A DNA stretch of 63,332 nucleotides, filler included, from Folioceros fuciformis (taxonomy: Eukaryota), in assembly GCA_049999805.1 (NCBI GenBank). It is 5 parts of 5 records of this genome, joined end to end, with 100 filler letters (N's around TTAATTAATTAA, not from the genome) between each part and the next. Parts side by side here need not be neighbours in the genome. Positions count along the whole stretch, not along the records: positions 24,225 to 46,536 come from JBNGIO010005940.1; 4 more parts are not named here. One strand, 5' to 3'. The position numbers and the translations under genes are program-made. Each line of letters opens with the position of its first letter. The stretch's first letter is position 1. Positions 1-63,332 of the stretch are shown here, piece after piece. Under the pieces are notes generated by a model. That model made no database searches. It was not told where the DNA came from and was given only the letters and a program-made list of their open reading frames with translations.

Positions 1-776
1 CGCATCCGCCTTCCCGCCCCGGGGCCTGCACGGATTTCCGGATGCCCGCCCCACCCAGCCAAGCAGGGACAGGGAAAGGGCCAGGCCCAGGGCTCTGTCG
101 CATTCCGCCTCTCTTGAATGTGCTGCTGCTGCTGCAGCAATTGCAGCATCCGGACGCACCGAAGCCGGGATCGCACCAGCTAGCGGCATCGGGGCAGGCA
201 GCCGCCATGCCCACGCGTGGATGCAGCAGCTAGCAGGGGAGGCAGGAGCGGGAGCCGGAGGAGCAAGGCACGGCAAGGCCCAAGCACAAGCAGCAGCAGC
301 AGAGGCGGCTCCGCCTCTGCTCCCTCGCCGCTCATGTCTCCTTGTGGACCCTGCGTTACGGGAATTGAGCGCGCCTGTACCACGCCTGCTTCATGCAAGA
401 CTACTCCGGGGCTCGGCTAGACTACAGCGCCCACCTCCACGGCCGCCAGGCACAGAAGCAGAGGCAGACAGCACAAGGCACCAGGCATTGCTGGGCTCAA
501 AGATAGCAATCGGATTTTCAAGACCTCGCCCTGCGAGGACGGCCTTCCACTTCGCCCGACGCCGGACGCCTCTCGCTGGACGCTGGACGCCGGCCGCCGG
601 CTTCAGAGGCTCTCACGGACTAGAGTGTCTCCCTTGTGCAAGAAGCTCTGTGAATTGCGCAGCCGCGCTCCGGGACTAAAAGAAGCGTAGGCCACTTCCA
701 CGACCTTTTGTTCACACTCTGCGGCCGCGCTGTCGGCTCCATTTTCTTTCTCATTCCAGCCTTTCCTTCCAGTTTC

Positions 777-802
777 TGCTGCTGCTGCTGCTGCTGCTGC
801 TG
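777..802 (+). repeat. (CTG)n microsatellite in GAMYB upstream region
   Basis: About 8 consecutive ctg units. Confidence 0.85.
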
Positions 803-1271
803 GCCCCATCAGATTCTGCACTCCACCAGTCTGCGAATGCCCGCACCTGGCTGTGACTCCCTCCCCTTCCTGCCTCTACCACTCCGACCACACTTGCTTC
901 TTGCGGGCTCCCCGGCTCTGCCTTCGACCTCATGCTGCTCCTTCTTTCACGCCCATTCCTAAAGACTGCTTCCCTCCCTGCGTCGCCACTACACGCCTAG
1001 TCTCGCTACCTTCAAAATTTGGCCACCAAATCTCTTACTTCTTTGCGTGCTACTTGGCCGCCCTCCCGACTCTCCCACCACTCTCTGCGCTTCTTTATCC
1101 ACCTTCTTCCTCCCGTCTTCTTTCCAGTCCTACGTTTCCACTTGTAGCAAGCGCACACCCACTTCCTCTGCCTCTTCTCATCTGCGCATTGAGTAACCCT
1201 GGCATGTAGATATTGCATCGGAGTAGCAGGATTTGGGGGCCTCCGGATCTGCACCACCACAGGCTCGGCCT

Positions 1272-1312
1272 CCGACCCCGACCCCGACCTCGACTCCGAC
1301 TCCGACTCCGAC
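1272..1312 (+). repeat. (CCGACY)n hexanucleotide microsatellite
   Basis: About 7 imperfect ccgacc/ccgact units. Confidence 0.8.
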
Positions 1313-1537
1313 GCTCATCCACATCTTGCTGCTACAATCAATTGGCCTCCACAGCAGCAGGTGCAACACCACCACCCTCAGCAGCGACCCACCAGCACCT
1401 GCCTGCTGGCTCACCATCCTCTTCTTCCATCGCCACCGGATTCCTCTGGACATCCCTTATCCGTAAGAATTGAGCGGTGCACGTGGGGCCAGGGAGCCCC
1501 AGCCAAGTTCCTGCTTGCCTTCCACCAATTTTCCTCC

Positions 1538-4083
1538 ATGGACACACTGGACTTGGCACCCGAGTTCCAGGATGAGGTTATGGGAACGCTGAAGAAGGGG
1601 CCCTGGACCTCGGCGGAGGATGCTATCCTCATTGCCTACGTCACCAAGCACGGAGAGGGCAACTGGAACTCGGTGCAGAAGCATTCAGGCCTCTTCCGCT
1701 GTGGCAAGAGTTGCAGGCTTCGTTGGGCCAACCATCTGCGACCCAATTTGAAAAAGGGGGCTTTCACCACGGAGGAGGAGCGCATGATCATCGAGCTCCA
1801 TGCCAAGCTCGGCAACAAGTGGGCACGGATGGCTGCTCAGGTACCCACCCACCTCTGTCCCTTGCTCTTCCATCATCCCTAGCCTACCACACTGCAATGT
1901 TTCCAGCTTCCTCCTCCCTATCGATCCACTTTTGTACCTCTATTTAATGCAACGACTAACACCAGCATCGTGTTTGTTTTCGTCTGCGTTCTCTATGTGT
2001 CCGCCGCCACACCAGCTCCCAGGACGCACAGACAACGAGATCAAGAATTATTGGAACACTCGAATCAAGCGTCTCATGCGAGCAGGCCTGCCAGTCTATC
2101 CTTCCGACATGCCGTCACCGTCGTCTAGAGTGCAAATCCAGGGAGGACCAGGAGGAGCAGGACCAGGACCGGGACCGGGACCAGGAGGGAACAACAGCGC
2201 TCACTACAACATTTTTGATGTTGCTTCTCATGCAGCTGGCTCGGATGGGTGCATGAGTATGAGCTCCGGGGCCGCTGCCGACTCCGACTGTGTACCTGCA
2301 GATCTTGTGCCCAGTCCCACTGGAAGCGGGAACGTTAACGGGCTGCCTCCTCATCCCTCAGCTCTGCCACAGGACTACCATGGATCTGTGCAGACCCACA
2401 GCCAGCTCAACCTGGCAGCAGCTCTCCACGCAGGCACCACATGCCACAGCCATGTCATGAGGAGCAGCTGTTCTTCCACGGGGATCACAGGGCCACCTGC
2501 GCCTGGAGATATGCACCATCCCAGCCTCAGCTCTGTCGTGACTCAGGCTGTCAACTCTCCAGCTCTCAGGGCGGCAATGCAGGCAGACAGCCCCATGCGC
2601 CGCATTAAGAGAGCTCGGGATGCAGCGGCTATGGCGGCAGTGGCAGCCAGCGTGGTGCCCAACGGAGCTGCGGGAGGGCCGGGCTCGGCTGGGGCGGCTT
2701 CCACCATACTCTCCTTCCCGCAGCTGTCAGACGAGAGCAGCAAGACTGTGCCGCCGTATCTGAAAGCTCGTCGAACGTGTGGTCGCAACTCCATGAGAAT
2801 GGCCTCCTTCGCCGGCTTCACCTATGACCCAGATCCTCACGACAGCACGGTGGCGGGCAGCCACCTCCAAGATGCCATGGCAAGCATGGCTGGTGCATCA
2901 GCCCAGCGATTTCATCTGTCTAGTGGAGGAGGCAGTAGCCATGGCCACCACCATTTCTCTACTTCTAGGCCCACCTCGGGCCTGCTGAAGATGGAGCTCC
3001 CCTCAAGCCAATCTGCAGAGTCTGCGGACAGCGCAGGCACGCCCCATGCCAGTTCCGCCCTGACCAGCCCCTTCACTGCTACGTCCTTCTCTCTGTCCAA
3101 CCATTTGCTGTCATCAGAGGCTGACAGCTTCGGTTCTAACAGCAACAGCTTCGCCTCCAACAACAACAACAACAGCAGCATCTTGGAGGCGTTGCTGCAG
3201 GAGGCGCAGTCTATGGACGGGCTCGGGCTCAGTGATCAGGCGCGCTTGGACCTTGCTGATCAACTACTAGTGCTGAGCTCGTCGAGCAACAACCCAGGTG
3301 TGGAAGTTGGAGCCAATGCCATGATGATGAGTCCACACAAGAGTCGATGGCAAGAAGACAGCGATCCCACAACTCCTCTGGGCGGCCGGGCCTTTTCAGT
3401 TTTCAGTGAGGAGACTTCCCCCAACTGTGGAGCCGGCAACTGGGAGGAGTCATCCACACTCCAGTCACCTCTAGTCGGTAGAGCACACTACTAGCAGCTC
3501 CACGATCATTCTCATTCCACTCTGCACTTGTTGCGGTGTTTTCTTGCTTTCAGTACTAGTTATTTATGCTTAACTTGACTGACACGTCTGGCGCATGCAC
3601 AAGTCCTAAAACAAAATCTGTATCGCTTGTTTCTCAGGAATCAAGACGGAAGACAATGGAGAGGCGGCGCCCTGTGCTGTGTACGTGACAGACGAAGAGA
3701 TGTCGACTCTGCTGGACTTCGCCAGGGAGGCAGCTCCTGTGACAGAGTGGTATACCCCGACGTCTGAAGGTCCATATTCCATGGGCAACAACCTGGTGGC
3801 CCAAGCCCAGGCTTGTGCTGCATCCCTCAATGATGCTTTCGGTGCAGCTTTCAGCCAGGATGTGGGCAACGCCGGGCTGGAACACATGGCTCCCGCCACA
3901 GTTGGAAACCATGTGTGGGAGCTGGGTTCCTGCCCTTGGAACAACTTATCGGGTGCTTGCCAGCTTGGGGACTTGATACAGGACTGCAGACCCGCCCACC
4001 ACTCTATGCTTGCTGCTGACCAGATGCATAATGACCCATGTGCTATATATAATCAAGCAAATCTAGATTATTGTCGCCAGTGA
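1538..4083 (+). CDS. GAMYB: GAMYB-like R2R3-MYB transcription factor; exons 1538-1840, 2016-3477, 3638-4083
   Basis: R2R3 repeats LKKGPWTSAED...GKSCRLRWANHLRP...GNKWARMAAQ|LPGRTDNEIKNYWNTRIKR. GAMYB boxes GLPVYP, KMELPSSQ and C-terminal SCPWNNL..ACQ. Two GT-AG introns keep the frame. Confidence 0.93.
2992..3012 (+). promoter_or_regulatory. miR159/miR319-like target site (degenerate) in GAMYB Box2
   Basis: TGGAGCTCCCCTCAAGCCAAT versus the miR159 complement TAGAGCTCCCTTCAATCCAAA, at the canonical position within the ELPS codons. Confidence 0.7.
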
Positions 4084-5443
4084 GGTATATTTAAGTTTGT
4101 TCTTAATCGTGAGGAACACTTTGGCCCTAAGCTTGTGTTTATTGCTGTCAGCAAAATAGCTTGCTCCCTTCTACACCCTTGGCTTCTCAAGTTCCTGCAT
4201 GTACAAAATTTGTGGTCTGCTGGCTTCTAACATAGAAGCACAAATTATAGGATTGCCGGCACGTCTTTTGCTTGCACGTCATTAACAATGTCATGAATCA
4301 GCAGTGAGCTTCAAGGGCCTTCCTGCGTCGTATTACAGTTTTGTGAAACATTTTAAGCTACTACTACCTAGCAAAGATGTATGTGAATATCTAGTGTTGA
4401 TTTGCACACTAAATATGAGACATTCTAGCAATCTATCTTCAGTTAACGTCGTAGGACTAGACTGACTGGATCATGCCCAAGATCGCTCTTCTCGAGGCCG
4501 CCGGTTGCAATCCACCCCAGGCCTGTAGATCTGTGCGTTCCGACTGCACATCTGGCTAGCAGAGTAGCTGCCACGCCTCGTGCAAGAGGCAGGTGGTCGG
4601 CGCTCGCTGGGGATGGAGAACTCCCTACTCAAAGAAGGCCCACATGTTACATGATGGTCGCCTAGGCAGAGGCTGCCAACTCTCAAGGATTTGTGTGGAG
4701 GCAGCCAGCCACAGCCAGCCAACACGTCATAATTGAAAGGATCCCAACAGTCCGTAGACCAGCCCCCGCTTCCCCCTCCCATCTCTTGCAGCACTATATG
4801 TACTGCGCGCTGGCTCGCTGGCTGTGCCAGTCTTTCTCTCTCTCTCTCTGCGAATCGTCTGTGTACAAGTATCTGTGTACCTTGCACGATACCGATTGTG
4901 CCCAGCTAGCAAATTGTCCAGGTCTGTTGTAGGGTAGTGATGAGCCAAAGAATGGTAGCAACACCTGCGGCAACACGATACAAATAGCACGGATCCGAGG
5001 GTTAATCCCAGGACGATTCCACACTAGGAAGTCTTGTTTCCTGCATGGTGGAGTCGCCTTCGTTCTTAGTTAACCTTTTCCAGCAGTCTTCTGCATGTGT
5101 GGTTTGCTACAATACACCGGGTCCATACGGTTCGGCATTCCAGTACTAACCGTAGATCCGGCAGTTGCGATTTGAGGTCATCTGTCTTGGAGCGGAAGAA
5201 ACTCAGCAAGACCTCAGTCTCGGACCGACGGTCCAACATTACCACGGACATGAGACAAAAACGGGTCCTCGGTCCTTCGGTCTAAGCTAGGAACCTGCAT
5301 GGCAAAAGCCCCGGCGTAGGGCTCCCATTTCTTCCTTTCTTTAACAGATGGGGGGGAGGAACATCGCAGAAGAAGACATTCTCACTTTCCTCTGTACTGT
5401 AGTTTTACATTGTGTACGGCGAGCCAGCCTGTCTTCAGACTCA

Positions 5444-7449
5444 TCAGACAGGCACAGCTTCCCCTACAGACCCACTAAATGTGCCTAGGAATTCTTTGAT
5501 GATGGCAAGAGTTTCTTCGATCTTTTCTTCGTGGGGCAAATGACCGCAATTCTTGATGAGCTTGAACTGTGCTTTTGGGAAGACCTTGGCCAACCGCTCA
5601 GCGTTCCATGGAGGAACTATTCGGTCCGAGTCTCCAGTCACGACCAAAACTTCAGACACAACAAGGACAACGAAATAGTATGAGGTTCCTGCAACAAACA
5701 CAAACCCTACACACTTCCTCGACAGACCACTCCATCGAACGCTCGTGTACAGCAGCAAGCAACACTAAACTGGTAGACCATCCCATTTCACAAGTACCTG
5801 GACAGGTAATTTCGTTCAGCCTCTGACTCAAAGGCCGCTCCCCGTCAGAGCCAGCTGCAAGTGATATCACAAATTCCAGCAGGGCCTTATCCCAGTCTCT
5901 GCATCCCAGCGGCTACAAAACAGCGAGACCTGTTAAAGAGGTGACTCATTTGAGCGCGTTCCGCTTCTTCAAGGATAACGAAGTCACGCCTTACCTTTGT
6001 GTAACCATCCATCACATAGTCATCTGCCTTGAGTGGGTCAAACCAAGCATACCGCACAATCCACCGCCCACCCTTGTCCATTACAAATCGCAGCTGCAAC
6101 ACGTGGGTCCCAGTGTTATAACTCTCCTCTGAACACCAAACACAAACAGGTGAAGGACAAACCTCCCCCTTTTAAGATGAGGCCAATCGGACACTTACCA
6201 GCGATACGGCAAGGCTTGTTCGCAGAAGCCACGCCAGGGATTTCTTCAGGAGAAGCAGGAGGCCCCCGAAAAGACAATTGAAGAACCCTACAAGAGCAAG
6301 AGCAACTCCCACCAATGCACTCCAGACAGTAGAGAGACCTGTCAGGACACTGTTTTGCTTCTTTGGCAGTGATTCTTGCTGTACCGAATCATTTCGACTC
6401 TCGACTGCTCGAACAAATTGATTGACAACCAGCGGGGCTATCAAAGCTGGTGCCAGCATAACAATAGCCGCCACTCGCTCTGGCGCTTCCAAGTAGGCAT
6501 TAGCTGCCACAATACAGCCTGCTGAATGCCTGCCGCCTTCCACACAGCCCAGATTGATGTGCAGCTGTCAGCAGCAGAATACAAGGCAGAGTATGGAAAC
6601 AATTCACTACGATAAAGAACGGGCCAAAGTCTTCTCAACCAAGCACTCAGGACCCGTTACAAAAAGGGAGGCCTACCCAATCAGAATAGCTTGCTGGGAC
6701 TGCAGTAGATCGATGAAAGAAAGAGCAGCCGCTGAAGAAAACCCGAGGCTGTAAGGGTTCAGAAGGGAATTGTCCCCTTTCGCTGCAGCTTTCTCCCGAG
6801 CTCCAGCAGTACCTCTACTAAAGGGATGCGCTGCACGCGACGTCAGACCAAAAGCTGGCCTATCAAACGCAACCACTCTACTGTGCAGAAGCTTGGCTAG
6901 CGGCCTCATAATCCTCTCGTAGGAAAATAGGCTGGCACCGAATCCATGTAGCAAAATGGCCGGCAGCGAATTGTTTCTGTCCACTGCACCATCCTCGACA
7001 GTGATGCTCACCTCTGCCAAATCTGCTGTGACACGCTGCGGCCCAAAGGAAGCAGAAGGAGTCACTTCCGGATCATTAGGATGAGACACCTTGTAGTGAA
7101 GTTGGACGCCGCAGAAGTCGGCAAATTGACTGTCAGGGTCCGCGAGCTGCCAAGGGTCCATGAGTTGAGATTGATCTATGCCCGCCACAGACTTCTTCAG
7201 CTTCTTGGAAATTGATCGTTCCCACCCTTCAGACACTGAATCTACACCCTCCACCCACGCATCAGATGATCCATCACTCCAAGAAGCAGCGCCATTGCTT
7301 GAAGAGCATACCACTACAGAACTCAAATCCGAACTTCTCCCGCTCTGTTTCGGATGGGGAAAGAAAAGGCGGGAGGTCTGGAACAACGGCGTCTCATCAG
7401 ATAAACCCACAGATTCAGATCTCTCCTTTGACCAGCTCCCGGAAGCCAT
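5444..7449 (-). CDS. Alpha/beta-hydrolase fold protein; exons 7449-6677, 6529-6199, 6093-5995, 5912-5798, 5649-5444 (true start may lie in an unresolved exon at ~7500-7800)
   Basis: ILLHGFGAS oxyanion motif, VVAFDRPAFGLT, nucleophile G|HSAG across a splice junction, acid VTGDSDRIVP and catalytic CGHLPHEE. All four introns are GT-AG and frame-preserving. Confidence 0.88.
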
Positions 7450-8136
7450 GGACTGTTACAGTTGGCTCAAGATTCACTAATCTAAGACCCCCAGTGCAAA
7501 TCCCTCACCTCAAGTCGGCTGCGACATCAGTGACACCAGCTGACCATAAGGTCAAAAAGTCCAACAACAGAACCCAACAAACTCCGATCCAGGCAAGATG
7601 ACGGACGCGGAATGCGCACACAGGAGAGCAGAAGCAGCTGGGGTGAGGAAACGTACACCGCAATGTGAGAGTGCTACACGGCACGACAATGCTGATGACG
7701 ACGGAGAAGACCACGCAGCTAGCTGCAGCGCCACGGCTGCGAACCCACCAACTGTGAAGCACGCCATGCCGCCACCTGAGGTCAGAATGAGGTCATACAC
7801 TTACACAACGTTACCAAGAAGGTCCCTAACTCCGATAGCAGCAACACAGGAAAAACTACAGGTCTTCTCGGTAGGACGCAAAAGCCGGGATTTATCTGAC
7901 CCATGTATGTGCATATCTTAGCGACTTCGTCATCACGCAACATAAAATAAAATACTGGGATTTTAAATCATGTCTTCCTCATACGCCCCTTGGGAGGGTT
8001 GTTCCCTCCCAATCTCATCATATCATATATACCATCTCCAGCAAGATACCTTTTAAAGGTACCTTTGTACCTTTGTAGAGCACAGAATTAGAGTACTGCA
8101 TGAGAGTAGTGTGTGAGAAAATAATAGAAGCTATTT

Positions 8137-8370
8137 TATTTTTTATTATTGAAAGAAAAAGATAGAAAGTCGCATTTACTCCAAAGATTTGGAGGAACAA
8201 CCTTCTAAATCTTTGGTGGAACAACCCAAGCAAGGCCAAAAGGGATACCAGCCCTTGAACATCATTCTCAAAAACTACCTATTGTTCCCAAAATGTCATG
8301 ACATCGAATAACAAAAGGCTTACCTATCAATGTTGAAGAAGCTACTTGACCTGCGCTTGTTGTTCTTAAA
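8137..8370 (-). repeat. Partial copy of dispersed non-coding repeat family A
   Basis: Same orientation as, and similar to, 10968-11200 (ttgaaa..gatagaaagtc..tactccaaagatt..gaggaacaacc..ggccaaa..aaaactacct..aataacaaaaggc). Confidence 0.75.
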
Positions 8371-8440
8371 ACAGTAACAAACACAAATAACAATAAAGTT
8401 TTGGTGTTAGAGAGTGGTGCCCGAGAAACTACATGTAAAG

Positions 8441-8612
8441 TTGTAGCCTAAAGTAAGTAAAAGCATCTCTTTGTCAGGTAGGAAGACGCTTGACCTGTGC
8501 TTGTTGTAGCCTAAAGTAAGTAAAAGCATCTCTTTGTCATGGTAAGAAGGTGCTTGACCTATGCTTGTTGTAGCCTAAAGTAAGTAAAAACATCTCTTTG
8601 TCATGGTAGGAA
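8441..8612. repeat. Tandem repeat, ~63 bp x ~2.7
   Basis: ttgtagcctaaagtaagtaaaagcatctctttgtca recurs at 8441, 8504 and 8568. Confidence 0.85.
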
Positions 8613-8934
8613 CATGCAAATGGAAACCCAAATATTAGCAGCCTTTGATCATTATCAAATGAGCATGTTATCATAGATGAGAGTATGATATGAGGCACCC
8701 ATAGTGATGCATCAAATGGTGACAAGGCATGGTAACTTGATTAGAGAATGTCTTGAAGGAGAACGATCGAATTATGTGGCCACTCTATAACTATTTGGTT
8801 GACCAAGCAAGGTTGCAAATATGCCAGTCTCTTGAAGTATTTACCCCAATTGAATCATCCACTCATTCTAAGCAGCCAACACTTGCACCATTAAGAGGGC
8901 CTCTCCACTCTCGTTAGCCATCTCACTAGTCACC

Positions 8935-9114
8935 TCTACTCCCTTAACACCTCATTTGGAGATTTAGGTTCTTATACCACTATAACATCTCTACACCTCT
9001 ACGGTGACAAACTTTACTCCCTATGTTTCTACTCCTTTAATACCTCATTTGGAGATTTAGGCTCTTATACCACTATAACATCTCTACACCTCTACAGTGA
9101 CAAACTTTACTCCC
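8935..9114. repeat. Tandem duplication, ~93 bp x2
   Basis: tctactcc..cctcatttggagatttagg..ccactataacatctctacacctctac..gtgacaaactttactccc occurs twice. Confidence 0.85.
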
Positions 9115-9254
9115 GAAAGACATATTTGTATAGTTAAGCTTCAACACATCAAATAAGTAGTTTCCTACTAACTTTATCTTATACTATACTCTAATTATGA
9201 CTATTAAATAGATAATTTCATGCCAAGCCTAACTTGTACTATACTCTAGCTATG

Positions 9255-9680
9255 AACCATGTACATAGAACTAAATACCCACTAGTGTACAATAGAACGA
9301 ATGAACCATGATGTAAAACTAAAGACCCACTATTGCAAAATAGAATGAATGAGCTATGTACGTAAACTAAAGACCTACTAATGCACAATAGAAGNNNNNN
9401 NNNNNNNNNNNNNNNNNNNNNNNNNNNNNNNNNNNNNNNNNNNNNNNNNNNNNNNNNNNNNNNNNNNNNNNNNNNNNNNNNNNNNNNNNNNNNNCTAATG
9501 CACAATAGAAGGAACTACGCATACAAAACCAAAGTCCTATTAATGCACAATAGAGAGAACCATGCATGCAAAACCAAAGTCCTATTAAAGCACAATAGAG
9601 GAAACTAAAGGCCTACTAATGCACAATAGAAGGAACCATGCATGCAAAACCAAAGGCCTACTAATGCACAATAGAATCAA
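9255..9680. repeat. Minisatellite of ~45 bp, spanning an N gap
   Basis: Recurrent ctaatgcacaatagaaggaaccatgcatgcaaaaccaaaggccta-like units. Confidence 0.8.
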
Positions 9681-9845
9681 CATACACAACTAAATCTTAG
9701 GTCATCCGTGTAGAATCATAACACCTATAGTAAAGTATATTTGCTTATTACAATGACTATTTGTAATGACATTGGAATGTTTTACACCAAAAGTGACCCG
9801 TCATTATTTTTGAAGCAACAATTTATTACCCATTTTTGTGAGCAC

Positions 9846-10550
9846 GTCATCATCAACCCCCAGGTTGGGTAGTGCAAGTGCCAAAGTCCATAAGTATTCT
9901 CCCTTGTAAGACGGGCATACTTTCATCCCCTTGCTCTTGAGACTCATGGAGCTATGGGCAAGGACTTTTCAAGGTTTATCAAGGAGTGCGCCAAGGTTTA
10001 TCAGAGCAATAGGAATGGTGTTCTCTCTCTTTCCTGTGTGGTGGCCTTCTTTCGACAACGTGTATCCATTGCTTTGCGACCAACATCTTTCGACAACGTG
10101 TATCCATTGCTTTGCGACTAGCATCTTTTGACAACATGTATTCATTGCTTTGCGACCAGCATCTTTCGACAACGTGTATCCATTGTTTTGCGACCAGCAT
10201 CTGTCGACAACGTGTATTCATTGCTTTGCGACCAGCATCTTTCGACAATGTGTATCCATTGCTTTGCGACTAGCATCTTTCGACAACGTGTATCCATTGC
10301 TTTGCGAGCAGCATTGGTCAATGCAATTTTTAGAATAGCAACAAATGCAAGTCAAGCGGCTTCTTCGGCACCGGTGGTAGGCAGACCTTTTGTTATTCCA
10401 CATCATGACATTTTGGGAGTAGTAAGTAGTTTTTGAAAATGATATTCACAGGGGAGAGTACCTCTTTTTGCCTTTGGCTCAAATGGGATTATTCCTCCAA
10501 TCTTTGGAGTAGATGGGACTTTCCATCTCTTTTTCAATCATAGAAAATAC
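9846..10550 (+). repeat. Repeat family A copy containing a 38-bp tandem array (10051-10312, ~7 units)
   Basis: Unit ttcgacaacgtgtatccattgctttgcgaccagcatct at 10051, 10089, 10127, 10165, 10203, 10241 and 10279. Flanks match 43240-43985. Confidence 0.88.
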
Positions 10551-10967
10551 CCACATTTTACAAGTGTAGCCAAGGTTATTATCATTCTAGAAGGTGAGGT
10601 GTAGTTGAGGTTTTCAAACTACACTTTAGGGTAGCGTAAGCAACTTTAATGGAAGGCAGACCCTTTCTCCTTCCAAACCATGATGTTTTAGGTGCTATCA
10701 ATAGTCATTAGGCTTCACGGTTAGCCCCTCGTGATTATTTATCTCTAGAAGGGTAGGCTACTCTTGAAGGGTAAGGATGAAATTAAAACTCATGAATGCA
10801 AACATGCTNNNNNNNNNNGATGAAATTAAAACTCATGAATGCAAACATGCTCCTCTAAAAACAATTTAGGAGTAAAGGGAATCACAAAGTCTTTAAAGAG
10901 GACATTCTTTTACTATAGAAGCACTATAGAAAAAGGACCGGATGTTTATCTTATTATTAAATAAGTT

Positions 10968-11352
10968 GGTATTTTCTATGATTGAAAAAGAGATGGAAAG
11001 TCCCATGTACTCCAAAGATTCCATGGAGGAACAACCCCATTAGGGCCAAAGGCAAAAAGAGATACTCGCCCCTACGAATATCATTTTCAAAAACTATCTA
11101 CTGCTTCCAAAATGTCAATGATGTGGAATAACAAAAGGCCTACCTACCACCGGTGCCGAAGAAGCGGCTTAACCTGCGCTTGTAGCTGTTCTAAAAACTG
11201 CATTGGCCAATGCTCGTTGCAAAGCAATGGATACACGTTGTCGAAAGAAGGCCAGCACAGAGGAAAGAGGGAGAACACCATTCCTATTGCTCTAATAAAC
11301 CTTGGCGCACTCCTTGATAAACCTTGAAAAGTCCTTGCCCATAGCTCCATGA
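10968..11352 (-). repeat. Repeat family A copy, inverted relative to 9945-10550
   Basis: Reverse complement of 9945-10550 with only one 38-bp unit. Confidence 0.88.
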
Positions 11353-11460
11353 AGGACAAGACATTATTAAATAAGGACATACTCAAATATAATCAAGAGT
11401 ATGAAGGTTTATTTGACTTATACTCATAGACACGTATTTAACTTCACATTTGTGTATTTG

Positions 11461-11794
11461 ACTTGAACTATTTCAACTTTTGCACTCGCTCTAGCATGTA
11501 GTGTGTTCTCTTCTTACTTGAACTATTTCAACTTTTGCATTTGCTCTAGCATGTGGTGTGTTCTCTTCTTACTTGAACTACTTCAACTTTTGCACTTGCT
11601 CTAGCATGTGGTGTGTTCTCTTCTTACTTGAACTATTTCAACTTTTGCATTTGCTCTAGCATGTGGTGTGTTCTCTTCTTACGTGAACTATTTCAACTTT
11701 TGCACTCGCTTTAGCATGTGGTGTGTTCTCTTCTTACTTGAACTATTTCGACTTTTGCATTTGCTCTAGCATGTGGTGTGTTCTCTTCTTACTT
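11461..11794. repeat. Tandem repeat, 55 bp x6
   Basis: acttgaactatttcaacttttgcatttgctctagcatgtggtgtgttctcttctt at 11461, 11516, 11571, 11626, 11681 and 11736. Confidence 0.92.
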
Positions 11795-13325
11795 CTAAGT
11801 GTGGCTTTGCCCTCAATGACTCTAAGGTGTACCTTGCTACATGTCTTCATAAGGGCGATAACACTAGAACCCACAACATTATTTATAATATCATGTTGGC
11901 CATTGCTTGTGGATGTGGTTACATAGCATGTAATTGTCAATCCATTTAAGTTGATCTATGGTTAAAAACTCAGCTTGTGAGTTCATTTTTGCTTTAGTGA
12001 TTGCCAATTTGCCTTGGTTGGATGGTCGTTGAGGCTATGGCTCTGAAGACAAAGAAAGTGCAAGGGATTGCAAGGTGGGTCCCTGTGGACTCCACATGCT
12101 AAATAGGTCCTTGGAAAATGGTAGGATTTCTCTTTTTGGGAATCTCTAAGTGAACCCTGTGGTGAAATGGTTAAAAGATTAGGTTAGATTAGTAGCTAGA
12201 TTAATGGTGAGGCGAGGCGCGTCTTTGAAGGGTTGCTGGAATGATCTGAGAGAAGGGATGGAATGATTTGAGAGAGGAGGGAGAGTGTTGAGAGGCACTG
12301 ACCATTTTGGTAGTCTTGAGAGGTTGGTCAATTTTGGTAAGGGCACCCAATGGTGTCCATGGGACACAACCCCTATTAGGTCAGAACTAGGTTTGGGTCA
12401 AAGTTAGGGTTAAGTCAGAGTTAGGTTTAGGTCAGAATTAGGGCCGGCTTAGGTCAGAGAGAGATTGCTGGGTGGTTGACTGAGGCTAACCCTAATAGAT
12501 AGAGATGGAGGTTTGGGCCAAGGTAGTATAAAAGGCTAGACTTGCCATTGAGGAGGGGGTTGTCTACGGTGCGATTTCCTTGGACCTTAGGTGCAGAACT
12601 CCTGGCTTAGGGCGCTGAGCTGGTTGAGACTAAACCAAGGTCTTGATTTCCCTTGCCACTAGGGGAACGTGGAGGATCCCAAGACTGCCAAGATTCGTGT
12701 GGCCGGATCCACAATGGCTGACCACCTTGGTTGCAGGGCCGTGAGCCAAGGAGGCTACCCAGCCCTAGGCCTCGCCTCTGCCTTGAAGGGAAGGCTGCAA
12801 GAGGGAAGGCTGTTGTGTTCCAAATTGCAGGAGAGAAGGGTTGAGTTGCAGATTTTGGAAGTGGAAGTGTTGAAGGGAGGAGTTGAGCTAAAGTGAGGGG
12901 CTGGAGGGTGAAGTGAAGTGCTGAAGTGAAGGACTGGAGTGCTGAAGTGAAGGACTGAAATGCTGGGGTGAAGTGCTGAAGTGGTGGAATGAAGTGTTGA
13001 AGCTAGAGTGAGGAGCTAGCTGAAGGTGAGGTTCTCGTTCAGCTGCGGAGGTAGCTAGCACTAGGTGCTGAGAGTTGGAGGCCAGACTTGGGGCTGGAGC
13101 CTCCTCTCAGCACTGAAGTGATTGATACTTGGAGTTGGAAACGAGGGCTGAAGACAATGCTGGAGTTCTCATTTTGTTGAGGCTGAGGTTGATGTTGTGG
13201 TAGGAGCCGAAGACAAGACCGAGAATTCTGACCTATTGCTGTAGCACTTGGTATATGCTGATAGGTAGGGTGAGATTAGGGAGATGTAGGTAACCTTGAC
13301 ATTAGTTCACTCCCTTGGGAGCGAA

Positions 13326-16300
13326 TCATAAGACTGCAACGATAATAAGGGGAAGTGTGGCCCCTTGGTGGTTCTTGGGTGTGCAAGAAATCACTCCACA
13401 GTCCCGTTGCAGGAAATCCCTCTCCTCCCTCCGTTGTCGATAACTAAGGATGAAGACAGGCTCCCGTTCAACCCACCGTTGTGCCTCCTCCTCCGTCAGT
13501 TCCTCCAAGACTGCCTCAGAATAGTAGTGAGGCAGCCCCCATATCCGCCAGTGGTAGTAGTAGATGCCCTTACGGGTCTTCTGTTGTAGGCCGTAGCCCC
13601 ACGTCTCTCCTGTGCCCATACGTACATACAAAAACAGCTTCAGAACTCGGGCTCCCTCCACATAGAGGCCTGGCACATAAGAAGCCTCCTCCTCATACTG
13701 CAGCATAACCTGACCCTGTCATAAGGGAGGTGCTTACCCCTTCCTCCCTAGGGCTACCTCGGACTGCCTGACCCCTACTCTCCTAGGGTACCTGAGAGTC
13801 CTCCATCCCTCTAGTTGCCACTGCTTCCCCCAGCTCAGTCCACCTAGTGCGAGTCGCCCTCTTGGAACACCTGGGCATAGGCGCCTTTGCCCTTACTGCT
13901 TCCGCTACCGGGGTCGTGGCTTCAGCTACCGGCACCGTACCTCCCCCACCGGTAGCCCCTTCAACTACCTCGGGCATCGCGAGACTACCGGTAGCTCCCC
14001 CGGCTACCGGTGTGGCCATTCAACTACCGGTAGCCCCTCCAACTACCGGTGTGGCCATTCGACTACTGGTAGCCCCTCCGGCTACCGGTTCTGGAACACG
14101 ACTACCAGTAGCCCCGTCTGCTACCGGTTCTGGAACTGGACTACCGGTAGCCCTTTCGGCTACCGGCGTCGTCGTCTGACCACTGCGCCCAGCCTTGCCC
14201 TTCCCTTTTACTCGCTCTCTGGCCTCGTCTCGCTCCCATTTGTACCTGTTCGCCAGCTTCTGGGCTTGTTCCATCGCAGCCATCTCCTGCTCCTAAGCCT
14301 TGGCCACCTCGTGCTGTATTTCCAAATTAGTCTCATGGGCTACCCTCACCTGAGCTAGGAGCGACTCCTGTTGCTCCATTAGCCCCTGGATCTCTACCTT
14401 GGCCTGGCGCGTCTCTTCTTCTGCTTGTGCCTTGCCCTCGCTCAGGACCCGCCGCTCTTCTTCCAAGAGCCGTCGTGCCGTTTCAGACTCCGCCAGTTGT
14501 CTTCAGGCTTCGGACTCCTTTCCTCTTGCCTCTGCCTCCCTACTTTGGGTCTCGGCCTCTTTCTCCGCCTGCCTGCTCAGCCAGGTCAATGCCCTAGCCA
14601 CTTGGTCCAACACGTCCGCTTGTGCCTGCACCATGGCTGAGGTTAGTCCTAGCAGATCCACCTCCTGCGACCCCATAGGAGCCATTCCCCTCTTGGTTAT
14701 CTGCCTCCCTAGCAGCGCTTGTAACTTCTCTAGCTCCCATGCCTGCAACCTATCCACTTGAGGAATTTTCCTAAAAACATCTTCCCATTCTGGGAAAACT
14801 TCCTGCTTCGGAGCATGCCCTAATTCACTCCTTTCCTCAAGAGGGGCCACTTCCATCGCTGGCATATGCTCCTGGGGTGCTTTTAGTTCCTCTTCATTCG
14901 GTTCTTGCTCTACCGACTCTTGGTCTGCTGGTTCTTGAACAGCTCCCTGCTCCCCCTCAGCCCGTTCCAGGCCTACCTCTTCCTACTTCTTGTAACGCCG
15001 ACGCGCTTCCTTTTCTGACAATCTGACCACTGGCCCGTCTCCTCTTGGCGGGAGCCTTTTTCCTTGACCCTGCCTTTCTCTTCTGCCTGGCGGGGGTCCC
15101 CTACTCCGAACTGTCCGCATCACCTGACTCTCAGCTGCTGGAGTTGGCTCCCGCTATCTCGGCGGGCTTCCACTTTACATCTCTTATTGGTCTCCACATG
15201 TGCAGTGAGGTGAGCACCTCCAGCTCAGACACGAGATTACCATAGCAGTAGATATGAATTAGAAAGGGAGAAATCATTGAAGGTCGGGGAGAGGACAGGG
15301 TTAGAGTCTGCCTTTCCTCGTCCATCTTGGCGTACAGGATTTTCTCCCAGTCCACCTTGCTCCCCTTGACCACCTCATGCACAAATAGGAGCATCTAGTC
15401 AGACAGATAATCCTACTTGCAAACCTACAGGAAACATAGGAACCACTTGGCCAGACCCATCATCTGAGGGTTGGCCATGTCGCGGACCAGCCATCCGTTG
15501 GCTTCCTTCTTGGTGCCTGGTTTGAGTAGCCCTTCGGCCTCTGCCGTGCCACCTCGTTTCTTCAGGGACTCCAACACCAATCCCCCCCCTCCTGCTAGTC
15601 GCGGCCATGCACTCGCCTTACCAGCTCCAAGTTCCATGCCTGGGGTCTACCACGGATTCCCTCTTCTCGGATGGGCTCTCTCATTTTCAAGGCGCGCTCC
15701 GTGACCAGCTACGACGCCGCATGATTCCACCTTTGGGTCATGAACCCGAGGCCTGGGTCTCCGACCAGCCCTCCAGCTCTGACCCTCCAGTGCTCCATGT
15801 TGGGCCATAGGAGCATGTCATTTTTCGATACAGGGGAGTCACCCTCCTACTCAGGTGCCGTTACTCCTGATAGCAACTCTAGCCATGGCCTCATCCTGCC
15901 TGATTCTTCCCCGTACTCCGAACCCTACTGCTCTCCTATGCATATGGTCGCCGGTGCTCTCCGCCCGCTCTGCTATACGCTAAGCTTCCGCTCCCCTCCA
16001 GCTATTGTCGCGCTTCGTGGCTACTCCCGCTCCTGCTCCAACCCGTGAAAGTTTCTGCCTTAATTACTGCCCAGGTCCTCCCCTGATTCACCCTAGGGTT
16101 TTATGCTGCCGTTCCCGTTCCACTACCGCCAATTGGGCTACCGCCGGTTTCCCTTCCACAACGGTCGCCCAACCAGCTACCATCTCCCAGTCATCACACT
16201 CCGGTTTTTCGCTTAAGTCCACAACTACCTAAGCCCCTACCCCATTTCCTGTTTCTTATTTTCCAAGGGGGGGGTACATATATAGACACCTGAGTGCCCC

Positions 16301-16810
16301 GCACTACCAAGGGCCAAGGACACCCTCGCCCACACTTCTCCTTGGTCTTGTCACTCAATCCTATCAAATCACCAAGGGCCAAGGAGCCTTTTGAGTATAA
16401 ATACCCAAGTATTATTTCCATACTAAGTCGCTTCACTTGCATCTTCACAAAAAAAAACAATACTTGTTCATTGTGTTCTTCAAAATGGGAGTCCCGAAAG
16501 TTTTTCTCCTCTACACACCTTCTCATTTCTCAGCTCACTCGCAACTCTCTACTTCTCTTATCAATGCGCCCCTTCAGGGCCCTCTCTTCTCTCTGAAGTT
16601 TGGAGGAATAATGGGTCACCGGAGGCTAAGGGAAGGGGTTCCCTCTTCCACTCCAAACTCGCGGATTCGGCCTCCGACACTCTCACCACTCCATGCGATC
16701 GTCCCGAGGATAGCTAGGGAGCTCGTCTCCCACTCGGCGAGGTTTCTCCTCCCGATTCGTCCCCGGGCCCGGTCGCGAAGCATCCACCACCTGCACCCAC
16801 ACCCTTAGAA
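13326..16810 (+). mobile_element. Probable 3' region of a degenerate LTR retroelement: decayed antisense coiled-coil ORF(s) (minus strand ~15950-13330), polypurine run at ~16265-16273, then LTR-like sequence
   Basis: Minus-strand reading frame broken by stops (KVDWEKILY..SPFLIHIY, E/A/R-rich coiled coil, 39-bp/13-aa GATGS repeats at ~13900-14170). aagggggggg precedes a non-coding tract. A second copy lies at 17055-18392. Confidence 0.5.
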
Positions 16811-17054
16811 CACTATGTGAGCTCGCTTACTTGGACCTCCTGTCCAGCAACGGCCATCGCTAGGCTTCCACAAGGTTGGAATGTTGGGCTAGTCTTTGCT
16901 AATTTTCTCGAGGCCCAAAACTGGCCTCTTGTACATGGTAGTGGCAGTCTTTCCGTCATAAAGTCTGTCAGGGGTCAGTCAACGCTCTTAAATTCTGAGA
17001 GGCTTAGGTCCAACCAAAACAATCTAAAAAAAAGACTGGACTAGACTGTAATTG

Positions 17055-18392
17055 CTATCGCCTCTCTCTTGGCCGCTGGCGCCTTCCTCCTGGCCGTCGC
17101 GCTCCTCCCCCTATTGGTCTACCTCTGGCCCTCCTACCCCGCCATTGGTCCGGTAGGTCCTCCCACAGGACCTCTACCTCACTGCTGCTACTGCTGGCCC
17201 TTGCTGGCGGTGGCGCAGGTGGGTCTCGTCGCAAGGAATCTCTCTCCTCCCTCCAGCGCCGATTGCTGAGGATGGGGACAGGCTCACGCTCAACCCATTG
17301 CTGTGCCTCCTCCTCCATCAATTCCTCTAGGACTACCTCGGAATAGCAATGAGGGAGTCCCCATACCCGCCAGCGGTAGTAGTAGATGCCCCTGCGGGTC
17401 CTCAGTTGCAGGTCGTAGCCCCGCGTCCCTCCTGTGCCCCCCTTCCTCCCTTGGGCTACCTCGGGATGCCTATCCCCTGCTTTCCTAGGGTACTTGAGGA
17501 TCCACCATCCCTCAAGTTGCTGTTGCTTCCCCCAACTCAGTCCGCCTGGTGCGAGTCGCTCTCCGGGAACGCCTAGGCACAGGCGCCTCCGCCATCACTT
17601 CTTCGGCTACCGGGGTCATGGCCTCGACTACCGGCATCGTCCCAAGACTACCGGTAGCCGCTTCGGCTACCGGTGTGGCCATTCGACTACCAATAGCCTT
17701 GTCGGCTACCGGCACTATTGCGTGGCTATTGCACCCCGCCTTACCCTTTCCCTTTACTCGCTCCTTGGCCTCATCTTGCTCCCGTTTGTACTTGTCGGCA
17801 AGCTTCTGGACTTGTTCCATCACAGCCATCTCCTGCTTGTGAGCCTTAGCCACTTCCTGTTGTATTTCCATATTAGTCTCATGGGCTTCCCTCACCTGAG
17901 CTAGGAGCGACTCCTGTTGCTCCTTCAGTGCCTGGATCTCTACCTTGGCCTGGCGCACCTCTTCCTCTGCTTGTGCCTTGTCCTCACTCAGGACCCGCTG
18001 CTTCTCTTCCAGGAGCCGCCGTGCCGTCTCAAACTCCGCCAGCTGTCTTTAGGCTTCAGCCTCCTTTCCTCTTGCCTCTGCCTCCTTACTTCGAGCCTCG
18101 GCTTCCCTCTCCGTCTGCATGCTCAGCCAGGTCAGCGCCCTGGCCACCTGGTCCAGCACGTCCGCTCGTGCCTGCACCATGGCTAAGGTTAGTCCTGGCA
18201 GAACCACCTCTTGGGACCTCGTAGGAGCCATTCCCCTCTTGGTTATCTGCCTCCCCATCAGCACTCGTGGCTTCTCCAGCTCCCCTACTTGTAGCCTATC
18301 CACCTGAGGGATTTTTCTAAAAACATCTTCCCATTTCGGAAGACTTCCTGCTCCGAAGCGTGCCCTAATTCACTCCTCACCTCAGGAGGGGC
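17055..18392 (-). mobile_element. Second, diverged copy of the antisense coiled-coil TE-associated ORF region, truncated by Copia insertion
   Basis: Aligns by eye with 13420-14847 (VLDQVARALTWLS, EEEAQ.WVEREPV). Similarity stops at gaggggc|tgtgac. Confidence 0.7.
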
Positions 18393-21300
18393 TGTGACGA
18401 GTTAAGGCCCTTACGTAGAGGGTATATCGTTAGGGTTACTCGCTTACTTGCTGGTTATTCATATTAGGGCTAAATATGTGAAGGTTGCATAGTTGAAGAG
18501 ACACTTGAAGTGATATTTTGTACTGTTTTTTTAATGTAGAGAAAAACATAGTTGAGGCAAACACGCTAGCTCTCTACGTAAATTACACATGGTATCAAAG
18601 CTGAGCAAATGCTCAGACTCCTTAATTCATAATGCCAAGACAGGGTAGATCCCGTGGAGATCATCACCAGAACAAAAGAGGCCGATGAGTGGCTGTGACA
18701 CACCCACCCAGATTTTACAGGCCTACTCCTACTGACGAAGTTCTAGATCTCTAGGAGGCAAACTACCCTGAACTGTGCCTTAGGCAGTTTGTTGGTAGGA
18801 ATTCAGGAACCCCCTAGTGCACGAGCACGTGCTGCAAGGTTACAACAGAGAAATTCTCAAGTAGACTCCTTGTATCGTGCTAGATGCTACACTAGAAATC
18901 AGAACCCTGGATTGCGCTATCAGCCACCTACCCGCAACATCCCTGTCCATTCGCTCTTCACAAATTCTACCAAGACACCTGTCTTTGCTCCTGCAGCAGA
19001 TAACCATTTGCAGTCAATCCCTGGCCTGAAGGACCATCCAAACTACGACTGCACAATCAGGTGCCTAGAAGAAAGAAAAATTGTTGAAGATCGTTTGGAG
19101 TCTGCTCTTGGCAAGATTGAAAGAAATCAACACATTCTACAGGACAGCGTTGCTCGCATGCAAATCTGCATCGACACAAAGATTGCAAGGATTGGCCATG
19201 ATGTGGAACACCTCACAGAGATTCTGCATCAAATGGATATTGGACAGAGATACTCTTCAGAGTCCCCTTCCACCAGCAGCAACACCATCCTGTGATCTTG
19301 CTTCCGCTGGCAGGGAGTGAGGAGACACAAAGCGCCACTGTCCAGACAGATGCGATTTTTCATTCAGATTCGAAGGGGCACAATTCCATATTTGTCCCTT
19401 GCATCTTTAGTGTCTTCTGCTGTTTGATAGGCCAACTAACCTGTCATATTCAAGCGACATGACGGTTAGAAACCCTAAAGAACTCAACTGTAACGTTTCA
19501 TGTTTGAAAGTGCACTAAGTTTCTTTTGCAGGACATATACGTTTCATGGAAGGTAGATGAAGGAAGAAGCATGCTGTTGACTAGATAGGTGCTCATGCCT
19601 CCCCCTTCATCTAGCCTCCTGTCACGCATGGTCAACATTAGCTGCATTTAAGATAACACACATGTTTTAAGCACGACAATGCATCATTTTTGTCTTCCCA
19701 AAACCATAGTTTAAAGGTGGAGACTTAGCTGGTTTGCATGTCCAGATTCGGTTACGATGATAGTGACGATAGTGACATCAATCGCCACTCCTCTTCCAGT
19801 TCAGAAGAAGGTGAAGTCGACCAAGCTGCATATTTTGCATCCTTCTTTTGGTCGAACCCTCCAGTAGTTCCCATCATCCCTGCTGCACAGTCACACACAA
19901 ACATGTCAAACCCGTCATTTACATCAGACTTGAAAGAGAAAGATCGGTTTAACGGTACTAAGTACCCTGTGTGGAGAGTGCGTATCAAGGCCATCCTTAT
20001 AGCACGAGGTGTCTGGAATGTGGTCAGTGGTTCATTTGCAGTACCTGACTCAGCCACAGGCACTCAAGCTGATAAGGATAGGTGGGAAGCACATAACCAA
20101 GTTGCTGTAGCAGTCTTGGTCAATGGACTGGACTCCATACTTGTCCCTGACGTAGAGTATCTCACAAAGGGTATAGAGATATGGAACCAGTTAGAAAAGA
20201 CCTATCAAGTCACGAATATAATGCAACAATGCGCTGTTAGGCAAGAGTATTATACGTTAAGAAAGAAAGAGGGAGAGAAAGTGGGTCCTTACTATACTAA
20301 GTTCCGCCACTTACGTGCTCAGCTCGCTTCATTGAAGTACAAGATTGCTGAGGAACATGCTATTGTGCAGCTGCTGAGCAGCCTGCCTGCATCCCTCCAG
20401 CAATTTGTCAGCTCGTATAATGGGCCTTTGTGTACAGCACAGGCTGCTGTAGCCGCCGGGAACGCAAGCACCCTCACAGTTGAAGATGTGGTGGCTGCCT
20501 TGCATCAGGAGGAGCATAGTCGCTTGTTTTCTGCCGGTAGCTCTAAGCGAAAGGCAGATAAAGTGTTGATGGCCAGGTTTAAACCTAACGGGCAGAAGGG
20601 TAAGCCTGACTAGGCGAACAAACGTGATTCCGGATCATCCAGGTCAACTCCTAAGAAGACAGGCAACTGCAATTGGTACGGTATACCTGGTCACTGGGCC
20701 AGAGACTGCCGTAAAAAGAAGGCGGGGGAACCCCAGAAGAAGGCATCCACCAATGTTGCTGTTAAGGACAAGAGCTCAAACGACTCTTCCTCATCTGTAG
20801 AGAACGTCAAAGGAATAGTCAGAATCTACACAGTATGTCTCTCAAACTCCTTCCATGATAAGGACAGTTGGTACATGGATTCAGGTGCAACTGCCCACAT
20901 ATGCAAGGACAAGGACTTGTTCTCGTACCTGGACACCTCACATATCCATGATAAGGTGTTGCTGGGTGACGAGAAGAGTGCGACAAGCCTTCGAATTGAA
21001 GGACGTGGTAAATGCATTTTCGTATTACATGACAAGACTGACCTGATACTGGAAGATGTTTTGTATGTCCCACGAATGGCGAAGAACCTCATGTCCTTGA
21101 GCAGGCTAATGAGTCTGAAACTGTACAGCATGTTAGCAGACAGAACTTCCTGTTCGTTCCACACTATCTCTGTCCCGCACAAGCTAGTGTTCAAAGGCCT
21201 TCCTGACTGTGATCTGTACCGTTTGGACATTCACTGTAGGTCTCAACCTGCAGCTCTGTCAAAAGGCACAGGTCAGCTAGATTCACAAGTGTTAGCTTCT

Positions 21301-22171
21301 CTTTGGCATGCCAGGCTTGGTCATGCCAACAGGGCAAAGCTCATTGACATGGTTGGAAAGGACTATTATCGAGAACCCTTACCTAGATGCTTCAAGGACC
21401 TTTCGATTTGTGAAGCCTGTATACTTGCTAAGCAGAAGGAACAGCCATTCTCAAGCACACTTGCACATAGGGCCAGTCATGTGTTAGTACTCATACATGC
21501 TGACATATCTGGGAAAATTCACGAGCCATCATTTGGAGGTTCTCGGTATTACCTTACTCTTACTGACGATTATAGTCGATACTCGTGGACCTTCCCCATG
21601 TAGCTAAAAAGTGATACTTTCCAACTGTTCAGAGACTGGCTTCCTCTGGTGCAGCGACACATTGGACAGGTTGTTAAATGGCTTCGAACTGACAATGGCA
21701 CTGAATTCATCAATGCATAGTTTGATACCTACTTGCAGGAGTATGGGATTCAGCGTCAGCTGACAGTCCCCTACACACCACAACATAATGGAGTTGCTGA
21801 ACGTAAAAATCAAACCTTACTCGGCATGACTTGCAGCATGTTACTTTGGGCAGGACTCCCACAAGGATATTGGGCAGACAGTGGTGGCTGCCACCTATAT
21901 ACTGAACAGGGTGTTTACAAGTTCTGTCAAAGGGCAGACCCCCTATGAGATACTCTGGAAACGTAAGCCCAACATTCTTCATCTCCGAGTCTTCGGCTCT
22001 CGGGCTTTCGCCTATATCCCTGCCGAAAAGAGGAGGAAGTTAGACAATCGGGCACAAGGTCTTATTTTCGTAGGATACAGCGAGAATGTCAAAGCTTACA
22101 AACTTTATGACAAGCATAGACATACCATTGTTCTGGCAAGGAGTGTCACCTTCTTGGAACCACATGCACCT
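18393..22171 (+). mobile_element. Ty1/Copia element 1 (5' LTR 18393-~18589, PBS 18590-18601, extra leader ORF, gag-PR-INT from 19738); decayed and interrupted by element 2
   Basis: TG...CA LTR and PBS TGGTATCAAAGC. Gag DRFNGTKYPVW, protease WYMDSGATAH, LWHARLGH, integrase HADISG/TDNGTEF/NGVAERKN. Premature TAGs at 20611, 21601 and 21718, and a frameshift near 21880. Confidence 0.92.
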
Positions 22172-23640
22172 TGTTAGAAATCAAGCTCTAACTGAATTGT
22201 TATTAAGAGCATACAACACTTAGGATAGTGTAGATTATCCCATATTGAACTCGTAGTTATTTATCACCTAAGTGTTATTAGGATATATCAGGATATACTA
22301 GGATATTGCACCCTCGAGACTAAGGCTTACCTTATCGAGGGTTGCCCGCTTGAAGGCTATATATGTAGCATCTTGTGCACCATAAGTAAGGAACTGTGGA
22401 GTCCTTCTATGCCTGTGGTGCTATTTCAACATGGTATCAGAGCCAGAGAGAGAGTGTCGGTGCCATTGGTGGCTATGGCGGGGGTTTGAGGCTATGGCCG
22501 TGAGCGTGAAGGTGGCTGGCAACGCAAGCCATTGAGAGGCGTAGGAGGCGCAGCGGCGTAGGCGGCGTAGGAAGCCGCAACAGGCGCTACAGGGGCAAGA
22601 GCGCGCAAGAGGCGTGAGAGGGAGAGAGACTTAGGAGGAGCAGCAACTACTGGAGGCAACCAGGCCGTGGAAGCCACAACAGGCCCAGGATTTGCGAGGA
22701 GGAAGGCCTGAACTTGGCAAACAATGTTTTTTTTTTTTTTGGAAGCTTGAGCAAAGGCTGTTTTTGCTTAGCGAAGAGTCAGCTACACATTCAGGAATTG
22801 TTGAGATTTGATTGAGGCTTGTGGAGTGCTGGAGCTCTACAGCAGTGCAGGGAGTTGCAGGACAAGTGTTGGTGCGTAAAGGAGCCTGAATCATGGCTAA
22901 TGTGCAGGGATCAGACAATATCTCTCAGGTTGTGGGAGAGAAGTTGGATAACAAGAATTTTGCTTTGTGGAAGTTCAGGATGAAGAACTTCTTGGTAGGT
23001 AGAGGCTATTGGGACCTCTGCACAGGTGATGAGAGTGAACCAGAGATGGATCGTACTCCATCATAGGAGCAAAAGACTGCTCACAAGCATTGGACTGAGA
23101 GAGCATGTAAAGTGTTACACTGGCTCTCCTTAAGCATTTCAGATGCTATGGTCATACAGATCACGGGATGTGAGTCTCCAAAGGATGCATGGGACATACT
23201 CATGAGGAACTATGGAAATGTCACACATGCTAGGAAAATCCAGTTGAAGCAGCAGTTCAACAAGTTGTCACGAGGTAGTAGATCCATACTCGTGTATACA
23301 ACAGAGGNNNNNNNNNNNNNNNNNNNNNNNNNNNNNNNNNNNNNNNNNNNNNNNNNNNNNNNNNNNNNNNNNNNNNNNNNNNNNNNNNNNNNNNNNNNNN
23401 NNNNNNNTCTGTGAGAGTTGAGTTCCCAAGTTGGGATGAATTGGTTGCTTTGTTACTGCATGAGGAAGTTAAGCTTGGTCTGAACACAGGTTCACGTATA
23501 TCTCAAGGGAGAGACACTGTTTTGTTTTCTAACCAGCGTGGGAGAGGCCACAGAGGTCGTGGTTCATTCCAAGGACAGGGTGATGCTCGGAACACGCAAA
23601 ATCAGCAAGACAATTGGCGTGGAGGAAATGCGCAAGGCAA
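22172..23640 (+). mobile_element. Ty1/Copia element 2, nested in element 1 (LTR 22172-22431, PBS 22432-22443, gag from 22893); truncated
   Basis: tgttag...ttcaaca followed by TGGTATCAGAGC. Gag EKLDNKNFALWKFRMKNFL..., SPKDAWDIL, with internal stops and an N gap. Confidence 0.88.
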
Positions 23641-23644
23641 TTGC

Positions 23645-24124
23645 CGGGTGAGAGTGCGCCAACGGAGGACGCCAGAGCACCTGAGGAGGTCAAGGCAAGG
23701 CGCACGGGGGCTGCGGAAGCTGCCCCCGCCGCGTCGCCAGAAGAAAACCGAGGATTTCCCCCCGACATCAGTCGCGAGGTGGCGACGATGCTGGAGGAGG
23801 AATTACGGCGACTAACACGACACCCGCGGCGAGTGAGTTTCTGGGAACTACCTGAAGGGACGAATGGAGGGGAACTTGCTCAGCCTTCGAGTCCCACTCA
23901 CTCGGAAGTAGTTTCAAGATTGCATGGGGATCCAGGACACGACGACGGCAAGTCAGGGCGACCAACCCTCTCGGACCAGATCGCAAACTTTGCAGATGCC
24001 CTCCTCGACCATGAGTTCGTGATTAGCCTGCGGCAACTATTGGCAGTTAGCCCAAGATCTCGCAAGATCGTAAAGGAGACAATTCGCGGAATTCCGGAAC
24101 CCTTAACTGCGAAGAACGCGCTCG
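23645..24124 (+). mobile_element. Probable Ty3/Gypsy gag-protease-linker fragment
   Basis: Abrupt switch to GC-rich sequence. ISLRQLLAVSP motif resembles the region upstream of Gypsy proteases. Ends at a linker. Confidence 0.45.
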
Positions 24125-24224
24125 NNNNNNNNNNNNNNNNNNNNNNNNNNNNNNNNNNNNNNNNNNNNTTAATTAATTAANNNNNNNNNNNNNNNNNNNN
24201 NNNNNNNNNNNNNNNNNNNNNNNN
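24125..24224. other. Artificial scaffold linker (N-TTAATTAATTAA-N); same at 46537-46636, 57819-57918 and 61394-61493
   Basis: Identical 100-nt block with a six-frame stop 12-mer in the middle of N runs. Confidence 0.97.
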
Positions 24225-24930
24225 TATATTTAATTATCGTTCAAACAATATTATGTGAGTGAATGAAATGCCTTCAAAATAAAACCAAGCATTTCATTCA
24301 TAAGTAGAGAGGAGATGACATGAACCCATCCTTGTTAAAATATTATGTAATTTGATATTTAAAAAAAGATGCTTACATTTTGCAATACTTGAATTTCACT
24401 TTACGAAATCAATACCGGTACAAAGAATATGCTTCAAATTCTTTTCTTTTAATTTGGCTTCAATAAATCAAGAATTTGAATATATAATATTAACATGTCT
24501 TTCTTTTCTATTGCACTCCAATCTAAGTTCGTCCAGTATAATGTACTTTAAAAAGCAAAAAGTTAGATTCTAGTGAAATTTTAATAATATTAAATAATAA
24601 AATCTATACAAAAAATCTCTCAATATATGATTTTATTTTTCTGACTTTCAAAATTCCATCTACAATCCATGTTCAATAGTCTAGTTTGTATAAAAGATTT
24701 TAAAATATAAATTATAGTAATATAATACTTTTAGTTATTTATTATTTCTAAAAAATTATCTATTATTATTCTAGTATATATCATATATATCTATTTAACT
24801 ATATGATAGTTTATAACTCCTTTGAAAAAAATGCATCAAGATATAATTTGAAGAACTAATACATAATTCATAACTCTATTTATTTTGTACAAATTCTGCG
24901 TAATAAAAATTTTTCATTCATACTTCGTTT

Positions 24931-25544
24931 TCAAAAAACCTTCCACGTTACACAAGGGTCATTTGGATCTACAAACAATTAGAGCATATTAATGTACTAA
25001 TTCAATTGTAGAAAATTAATTGCATCAACAGATTCAAGATTGTTTTTTTTTAATAACAAGTACGTACCTAGCTTAGTGACCGTCGTTGTTATGTCGTCAC
25101 GTTGAGGATCTGACGAGATGCTCGAAAATATCATGCACGATCCTTCTTTGTTGTAGGTGAAGACTAAGCATTGTTCTTGGTTGCAAAACTCACTACATTG
25201 CACTAAGGTACTAGTAGTGGTATCAGCTTGAGGTATGCCTCGCATGATAGTATATGGGTACACATTACATTCACCTGCGATTTTGAACGAGTTAATTATT
25301 TGACTTAAAATTGAACATTTTTTTGTAGAATATAATTTCACTCCGAATCGCATCAGTCGTGCGGGTCAGTCATTAGTGAAGTGTTGGGCTGTCTATCAAT
25401 CAAATTCATCATACATACAAGAGCTGAAAGCAAGTCACACAAGATAATATGAATCGTGTTGATTATTAAAAAGGAAAATTATTTACCTTCTGCGAAACGA
25501 AGTTTCGTGATAAGAGCTAACACTAATATTGTTGTGAAATTCAT
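24931..25544 (-). CDS. Small secreted PAN/apple-like domain protein, 100 aa; exons 25544-25487, 25274-25068, 24968-24931
   Basis: MNFTTILVLALITKLRFAE|GECNVYPYTIMRGIP...QCSEFCNQEQCLVFTYNKEGSCMIF...TKL|DPNDPCVTWKVF*. Two phase-1 GT-AG introns give 303 nt in frame, with a hydrophobic N-terminus and six Cys in PAN spacing. Confidence 0.68.
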
Positions 25545-25962
25545 GTATTGATANNNNNNNNNNNNNNNNNNNNNNNNNNNNNNNNNNNNNNNNNNNNNNN
25601 NNNNNNNNNNNNNNNNNNNNNNNNNNNNNNNNNNNNNNNNNNNNNNNNNNNNNAAATAAGATTCAAAATGTATCACACATCCCTATTTGTACCTCACTAG
25701 AAATCCTTGTTTTTTCAACACTCAAACTATGTAAATATTCACCAACCTTCAGCATATTGCATTAACTATTATAGAATAAAAAAAATAGTGAACGACCTTG
25801 ACCGAAATAAAGATAAGGGAATAATAAAACTTTAAGGTTTACTGTTATTTGAATATTAAATATAATTAATTATTTTTATTTAATAAATTGATAAATATTT
25901 TCATATTACAAACAAAATGGATGATTTCATCCTACAACAATATATGCAATGAGGTGGAACAG

Positions 25963-26062
25963 ATTATTTTTTATTATTGAAAAAAGAAATAGAAAGTCCC
26001 ATCTACTCTGAAGATGAGAGGAACAACCCGAGCAAGGCCAAAAGCCAAAAAGGATACTAGCA
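25963..26062 (-). repeat. Terminal fragment of repeat family A
   Basis: tattttttattattgaaaaaagaaatagaaagtcccatctactc..gaggaacaacc..gcaaggccaaa matches 8137-8250. Confidence 0.7.
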
Positions 26063-26822
26063 AAAATCTCTCAACAAGATGTCTTGTGCAATAAGGAAAG
26101 TATGAGCTACATTTGCTGAAGCTCGGACTTAGGCCAATCCGAAGTTAATCCTTGTCCCTCAAGTGGAAGAATAGAGCGAATGCAAAGCATTTGTGGTAGG
26201 TCTGTTTGTTTGTAAAACAAGGCAGCTCTTGTGTTTGCCTAAGCTGGGTGGTCCCATCACTTGTGTGGAGAACATATCACAGCAGGGCAGCATTTCATTC
26301 ATGTGTTGGGCTTTCATAAGTCTATCCTAATCGAGCATGTGAGAAAACTTCTCCCCATGCATGGATGTGTTACTCACATCAGCCTGTCGGTATCTGTTGA
26401 ATGATGGCCATGGACTTTAATGGTTGACTCGTCAGGGCGCAACGGGTTGCGTTTCGAAGAAGTGTTTTCTTTGCCCTCCTGTGTGATGACCGAACCGTGG
26501 TGCATGAGGCTATGGTGTTCGAAGAGACCCTTGTATGCTGCCTGTCAGTGTAAATCATTTGCAGTATGTATGGTGACTCGAGATGAATTGACATGGGGCC
26601 ATCTCCAGTGGCTCGACTGGAGATGGCTTCAGGTGCTGAGAGATGTACAAAGGTTGCTGGAAGAATCCGGGTAGTTTGAACCAACCTTGGGCCAACAACG
26701 GAGGTGTCATGGCTAATGATGTTGCTGTGACCCTGTCCAGATTCAGGCTGCCGACGCAGGTTGCAGCTCCGCCATGCTGAGAGTGTACTCCTGTCGGATC
26801 CCCGCACGTGCCCTTGCGAGTC

Positions 26823-29800
26823 ATGGTTGTCTGGAGCTTGGTAACAGGAATCGTGAAAAGAGCTCCAGCTTACTTGACGTTCAGACACCAGCCACTGGCA
26901 AGGCACCGGAGAGCTAGGTACAGCACCGTTGCAAGAAAGCCTGCCCTTGTGAAATCGTGCCTGGCTGAGGACGTGCCTTCTCGGCCACAGGTGTCTTGGA
27001 ACCCAACATCGTGGTGGGTGATAGGTTCTGGGGGTTCTAGATTGCCGGATGATTCTACCCTTTACAGGGCTGCAGGATATGGGAGGGGAGTATCTCCTGA
27101 AACCGTGCGCGAGCTGTGTGATCAGGGTCGTGTGATTGAGGGTGTTGAGGCTCTGGGAGTTTTGGTGCAGACAGACGGTCGTGTTTCCAGATCTCTGTTT
27201 TATGCTGTCCTGAAGAAATGTGTTGTGCAGAAGGATCTTGTTCTGGGCCGTCGCTTGCATGCCTTTACGGTGGAAAAGGGGTACGAATCAGATACGTTCC
27301 TGGGCAACCATATCCTGCGAATGTATGCTGCTCATGGCAGGCTGCAAGACGCGATGGATGTGTTGGCAGTGGTTGGAAACCCGGATGCTTTCACCTGGTC
27401 TGCTATCATTTCTGCACATGTCAAAGATGGTCAAGACAGGCAGGCTGTAGAACTGTATCATCGGATGCGCAGGTCAGCTGGGAAGCCAGATGGCCATGTG
27501 TTTGTGACAGCTCTTCAGGCTTGTGCAATGGGATCAGACTTGGAAACGGGGAAGCAGGTGCATGCTGATGTGTTGGCCAGTGGCGTTGAGCCCGACGTGT
27601 TCGTATGTAGTGGCCTGGTAGACATGTATGCAAAGTGTGGCAGCTTGGGGGACGCTCGGAGTGTGTTTGACGGGCTTGGGAAGAAAAATGTTGTGACGTG
27701 GAATGCCATGTTAGGAGGGTATTCCCAGCACGGCCAGGGACAGGAAGCTTTGAGTCTGTACAGGGTTATGCAAGATGAAGGCATTGTTGCACCGGATGCG
27801 GTGACATTCGTGTGCCTCCTTCAGGCTTGTGGAAGTGCAGGCACCCTGGCCTTGGAGAAGGGGAAGGAGCTTCACGCACACATTAGAGAACAAGGACAAC
27901 AATTTGATGTGTCTGTTTGCAATAGTCTGGTGAACATGTATGCAAAGTGTGGCGACTTAGAGGACGCTTTGGAGGTGTTTGACGGGCTCCGCCAAAAAGA
28001 TGTGGTAACGTGGAATTCCATGATTTCAGGGTATTCCCAGCAGGGCATGGTCCACAAAGCCTTTCTTCTTTACAGGAGTATGCAGAATGATGGCGTTGTT
28101 ATACCAAACACTGTGACATTTTCATGCCTTCTGCAGGCTTGTGCAACTGCGGGCAGCCCAGCTTTGGAGAAGGGAAAGGAGCTTCATGCACAGATTAGAG
28201 ATCGAGGACACGAAGCGGTCTTAACCGTGGCCAACAGTTTGGTGACCATGTATGCCAAGTGTGGCAGCTTGGAAGATGCTAGAAGAGTGTTTGATGAACT
28301 TGGTCACAAGAATGTGGTGACATGGAACGCCATGATAGCAGGATATTCTCAGCACGCCATGGGCCACGAAGCCCTGCTTCTGTACAAGGCTATGCAGGAT
28401 GGCATCATTGCACCCGATTCTGTGACATTCGTGAGCCTCCTGCAGGCATGTGCGAGCATGGGTCATTCAGCTGTGGAGAGCGGGAAGGAGCTCCATGCAC
28501 AACTTAAAGAAGGGGGACATCAAACTGACGTGTTTGTAGCAAACAGCCTGGTGAACATGTACGCAAAGTGTGGCAGCTTGGAGGATGCTCAGGTAGTGTT
28601 CAATGGACTTAGTCAAAAGGACGTGGTGACATGGAATACCATGATAGCGGGATATTCTCAACAGGCTATGGGTCGGGAAGCCCTTTGTCTCTATGACCGT
28701 ATGGAAGACGAGGGCGGTGCCTCACCTGATCCTGTGACATTTGCGCACCTCCTGCAGGCGTGTGTGGTTTTGGGCATCCCTGGTTTGAAGAGGGGAAAGG
28801 AGATTCATGAGCAAATTGAACATCGAGGACATAGGTTGGATGCGTTTCTAGCCAGCAGGTTAGTGAACATGTATTCGAAGTGTGGCAGCTTGGAAGAAGC
28901 TCGGACTGTGTTTAATGGGCTTTGTCAAAAAGATGTGCTGACATGGAATGCCATGATAGCAGGGTATGCCCAGCAGGGGGTGGGGCAGGAAGTCCTTCGT
29001 CTGTACAGTTTGATGCAAGAAGATGGCACTAGTTTGCCCAATTCTGCAACATTTGTGTCCCTCCTGCAGGCGTGTGCGAGCATGGGGACCACAGCTTTAG
29101 AGGAAGGGAGGCATCTTCATGCACAAATATGTGATGGATGCCATCAAGCAGATACGTTCATAGCCAGCGGATTGGTGAACATGTATGCAAAGTGCGGTAG
29201 CTTGGAAGATGCTGAGGCAGTGTTTAACGGTCTTCATCAGAAAGAGGTCGCGACGTGGACTTCTCTTATTGCAGGTTATTCCCAGCAGGGCATGGGCCGG
29301 GAAGCCCTTCATCTCTACACGCTAATGCAAGAAGAAGGGATGGTTGAACCCGATTCTGTGACATTTGTGTGCCTCCTGCAGGCATGTGCAAGTGTCGGCA
29401 GCCCAGCTTTGGAGAAGGGGACGCAGCTTCATGTGCAAATTAGAGAAAGAGGGCATGAAGCTGACAAGTTTGTAGCTAACAGTTTGGTAAACATGTATGC
29501 AAAGTGTGGCAGCCTCGAAGCTGCTCGGAGAGTGTTTGACAGACTCGGTCAAAAAGATGTGCTGACATGGAATACCATGATAGCAGGGTATTCCCAGCAG
29601 GGCATGGGCCAAGAATCGCTTCATTTGTACAGTCTTATGCAGGAAAGAGGCACTGCTGCAGCTAATTCTGTTACATTCGTCTGTCTCCTCCAGGCATGTG
29701 CAAGTCTGCGTGGCCCAGGTTTGGACGAGGGGAAGTGGCTTCACGCACAAATCAGAGAAGGAGGACATGAAGCTGATGTGTCCGTCGCCAACAGCTTGGT

Positions 29801-31760
29801 ACACATGTATGCAAAGTGTGGTAGCCTTGAGGACGCCCAGAGAGTGTTTGATGGACTTGGTGCCAAAGATGTGGTCACATGGACTGCCTTAATGGCTGGA
29901 TATTCCCAGCACGGCTGGGCTGAAAAAACTCTTAGTCTCTACATTGCCATGCAAGAAGAGGGCCTTGCTATACCCAATTCTCTCACATTTGTGTCCCTCC
30001 TGCAGGCATGTGCAAGTATGGGGAGGCCCGCATTAGAGGAGGGGAGGAAACTTCATGCGGACGTCAAACAAAGAGGGCATGAAAGTGATCTGTTTGTAGC
30101 CAACAGTTTGATAAACATGTATGCAAAGTGTGGNNNNNNNNNNGATCTGTTTGTAGCCAACAGTTTGATAAACATGTATGCAAAGTGTGGCAGCTTAGAG
30201 GATGCTCAGAGGGTGTTTGACGGGGCTGGGAAAAAAGATACAGTGACGTGGAACGTCTTCATAGTAGCATATGCTGAGCAGGGCAAGAGCCAGGAAGCCC
30301 TTAATCTCTACTCTGCCATGCAGGAAGAAGGCACATCTCAACCCAGTTCTGTGACATTTGTGTGCCTCCTGCAGTTATGTGCACGTGCTGGAATATCAGC
30401 TTTGGAGAGAGGAAAACACCTTCATGAAAAAATTAGAGAATTGGGACTGGAGGCTGATGCGTTGGTTGCCAACAGTTTGGTGGACATGTATGCAAAGTGT
30501 GGCAGCCTAAAAGAGTCTGATAGGGTGTTTTACGAACTTGGGCAGAAGGATGTTGTGACATGGACTGCCTTGATTGCAGGGTATTGCCAACGTGGCATGA
30601 GTCAGGATGCGCTCCGTCTGTACGGGGCTATGCAAGATGAGGGCATTGCTGCACCCAATTCTGTGACATTTGTGTGCCTGCTGGTAGCATGTGCAGCTGA
30701 GGGCAGCCCCGCATTGGAGATGGGAAAACAGCTCCATGCACAGATTAGGGAGCGGGGATATGAAGCGGATATGTTTGTGGCCAGCAGCTTGGTAAACATG
30801 TATGCAAAGTGTGGGAGCATGGAAGATGCCCAGAGGGTGTTTGACAGACTTGTCGTAAAAGATGTGGTGGCATGGACTGCTCTAATTGCCGGGTACTCTC
30901 AGCAGGGGATGGGGGAGGAAGCTCTTCATTTGTACAACGCCATGCAAGAATCGGGCATGGCTGTACCAAATTCCGTGACGTTTGTCTGCCTCCTGCGTGC
31001 ATGTGCAAAGGTTGCAGCGTTGCATGTAGGAAGGCGGCTACATGCACAGATTGAAGAGCAAGGCCTTCAAGCTGATGCCTTTGTAGCTAGCAGTTTGATA
31101 AATATGTACGGGAAGGCTGGGAGCCTGGTTGATGCACAGCAGTTGTTTGATGCGGTTGTGGAAAGAGACGTTGTCACCTGGAATGCACTGATTGCAGGCT
31201 ACGCCTGTCAAGGTGACAGTGAAGCTGTCTTCAACTTGGTGCAGAGAATGGAAGACGATGGCGTACAGCCTATTGGCATCACGTTTCTCAGTGTTGTAAC
31301 GTCATGTAGCCATGCAGGTCTTGTGGACAAAGGGAAGGAGTACTTTCAGACTATGAGCTGCCACCACGGCATCACTCCCACAGTGGAGCATTACACATGC
31401 ATGGTGGATCTCCTGGGCCGTGCAGGTCATCTGGATGAGGCAGTAGGTATGATAAGGACAATGCCCGTGCTGCCTACTGCTGCAGTATGGCACGCTCTGT
31501 TGGGTGCCTGTCATAAGTGGAGCAACGCGGAGTTGGGACACCATGCTTTCCTCCAGGCGGTGAAGCTAGACAAGAGAGATGCAGCAGCATATGTTGCAAT
31601 GTCAAACATATACAACAATGCCCAGATGTGGGAGCAAGCAGAGAAGATGCAAGCCGCGAGAGTAAGAACGGGGGCCTGGAAATATCCAGGTCAGAGTTGC
31701 TGGACAGACATGGATGGACACGTGCATAGCTTTTTGGTCAGGGATGAGAAGTATTTCTAG
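26823..31760 (+). CDS. PLS-class PPR protein, E+ type ending after a WW-type PG box (no DYW catalytic domain), ~1645 aa as assembled; likely organelle RNA-editing specificity factor
   Basis: Intronless ORF with an Arg-rich presequence (RHRRARYSTV), about 12 P-L-S triplets plus P2-L2-S2 (EHYTCMVDLLGRAG), E1/E2, then KYPGQSCWTDMDGHVHSF and stop. Contains a 10-N gap with a 47-bp duplicated flank. Confidence 0.92.
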   Translation: MVVWSLVTGIVKRAPAYLTFRHQPLARHRRARYSTVARKPALVKSCLAEDVPSRPQVSWNPTSWWVIGSGGSRLPDDSTLYRAAGYGRGVSPETVRELCDQGRVIEGVEALGVLVQTDGRVSRSLFYAVLKKCVVQKDLVLGRRLHAFTVEKGYESDTFLGNHILRMYAAHGRLQDAMDVLAVVGNPDAFTWSAIISAHVKDGQDRQAVELYHRMRRSAGKPDGHVFVTALQACAMGSDLETGKQVHADVLASGVEPDVFVCSGLVDMYAKCGSLGDARSVFDGLGKKNVVTWNAMLGGYSQHGQGQEALSLYRVMQDEGIVAPDAVTFVCLLQACGSAGTLALEKGKELHAHIREQGQQFDVSVCNSLVNMYAKCGDLEDALEVFDGLRQKDVVTWNSMISGYSQQGMVHKAFLLYRSMQNDGVVIPNTVTFSCLLQACATAGSPALEKGKELHAQIRDRGHEAVLTVANSLVTMYAKCGSLEDARRVFDELGHKNVVTWNAMIAGYSQHAMGHEALLLYKAMQDGIIAPDSVTFVSLLQACASMGHSAVESGKELHAQLKEGGHQTDVFVANSLVNMYAKCGSLEDAQVVFNGLSQKDVVTWNTMIAGYSQQAMGREALCLYDRMEDEGGASPDPVTFAHLLQACVVLGIPGLKRGKEIHEQIEHRGHRLDAFLASRLVNMYSKCGSLEEARTVFNGLCQKDVLTWNAMIAGYAQQGVGQEVLRLYSLMQEDGTSLPNSATFVSLLQACASMGTTALEEGRHLHAQICDGCHQADTFIASGLVNMYAKCGSLEDAEAVFNGLHQKEVATWTSLIAGYSQQGMGREALHLYTLMQEEGMVEPDSVTFVCLLQACASVGSPALEKGTQLHVQIRERGHEADKFVANSLVNMYAKCGSLEAARRVFDRLGQKDVLTWNTMIAGYSQQGMGQESLHLYSLMQERGTAAANSVTFVCLLQACASLRGPGLDEGKWLHAQIREGGHEADVSVANSLVHMYAKCGSLEDAQRVFDGLGAKDVVTWTALMAGYSQHGWAEKTLSLYIAMQEEGLAIPNSLTFVSLLQACASMGRPALEEGRKLHADVKQRGHESDLFVANSLINMYAKCXXXXDLFVANSLINMYAKCGSLEDAQRVFDGAGKKDTVTWNVFIVAYAEQGKSQEALNLYSAMQEEGTSQPSSVTFVCLLQLCARAGISALERGKHLHEKIRELGLEADALVANSLVDMYAKCGSLKESDRVFYELGQKDVVTWTALIAGYCQRGMSQDALRLYGAMQDEGIAAPNSVTFVCLLVACAAEGSPALEMGKQLHAQIRERGYEADMFVASSLVNMYAKCGSMEDAQRVFDRLVVKDVVAWTALIAGYSQQGMGEEALHLYNAMQESGMAVPNSVTFVCLLRACAKVAALHVGRRLHAQIEEQGLQADAFVASSLINMYGKAGSLVDAQQLFDAVVERDVVTWNALIAGYACQGDSEAVFNLVQRMEDDGVQPIGITFLSVVTSCSHAGLVDKGKEYFQTMSCHHGITPTVEHYTCMVDLLGRAGHLDEAVGMIRTMPVLPTAAVWHALLGACHKWSNAELGHHAFLQAVKLDKRDAAAYVAMSNIYNNAQMWEQAEKMQAARVRTGAWKYPGQSCWTDMDGHVHSFLVRDEKYF

Positions 31761-31989
31761 GGTCTCGAGGCATGAAGAAGGATTTCTGCGCCATCTGATG
31801 ACGTTCTGCCCCATAGAAAATGGCGATGGTATTATCCAGTCCACCTGCCCTTGTGTAAGGGCCTGCAGTTTTTTCTGTCGCGTTAAATGATTCAACAGCC
31901 TGCAGTATACTTTGCATCCGTTGGCTTTTTCCCAGGGCTATCAGCTTTCATCATCCTTGCCCCGCTTGCAAGTATTGTAAATTTGGCTT

Positions 31990-32800
31990 TGAAATTGACA
32001 TGGTATAGGTGTAGCTACTAAGCATGGTATTGAAGTGAGTCTGGAGATGCAGCTCAGTATAAACCACGGGCTTCCTGCACGTCTCCTGCTGCGAATCAGC
32101 TTCTACTGGCATTATGGCATTCTCCGTCACACCTTTCTGATCCAGTTCGGTCCACGCACTCTCAGCATCCTCTGGGCTGCCGCACTTCGCGTACATGTCA
32201 ACCAAGCTGTTGGCTACCGACAGATCCTCTTCATATCCGTGTGCCCTGATTTGTGGTTGAAGATCCTTCCCCATTTTCAATGACTGGTTCCCAACAGCTG
32301 TACATACGTGCAAGAGGCACACAAATGTCGCAAAATTGGACTTACCGAACCTCTCTCCCCTCCCTACAGAGCTCTGTAAAGACCAAGAGCCTTCTGCCTC
32401 TCGCACTGCTTGAAGTATCCGGACATCATGGCACTTCTTGCCACCACAATCTTCTCACCACGCCGGGCAGACATGCCTTGAGCATCATCTTATGGTCTCC
32501 GCAGTTTGTATACATGTTTGCCAAACTGCTGCAACCAATAACAAGGACTGAAGTCCTCGTTCTCTTACTTGAGGATGCCGCTGCCTCCCCTTCCAGCTTG
32601 TACATGCCTCCAGCAGGCACACAAAGGTCACAGAGTCTGGTGGAGCCAGGCATGCCTTCCTTGTGCAAGCCTTGCGCAATCTTGCAGAGCTGCTGTAAGC
32701 TGCCATTTTGCTTCAAGCTTGAGCTGCGGAACCGAAGATTTGGTTGCGTAGCCTTTCTGTCTTCACTTTCTTAGCACGCGCAGAACGCATCTGGCCTACT
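31990..32800 (-). pseudogene. Degraded PLS-PPR paralog, inverted and tail-to-tail with the large PPR gene
   Basis: Fragments PDSVTFVCLLEAC, SSLANMYTNCG and TFVCLLHVC..GKDLQPQIRAHGYEEDLSVANSLVDMYAKCGSPEDA in shifting frames. Confidence 0.8.
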
Positions 32801-33446
32801 CCCAGATTCAACAAATGCATACAACATTCTCGTCACCTGGAGTGAGACATCAACGTCAGCCGCAAATCCTTCTTATCCAGGCACTGAGAATAATGTAAAA
32901 CAAAAAGAAGGCAACTGTGTGCACCAGAAACCTGACAGCCTCTCAGAGAGCTGGCTCCGCTGACATACTTGCGTCAGGATCATTCCGTACGCTGCAGGCC
33001 TGGCAAGGTCGAGTTGATTTGCCGGCACGCTGCAGTGACAGTCAAGTCTCGACTGCATGCAGCCAGCTGCGACACTAGCCCAGCCCGCCAGTTGTGGTCG
33101 TCTAGGTTGATTAAAAAGACCCTCCAATTTCCCGGGGCTTCAAACTGAGCTGAGAAGAAGCTGAGAGGTTCGGAGCTCCCGGCCATCTTTCTTCCAGCGT
33201 ACGATGCATTCTGAGCTTCTTGTTCCATCTTGACAGAGGCGGAAGGGGTTTTCCTACCTTCTTGCTCCAGGTGTGCTCTCCACCATGCGCGAAGGAATTG
33301 CCAAACTAGCCTTGCGTCACCGTCATCTTCCATCTCTCGGCAGCCGCGTCGGAGCGTGAGCTTCGTGCCACCCACCCACATTCTTGATGCACAGCGTGTA
33401 CACCACCATGTGAAATCGCCAGAAACGCGAATTCCGGTCACCACAG

Positions 33447-34478
33447 ATGGGTTGCATGGGGTCCCGCCCGAGGGGTGTTGATGGTAAGCACGTATTTCTC
33501 TCGTCGCCAATTTCAGGCCTGCTGCATCTGCTGCATCTGCTGCAGGCTTCTTGTACATTACTCGGGGTGATGTCTGTGCAGGATCTGTGTTCCTCAGGTA
33601 AAATTCCGGTCTGCATGTTGCATTGAGAGGGATGTTGCTTGCAGCTCCCCCTTATGGCTCGGAGCTTAGTTTTGAGAGCTGGATCTCCCGGTAGGGCTCG
33701 GAATTCGTTGTGACCTTCCCGAGCTAGTGGTTGTTGTTTGTGAATCACCCAGAGAGGCAGAGCGCTGAGCTTCTGCAGCGTGTGGAGTCTTGCATGCTGG
33801 TGCGGGGTGCAGTAATTCAGTTATTTCCCTGGGAAGCTGAAGGCTAGCTGCCCTTGAGTGCGCTCGGCAGAGAAAATCAGAAGGATTTTTTCTCACAAAT
33901 GTAGAGCTACGCTTTGTAGTCTGGCTGCTGTGCAACTACTGTACTGTGCTTGCAAGTTGTACGATGCATGCTAATTGTTGTCTCCAGGTCATCCGAAGAA
34001 GCTAAAAAAGCCTAAGCCATGGAAGTCACAGGATCCTCTAAATCGTGTACAACTGAAACAAATGCGTGAAGAGTTTTGGGACACCGCCCCTCATTATGGG
34101 GGCCAGAAAGGTAGTTTCGCTATGTCTGGAAGTGGCCAGGCATGTTCCAACCCATGAATTCCATACTAATAGAATCGCTACATGGCAGAGATATGGGATG
34201 CCCTTCGAGCTGCAGCTGAGGCTGACTTGAACCTTGCCCAAGCTATTGTTGACAGTGCTGGAATCATTGTTACCTCTGAGGATCTGTCAACTTGCTATGA
34301 CGAAAGAGGTAAATGGTTTCCTTGCGTTTGTGTGGTTGTGCTTGCATACCTCAGTTTCTTGTCAAAGACTTGTCCCAGCGAATGTGGTATTCATCCGAAG
34401 TGTTTGCATTGTGCAGGTGCAAAGTATGACCTACCGAAATATGTTCTAACGGAGCCAACTAATCTGAAGGATGAGTAG
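33447..34478 (+). CDS. UBTD/DC-UbP-like ubiquitin-binding-domain protein; exons 33447-33483, 33988-34110, 34189-34308, 34417-34478
   Basis: MGCMGS N-acylation-type start, then KPKPWK...LKQMREEFWDTAPHYGGQK|EIWDALRAAAE...CYDERG|AKYDLPKYVL.EP.NL. Three phase-1 GT-AG introns. Confidence 0.9.
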
Positions 34479-35042
34479 GACGAGGCCTTTGAGATTTTCT
34501 GTTTTACCCTGCAGCCCCTTGTCGTTGTTTGTTCTTAGAGATTTTCTATTTCTAGTCCTCGCCTGTAGGCTCAGTGGATTTATGTGCGTACCTAACGATT
34601 GCAAGGAGGCCACATACTGGGCTATGCATCAAGTCCATTATACAAAAATGTCAAACTTTGGCATGGTGAGTGGACTGGAGCACACCCATTCGTTTCCCCA
34701 ACGTCCTGTCGTCCTGATTGACAAGCCAGGCGAGCATGGCGCTCTGTAGTCATCGAAATGGTTGTCACCATTATGGTGTAATGACCCACCTGGGCAAGCT
34801 GCGTGCAAATCCAGCAGCGCAGTTTAAGTACTTGGGCTTGTCCAGGCCTTAACCGTCTAATCCACTCTACCGAGGGACGATTGAAACATTTTGGTGTTCG
34901 CTCACAGTCCAGCTATGGCATACACACAAAATCGAAGAACATGTGCGATTTCGAGCACCGTTACAACCCCGGACGGAATTCCTGACCCGGCCACGGGACC
35001 TTGTCTATTACCCGTGTGTGCTAATTCTAGATTGCCTTGTTC

Positions 35043-38000
35043 TCAAGGTCGACCTTCACAGCTGCAACAACCAGCTGCAAATCGATGGACGCGGTACCCA
35101 TCCCTTACAACAATGTCTCTCTTCTCAACCCGGGACAGGATCTGGGTGGAACTGTGGCAGTCACTACACATGCGTAAATTCTTGGTTACCAAAAGAGGCG
35201 TGCCGCTGGGAGTGTTCAAGAGACCAAACGCTAGAGCTAGTTTCTCAGCATGCCCACAAAGCGCATCTTCTTTTTCTCTCTCGGAGACAGTCTTCAACAC
35301 CAATTTAGTGTGTGGTACGTGACCTCCTTCTTCTTTCAGACGGGCATTCATGGTCTGTACCCTCAGAGAAATATCCTCTCTGTTTTCTCCGACCACAAAT
35401 CTATGTACCTGTTTCTTTATCTCAATGCCTGCTACTGCATGTTTCTTGGTAGCTCCTGCTACAAGTCTCTGCGCTTCAACCTTGTCCGCATCTGTCCATC
35501 TCCCTGCATCTGCATACACATTGGCCATGAGCACATATGTGGAAGCTCTCTGGGGGTCCAGCCTAACAAGACTTTCGAAACACCGTGCCGCCCTCTCTAC
35601 ATCCCCGTGACTTTTGCAAGCATTCAACAAAGCCGTCAAGCCCACAACATTATTGTGGCTCTCACATGACAACAGCATCTTCTCTGCCTCATCTAATTGG
35701 CCTGCGCGCCCAAGCAGATCAATCATACAAGTGTAATGCTCAATAGTGGGTTTGATGCCATGACGTTCCACCATGACATCAAAGTACTTGCGACCCTCAG
35801 CCACAAGTCCCTGATGACTGCATGCTACTAGAAGACAGGTGAAAGTAACATCATTGGGCTGAAAACCAGCGACTAACATCTCCTCAAAACAAGCCAGTGC
35901 GCTGTGGCCTTCATCACAACTTCCGCACCCACCTATGAGTGCATTCCATGTTACCACATCCTTTGCGGCCAAACAGTCAAAAACCCTGCGCGCCTCTTCC
36001 AGTTCGCCACATTTTGCATACATGTCCACCAGTGAGTTGCCCACCAGTGCTTCATCTAGCTGTCCTCTTTCCACAATCTGTGAGTGCAGTTGCCTCCCCA
36101 GTTGTAAGGCACCAGCACTCGCACAGGCATTCAGAAGGCAAGCAAACGTGACATTGTCAGCCCGAAGTAGGTCTTCCTCCTCCATGTGTTCAAACAGAAC
36201 AAATGCCTCCTGACAGAGACCCTGCTGTGCATACCCAGCTATCAGGGCATTCCATGTCACCACGTCCTTCTTGCCCAGATTGTCAAAGACTCTGCGCGCA
36301 TCCTCAACTTCACCACATTTTACGTACATGTCTACCAAGCAGGTGCCCACTACCAAGTCACCTTCTAGCTGTTCCCTTCCTGCAAGCTGAGAGTGCAGCT
36401 GCCTGCCCTTCTGTAACGCACCACTGCTTGCACAGGCCATCAAGAGGCAAGCAAAAGTAAAATGGTCTGCCAAAATCAGGCCCTCCTGCTCCATTTGCTC
36501 ATACAGACTAAGCGCCTCTTGACCAAGCCCACGTTTTGCATACCCGGAAATAAGGGCATTCCATGTCACCACATCCTTTTTAGCCAAGCTGTCAAAGATC
36601 CGGTGTGCCTCTTCCAGTTCCCCACATTTAGCATACATATCCACCAGGCAGGTGCCCACCAATAAATCATCGAATAATCCTCTTTCCACAATCTCGGAGT
36701 GCAGCTGCTTGCCCTTCTGTAGGGCACCAGCGCTTGCGCAGGCCTTTAGTAGGCAGGAGTAAGTAACATTGTTAGCCGAAATCAGGCCCTCCTGCTCCAT
36801 CTGTCCATACAGAACAAGCGCCTCTTGACCAAGTCCGTGATCTGCATATCCTGCTATCAAGGCTGTCCATGTCACCACATCCTTTGTGGCCAACTTGTCA
36901 AAAATCTGGCGGGCCTCTTCTGGTTCCCCACATTTTGCGTACATGTCCACCAAGCAGGTGCCCACCATTTTGTTATCTAGCTGTCCTCTTTCCACGATCT
37001 GTGAGTGCAGCTGCCTGCCTTTCTGTAAGTCGCCAGTGCTTGCACAGGCCTTCAGGAGGCAAGCAAAAGTAACATGATCAGCCAGAACGAGGCCTTCCTC
37101 CTCCATTTGTCCGTACAGAACAAGGGCTTCTTGACCAAGCCCATGATTTGCATATCCAGCTATCAGGATCGTCCACGTTACGACATCCCTTCTCAATAAG
37201 CTGTCAAAGGCCAGGCGTGCATCTTCAAGTTCGCCACATTTTGCATACATGTCCACCAGGCAGTTGCTCACAACTATGCTATCTAGCTGTCCTCTTGCCA
37301 CAATCCGCGAGTGCAGCTGCCTGCCCTTGTGTAAGGCACTAGGGTTTCCACAGGCCTTCAGAAGGCAAGCGAAGGTAAAATGGTCAGCCAGATTCAGGCC
37401 CTCCTGCTCCATCTGTTCATACAGAGCAAAGGCCTCTTGATCTAACCCATGCTTTGCATACCCAGCAATCAGGGCATTCCATGTCACCACATCTTTTGTG
37501 GCCAGACTGTCAAAGACACGGCGAGCATCTCCTAGTTCTCCACATTTCGCATACATATCCACTAGGCCGCTGCCAACAAACAAATCAGGAGGGATACCAC
37601 TATGCAACACATCGTAGTGTACTTTTCTGCCAGCCTCCAAGTCGGCGGCAAATGCAGAGGCTTGAAGGGCAGCCACAAAAACGTGAGCATTCCCTTCCTC
37701 ACCCGAGCTGCGCATCTCATGGTACAGTTGAATGGCTTCATTGGGTTTGCCAAGTTTAGTATGTGCAGTGATTATAGACGACCACATGAAGGGATCTGGT
37801 TTGCGCACCATATTGAACACTTTCATGGCCTCTTGTAGCCTACCTGAGCCTGAATACATGCGCAGGATATGATTCCCCAAGAACGTATCCGACTCGTACC
37901 CAAGCCTGACAACGACATCGTGAACTCGTCGCCCAACAACCAGATTCCTCTTAGCTGAACAGAGTTTCAGCACGTTAAAAAGCAGGGACTGGGAAATCAC

Positions 38001-38438
38001 ACAATCTGTCTCCGCAAGAAATTCCAGGGCTCCAACGGCCTCAGTAAGCTTCCCCTGTTGACATAACCTGCTCACAGTTCCAACCGTTACGGCCAGTTCT
38101 GATCCTCCAGGCCCGCCAAGCTCAGACCCATCCAGATAGCTCGACTTGGAAGCAGAGGCACCATGGCTCATCTGCCTATCCAAAGCCACGAGCTGCTCAT
38201 CCACCCAAGCTGGCTTGAAAAAACTATCTAACCAGAGGACCTCGCGTGACCCCTTACGCCGGAAGTCAGGCGAACGGGAGCTCTTCTTATATCGCCTGCT
38301 GTCCCACCACATTGTGGGTTCCAGAAAAAATTGTCGCCACAAAAGCTCCTGCTCCTGCCGACGACCATCGCTGGAAATTACTGCCCCAGCCGTACATTTT
38401 CTCGAAAGTATTGGGTTCTTGAGCCTGCTCCACCTCAA
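35043..38438 (-). CDS. PLS-PPR with DYW:KP (GRP-type) deaminase-like domain and N-terminal OSB-type PDF motif; candidate U-to-C editing factor; start codon uncertain
   Basis: Open 1131-codon frame with about 6 PLS triplets, P2L2S2 and E1E2. Modified PG box KKHAVAGIEI, short gating region, HAEKLA, KNLRMCSDCH and terminal CSCEGRP. N-terminal LWRQFFLEPTMWWDSR..K....PDFRRK....LWL. Confidence 0.92.
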   Translation of the reverse strand: MRWSRLKNPILSRKCTAGAVISSDGRRQEQELLWRQFFLEPTMWWDSRRYKKSSRSPDFRRKGSREVLWLDSFFKPAWVDEQLVALDRQMSHGASASKSSYLDGSELGGPGGSELAVTVGTVSRLCQQGKLTEAVGALEFLAETDCVISQSLLFNVLKLCSAKRNLVVGRRVHDVVVRLGYESDTFLGNHILRMYSGSGRLQEAMKVFNMVRKPDPFMWSSIITAHTKLGKPNEAIQLYHEMRSSGEEGNAHVFVAALQASAFAADLEAGRKVHYDVLHSGIPPDLFVGSGLVDMYAKCGELGDARRVFDSLATKDVVTWNALIAGYAKHGLDQEAFALYEQMEQEGLNLADHFTFACLLKACGNPSALHKGRQLHSRIVARGQLDSIVVSNCLVDMYAKCGELEDARLAFDSLLRRDVVTWTILIAGYANHGLGQEALVLYGQMEEEGLVLADHVTFACLLKACASTGDLQKGRQLHSQIVERGQLDNKMVGTCLVDMYAKCGEPEEARQIFDKLATKDVVTWTALIAGYADHGLGQEALVLYGQMEQEGLISANNVTYSCLLKACASAGALQKGKQLHSEIVERGLFDDLLVGTCLVDMYAKCGELEEAHRIFDSLAKKDVVTWNALISGYAKRGLGQEALSLYEQMEQEGLILADHFTFACLLMACASSGALQKGRQLHSQLAGREQLEGDLVVGTCLVDMYVKCGEVEDARRVFDNLGKKDVVTWNALIAGYAQQGLCQEAFVLFEHMEEEDLLRADNVTFACLLNACASAGALQLGRQLHSQIVERGQLDEALVGNSLVDMYAKCGELEEARRVFDCLAAKDVVTWNALIGGCGSCDEGHSALACFEEMLVAGFQPNDVTFTCLLVACSHQGLVAEGRKYFDVMVERHGIKPTIEHYTCMIDLLGRAGQLDEAEKMLLSCESHNNVVGLTALLNACKSHGDVERAARCFESLVRLDPQRASTYVLMANVYADAGRWTDADKVEAQRLVAGATKKHAVAGIEIKKQVHRFVVGENREDISLRVQTMNARLKEEGGHVPHTKLVLKTVSEREKEDALCGHAEKLALAFGLLNTPSGTPLLVTKNLRMCSDCHSSTQILSRVEKRDIVVRDGYRVHRFAAGCCSCEGRP

Positions 38439-39454
38439 GCCTCCATTGTCTGTAAGCGCTGAACTCCCTAAAGTGAAGTGCGCTCAGCGGGACATCCTCC
38501 TAGAATCCCTGCATGCCCATCAATTTGTTCCCCCCACAACGGATCCGGTTGCCACACTAAGGTGGCCATCTTTGCAGTCCCTCAGCCTGGAAGATGAAAT
38601 GCAGAACAAACAGCGCAGGTCGTGACTCCGGAATAGGCTGCAGCGGGTGGACGGCGGCCTGCTGTGCAGTTTGAACCCTCTGGGACTACATTCCTCCTTC
38701 CTTCACATGGAATTCGGAGCTGTGACGTCACCTAAGTGCTAAGCCTCCTAAGTGCTAAGCCTACCAAATGCTTACGTAGGCTTCACGTTTCAGGAAAAGC
38801 TTGAGAGCTGCCCGGCTCAAATTTCGATCTTCACTGCACAATCCCATGGGGCGTGAGGTAATCCACGTCATGGCTGCTTCGTGCAAACCATATCGAACGC
38901 GGGCTGAAAGCCAGCGCTTCACCGGCACTCCGCAATCTCCGCTGCCTCTGCCCCTGTCTGAACTTCCCCTGCTCCTTGGTGCGTGCCCCGCTCGCTTTGG
39001 GTGACTTGGTTCTCGGCTCCCCGGGGGTTTAGCAGACCATGGCACGGGCAGTGGCTATCGCAAGTAGCTCGAGGTGGGAAACCGCGAGTCGCGTGCTTCA
39101 CAGGGCTGGCGTCCAGGCCGACGGCACATGCTTTCTGGCCACCACCTCATGCCGTTTTGCAGATCGGGCTGAGGGTCAAGATGACGGCGCAGTGCAGGAA
39201 CGCGAGGTCACACTTGGAGTCCAATGTGCCCTTCAATCAATGCTCGATTCCTCCTTCTCTAAACTCTTAGCCCAAAGCACAAAAGCTGTGACTTTCAGAT
39301 GAATAGAATTGCACCGCCCTCATTGTGGCGAAGCTGAAGGGGCCGCAAGTGTGGCCCCATCAGCCTTTTTCCTCTCTACTCCCCTCACCAGCCTTCTACC
39401 CGCTACTCCCCTTCCAGGAACAAACCACACTACTCCCCTTCCAAGAACAGAAAT

Positions 39455-39625
39455 CTAGGGATTATCCCATATCAAGACTTAAGATATCAAGACTTAGGAT
39501 AGTGTTAATTATCCCATATTAGACTCGTAATTATCTACTACCTAAGTCTTATGTGTAGATTATCCCATATTACACAATAAGAGATATACTATGGAGTCCA
39601 TCTAAGCTAGGGGTGCTATTTAACA
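39455..39625 (+). mobile_element. Degenerate solo-LTR fragment related to Copia element 2 LTR, inserted in the PPO pseudogene
   Basis: acttaggatagtgt..attatcccatatt..ctcgta..cctaagt..tggagtcc..ggtgctattt(c)aaca is shared with 22218-22431. Confidence 0.72.
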
Positions 39626-40690
39626 CCATCCAGACTTTCCATATCCAGTCAACGTTGGCATGGTGGACAAAGAAAATCGGGTCACGAAACAGCATGGTAA
39701 ACCAACCCCATGTCCGCGAACCCATAAGCCGGGTCTACCATCCGGAAATGCACAGCCTTGTTCAGTGCACGAGCCCGAGCCACCTCCTGTGCTGTTGTGG
39801 GAGAAAAGCCTGATTCGGCCACCTCCTGTGCTGTTGTGGGAGAAAAGCCTGATTCGACAGAGTCGCGAAGGAGGTTGATTATGGCAGGCTCCGCTTCAGG
39901 TCGGTGTCGAGGATGGCGCTACTTGTGATACAGAGCTGGGTACTTGTCAGGATTGCGGTAGTATTGAGGATTAGTGTTGGGAAGGCACTTGAAGTCGGCG
40001 CTCTGATTGTCCCAGTTCCAGAAAGGCAGAACAAAGGATTCAGCGCCCACCAACTTGGCCAGCATCCTCTCTAAGAAGAAGGTGAACCTATTTTTCAGCC
40101 GAGGCCACGTTGCCAGGGTGAGATGGAACGCGCCTTGCCGGCTGCAATAGCAAATGCCGGGCTGCATCACTCGAGCTGGAATTGCACGCAATTAGAGCTT
40201 ACCACGGTGGAACGGGAACAAGTACCAATTTGTTGTGGACGAGGTAGCTCAAGTACTCATAGCCAGCCTGGTGCGACAAGCCAGGAGCGCCATACAGGCA
40301 ATGGAAGTTCATCTGCGAACTCTTTGACCGTGGGTCGGCGTCTGGAAGCACCTTGTGCAGCCTGAATGCCAGGTCCAGCTGCTGCACCTAGGTTTCGTTG
40401 TCTGCGATGAGATGCGCAGCTGGACGCACTCGCATTGGCCTATTCCCAAGACCGCTCTGCTCTAAGCACTGCTGCCATGTCTTGTACAGCGGTTCGGGCT
40501 TGCGCATCAGCGCCTCGAGCGTGCAGCAGTTGGGCCTGAGAACGCCGGTCACGGAACTATTCCACACCGGCTTGGGACTCCAGTTCCAGAAATCAGCCTG
40601 AAGCGGGGCAGCTGCCACGGGTACAAGAAATCCCAAAGCTCCAAGCTGAGAGGAGAGGCCTATGATCCTTAGCTGGTGGTCTTTTCGGAA
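39626..40690 (-). pseudogene. PPO: Polyphenol oxidase (tyrosinase-type) pseudogene
   Basis: DPRS..QMNFHCLY. CuA VHN.WYLFPFHR after a frameshift, intron ~40202-40088, then FFLERMLAKL...FVLPFWNWD. CuB DMG...RDPIFFVHHANVDWIWKVW. Contains stops, frameshifts and a 39-bp internal duplication. Confidence 0.85.
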
Positions 40691-42197
40691 GATGCAGCCA
40701 GAAAAAGCCGGCTGTGGGCAGGGCAGTCACTCTACCTGATAGTTAGCAGTGTTAGGTACGCCAGCTCTTCCTTTGCTCTATCACGCCCAAGACCGTGATG
40801 TGAGCCCCCTGGCGCTAACGAACGAGATGATGTGCTGTTCTAGCGAATCGGAGTTCTTCCTCCCACACATCAGGTAACCAAACCAGTCCACCAGAATCCA
40901 TAAACAGAACCAAGTGCATTGGCGCCAAAGAATTGAATTTGTACTACGTACTGCATTCGTCACTTGACAACCAACCAGCACCAGGCGAAGCGAAATACCA
41001 TCTCCTCCGTTGCTCCTCTTCACTTCAGGGAAGAGTCCACGACAACAGATGAGATCGTACAGAGATTCCTCCTCCTGCGGTTGTGCTTTCCTTTGTTGTG
41101 GTTTCAGAGGAAGCAAAGACTATTGTGCTTGTCAGATTTCACGGTCGGTGCGGGCATTGCTGTATGGCATGCCGCAGAGGACGAACAGAGTATGTCTGCC
41201 CTCCTTCGCAGCACCACAAACACCGCTTTGGTGCCAGGGCCAAAACTACCCTCCTCCCCAAAGAGAACATCTTCCGAGGCACCAAAAAAACCTACAGACC
41301 ACTGTGGCAATCAGATCATGCTCTCACACTTTCTGCTGCAAAGCACTGCACTTCCACACCCCTTAACTCCCTCGTTTGCTCTTTCTGCTGCAAAGTGCCT
41401 GAACTCCCTCGTATGTTCATCACGAGCTCAGTTTGAGGATTGGACCGGGGTCACTGGTGATGGTATACTTCCTGGCCCGCGTTTACGGCCTCTCATGGCA
41501 TGCCATAGCCACTCACAGGGCCGCGTAGCGCGGGCAGCTGGGACGGTACCAGCTCTCCTGGGACCATATGTACAAGGTTTAGGGTTCCCGCTGGTTTCAA
41601 GGCAAGGCCTGCGGCCTGAATGAAGATGTACAGGCAAGATCGGGCTGGAGGGAAGGGTGCCTCGCCCTCGCCCGCGCCTCCAGACCCCTTCCTTCAGGCT
41701 CCACGCACACGCAACGGCGACAAGAACTAGTCACACGTGTCTCGTATAGCAAGTAGAATGACAACAACAGTGAGGCACAAATTTTTGAAACAAGCTTTTG
41801 ACTACTTCACAAGTTCCCGCGTGAGCGAGCAAGTGGCCTTCGTGCGACCTGTTCCCAGTCGTGGTGACAGTAGTGCGGGAAGCATCTTGTGGATTGAGCG
41901 ACCTCCAAAATAACAACAAACACTGTGCATCGCTCAGCCAGTTCTCCAGGAAGCCAGTCGCGTTTAGGGCAATACTGGACGCAGTGGGGCTAAATTCTGG
42001 CCATCTTCAGGACGAGCTAACAAGCTTGCCTTGAGCTGGCCAGGTCTCCTGGTGCAACCTGTCCCAAGACGGCTCTCACAGTCAGTACGCAATGTTTGCC
42101 CATCAGGGGCAATGCGAAGTCCTCCTCGAACCAAGGCAGGGTTCCGACATCCTGACGGCCTGGGCGTCATCAGCGCTAGCTAACCTCAAACTTTGCC

Positions 42198-43040
42198 ATG
42201 ACGACCGTATGGTTTGGATCCGCTGTGTATCTTCTGTCCTCGTTCATCAGCCTTGGATGCTTCATTCTCTTCCGGAAACAGATCAGGGAGGGAGGAGGGC
42301 CGCATGGGCTAATTACCCCCTCTTCCTTGGAGAGGAAGGAGATAGCGCGATTGTGTGTTGTTCTGGGATCGCTGTTTCTATTGATCGTGGCTGGCTTCAG
42401 TCACAGTGGGTGGACGGAGGTGGCGACGGAGTTCTACGTGATTGCCTTGTGCGTCTTGCAGGCTGCAATAGACCAAAGACGCTGTAACATCTCCGCCAGG
42501 GAGCGAATGAACATTCCAACCATCATCAGATGGGGAGGAGTAACAAGAGACCTCTGTGAGTGCGTCCTGTGGCTAGCCTGTATGGAGATGATCGCTACAC
42601 GCGGATTCCGCCACGACCTTCTGAACGCCTATCTAGGCCTGGCGTATCTCGTCGTCGTTGGGCGTTGGGTGTTCTGGCTCCGATCCACTGCTCGAGGATT
42701 TTGGGCAGAATTGGTGAACGCTGGGAATCCGGATCCGAATCCGGAAATGTCTGGAGGGCATTTTTCTGCGCAGAAGGAACTTTGCCGGCCCGCCATCGTG
42801 TTCCACATTGGTGTTGTAGTCTTTGTGTTGCAACTCATTAGCAAGTCGGAGTGGCCCCAACGGGGGCCGCTGCTGGTCTACATCTTCACCGTCGGCTGCC
42901 ACTACGTCTTGACGACCATTCTGGGATGCCAGTTCCCGCGTCGAATTCCACTACATCTTAACTACTATCACAGGGAACTATATAGGGGAATAATTCCCAC
43001 ACAGCTGCTGGTTTCCCAGAATATGTACGTGCCAAGCTAA
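42198..43040 (+). CDS. Intronless 280-aa hypothetical multi-pass membrane protein
   Basis: ATG in gccATGa context, uninterrupted ORF, about 6-7 hydrophobic segments. No family recognised. Confidence 0.55.
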   Translation: MTTVWFGSAVYLLSSFISLGCFILFRKQIREGGGPHGLITPSSLERKEIARLCVVLGSLFLLIVAGFSHSGWTEVATEFYVIALCVLQAAIDQRRCNISARERMNIPTIIRWGGVTRDLCECVLWLACMEMIATRGFRHDLLNAYLGLAYLVVVGRWVFWLRSTARGFWAELVNAGNPDPNPEMSGGHFSAQKELCRPAIVFHIGVVVFVLQLISKSEWPQRGPLLVYIFTVGCHYVLTTILGCQFPRRIPLHLNYYHRELYRGIIPTQLLVSQNMYVPS

Positions 43041-43239
43041 AACCTCTTAACTTAGGCACAACTCACCGTAGCACTTACATATTTGAGCAATTGTCATGAA
43101 TTAAGAAAAGAATAAATTATCATTGCTATTTGGACTTGGACATTGCAACATGAAGTAAAATGGATCATCATGAAAAGATGATGTGTTAAGACCGAAGTAG
43201 TGTCTTAATCACAATATAAGGCTTATCTCACTTCTACTG

Positions 43240-43985
43240 TCATTATCAACCCCCTTCGTTGGATTGCGGAGGGTTATGAAAGAGCCAAGTATTCTCCCTT
43301 GTAAGACAAATATACTTTCATCCCCATTGCTCTCGATACTCATGGGGCTATGGGGTTTATCAAGGAGTGCACCAAGGTTTATCAGAGTAGTACAAATGGT
43401 GCTCTCCCTCTTTTCTATGTGGCGACTTTCTTTTGACACCGCAAATCCATTGCTTTGCAAAGAGCATGGTGCTCTTCCTCTTTCCAATGTGCTGACTTTC
43501 TTTTGACAACGCATATCCATTGCTTTGCAACGACCATGGTGCTCTCCCTCTTTCCTGTGTGGTTTCTTTCTTTTGACAACACAAATCCATTGCTTTGCAA
43601 AGAGCATGGTGCTCTCCCTCTTTCCAATGTGCTGACTTTCTTTTGACAATGCATATCCATTGCTTTGCAAAGAGCATGGTGCTCTCCCTCTTTCCTGTGC
43701 TGGTGACTTTCGTTTGACAACGCATATCTATTGCTTTGCAAAGAACATTGGGCCAACGTGGTTTTTAGAACAACACCGAACGTAGGTCAAGCGACTTCTT
43801 TGACACCGGTGGTAAGTAGGCCTTTTGTTTATTCCACATCATAACATTTTGGGAGTAGTGCGTAGTTTTTGAGAATGATACTCTAAGGAGCTAGTACCCT
43901 TTTAGGCCTTTGGCCTTGCTCCCATTGTTCTCCTATCTTTGGAGTAGATGAGACGTTCCATCTCTTTTTCAATAATAGAAAATAC
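43240..43985 (+). repeat. Repeat family A copy with a 70-bp tandem array x5 (43396-43745)
   Basis: atggtgctctccctc recurs at 43396, 43466, 43536, 43606 and 43676. Flanks match 9846-10550. Confidence 0.88.
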
Positions 43986-44373
43986 ACTTTACTTCTACGA
44001 TTAGAGGTGCCTAATTCTCACACACACTTAAATGTACAAGCTCAAAACAACTCTAATTATGATTTACATTAATGTACCGTTTAGAAGAAGGCACAAATCG
44101 ACCAATTTGTGAGACTATAATGCGTAGTGTCTAATGTGCCTTGTGAAGAGTTGTTGCATGCTTCTCTAATAAGCCAAGTACTAGATATTACTCATTCTTT
44201 CACTTGGTCAAATAGAGAATCACTTTTTGGTCTCCGCCGCCCTTTTGCGCTTCTTAGCATTCCTAGCTGATTTGTGGACCAACCCATCAACGGTACAAGT
44301 TAACATAGCTTAAATTTTAAGAATTATTCCATCAAATCTAAAACACGAAGAAACATATGCACCCTCAAACATG

Positions 44374-44685
44374 CTACAAGTCTAGCTTTGTAGGGGAAGA
44401 TGCAAATGCTAGTCTAATCAAGAAAAATAGCAAGCTTTCTCTCTCACCATCTTCATCCACTGCATCGACCCAACTAGAGTAGACGTCGATTGGTTGGCTT
44501 AGTGCATGGATCTCTGTTTCAAAAGCCACTTCACATACATCACATGTGGCTGTACCCTTCTTTGTTGTCTTGTTCAAAACACAGTACACGCTTTCAAGAT
44601 CGCAAAGTGGACATTTGAAAGGTCCTTGAGATAACTTCGGCTTTTTTTGAACTTTTGGTTTACTGGAGCTCTTACGTCTCACCAT
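44374..44685 (-). CDS. ELF1: Transcription elongation factor ELF1 homolog (divergent; C-terminus may be spliced at GATG|GTGAGA)
   Basis: Basic N-terminus MVRRKSSSKP, zinc ribbon FKCPLC...G.ATCDVC, and I.ALSQPIDVYSSWVDA. Confidence 0.82.
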   Translation of the reverse strand: MVRRKSSSKPKVQKKPKLSQGPFKCPLCDLESVYCVLNKTTKKGTATCDVCEVAFETEIHALSQPIDVYSSWVDAVDEDGERESLLFFLIRLAFASSPTKLDL

Positions 44686-45062
44686 TTTTCCAAATATTTA
44701 ATAACTCTTAGATATAAAAAATATCAAAGAAGATGACTACTGCTATGATTGAGTAGACTACTAATCCACAACATGGGAGCATACATATATAGTGGCTTTT
44801 TAGGAGAAAATTATCGATGTCCAAGGAAAGAATTGCTATGGATAAATATGTAAGGTTAACTAAAAGAATGTTTAAAAAACACTTCTTGGATCATGAATTA
44901 ATTAATTGATATCTTTGGGTTCTTAAATGTTTTCCTGCATGATCCCAAAGGCCAAGGAGAAGGCTAGATATCCAATATATTTTGTAGTTTTTCAATTTAT
45001 AAACTAGAGAAATTAATTAAAGTGTTGGATCTAACCTGTCTAGATCCAACACTTTCCTTGCC

Positions 45063-45283
45063 AATGGTAGATAGGCCTTTTGTTAGTCTATATCATGACA
45101 TTTTGGGAGCAGTAGATAATATTTGAGAATGATGTTCCAAGAGGCTAGTACCCTCTCTAGTCTTTGACTAGTATTTGAGAATGATGTTCGAAGAGGCTAG
45201 TATCCCTTCTAGCCTTTGACCTGGTTTTTGAGAATGATGTTCGAAGAGGCTAGCACCCCTTCTAGAGCCTTTGGCCTGGTTTT
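45063..45283 (+). repeat. Repeat family A fragment with a ~52-bp tandem x3
   Basis: tttgagaatgatgttc.aagaggctag.a.ccc.tctag..ctttg at 45122, 45174 and 45227. Confidence 0.8.
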
Positions 45284-46025
45284 TGGGAAATCATACAATT
45301 TGTCCCTACAAGAAATTCCAAGGCTCCAACAGCCTCAGTAAGCTTCCCTTGTTGACATGACCTGCTCACAATTCCAACCGTCACGGCCAGTTTTGACCCT
45401 CCAAGCCCGCCAAGCTCAGAACCATCCAGATAGCTCGACTTGGAAGCAGAGGCACCATGGCTCATCTACCTATCCAAAGCCACGAGCTGCTCATCCACCC
45501 AAGCTAGCTTGAAAAAACTATCTAACCAAAGGACCTCGCGTGACCCCTTATGTCGGAAGTCAGGCGAATGGGAGCTCTTTTCACATCGCCTGCTATCCCA
45601 CCACATTGTGGGTTCCAGAAAAAATTGTTGCCACAACAGCTCCTGCTCCTGCTCCTGCTCCTGCTCCGGCCGACGACCATCGCTGGAAATTACTGCCCCA
45701 GCCGTACATTTTCTCGAAAGTATTGGGTTCTTGAGCCTGCTCCACCTCAAGCCTCCATTGTCTGTAAGCGCTGAACTCCCTAAAGTGAAGTGCGCTCAGC
45801 GGGACATCCTCCTAGAATCCCTGCATGCCCATCAATTTGTTCCCCCCACAACGGATCGGGTTGCCACACTAAGGCGGCCATCTTTGCAGTCCTTCGGCCT
45901 GAAAGATGAAATGCAAAACAAATAGCACACGCCGTGACTCCGGAATAGGCTGCAACGGGTGGACGACGACCTCACCGTGCAATTTCAACCCTCTGAGACT
46001 CCATTCCTCCTTCCTTCACATGGAA
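45284..46025 (-). pseudogene. Truncated duplicate of the 5' end and upstream region of the PDF-PPR-DYW:KP gene
   Basis: Near-identical to 37990-38712. PDF motif retained (PTMWWDSRRCEKSSHSPDFRHKG). CAG>TAG at 45466-45468, and the copy ends before the PPR array. Confidence 0.9.
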
Positions 46026-46536
46026 CTATACAAGGGAATGATTCCCACACAGCTACTAGTTTCCCAGAATATGTACGTGCCAAGATGGAACCTCTTAACT
46101 TGGGCACAACTCACTGTAGCACTTACATGATTGAGCAATTGTCATGAATTAAGGCAAAAAATAAATTGTAATAACTAAAATGTAACGTGTTCTTGCTATT
46201 TGGACTTGGACAAAATTGTGTTTAGACCGAAGTAGTGTCTTAATCACACCATCAAGGCTTATCTAGCATTTACTGTCATCATCAACCCCCCTGGTTGGGT
46301 TGCGAAGGGTTGTGCAAGCGCCCAAGTCCATAAGTATTCACCCTTGTAAGACAAACATACTTTCATCCACATCATGGGGCTATGGGCAAGGACTTTTCAA
46401 GGTTTATCAGAGTCGTGGGAATCGTGCTCTCCCACTTTCCTATGTGATGACTTTCTTTTGACAACGCATATCCATTGCTTTGCAAAGAGCATTGGGCCAA
46501 CGTGGTTTTTAGAACAACACCGAACGTAGGTCAAGC
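46016..46536 (+). repeat. Duplicate of 42968-~43790 (ORF tail plus repeat family A with a single 70-bp unit)
   Basis: ggaactata.a.gggaat.attcccacacagct.ct.gtttcccagaatatgtacgtgccaag and downstream sequence match. Confidence 0.88.
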
Positions 46537-46839
46537 NNNNNNNNNNNNNNNNNNNNNNNNNNNNNNNNNNNNNNNNNNNNTTAATTAATTAANNNNNNNN
46601 NNNNNNNNNNNNNNNNNNNNNNNNNNNNNNNNNNNNCCTTGTAGCCATGGCTTGTCCAGCAGATGCAGTGCACCTACCTTTCCCTGGCTATCCTTGCCTA
46701 CCTTTCAGGCTCGATGCAGGGGGGGGGGGGGGATGATGCTGATCGCCACTCTATTTTTTCTGCATCAACCTTCAAGGTGGATGTGAGGCAAGAGCCATCA
46801 ACCAAGGTGCTACTCACTGCTGAAACGTTCAACTAGCAC

Positions 46840-49350
46840 ATGGGACCACAGCTCATTGATGAACAGCAGAGGAAGATTAGGGCATTGATTCTCAAGTATG
46901 ATTGCTTCGCGTTCTCCATGAAGGAGTTGAAACGTTGCAACGTCACAACCTTCAAGATCAACCTCACAAGCCTGGAGCCCATATATCACAGAAGGTATCG
47001 GCTGAGTCAATCTAAGTGGGAGATGGTGGATGCAAGGTGCAAGGAATTATGTGAGGCAGGGCTAATCAGACCTTCCAGTTTTGATTACGTTGCTACGACT
47101 GTCATGCCATCTAAGATGGATAGCCATGGCTTATGGACGGAGAAGAGAATGTGTGGCGATTATCGCCCTATCAACGCCATGACAGCCCAGAACAGGTACC
47201 CTATGCCTACATCGGAGGAGATCTTTGACAGCATCGGCAGATTTGTCTACTTCTCCATATTGGATCTAAGGCAAGGGTTCAACCAAGTGCCAGCGGCACC
47301 GGAGGACATAAAAAAGACAGCCTTTCACGGATCACAGCAATTGTGGGAGTGGCTCATGATGCCGTTCGGCTTCAAGAATGCTCCAGTCACCTTCCAAAGG
47401 GTTATGGACATAGTTTTGGCCGGGTCAACCAACCTATTGTGCTACATAGATGACATCCTTGTGCACAGTGTGGACTTTGAGTCACATTTGGAACACTTGG
47501 AGGACCTTTTCCAGTGCCTAAGGAAGGCTCAGCTCAAGTGCCATCGAGCCAGATGTGAATTTGGTATGGATACAATTGCATATTTAGGGCACAAGGTGGT
47601 TCCCAATGACATGATACCACACTCAGCTAAAGTGCAAGCCATTCTACAGGTCAAGGAGCCCACTAATGTCTCTGCCTTGCGAGCATTCCTTGACATTTGC
47701 AATTCTAATCGGATATATATCCAGAACTTCAGCTGTATTGCCAAGCCTCTCAACAACCTGCTCAGGAAGGACGTGGTATGGACTTGGACTGAGCCTATGC
47801 AGGAGGCGTTTGATACCCTGAAATCCAGGTTGACCTTTGCACCCGTGATGGCCATACCTGATTTCAAGCAACCATTTGTGCTACACACAGACTGGAGCAG
47901 CTTGGGCCTTGGGGCAGTTTTGGCTCAGCATGATGAAGAAGGGAATGAGAGAGTGATAGCCTATGCATCCCAAAGCAACAACAAGGCGGAGGCCAATTAC
48001 AACAGTTATGAAGGTGAATGCCTCAGCGCTATTTGTGCAGTTTGCCACTTCCGACCTTATCTCTATGGACAGGCATTCACGCTGGTGACGGACCACCAGC
48101 CCCTCAAGTGGCTTATGGCCAACACAAAGCTCAGCGGTCAGGTGCGTGACTGGGTTGCCTGCTGCAAGCCATGCGATAGGGTGAAGACTTCCTTCACCAT
48201 CCGGCACCCGGAGCTACATCCTTTGCCTATCATGGGCCTCTTTTTCAAATGGTCATGTGACCTGATTGGGGAGCTGCCACGCACTGCATGTGAGAATGTG
48301 TACGTGCTTGTCATGATAGAGCATTCCTCCAAGTGGGTGGAGGCTGTCGCGTTGCCTGACAAGACGTCTAGGAGCACCTCTCAAGCATTCTTGCAGAATG
48401 TACTCAGCCGTTTCGGCAGCTGTGCAGAATGTTTAATTGACCAAGAATCAGAATTCAGGGGTGAATTCCAAGATCTATTGGACGCAGCGTTGATAGATCA
48501 TCGCAGGACAAGCAGAGACCATCCCCAGGCTGATGGTCTTGCAGAGCAAATGGTCCAGACACCCAAGAAGGGCTTGAGGAAGCTCTATCTACAGATGCCT
48601 AAGACCGAGTGGGATCTCGCCTTGCCCTACATCACAATGGGATACCGGATGAGTAAGCATGCCTCTTTGGCACACTTCTCACCGTATTTCCTACTTTTTG
48701 GCCGTGAGCCAATGCCACCTAGCTCCATCGCCAAGCAATTGCAGCAGGTGGTGGACTTAGACAGTCCGGCTGTATGGGCCAAAGTCATTGGGGCGAGGGC
48801 TACAATGTTTAGGCAAGTCATGCCCATGGCTATGGCAAATTTGCACATCGCACAGCACAGGGACACTCTTAGGTATGCCTATACCAGGAGTGGAAGTTTC
48901 AGGCCCAAACTCAAGAAGTTCCAATTTGGAGACTTTGTGTATTTGCAGCGACAGATTGGTGATACACTAGACACCAGCACTAGCCGCCATGTGTTGCGGA
49001 TCAGGGAAGTGAGACCTAATGGCGTGCTGCTGCTACAGGGGGCAGATGGCAGGACTATTACAGATCACACCAAGAATTGTGGCCCCTTCCACCTACCCAA
49101 CTTGGACCCCACCATTGTCACAGCCAATTGGGTCCCTCCAAAGGATTACCCTTGCCAGGTGTGTCGCAGGGTAGATGATGCATAGCTCATGCTCCTCTAT
49201 GATGGATGCAGTGGCGGATTCCATTTGTTTTGCTTGGATCCGCTGCTGACTGAGGTACCTGAACAATTATGGTATTGCCCCCAGTGTGCTATTCCTACAG
49301 AAAAAACTAGAGAAATGTGGATTAGGGCATGCTTGCAGTTGCCCTGCTGA
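46840..49350 (+). mobile_element. Ty3/Gypsy pol remnant: RT-RNaseH-integrase with a C-terminal PHD finger
   Basis: RMCGDYRPIN, LDLRQGFNQ, MPFGFKNAP, YIDDIL, LHTDWS, TDHQPL, integrase core IEHSSKW..HPQADGLAE. After one TAG (49183) the frame continues with the PHD consensus. Internal deletion at the RH/IN junction. Confidence 0.9.
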
Positions 49351-49890
49351 AACCCGTGGGCTCACACTCTCAGTGTGAGCCCAACCAAATGATCATGACT
49401 CAAAGAGGCAAGCCCACACAGAATCGCTGACGTCAGCCATGGCTGCCACACTTAACCCTAGAGATAGAGGCTGCTAGTCGTCGAAGTCGCACCAAGGGAG
49501 AGTGCCTGCTGCTATCTTAGAAACTCAATTGCTTTTGTTGTTCCAACCATATTCGGGATCAAGAGTTGTAAGGATTGATGTTCTTCGTATCTCGCTGCAG
49601 CACCTGGTGTGATTTACCCGACTCCAAGCTGCCTAGCATAGGCAGCCCGTCAATCAAGTTCTTCCAACAAAAACGTCCAGAAACCTACGTGTGAGCAGAT
49701 TCCATGTCGGGATGGGGGTTCCACATTTTCCTATTGCTCAGCACCTTGTGTGATGCTAACCTTCTTACCACTTTCTTTGGTATGTGCTGTGTTATTCAGC
49801 TGATGCTCCTGGCTAGAGGTTGCCAGACTTATCACCAGCTTGATTGTCTGTTGTGTGCCTTGCACGACATCTGACAGTGACTAGAGCCTC

Positions 49891-50322
49891 TTGACATACT
49901 GTTTCCTGCTCACATCCGCAACTATAAACTGGTCATGTAAAAAGCAGTCATCCATTGCCCTATCATCAACAGAATTAGAGTATAAGTCTCTGACAAATGC
50001 CTCAAAGGAGGCAGAATGGGAAAGGGCTTTCTTACATGACTTGGGGCAAACTCAGCAGGCACCTACCTCAGTACTGTGTGATAACATGTCTGCACTTGCT
50101 CTCGTCGCAAACCCTAGGTTCCATGCTCGTACTAAACACATCGAAATACAGCATCACTATATAAGAGATGCTGTTGAGCGAGGAGCCGTGAAGGTTGGAT
50201 ACATAAGCACAGAGGACAATGTTGCAGACGTGTTAACCAAGGGCTTGGTGAAGCATAAACACTACAAGCACATGTCAGGCTTAGGTCTGGATGATTACTC
50301 AAGATACTTAGACAACCAATGA
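49891..50322 (+). mobile_element. Ty1/Copia RNase H fragment
   Basis: INWSCKKQSSIALSSTELEY, CDNMSA, HARTKHIEIQHHYIR, NVADVLTK. Confidence 0.9.
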
Positions 50323-50769
50323 CTTATCTTTGGGAGGTGGGGCGGGAACCTGAAGGTTCCCTAGGCGTTGATGAGTTGTGCCTATGTTGTGCCTAGGATA
50401 ACTGCACAAGCCCCACATACACACCGTCGGGTCAGCCACTGCGAGTTAGTACTTGAGGAGACAGAGGGAGCAAACACTACGTTGCAAGAAGGATGAAGCT
50501 TACCTTAGCATCTAATCTCCTTACAGTGCAGACCCTTCTACACAGACGGCTTCACATCGTACCGATCTTCATTGGGGGATGGTCTCCTTCCAGCTGCAAT
50601 CATATCCTCAAGCTCCTTGATCTTGTCTGTTGCCAATCGGAGCTGGGCAAGTAGAGTGGGCAGAGCCATATCAGAGAAGCGGTGGGCAAGTAGAGTGGGC
50701 AGAGCCATATCAGAGAAGCGGAAGTCGGTCTACCGGGGTTTAGTTCCTTGAGATGTTGGGGCCTGAACT

Positions 50770-51116
50770 TGTTGAGATGTCACCCCCGCCATGCTCAAAG
50801 GAGGTTAAAACAAGTTAGTTGAAGCAAGATGCAGAATCCCAAAACTAAGAGCACTATAAAAAGGCTCTTAATCTCAAATAAAAAAGGAGAATTACAAAAA
50901 CAACACAATACAAGTGAAGAGGGAGTTAGACTGCATATGCTAAGTGGGTTCATCCCTTCTTTTATGGACCTATGGGTGGCACTCTCATTTCATGCCCAAT
51001 ATGGGATAAATGACCCCAACCAAACCCTACAATACTTCTTTTGCCCAACATAGCAAAGTCTAATAAGCTATATATATATATTAATCATAACCTTAATCAC
51101 TCTTACCACTAATTAG
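50770..51116 (-). mobile_element. Partial LTR of the Copia element 4 family, minus strand, cut by Copia element 3
   Basis: 51084-51116 is the reverse complement of 63300-63332. The minus strand ends ...catctcaaCA at 50770. Confidence 0.7.
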
Positions 51117-51491
51117 TGTGGAAAATGCGTGAATAGTTAGGTTTAACATTTAATAGCCAGACTTAATTAATTATTTATTAGGGCGAAAGTCGGGGTATGA
51201 AACGCTGGGAGCGTTTCATAGAGTCATAGCTTTTCATAAGGGTCGCAACCCTAACCAACAGCCACCACCGAACCGGTGCACGCACTCTCTCTCCTGGCTT
51301 AAGGCCACTTTTGGCCACGCCTAATCTTGTCTTTTCTACTAATGATGTGCATGTAATTCGATCCTAGACCACAAATTTGTTATGGTATCAGAGCTTTGTT
51401 AAGGCATTGAAGCGGTCCACCGCCTTCTGTCGAGAGCATCACATTTCTGGACAGAACGAGGATGGACATCTTCAAGTGATTAGAAGGAAAA

Positions 51492-51668
51492 ATGGATCCA
51501 GCATCTCCTCCTGGCAGTTGCGCTGTCTGCAAAAGCACAAACTGTATTAAAAGCCTGCCGCATGCTCAATTCTGCAGTCTAATTTCTGCATTAGAGCAAG
51601 CACTTAGCAGTTTTGGAGAGATGTCGGATGCATTCCTTGCAGAAGCTGTTGCACACTATTACAGTTAG
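51492..51668 (+). CDS. Copia 3 leader ORF0, 58 aa, Cys/His-rich
   Basis: MDPASPPGSCAVCKSTNCIKSLPHAQFCSLISALEQALSSFGEMSDAFLAEAVAHYYS*, hand-translated and below the ORF-track cutoff. Confidence 0.4.
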   Translation: MDPASPPGSCAVCKSTNCIKSLPHAQFCSLISALEQALSSFGEMSDAFLAEAVAHYYS

Positions 51669-51679
51669 TGTCTAGCATT

Positions 51680-52255
51680 ATGCCGAGAGCTCGAGGGAAG
51701 GGTAAATTACCCGTAGACCCGTTTGCATGCAGTTCTGGCCTGAGTGTAGAAGCACAACATAAGAACCTTCAACACTTCTTTAACCTGTGTCCCAGACCTG
51801 CATCACACACATATTCTAATCAGAACCAGAGACAGGCTAATCCTGATCCCCTAGCGGGTCTTAGGCAGCAAATTTGCAAGGAAATAAATCAATCTCTTGC
51901 AATTAGTGCACAAAGAGCAAGAGAAACACCCACCTGTAAAATTTGTGCGAGTACATATCCTCCCAAGCCTAATCTAACCCTCCGGGATTTATACAATAGT
52001 TTCAGGTCTGAATCAGAGTGGCACAGGCAGCAGGTGTCCGATCTGACAGATAGAGTTATAAACTCTCAAAGGCATATAGTGACCCTCACCCGTCAGATAG
52101 AATTGCTGGCCAGACACCCTGCATTCCATAAATCTGCCAAGCAGCCTGACCTGACTAGTTCAGACCCTGAGATAGACGAATCCCAGCCAGTCTCCTTTGA
52201 GTCATGGGAACGAGAAACCATTTCTCGGTCAACTCATGATAAGGCATCTTTGTAA
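51680..52255 (+). CDS. Copia 3 leader ORF1, 191 aa, basic N-terminus, CxxC, coiled coil
   Basis: Intact ORF between PBS and gag; stop lies 8 nt before the gag ATG. Confidence 0.55.
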   Translation: MPRARGKGKLPVDPFACSSGLSVEAQHKNLQHFFNLCPRPASHTYSNQNQRQANPDPLAGLRQQICKEINQSLAISAQRARETPTCKICASTYPPKPNLTLRDLYNSFRSESEWHRQQVSDLTDRVINSQRHIVTLTRQIELLARHPAFHKSAKQPDLTSSDPEIDESQPVSFESWERETISRSTHDKASL

Positions 52256-55200
52256 CCTGGCTCATGTCCAGCAGCAACCGAGGAAGGGGGACTAGAAATC
52301 CAAGAGGCAGGCGTAGAGGTCGTGGAGCAGGAAGGGGAGGAAACACAAATCCAGATCCATTCCTAGTTGATCCACTAGGCCTGAACCAAGAGGCTGCCTC
52401 CTCCCAGTCAAACACAGGCCCTTCATCTGTATCGGTTGCACAGCTAGTCGAGGCATACACATTAGCACAAGCGGGCCAATCTCTTGCACATCAAACGGTT
52501 GGAAATATGGGAACCAATCAACCACAGACTGTCACAAACAATACAACCACTGTTACAAACTTTAAGATAGACTTCAAGGAAAAGGACAGGTTCAGTGGTA
52601 CCCAATTTGACATCTGGGCACTCAGAGTTCAGACCATCTTGAGAGAACACGATCTTTGGGAGATCGTGACGGGCACAGTGCCCAAACCTCCGCAAGGAGC
52701 AGCCCAGGCAGACGTAGATAAATGGGCAAAATCAGATCTTCGAGCTCTAGGCATCATTCAGGCAGCCCTCGATGGGTCGATGATGCATCATACTCAAGAT
52801 GCTGCAACAACAAAAGATGTGTGGGACTCTCTAAACCAGATCTACAGAGTGTCAAATGGCTCATCGATGGTGAGTGCTACCCGTGCCTTCTACAATTGCA
52901 AGATGAAAGAGCACGAGTCAGTGGAACAGCATGTCATAAAATTCAGAATGCTAAGGTCCAAGCTTACCTCTAGCGGGACGACCACGACGGAGATGCAGGC
53001 TGCTGTGGCCCTTCTCCTATCTCTGCCTGACAGTTACCGTGTCTTCGTAAGCAACCACTGCACACACATGAGGAATGTGGCCCAGGCCACACCAGCCGGT
53101 GGAACACCTGCAGTTTCCCTCTCAGACTTAATTGGAGCCTTGCTTGAGGAAGAATCCACAAGGATCGCAAGCAGGGGTGGTACCTCCTCCAGGGGAGAGT
53201 CCTCAAATCGAGTTCTCTACACTAACAGAGGCTCAAAGAGACAGCCACCACGACAGGGAAAACAGTATCAGAATGCTGGAAGCAGTGGGAGCTTCAATCG
53301 TCGACCACCAACTGCAGCTACAAAGAAGAAGGGCACCTGCAATTGGTGCCTCATCCCAGGTCACTGGGAGGCAGAATGCAGGAAAAAGAAGGCAGGAGAG
53401 CCTCGGAGGACAGCTCCACCCGAAGCCAACATGGCATCTAGAAAGTCCAACACTGTTCTAGCAGTCTACATGGTGTCAACACCGCAATCTAGATATGCGT
53501 GGTACCTCGATTCAGGTGCATCGTCGCACATTTGTCATACTAGATCAGCATTCTCCGAATATAGAAAGGTGCCGAGTGGTCAGGTTGTACTACTTGGTGA
53601 CGATCGGGGTCTGCCCATCAAAGGAATAGGCAAGGTCCCTGTCCAGTCCACAACTGGAAGAGTGGAAGTGCTTTTAGAAGTACTGCATGTACCAACCCTG
53701 GTCAAGAATCTGGTGTCAGTCTACCTGCTAGACACACAACACAAGCTAAGCACCGTTTGTGCCGATGGCAAGTGCCATATAATCGACCAGGCAAACAAAT
53801 CTGAGTTGTTTGCAATAGGAACACCAGAGCATAACCTGTACAGGCTGGATCTCGAGTATGGACATGGCAGTCCAGTGGCAAACCTGACACAAGCACAGAA
53901 GGACGAACGAGATGTCAGACTGTGGCATGCTCGTTTGGGTCATACAAACTTTGATAAGTTAAAACTGATGGCCAAGAGTGACACTCTTTACCGTGAAAAA
54001 TTCCAGCTGAAGTCTGTGGAGAAGCCTTTCTGTGAGGCATGTGTGTTTGGGAAACACCACCGAGCTCCATACAAGGACAGCAACCCAACACGTGCTACCA
54101 AGCTCCTGGAGCTTGTGCATACGGATATCTGTGGACCCATGTCCACAATGTCACTCGGAGGAGCTAGGTACTTCTTGTCATTCATAGATGACTGGAGCCG
54201 ATACACAGTGGTGTATCCCATCAAACAAAAGAGTCAGACACTTGACTGCTTCATGGAGTTTGTGATGTTTGCACAAAGGCAAACAGGCCAGCTGCTTAAA
54301 ACCTTGAGGAGTGATAATGGAGGCGAGTACATTTCAGATGCATTCGCCAGTTTCTGCAAGGGAGAAGGCATAGCCAGGCAGCTGACAACTCCATATACGT
54401 CAGCACAAAATCCCATTGCTGAAATCTCAAACAGGCACACACAAGAATCAGCCAAGGCAATGCTTCAGCAGGCACGTCTCTCGAGAGGATACTGGGCTGA
54501 AGCAGTATGTACAGCTGTGTACATTAGGAACAGAGTTCCAACCAGCGCATTCACTGGTGCAACACCATATGAGCGCTGGACAAATCACAAACCGAGAATC
54601 AACCATCTCAGGATTTTCGGTGCAACTGCATATGCTCACCTTGCGGAGGAACAACGAGTCAAACTCGACTACAAAGCCCGCAAGTACGTCTTTGTAGGTT
54701 ACACGGAAGGAATTAAGGGGTACAAACTGATGGACCCCAGTACCAGGAGCGTAACACACTGTCGGAGTGTGGTGTTTGATGAGTTGTCACTGTTCGCACC
54801 TCAACCTGAGCTCACAGAGCGGATTCCTGCACAAGAGGCCTCCACAAGCGAGGTGTCAGAAGGAGAAACCAGTGAGGAAACCCTCCAGCACACAACAACT
54901 ACAACACAGCATGTGCACATACCTGCTGCAGTTGGAAACTTGTCAGCAAGTGTTTTCCCAGATGATGAAGAGGGAGAATCATCCTATGACACCCAAACTG
55001 AAACACCGGCTGACAATGAAGATGTTGAGGATACAGAGGGTTCTCATGCAGGCAGTCATCACGAGGCTGCCGAATCACAGACTGAACAAGGGCAGTCTTC
55101 TGAAGTGGTGGTGGAGTCAGCTCCAGAACCTGAAGGTCCAAGACGGAGCAGCAGGAGGCATACTGCCTCACCTGACGAATGGTTTGAACCACCTCTCACA

Positions 55201-56984
55201 TACAGTTCCTTCCTGGTGCAGGATGATAGTGAGCCGGGCAACCTGTACGAGCCACAGTCATACAGAGAAGCAGTTAGTGGACCTGAAGCTGAAAAATGGA
55301 ATGCAGCAATTGCATCTGAGTACCAGTCTCTATTAGATAATGGGACATGGGAATTGGTGGACCTACCTGCTGGCAGGAAACCTGTAACCTGCAAGTGGGT
55401 ATTTAAGAAAAAGCTTGCAGCTGACGGAAGTATAGCAAGATTTAAAGCTCGACTTGTAGCAAGAGGGTATAGCCAGGTGGAAGGCCTGGACTATACAGAA
55501 ACCTTCTCACCAGTTGTCAGGGCAACTTCAGTTCGCACCCTGTTCGCAATTGCAGCACAAAGAGACTACGCCATGGAACACATGGACGTAAAAACTGCAT
55601 TCTTAAACGGGAACCTGGAGGAAACGATTTTTATGAGTCAGCCTGAGGGTTTTGTAGATGCTAAGCAGCCAGGAAAGGTATGCAGGCTCATAAAAACCAT
55701 CTATGGCCTGAAGCAGTCCCCTCGAGCCTGGTACAAACGCATTGATACATACCTCAAACAGTCAGGTTTCCTCCAATCAGAATCGGACTCAAATGTGTAC
55801 AAGTTGGAGGACAAAGACGGAGTTGTCTTCCTGGCACTCTATGTGGATGATGCTGTACTTATTGCGAGTAACCCGAATATAATGACCAAGGTGAAATCTA
55901 TACTCACCTCTGAGTTCTCCATGACANNNNNNNNNNNNNNNNNNNNNNNNNNNNNNNNNNNNNNNNNNNNNNNNNNNNNNNNNNNNNNNNNNNNNNNNNN
56001 NNNNNNNNNNNNNNNNNNNNNNNNNNAGTCAGGTACTAGCCAGATACAGAATGTCAGAGTGCAAACCTGCTGCAACGCCAATGGCTGTTGGAGAAAAATT
56101 GAGTGTTGAGCAGGCACCTAAAACAGAAATGGAGAGACGGCAGATGGAAAGCATCCCGTACAGGTCAGCAGTGTGCTCGCTCATCTATTGCAGGAACTGG
56201 ACGAGGCCTGACTTGTCCTACGCAGTGGGAGTAACATCTCAATTCTTGACATGCTATGGACAAGCTCATTGGGCAGTAGTGCAGAGAGTGATGAGGTACC
56301 TGAAGGGTACGCTGAGGCTTGGACTGCTGTATAGGCAAAGGCCAAAGAACCTGCTCCTGACATGCTTCTGCGATGCTGACTGGGCAGCAGATGCTGACAC
56401 ACGCAGGTCCATCTCTGCCAATTGCCTTCTACTGGGAGCCCATGAATATGAGGCCACAGTAGTTTCCTGGCATTCCAAGAAACAGCAAGTTGTGGCCCTA
56501 TCATCAACAGAGGCAGAGTACGCTGCTACAGCTACTGCTGCCCAAGACATTGTATATGCAAGGGAGCTGCTCTCCTCACTAGGTGAAAACCAAACTGCAC
56601 CCACGCTCTTACTGTGTGATAATCAGTCCGCTATAGCATTAGCACAGAATCCTATCATGCATGCTAGAACTAAACACATAGAAGTGAAGCATCACTTCAT
56701 TAGACAGGTGCTACTAAATGGGCAGGCTACTTTACAGTATGTGCCTACCAACGACAATGTGTCGGACCTGCTAACCAAAGCCTTAGCAAAAGAAAAACAC
56801 GACAGCTTCTGTAGAGCACTAGGCCTGGTAGTAGGAAAATAGCACCAAGAAACCATCCCACGAGGTCAGCACTTGCAAGGACTTCATGTATACCTTCAGG
56901 ACTGCAAGCTAGCTGCTCTGAAAGCGGCGAGTTGGCATCTTTGTGGAGCACAAGTACCAGGGTTCTGCGCAAGGCGGAAAAAGG

Positions 56985-57344
56985 TCAGGACTTCACCAAA
57001 AACAGGAGGAAAACCAGCAGCAAGTACCTTGCAGAAGCCTGTGGCGGCGCATCATAGCGAAGAATGAGCCGCCCCTCGTCTGTAAAGTCTGATCCGGCGT
57101 ACAAGAAGCAGTCCATACAATTGGGCAGCATTCTGAAGGACGCATCTGGTGCTAGCTGAGGAAATCCCTGAAGGCGCTTCCAACGAGCGTACGCGGCCTC
57201 CAGTTCAGCCTCAGCAGTGTACAAATTTGCAAACTCAACGCACAAGGAGCAGGGTCTCCGCCGACGGAGCTCAAGAACAACCAGCACGATGACCAGCAAC
57301 ATCACGCAAGCGACCAAAACCTGGCCATCAGCAGAGGAATCCAT
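56985..57344 (-). CDS. Copia 3 antisense ORF between RNaseH and PPT, ~119 aa from MDSSADG, predicted membrane-anchored
   Basis: VLVACVMLLVIVLVVLEL followed by RRRR, two CxxC motifs and a hydrophobic C-terminus. Confidence 0.5.
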   Translation of the reverse strand: MDSSADGQVLVACVMLLVIVLVVLELRRRRPCSLCVEFANLYTAEAELEAAYARWKRLQGFPQLAPDASFRMLPNCMDCFLYAGSDFTDEGRLILRYDAPPQASARYLLLVFLLFLVKS

Positions 57345-57710
57345 GGCGGCGGCAGTAAGCGCAAGCGAAAACCTAGCTGCAGATCGAAACCCGGCGAGAC
57401 ATGAAGAATTAACGAAGTTCTGGCTAAGTGGGAGTGTGGAAAATGCGTGAATAGTTAGGTTTAACATTTAATAGCCAGACTTAATTAATGATTTATTTAT
57501 TAGGGCGAAAGTCGGGGTATGAAACGCTGGGAGCGTTTCATAGAGTCATAGCTTTTCATAAGGGTCGCAACCCTAACCAACAGCCACCACCGAACCGGTG
57601 CACGCACTCTCTCTCTTGGCTTAAGGCCACTTTTGGCCACGTCTAATCTTAATCTTGTCTTTTCTACTAATGATGTGCATGTAATTCGATCCTAGACCAC
57701 AAATTTGTTA

Positions 57711-57818
57711 TTCTCAACGCCCATATGTCAAATTGGGTTCCTGAGAACCTGTCCTTCTCTTTGAAGTCTATTACAGCCTTTAAGTACACCTGTTGTAGTT
57801 CCCACTCCGACTGGAGGG
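57711..57818 (-). mobile_element. gag fragment of a Copia related to element 3, opposite orientation
   Basis: Minus strand encodes IDFKEKDRFSGTQFDIWALR, the same peptide as 52567-52626 but with many synonymous differences. Confidence 0.85.
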
Positions 57819-57918
57819 NNNNNNNNNNNNNNNNNNNNNNNNNNNNNNNNNNNNNNNNNNNNTTAATTAATTAANNNNNNNNNNNNNNNNNNNNNNNNNN
57901 NNNNNNNNNNNNNNNNNN

Positions 57919-60900
57919 GGACAAAGTAAAGATCATTAAGGCACTCCGACCGCCGACCACGCTAAAGGGGTTGAGGGGATTTCTGGGGATGGTTGGGTAC
58001 TACCGGAGGTTCATCAAGAACTTCGCTAAAAGGGCAGCGCCGTTGACCAGGTTGTTGAGGAAGGATGAGGAATGCACGTGGACGTCAGCACGGGAGGAGG
58101 CGTTTCAGGATCTCAGGACCACGCTTGTAACAGCCCCAACGCTCAAGGGACCCGATTGGAGCAAGAAATTCCACATACATGTTGACGTCTCACCCTTTGC
58201 CATCGAGGTCGTGCTCAGCCAACGAGACGAGAAGAAGAGGGAACACCCGATTTATTATGCGAGGCGACAACTGATAGAGGCCGAACGGAAATACTCAACC
58301 ACGGAGCGGGAAGCCCTGGGGATGGTGTATTCAGTTCGGAAATTTCGGCACTATCTGCTATCCTACGAATTCGTGTTCCATGTGGATCATTTTGCACTAA
58401 AGCATTTGGTGAACAAGGTAGATCTGTTAGGGAGGATAGCCAGGTGGGTTTTGCTGTTGCAGGAGTTCACCTTTACAGTGGAGACCCGCGAGGGGCGCAA
58501 GCACGTTAACGCCGATTACCTCTCACGACTGCAGTCGGAGGAGGTAAGCCAGGATCAGGAGGATGAGTTTCCGGATGAAGCTCTGTTCACAACAGAAATC
58601 GAGGGTGAAGCGGCTGTGCCCAATCGTAAGCGCCAGCAGAATGGAGGCGCAGCGGGAAATGAGAAGGGGAGGATCAAGTTTGTTCGGCCCACCTATTTGG
58701 AAGTAGCGGAATTCCTGGAGTCGGGGGTCATTCCTACTGATATATCAAGACAGCGGAGGCAAGCTTGGGTGCACTACACTCGACCTTTCACCCGCAGCGG
58801 AGGGGAGTTGTATCGAACGGGGCCGGACGGACGCCAACATCTATGGATAGCAGGAGAAAGGATTGAGCAAGTATTGAGGAGCCTGCATGACGGGGAGGCA
58901 GGTGGCCATTTCGCAGCACATATTACTTGCAGGAAGATCCTAGAGGCGGGATATTGGTGGCCCACGATGTACAGAGATACAGCACAGTACGTAAAAAAAT
59001 GTGATGCCTGCCAGCGGGTGGGGAAGCCTACCCCGACGACGCAATGGCCGTTGGTGCCGATTTTGGTTTTAGGCCCCTTCGAAAAGTGGGGAATTGATTT
59101 TGTGGGACCGATCCAGCCAAAGACTCGAGTCCGGCAGAATCAATACATTTTGGTCGCGACAGATTACTGCAGAAGGATGGTGGAAGCGCAGCCCCTGCAA
59201 GTGGATACTACGCATGTGGTCGCGAAATTTCTGTTCGAGCAAGTGATTGCTCGGTATGGCTGTCCGCTGGAGCTGGTAAGTGACTGGGGTACCCACTTTG
59301 TCAATGAGGTAATCACCCATCTGGCGGACCATTTCAATGTGCAGCACAGGCGAACTACCCCCTACAATCCGAAGGCGAATGGGCTGACAGAGAGAGCGAA
59401 TGGTCTTTTGTGTCGAATACTAAACAAGATGACAGTGGAGTATTCTTATGACTGGGATCTCAAGCTCTATTCGGCGCTGTGGGCGTACCGGACTGCAGAG
59501 AGAGTCACCACCCAGAAAACTCCTTACTATCTTACTTATGGCCATCACCCGGTGATGCCTGTGGAGTTTGAAGTGTTAACCCCGCGGGTTCAAAATAGGA
59601 ATCGGATGACAGTGGAGGAGAGTCAGCTGGAGCGCCTGGTTAGTTTCATTAAACACACTGAAGACAGGGAAAAAGCTTTGGAAACAATGTAGGAAATGCA
59701 GACCAGGAGGAAGGAGTGGCATGACCGCAGGGTGAAGCAGTAGGAGTGGATAGTGCCTGGTGATCTGGCTCTGCTATATGACAGCAGGTATATGCACTTT
59801 CCAGGGAAATTACATCTGAGGTGGATGGGACCATACAGGGTTGCGGAGGTTTTTGACAATGGCTCCATTCAGCTGCAACAGATGGACGGACAGCTATTGC
59901 CCACCAGGGTGAATGGATGGCAGGTGAAGAAGTATTATGTGTAGGTTGGCGAGGGCGCCAACAAATGAGAAGGGGAGTATGTGAACGAAAAAAACTTTCG
60001 GAATCCCCATTTTGAGCGACGAAATGAGCAGGTTGTGATTCTTTTTGTGAAGTGACAGGCGAATCGGCTTAGTAAGCGAGTAAGACCAGGGTGTTTATAC
60101 CCAAAGTCCACCTTGGGCTTCGGGGTTTGGAGGTGTACTGGAGATCGGGACAAGGGGGAAGGAGGAAGCAGCGAGTGCCTCCCTGACCCTCGAGTCCTTG
60201 AGAACATTCAGGTTGGCCAAAGTAAGGGCCGAGACGACGGGGCGACGGTAGCCGGCAGGGCAACCGTCGCCGGAGGAACGACTGGTGGTAGCCCAATGGG
60301 CGGAGAAAGCAGGCAGGGTATAAAAACCCTAGAGAAAGGGGAGCTTTGTCCAGTATCCGGAAGCGTGGGGAGCGGGAGTAACGTGAAGCGTAAAGTGGCT
60401 GAGGAAGGCGAAAGCGCCAGGACGACGGGACAAACGGCGCAGGGTGTAAGGGTCGAGCAAGAGCAGGGGAGTGGAAGACCTCCAAGGCGCGAGCGGTGGA
60501 GGGATCTGGGCGAACAGAGGAAGGGCTAGAGCGCGACCAGGGAAAAATCCTTAAGTTCTCCACCAAGTTGGATGCGGTGCTGGAAGAAGGGATGAAGGAC
60601 CTGCTGGCCGAGTTTATTGATGTGTTTGCGTTTGATGTCACAGACATGAAGGGCATTCCCAAGGAGTGGGGGGAGCATAGGATTGAACTGGAGCCAGAGG
60701 CAGTGCCCGTGAGGATACCCCAGTATAAGTTGAACCCAAAGTATTCCCTGAAAGTAAAGGAACAGCTAGAGCTATACCTGAGGGCAGACATCATTTATCC
60801 CATTGTCACCTCTGAATGGGTGGCACCAATTGTAGTGGTACCCAAGAAACAGCTCGGGAAAATTCGAGTATACTAGGATTGGAGGAGGTTGAACAAGGTG

Positions 60901-61393
60901 ACTCAAAAGGATCACTTTCCGTTACCTTTCATTGACAACATTCTGGACCTAGTAGCGGGAAAAATGACGTACTCCTTTTTGGACGGGTACTCAGGGTATA
61001 ACCAGTTACATCTCCGGGAAAGTGACTGGCCGTAAACTGCCTTCACCACCGACTGGGGAACCTATGCCTACAAGCGCAGCGCCTTTGGACTGACTGGAGC
61101 ACCAGGGTCCTTCATGATAACAATTGTCAAGATCTTTAAGGATTTCCTACGAGACTTTATGGAAGTATTCCTGGACGATTTCTGTGTGTTTGGGTAGGCG
61201 GGGGAGCATCTACAGCACCTAAGGAAATGCCTAGAGAGGTGTAGGGAGGCCAAGCTATGCCTCCACCCGGAAAAGTGTTATTTCGGAATGTCGGAAGGTA
61301 TCATATTGGGCCATAGAATTTTGGCTAGAGGGATTGAGGTGGATCTGGACAAAGTAAAGATCATTAAGGCACTCCGACCGCCGACCACGCTAA
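57919..61393 (+). mobile_element. Ty3/Gypsy pol remnant, circularly permuted: RH-INT (57919-59944), PPT ~59967-59979, LTR-like tract from 59980, RT (~60525-61393)
   Basis: FLGMVGYYRRFI, YSTTEREAL, H..GHF..CDACQ, WGIDFVGP, NGLTER, WMGPY; RT WVAPIVVVPKK, FLDGYSGYNQ, VFLDDF with stops. First and last 47 bp are identical. Confidence 0.9.
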
Positions 61394-61493
61394 NNNNNNN
61401 NNNNNNNNNNNNNNNNNNNNNNNNNNNNNNNNNNNNNTTAATTAATTAANNNNNNNNNNNNNNNNNNNNNNNNNNNNNNNNNNNNNNNNNNNN

Positions 61494-63332
61494 TTCTATT
61501 GAAGAGAACAAGGGGATTTCTGATGAAGGAGAAGTAGAGGAGCAAGCACAAAGGCAAGAAACGCCTCCACCAAAGAGGTATCCGACAAGGGAGCGACGGC
61601 CACCTAAGGATTGGAGAGAAGGACCAGAGTTTGCTTCCATTGCTATGACACACGGAAGGGAACCATTGACTGTGGCTGAAGCTCTACAAGGGAAGGATTG
61701 CGAGCACTGGAAAGAAGCCATGGATGAGGAGATGAGGTCCCTGGAAGGTAATGATACGTGGATGTTGACAACATTGCCCGCAGGAAGGAATGCCATTGGG
61801 TGTAAATGGGTGTTCAGAATCAAGAGAAATGCAAGTGGGGAAATTGATAGATTCAAGGCTAGGTTGGTGGTGAAGGGATACTCCCAAGAGGAGGGCATTG
61901 ACTACAATGAGACATTTGCACCAGTTGCCAAGTTTGCATCCATCAGAACCTTACTTGCAGTGGGAGCAATGTATGATTTGGAGATTCATCAAATGGATGT
62001 GAAAACAGCATTTCTAAATGGGGACTTGGAGGAAGACATTTACATGGAGCAACCCCAAGGCTATGTAGTTATGGGCAAGGAGAACATGGTTTGCAAATTG
62101 AAGAAAGCTCTTTATGGATTGAAGCAGGCTCCAAGAGCTTGGTATCAAAAGATTAACTCATATCTTTTGGAGCAGGGTTTTCGGCAATGCACATCAGATG
62201 AGAGCATCTACATTTTTGAGGTCTCCCAAAGTAAGGTAATCTTAGCCATATATGTGGATGATCTTATCTTGTTGAGTCCATCTTTAAGCAGTATTGATAA
62301 AGTGAAGGAGATGTTGTCAAAGAAGTTTGAAATGAAGGACTTAGGGAACATCAACTATTGTCTTGGAATTGAAGTGCGGAGAGATAGGGCAGCACGTATC
62401 ATCAGGCTTGGTCAGCAAGGGTATGTTGAGGGATTATTGGAGCGATTTGGAATGATGGATTGCAAGCCTATTGGGACCCCTCAAGACTTAGGTGTGAAGT
62501 TGTGTAAGGTTGACTACTCATCAAATGATGGGGAGGAGCATGAGATGAGTAACATCCCATATAGGGCAGCAGTTGGAAGTTTGATGTATGCCATGGTAGG
62601 AACACGTCCAGACATTGCAAAGGCAGTGGGAGTAGTGAGCCAATTTATGCAAAGCCCTGGAAAGCAACATTGGATTGCGGTGAAAAGGATCATGCGATAC
62701 TTGAGAGGTACAAGTGATATGTGGTTGGAATTCTCGGGTGGAATCAAATGCCATAATATTATTGGGTATTGTGACTCCGATTGGGGAAGTGATCTTGATG
62801 ATAGAAGATCAACTACAGGATATACTTTTATTTTAGGAGGAGGTGCCATTACCTGGAATAGTAAGAAGCAACCCACGGTGGCCATATCAACAGTTGAAGC
62901 TGAGTACATGGCATCCACACAAGCCACCAAGGAGGCCGTATGGTTGAGAAAACTCATGGAGGAGATTGGTTATGAACAATTGCATCCGACCACTCTTAGG
63001 AGCGATAGTCAAGGAAGTATGGCCTTGATCAAGAATCCAGTGCATCATGCAAGGACAAAGCATATTGACATTCAACATCACTTTGTACGTGAGAAGGTGA
63101 AGTTATTGGAGGTTACCTTTGAATATTGCAACACTGAGGAAATGGCTGCAGATTTCTTAACCAAGGCAGTGAGTAAGTTCAAGTTTGAGAAATGCAGGGG
63201 ACTACTTGGACTGAAGCAAACTCAAGTGCGCTGAGTGGGAGTGTTAAGCATGATTAATGTTGATATTAATTAGTGCTAATCCAGCTTATTGAGTTTGTAC
63301 TAATTAGTGGTAAGAGTGATTAAGGTTATGAT
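61494..63332 (+). mobile_element. Ty1/Copia element 4, 3' part: RT-RNaseH (to 63234), PPT 63233-63241, 3' LTR from 63242
   Basis: CKWVF, FKARLV, HQMDVKTAFLNG, IYVDDL, YCDSDW, EAEY, TKHIDI; gagtgggag then TGTTAAG. Confidence 0.95.

What the first reader, a model, noticed from the sequence alone, without database searches (positions are those of the whole stretch)
35043..38348. OSB-type PDF ssDNA-binding motif fused in frame to a PPR-DYW:KP (GRP) deaminase-like editor
Seen: residues encoded at ~38348-38190 read LLWRQFFLEPTMWWDSRRYKKSSRSPDFRRKGSREVLWLDSFFKPAWVDEQL, in the same uninterrupted frame as the PLS array and the terminal HAEK/CxxC/GRP domain. Established: this matches the PDF motif of plant organellar single-stranded DNA-binding (OSB) proteins (LW..FF..P..WWD.R..K.....PDF.HK....LW), and DYW:KP/GRP domains are the candidate U-to-C editing enzymes of hornworts and ferns. 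Inference: an editor with its own ssDNA/nucleoid tether could edit co-transcriptionally at transcription bubbles or R-loops, gain non-specific RNA affinity, or even act on DNA. I do not recall this architecture being functionally characterised.
Basis: partly seen in the sequence, partly recalled or inferred. Interest (0 to 1): 0.85.

Follow-up and report, generated by a model that had tools for sequence, protein, structure and literature searches.

The report
PDF motif on a PPR editor
A plant gene for an organelle RNA-editing protein carries, in front of its RNA-reading repeats, a small folded module otherwise known from organelle single-stranded-DNA-binding proteins, and the same combination turns out to be common in liverwort, moss, hornwort, lycophyte and fern relatives.

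Summary
Window 35043-38483 (minus strand) is one open frame of 1146 codons: PDF motif, about 20 residues of linker, a PLS-type PPR array, E motif, and a DYW deaminase domain of the KP/GRP kind. The N-terminal motif is a genuine OSB-type PDF motif. It matches the four PDF repeats of a protein named OSB1 at 40-49% identity (E 6e-17 to 2e-14), and 542 proteins match it at E<=1e-3 in a 1.8-billion-protein library.

The fusion is not peculiar to this gene. 33 of the 120 best full-length PPR homologues carry N-terminal PDF motifs, and they end in DYW, GRP or DRH alike. So it is an old architecture of seed-free land plants, not tied to U-to-C editing. I found no paper describing it, but Gerke 2020, Gutmann 2020 and Zaegel 2006 were not readable.

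One caveat. As assembled, no in-frame ATG precedes the motif. A public-run contig differs here by six bases and lacks five, which puts ATG 38569 in frame (1173 codons). The affected 187 bases are identical to a truncated duplicate 7 kb away.

The function of the motif, whether it helps capture RNA or tethers the protein to DNA, is inferred and untested.

The parts
35043..38483 (-). Open frame of 1146 codons plus the stop (35045-35043): PDF motif, linker, PLS-PPR array, E motif, DYW:KP domain
   Evidence: stop-to-stop frame. PPR 8.1e-122, E_motif 4.1e-11, DYW_deaminase 1.6e-32.
38154..38369 (-). PDF motif (profile envelope). The conserved core LLW...WVDEQL lies at about 38345-38190.
   Evidence: own PDF profile, iE 6.4e-24; matches to OSB proteins. 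AlphaFold2 pLDDT 93.5, helix, three short strands, helix.
38100..38156 (-). Low-complexity linker between the PDF module and the first PPR helices
   Evidence: residues 72-86 and 88-90 of the 300-residue model have pLDDT below 50. Both flanks are above 90.
35610..38084 (-). PLS-type PPR array, about seven near-identical P-L-S triplets plus lead and terminal motifs. The boundaries are approximate.
   Evidence: 15 PF01535 stretches; the 90-residue unit recurs seven times in the gene; helix pairs from model residue 96 onward.
35436..35609 (-). E motif
   Evidence: PF20431, residues 959-1016.
35046..35324 (-). DYW deaminase domain, KP class, GRP variant
   Evidence: PF14432, residues 1054-1144; aligned with GRP, DRH and DYW relatives.
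38567..38569 (-). Upstream ATG. It is out of frame in the window, and in frame in the version seen in public run X1.
38484..38486 (-). TGA that closes the main frame upstream in the window as assembled
38359..38545 (-). 187-base block identical to the duplicate at 45.3-46.0 kb. It contains every difference between the window and the X1 contig.
45284..46025 (-). Truncated duplicate of the gene's 5' end, with a second PDF copy at 45666-45451. It has a stop after the motif and a frame change, so it is a pseudogene fragment.
   Evidence: iE 1.4e-20. ORFs; 742 columns, 91% identity.

Best explanation
This is a nuclear gene, probably of a hornwort judging by the GRP ending, for a PLS-class PPR RNA-editing factor of the DYW:KP kind, the class linked to U-to-C editing. 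It carries one genuine PDF motif as a separately folded N-terminal module on a flexible linker.

It belongs to a large and old group of 'PDF-PPR' proteins of seed-free land plants. Members have canonical DYW, GRP or DRH endings, or no DYW domain. I did not find this group described in print.

Most likely mechanism (inferred, not shown): the PPR array reads its target RNA with the N-terminal repeats toward the 5' end, and the DYW:KP domain acts at the 3' end of the footprint. The PDF module would then sit 5' of the footprint and add sequence-independent binding of single-stranded nucleic acid. That would raise the affinity or on-rate for unfolded RNA, an aid built into the same protein.

What is shown: the sequence, the domain order, the homology to OSB PDF motifs, the predicted fold with its linker, and the wide distribution. 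What is inferred: what the motif binds here, and that it is translated in this copy.
For: Architecture:
- One open frame with PPR, E and DYW domains.
- KP/GRP features are shown and defined in PMC9478123 (passages read).

PDF homology:
- One search gave 542 hits at E<=1e-3.
- Searches found SSB+PDF proteins in 16 of the 89 hits scanned.
- Searches returned rows named OSB1, OSB2 and OSB3.
- One search aligned the motif to four repeats of a named OSB1 at 40-49% identity.

Discrete module:
- AlphaFold2 gives pLDDT 93.5 for the motif alone.
- In a 300-residue model the PDF part is above 90, the linker below 50, and the PPR part above 95.

The fusion is real and widespread:
- 15 of the 150 top motif hits are PPR proteins with the motif at the N-terminus.
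- 31 of the 120 top profile hits are PPR proteins with 2-3 N-terminal PDF copies. None of them lists PF00436.
- 33 of the 120 best full-length homologues carry the motif. They include Calypogeia (liverwort), Diphasiastrum (lycophyte), a GGRP-ended relative (P0278, 57% identity) and an SDRH-ended one (P0298). A moss protein (Sphagnum, P0101) and fern proteins from Adiantum, Ceratopteris and Pteridium come.
- The Pteridium rows are transcript-derived ORFs that start with Met upstream of the motif.

Constraint in the PPR setting: D23, R25, K28, D35 and F36 are invariant across the 29 rows of A4.

One lineage of motifs: 115 of 122 PPR-linked PDF motifs fall in one FastTree clade of 146 tips (support 87). 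The label changes 17 times on the tree, against 112-115 in the five label shuffles printed of 200 run.

PDF binds ssDNA in OSB proteins: reviews PMC6963530 and PMC4166229 (passages read).
Against: - No binding, localisation or editing data exist for any PDF-PPR protein that I could find.
- Review PMC4166229 says OSB1 and OSB2 prefer ssDNA over RNA. That favours a DNA tether over an RNA aid.
- In the window as assembled, no in-frame ATG precedes the motif. The version with ATG 38569 in frame rests on a single contig of one public run.
- The window copy has R at a position that is H in 90% or more of the rows, and H instead of P in the KP box. It could therefore be a decaying copy.
- Two close GRP relatives (P0311, P0316) show no PDF motif, so the motif is dispensable for some family members, or their gene models are cut short.
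- The tree rests on about 60 columns and FastTree. Related sequences share labels, so the low number of label changes overstates the support.
Confidence: 0.55

Rival explanations
1. DNA or nucleoid tether. The PDF module binds single-stranded organelle DNA, such as transcription bubbles, R-loops or replication intermediates. This holds the editing factor at the nucleoid so that editing happens as the RNA emerges.
For: - The only activity reported for PDF motifs is ssDNA binding, with preference over RNA and dsDNA (PMC4166229 and PMC6963530, passages read).
- The window's motif keeps almost all conserved positions.
- A flexible linker suits a tether.
Against: - No localisation or binding data exist for any PDF-PPR protein.
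- The motif also sits on ordinary DYW-ended factors in lineages with modest editing, so nothing ties it to a special editing mode.
- Many single-strand binders take RNA as well as DNA (general knowledge, not tested here).
Confidence: 0.2
2. In this particular copy the motif is not part of the protein, or the copy is a pseudogene. Translation would start at the Met inside the motif or at MSHGAS, or not at all, because the frame upstream is closed.
For: - TGA at 38486-38484 and no upstream in-frame ATG in the window.
- The truncated duplicate at 45.3-46.0 kb has the same arrangement.
- The H-to-R change in the motif and the P-to-H change in the KP box.
Against: - 1146 codons remain open, including 45 codons upstream of the motif.
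- A contig of public run X1 covers 38261-39409. Its six base differences and five missing bases give a continuous 1173-codon frame from ATG 38569.
- All these differences fall inside a 187-base block that is identical between the gene and its duplicate, while the flanks differ at 8.6% of positions (P about 5e-8). That points to gene conversion or a polishing error in the assembly.
- Relatives P0080, P0278 and P0298 have a Met start 40-80 residues upstream of their motif.
Confidence: 0.2
3. The PDF module works through proteins, not nucleic acids. It would drive oligomerisation or recruit partners such as OSB or other nucleoid proteins, or it would be an import or regulatory element.
For: - OSB2 is reported to form tetramers (PMC6963530, passage read).
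- The predicted fold has no clear relative among solved nucleic-acid-binding folds.
Against: - The reviews assign ssDNA binding to the motif itself.
- The conserved aromatic and basic positions (W, F, R, K) are what one expects of a single-strand binder. This is inference.
Confidence: 0.08
4. The fusion is an artefact, either of gene models that join an OSB gene to a PPR gene or of assembly.
For: Many database rows are automatic gene models. One of them (P0191) has a second motif pair in the middle of the protein, which looks like a merged model.
Against: - In the window the motif and the PPR array share one uninterrupted frame with no intron needed.
- Transcript-derived fern ORFs show the same layout.
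- No PDF-PPR row lists the OB-fold domain that an OSB gene would bring.
- PPR-linked motifs form a clade of their own.
Confidence: 0.02

Closest known systems
[quoted passage not shown]
   Same: The roughly 55-residue PDF motif is shared, with its LW..FF..P..WWD.R..K....PDF..K.....LW......P.WV pattern. It is 40-49% identical to each PDF repeat of a named OSB1.
   Different: - No OB-fold/SSB domain.
- The motif is N-terminal and single, not C-terminal after an OB fold.
- The rest of the protein is an RNA-editing factor.
It shares a module with the OSB family but is not a member.
PPR-DYW:KP proteins, GRP variant (hornwort reverse-editing factors; designer KP2 and KP3 of Ichinose et al. 2022, PMC9478123)
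   Same: PLS array, E motif, and a DYW-type domain with HAE, CxxCH, no xHP tripeptide, Met in NLRMC and a terminal GRP.
   Different: - It carries an N-terminal PDF module. None of the passages I read in PMC9478123 mentions such a module.
- The KP box reads K-H-A-V-A where close relatives have K-P-A-V-A.
PDF-PPR proteins in public databases, annotated only as hypothetical or PPR proteins
   Same: Same domain order, PDF then PLS-PPR with or without E/DYW. Examples: Diphasiastrum complanatum P0269 and P0189, Adiantum P0075, Ceratopteris P0093, Sphagnum P0101, Calypogeia P0284, and the unnamed P0080 and P0278, which end in GGRP.
   Different: Lycophyte members often have 2-3 PDF copies, while the window gene has one. 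Most end in DYW or lack the domain, while this one ends in GRP.
MORF/RIP proteins of seed plants (helpers acting from a separate protein that raise RNA binding of PLS editing factors)
   Same: Functional analogy only. Both would be accessory elements that improve RNA binding by PLS-type PPR editing factors. Review PMC10226603 (passages read) says MORFs influence RNA-binding activity.
   Different: There is no sequence relation. MORFs are separate proteins that bind the PPR array. That they are restricted to seed plants is recalled, not checked here.

Membership tests
PDF motif (as defined for OSB proteins) | About 50 residues with the conserved Pro-Asp-Phe signature and flanking W/F/R/K pattern, significantly similar to OSB PDF motifs | tested here: met
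   542 hits at E<=1e-3; four repeats of a named OSB1, E 6e-17 to 2e-14; all invariant columns kept, with one near-invariant H replaced by R.
PDF motif (as defined for OSB proteins) | Binds single-stranded DNA | not testable with these tools
   Known only for Arabidopsis OSB proteins, from reviews. Needs EMSA with the recombinant module.
OSB protein family | Central OB-fold (SSB-like) domain upstream of the PDF motif(s) | tested here: not met
   Pfam and NCBIfam find nothing in the N-terminal 140 residues at E<=10. No PF00436 is among the 25 families shown of 37 for the whole protein. Only 45 codons are open upstream of the motif, too few for an OB fold.
PLS-class PPR-E-DYW editing factor | Tandem PPR motifs followed by an E motif and a C-terminal DYW deaminase domain with HxE and CxxC | tested here: met
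   PPR 8.1e-122, E_motif 4.1e-11, DYW_deaminase 1.6e-32. HAE and CSDCH are present.
DYW:KP class, GRP variant | HAE instead of HSE in the active site, and a last tripeptide of GRP | tested here: met
   alignment. Definition from PMC9478123.
DYW:KP class, GRP variant | KP-type N-terminal box in place of the PG box | tested here: inconclusive
   the window reads KKHAVAGIEI. Four GRP relatives read K/R-K-P-A-x-A-G-I-E-V. The box is of the KP type, but the P is replaced by H.
DYW:KP class, GRP variant | U-to-C editing activity at an organelle site matched by the PPR code | not testable with these tools
   No organelle genome or editome of the source organism is at hand. Activity is shown only for designer GRP proteins (PMC9478123).

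The most novel reading that the evidence does not exclude
PDF-PPR is an ancient, so far undescribed class of land-plant RNA-editing factors. In it, a single-strand-binding module borrowed from organelle DNA-maintenance proteins is built into the editor itself.

It would either be the seed-free plants' built-in counterpart of the MORF/RIP helpers, or it would physically couple editing to single-stranded organelle DNA (transcription bubbles, R-loops). Either way it would link DNA maintenance and RNA editing machinery. It would also offer a small portable affinity module for designer C-to-U and U-to-C editors.
Probability: 0.25. Interest if true: 0.8.

Novelty: new variant of a known kind. Interest (0 to 1): 0.6.

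Why it matters
PPR-DYW proteins are the specificity and catalytic factors of plant organelle RNA editing, and they are being turned into programmable C-to-U and U-to-C editors. A conserved extra module on a quarter or so of the close homologues sampled here (33 of 120) would be a missing piece in how these proteins find or hold their substrates in hyper-editing lineages. That module is otherwise known only for single-stranded DNA binding in organelle genome maintenance.

The idea is directly testable: run binding assays and E. coli editing assays with and without the motif. It also widens the known use of the PDF motif beyond OSB proteins, which recent OSB surveys exclude by requiring an OB fold (PMC13393729, passages read).

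Tried and rejected
- **Own genome:** none is held for this window, so paralogues could not be counted in the source genome.
- **RNA evidence:** no RNA holder is listed for 37600-39400. The four runs laid are contigs of uncertain kind and cannot show transcription, starts or strand.
- **Word-indexed search:** the N-terminal 140 residues searched among proteins of 630-2006 residues found nothing. This was a sensitivity limit, since later searches did find such proteins.
- **ESM Atlas:** no usable hit for the N-terminal 111 residues.
- **Intron hypothesis:** I looked for an intron that would join ATG 38569 to the main frame. Reading by hand, the only frame-compatible GT..AG pairs give 26-44 bases, too short to be convincing. 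Rejected in favour of the five-base difference seen in run X1.
- **Fold relatives of the PDF model:** Foldseek against the PDB gave no match at E<=0.001. VIA-align against 48,161 chains gave a best Z of 4.5, with none at 5 or more. A profile of A2 against PDB sequences gave no hit at E<=1. This does not show that the fold is new.
- **Neighbouring PPR gene (26781-31760, plus strand):** its N-terminus reads a faintly PDF-like 'WNPTSWW...LPDD', but my profile finds no match there at E<=10, and the similarity to the studied gene starts only after the motif.
- **Earlier findings of this scan:** none by sequence or for this genome.
- **Literature:** searches for 'PDF motif' with PPR/pentatricopeptide, OSB1 with DYW, 'organellar single-stranded DNA' with DYW, and PDF-PPR / PPR-PDF / 'PDF-like motif' / OSB-like found no description of the fusion. 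Gerke et al. 2020, Gutmann et al. 2020 and Zaegel et al. 2006 are not held, and supplements are closed. A mention there cannot be excluded.
- **Correction:** my notebook says 15 of 62 SSB-positive proteins. On recount it is 13 of 62.
Full report
**What is there**

The minus strand of window 35043-38483 is a single stop-to-stop frame of 1146 codons. Pfam finds PPR repeats (PF01535, 8.1e-122, 15 stretches), an E motif (PF20431, 4.1e-11, residues 959-1016) and a DYW deaminase domain (PF14432, 1.6e-32, residues 1054-1144). Neither Pfam nor NCBIfam finds anything in the N-terminal 140 residues at E<=10, so the motif has no curated model and there is no OB fold.

**Is the N-terminal stretch a PDF motif?**

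Yes.
- phmmer with the first 111 residues against 1.84 billion representative proteins gave 542 proteins at E<=1e-3, 123 at <=1e-10 and 14 at <=1e-30. All match query residues about 40-105, often several times per protein and up to 13 times.
- I scanned 89 of the 150 listed hits with Pfam. 16 have the SSB/OB-fold domain PF00436 upstream of the match: 3 of 27 and 13 of 62. The other 61 were not scanned.
- One SSB-positive hit is named 'OSB1, mitochondrial-like' (P0071).
- A profile of the window motif plus 14 PPR-linked motifs (A2), searched among longer proteins, gave 1453 hits at E<=1e-3 of 8000 scored. Many rows are named OSB1, OSB2 or OSB3.
- BLASTP against a protein named OSB1 (P0181) aligns the motif to each of its four repeats at 40-49% identity, E 6e-17 to 2e-14.
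- Reviews describe the PDF motif as a 50-residue element of OSB proteins that is responsible for ssDNA binding and is preferred over dsDNA and RNA (PMC6963530 and PMC4166229, passages read).
- The window copy keeps all invariant columns and all but one near-invariant column of the motif in alignment A3. The exception is R where 90% or more of the rows have H.

**A discrete module**

AlphaFold2 on the 72-residue motif with a 37-row alignment gives mean pLDDT 93.5 and pTM 0.79. The model has a helix (residues 2-16), short strands at 21-23 and 36-38 with a two-residue one at 44-45, and a second helix (56-70). A 300-residue model (alignment A4, 29 rows) keeps the same module above pLDDT 90. Residues 72-86 and 88-90 fall below 50, and regular PPR helix pairs above 95 follow from residue 96. 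The motif is therefore a small folded domain on a flexible linker of roughly 20 residues. I found no clear fold relative among solved structures, which does not show that the fold is new.

**The deaminase domain**

I aligned the domain with four GGRP-ended relatives, one DRH-ended relative and three DYW-ended proteins. The window protein groups with the GRP type. It has HAE (not HSE), CSDCH, the four-residue gap where canonical domains have xHP, NLRMC, and a terminal GRP. Its N-terminal box reads K-K-H-A-V-A-G where the relatives read K-K-P-A-x-A-G.

PMC9478123 (passages read) defines DYW:KP by these three regions. It states that GRP and DRH are the two hornwort variants, and it reports U-to-C editing in E. 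coli by two designer GRP proteins at about 26% and 22%. The source is therefore probably a hornwort (inference), and the enzyme class is more than a candidate.

**The fusion is widespread**

- Of the 150 best motif hits, 15 are PPR proteins, always with the motif N-terminal to the array. Two of them also have a DYW domain: one ends in GGRP (P0080) and one in DYW (Sphagnum compactum, P0101).
- Of the 120 best profile hits, 31 are PPR proteins with two or three N-terminal PDF copies. Most are from the lycophyte Diphasiastrum complanatum. Four have PF14432 and none lists PF00436. This list favours multi-copy proteins.
- Of the 120 best full-length homologues of the window protein, chosen without regard to the motif, 33 carry it at E<=1e-3 by my profile. 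Eleven end in GDYW. One is from the liverwort Calypogeia fissa. One ends in GGRP (P0278, 57% identical, motif at 60-124) and one in SDRH (P0298, motif at 42-106).
- Two other GRP relatives (P0311, P0316) show no motif.
- None of the five Cryptomeria rows or the four rows named Gb_ has it. This is too small a sample to claim absence from seed plants.
- Fern rows from a Pteridium transcriptome are transcript-derived ORFs that begin with Met upstream of the motif. So the layout is not only a product of gene prediction.

**One lineage of motifs**

A FastTree of 688 PDF motifs puts 115 of the 122 PPR-linked motifs in one clade of 146 tips (support 87). The label changes 17 times on the tree, against 112-115 in the five label shuffles printed of 200 run. 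The 31 other tips in that clade are of two kinds: short N-terminal fragments, and the last PDF copy of SSB-bearing proteins, several from ferns. Related sequences share labels and the alignment is about 60 columns long. I read this only as consistent with one or a few old fusion events.

**Is the motif translated in this copy?**

As assembled, the frame is closed by TGA 38486-38484, and the first in-frame Met lies inside the motif. An ATG at 38569 opens a 33-codon frame that is offset from the main frame.

The window also holds a truncated duplicate of the gene's 5' end at 45284-46025. It is 91% identical over 742 columns, carries a second PDF copy, and has a stop after the motif followed by a frame change. 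Gene and duplicate differ at 46 of the 536 aligned positions outside the block (8.6%) but share a block of 187 identical bases, 38545-38359 (P about 5e-8).

A 1144-base contig of public run X1 covers 38261-39409. This run holds 89% of the sampled words, and its other seven listed pieces are identical to the window. The contig differs from the window only inside that block: six substitutions between 38408 and 38495, and five bases left out at 38481. Applying these differences gives a continuous frame of 1173 codons from ATG 38569 to the GRP stop, whichever of three placements of the omission is used.

The simplest reading is that the gene's own sequence was overwritten in this block by that of the pseudogene fragment. 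That could have happened by gene conversion in the sequenced strain or by polishing of the assembly, and an intact version exists. This rests on one contig of one run of unknown kind. Expression is unknown.

**How it probably works**

This section is inference. PPR arrays bind RNA with their N-terminal repeats toward the 5' end, and the DYW domain acts next to the 3' end of the footprint (established for PPR proteins; recalled). A single-strand-binding module on a flexible tether at the N-terminus would therefore reach nucleic acid 5' of the footprint.

I favour a sequence-independent aid to capturing or holding unfolded RNA. Its role would be analogous to the MORF/RIP helpers that influence RNA binding of PLS proteins (PMC10226603, passages read). 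That MORFs are limited to seed plants is recalled, not checked.

It is favoured by the reported preference of OSB1 and OSB2 for ssDNA over RNA. Nothing here discriminates between the two.

Because the motif sits on DYW-, GRP- and DRH-ended proteins alike, it is not tied to the direction of editing.

**Novelty**

No paper in the searchable library joins the PDF motif with PPR proteins. A 2026 survey of OSB evolution required both an OB fold and a PDF domain, and it does not mention PPR (PMC13393729; term search over its main text, 12 passages read). Gerke 2020, Gutmann 2020 and Zaegel 2006 could not be read, and supplements are closed, so an earlier mention cannot be excluded.

I rate this a new variant of a known kind, of moderate to good interest. 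It is a real, conserved and testable feature of many editing factors, but so far it is an observation about architecture without functional data.

Noticed in passing
window 26781-31760 (+): A second, very long PLS-PPR frame of 1659 codons lies 3 kb from the studied gene on the other strand. It ends after an E motif with no DYW domain in any frame of the window. It has no recognisable PDF motif, and it contains an N gap flanked by a repeated 'DLFVANSLINMYAKC'.
   Followed up: partly
window 35877-37655 (-): The PPR array of the studied gene consists of about seven P-L-S triplets that are very similar to one another. This points to recent internal tandem duplication. Public-run contigs also join different triplets, which produces many apparent 'skips'.
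   Followed up: partly
window 38228-38401: Several distinct contigs of two public runs carry variants at the start of the PDF motif. G at 38343 is seen in 7 contigs of X1 and 23 of X2. G at 38358 is seen in 8 and 18. This hints that many paralogues share this coding sequence in two related organisms.
   Followed up: no
window 1193-3494 (+): An R2R3-type MYB gene (two Myb DNA-binding repeats, PF00249 8.1e-26), apparently split by an intron, followed by a long low-complexity C-terminal frame.
   Followed up: partly
window 44374-44697 (-): A small frame encoding a transcription elongation factor Elf1-like zinc ribbon (PF05129, 5.2e-23), between the studied gene and its duplicated 5' fragment.
   Followed up: partly
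window 43209-43786 and 46372-46588 (-): Tandemly repeated units give overlapping frames with the recurring peptide 'KRESTMLFAKQWICVVKRK'. A similar stretch lies just beyond the duplicate fragment, so the duplicated segment may be bounded by this repeat.
   Followed up: no
window 19729-21603, 46837-49185, 52243-56842, 57875-59692, 61450-63234 (+): Several LTR-retrotransposon coding regions. Pfam was run only on 52243-55900 (copia-type gag, integrase and RVT_2) and 46837-49185 (gypsy-type RVT_1, RNase H and integrase). The other three are read from their ORF translations. Some are interrupted by N gaps.
   Followed up: partly
window 24001-26000: A 2-kb stretch with G+C of 0.26, against about 0.5 elsewhere in the window.
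   Followed up: no
P0002 (Kingdonia uniflora, 1160 aa) and P0060 (Coptis chinensis, 1526 aa): PDF motifs also occur outside OSB and PPR proteins. One protein has 13 copies and no Pfam domain. Another has PDF motifs ahead of a kinesin motor domain. Either could be a merged gene model.
   Followed up: no
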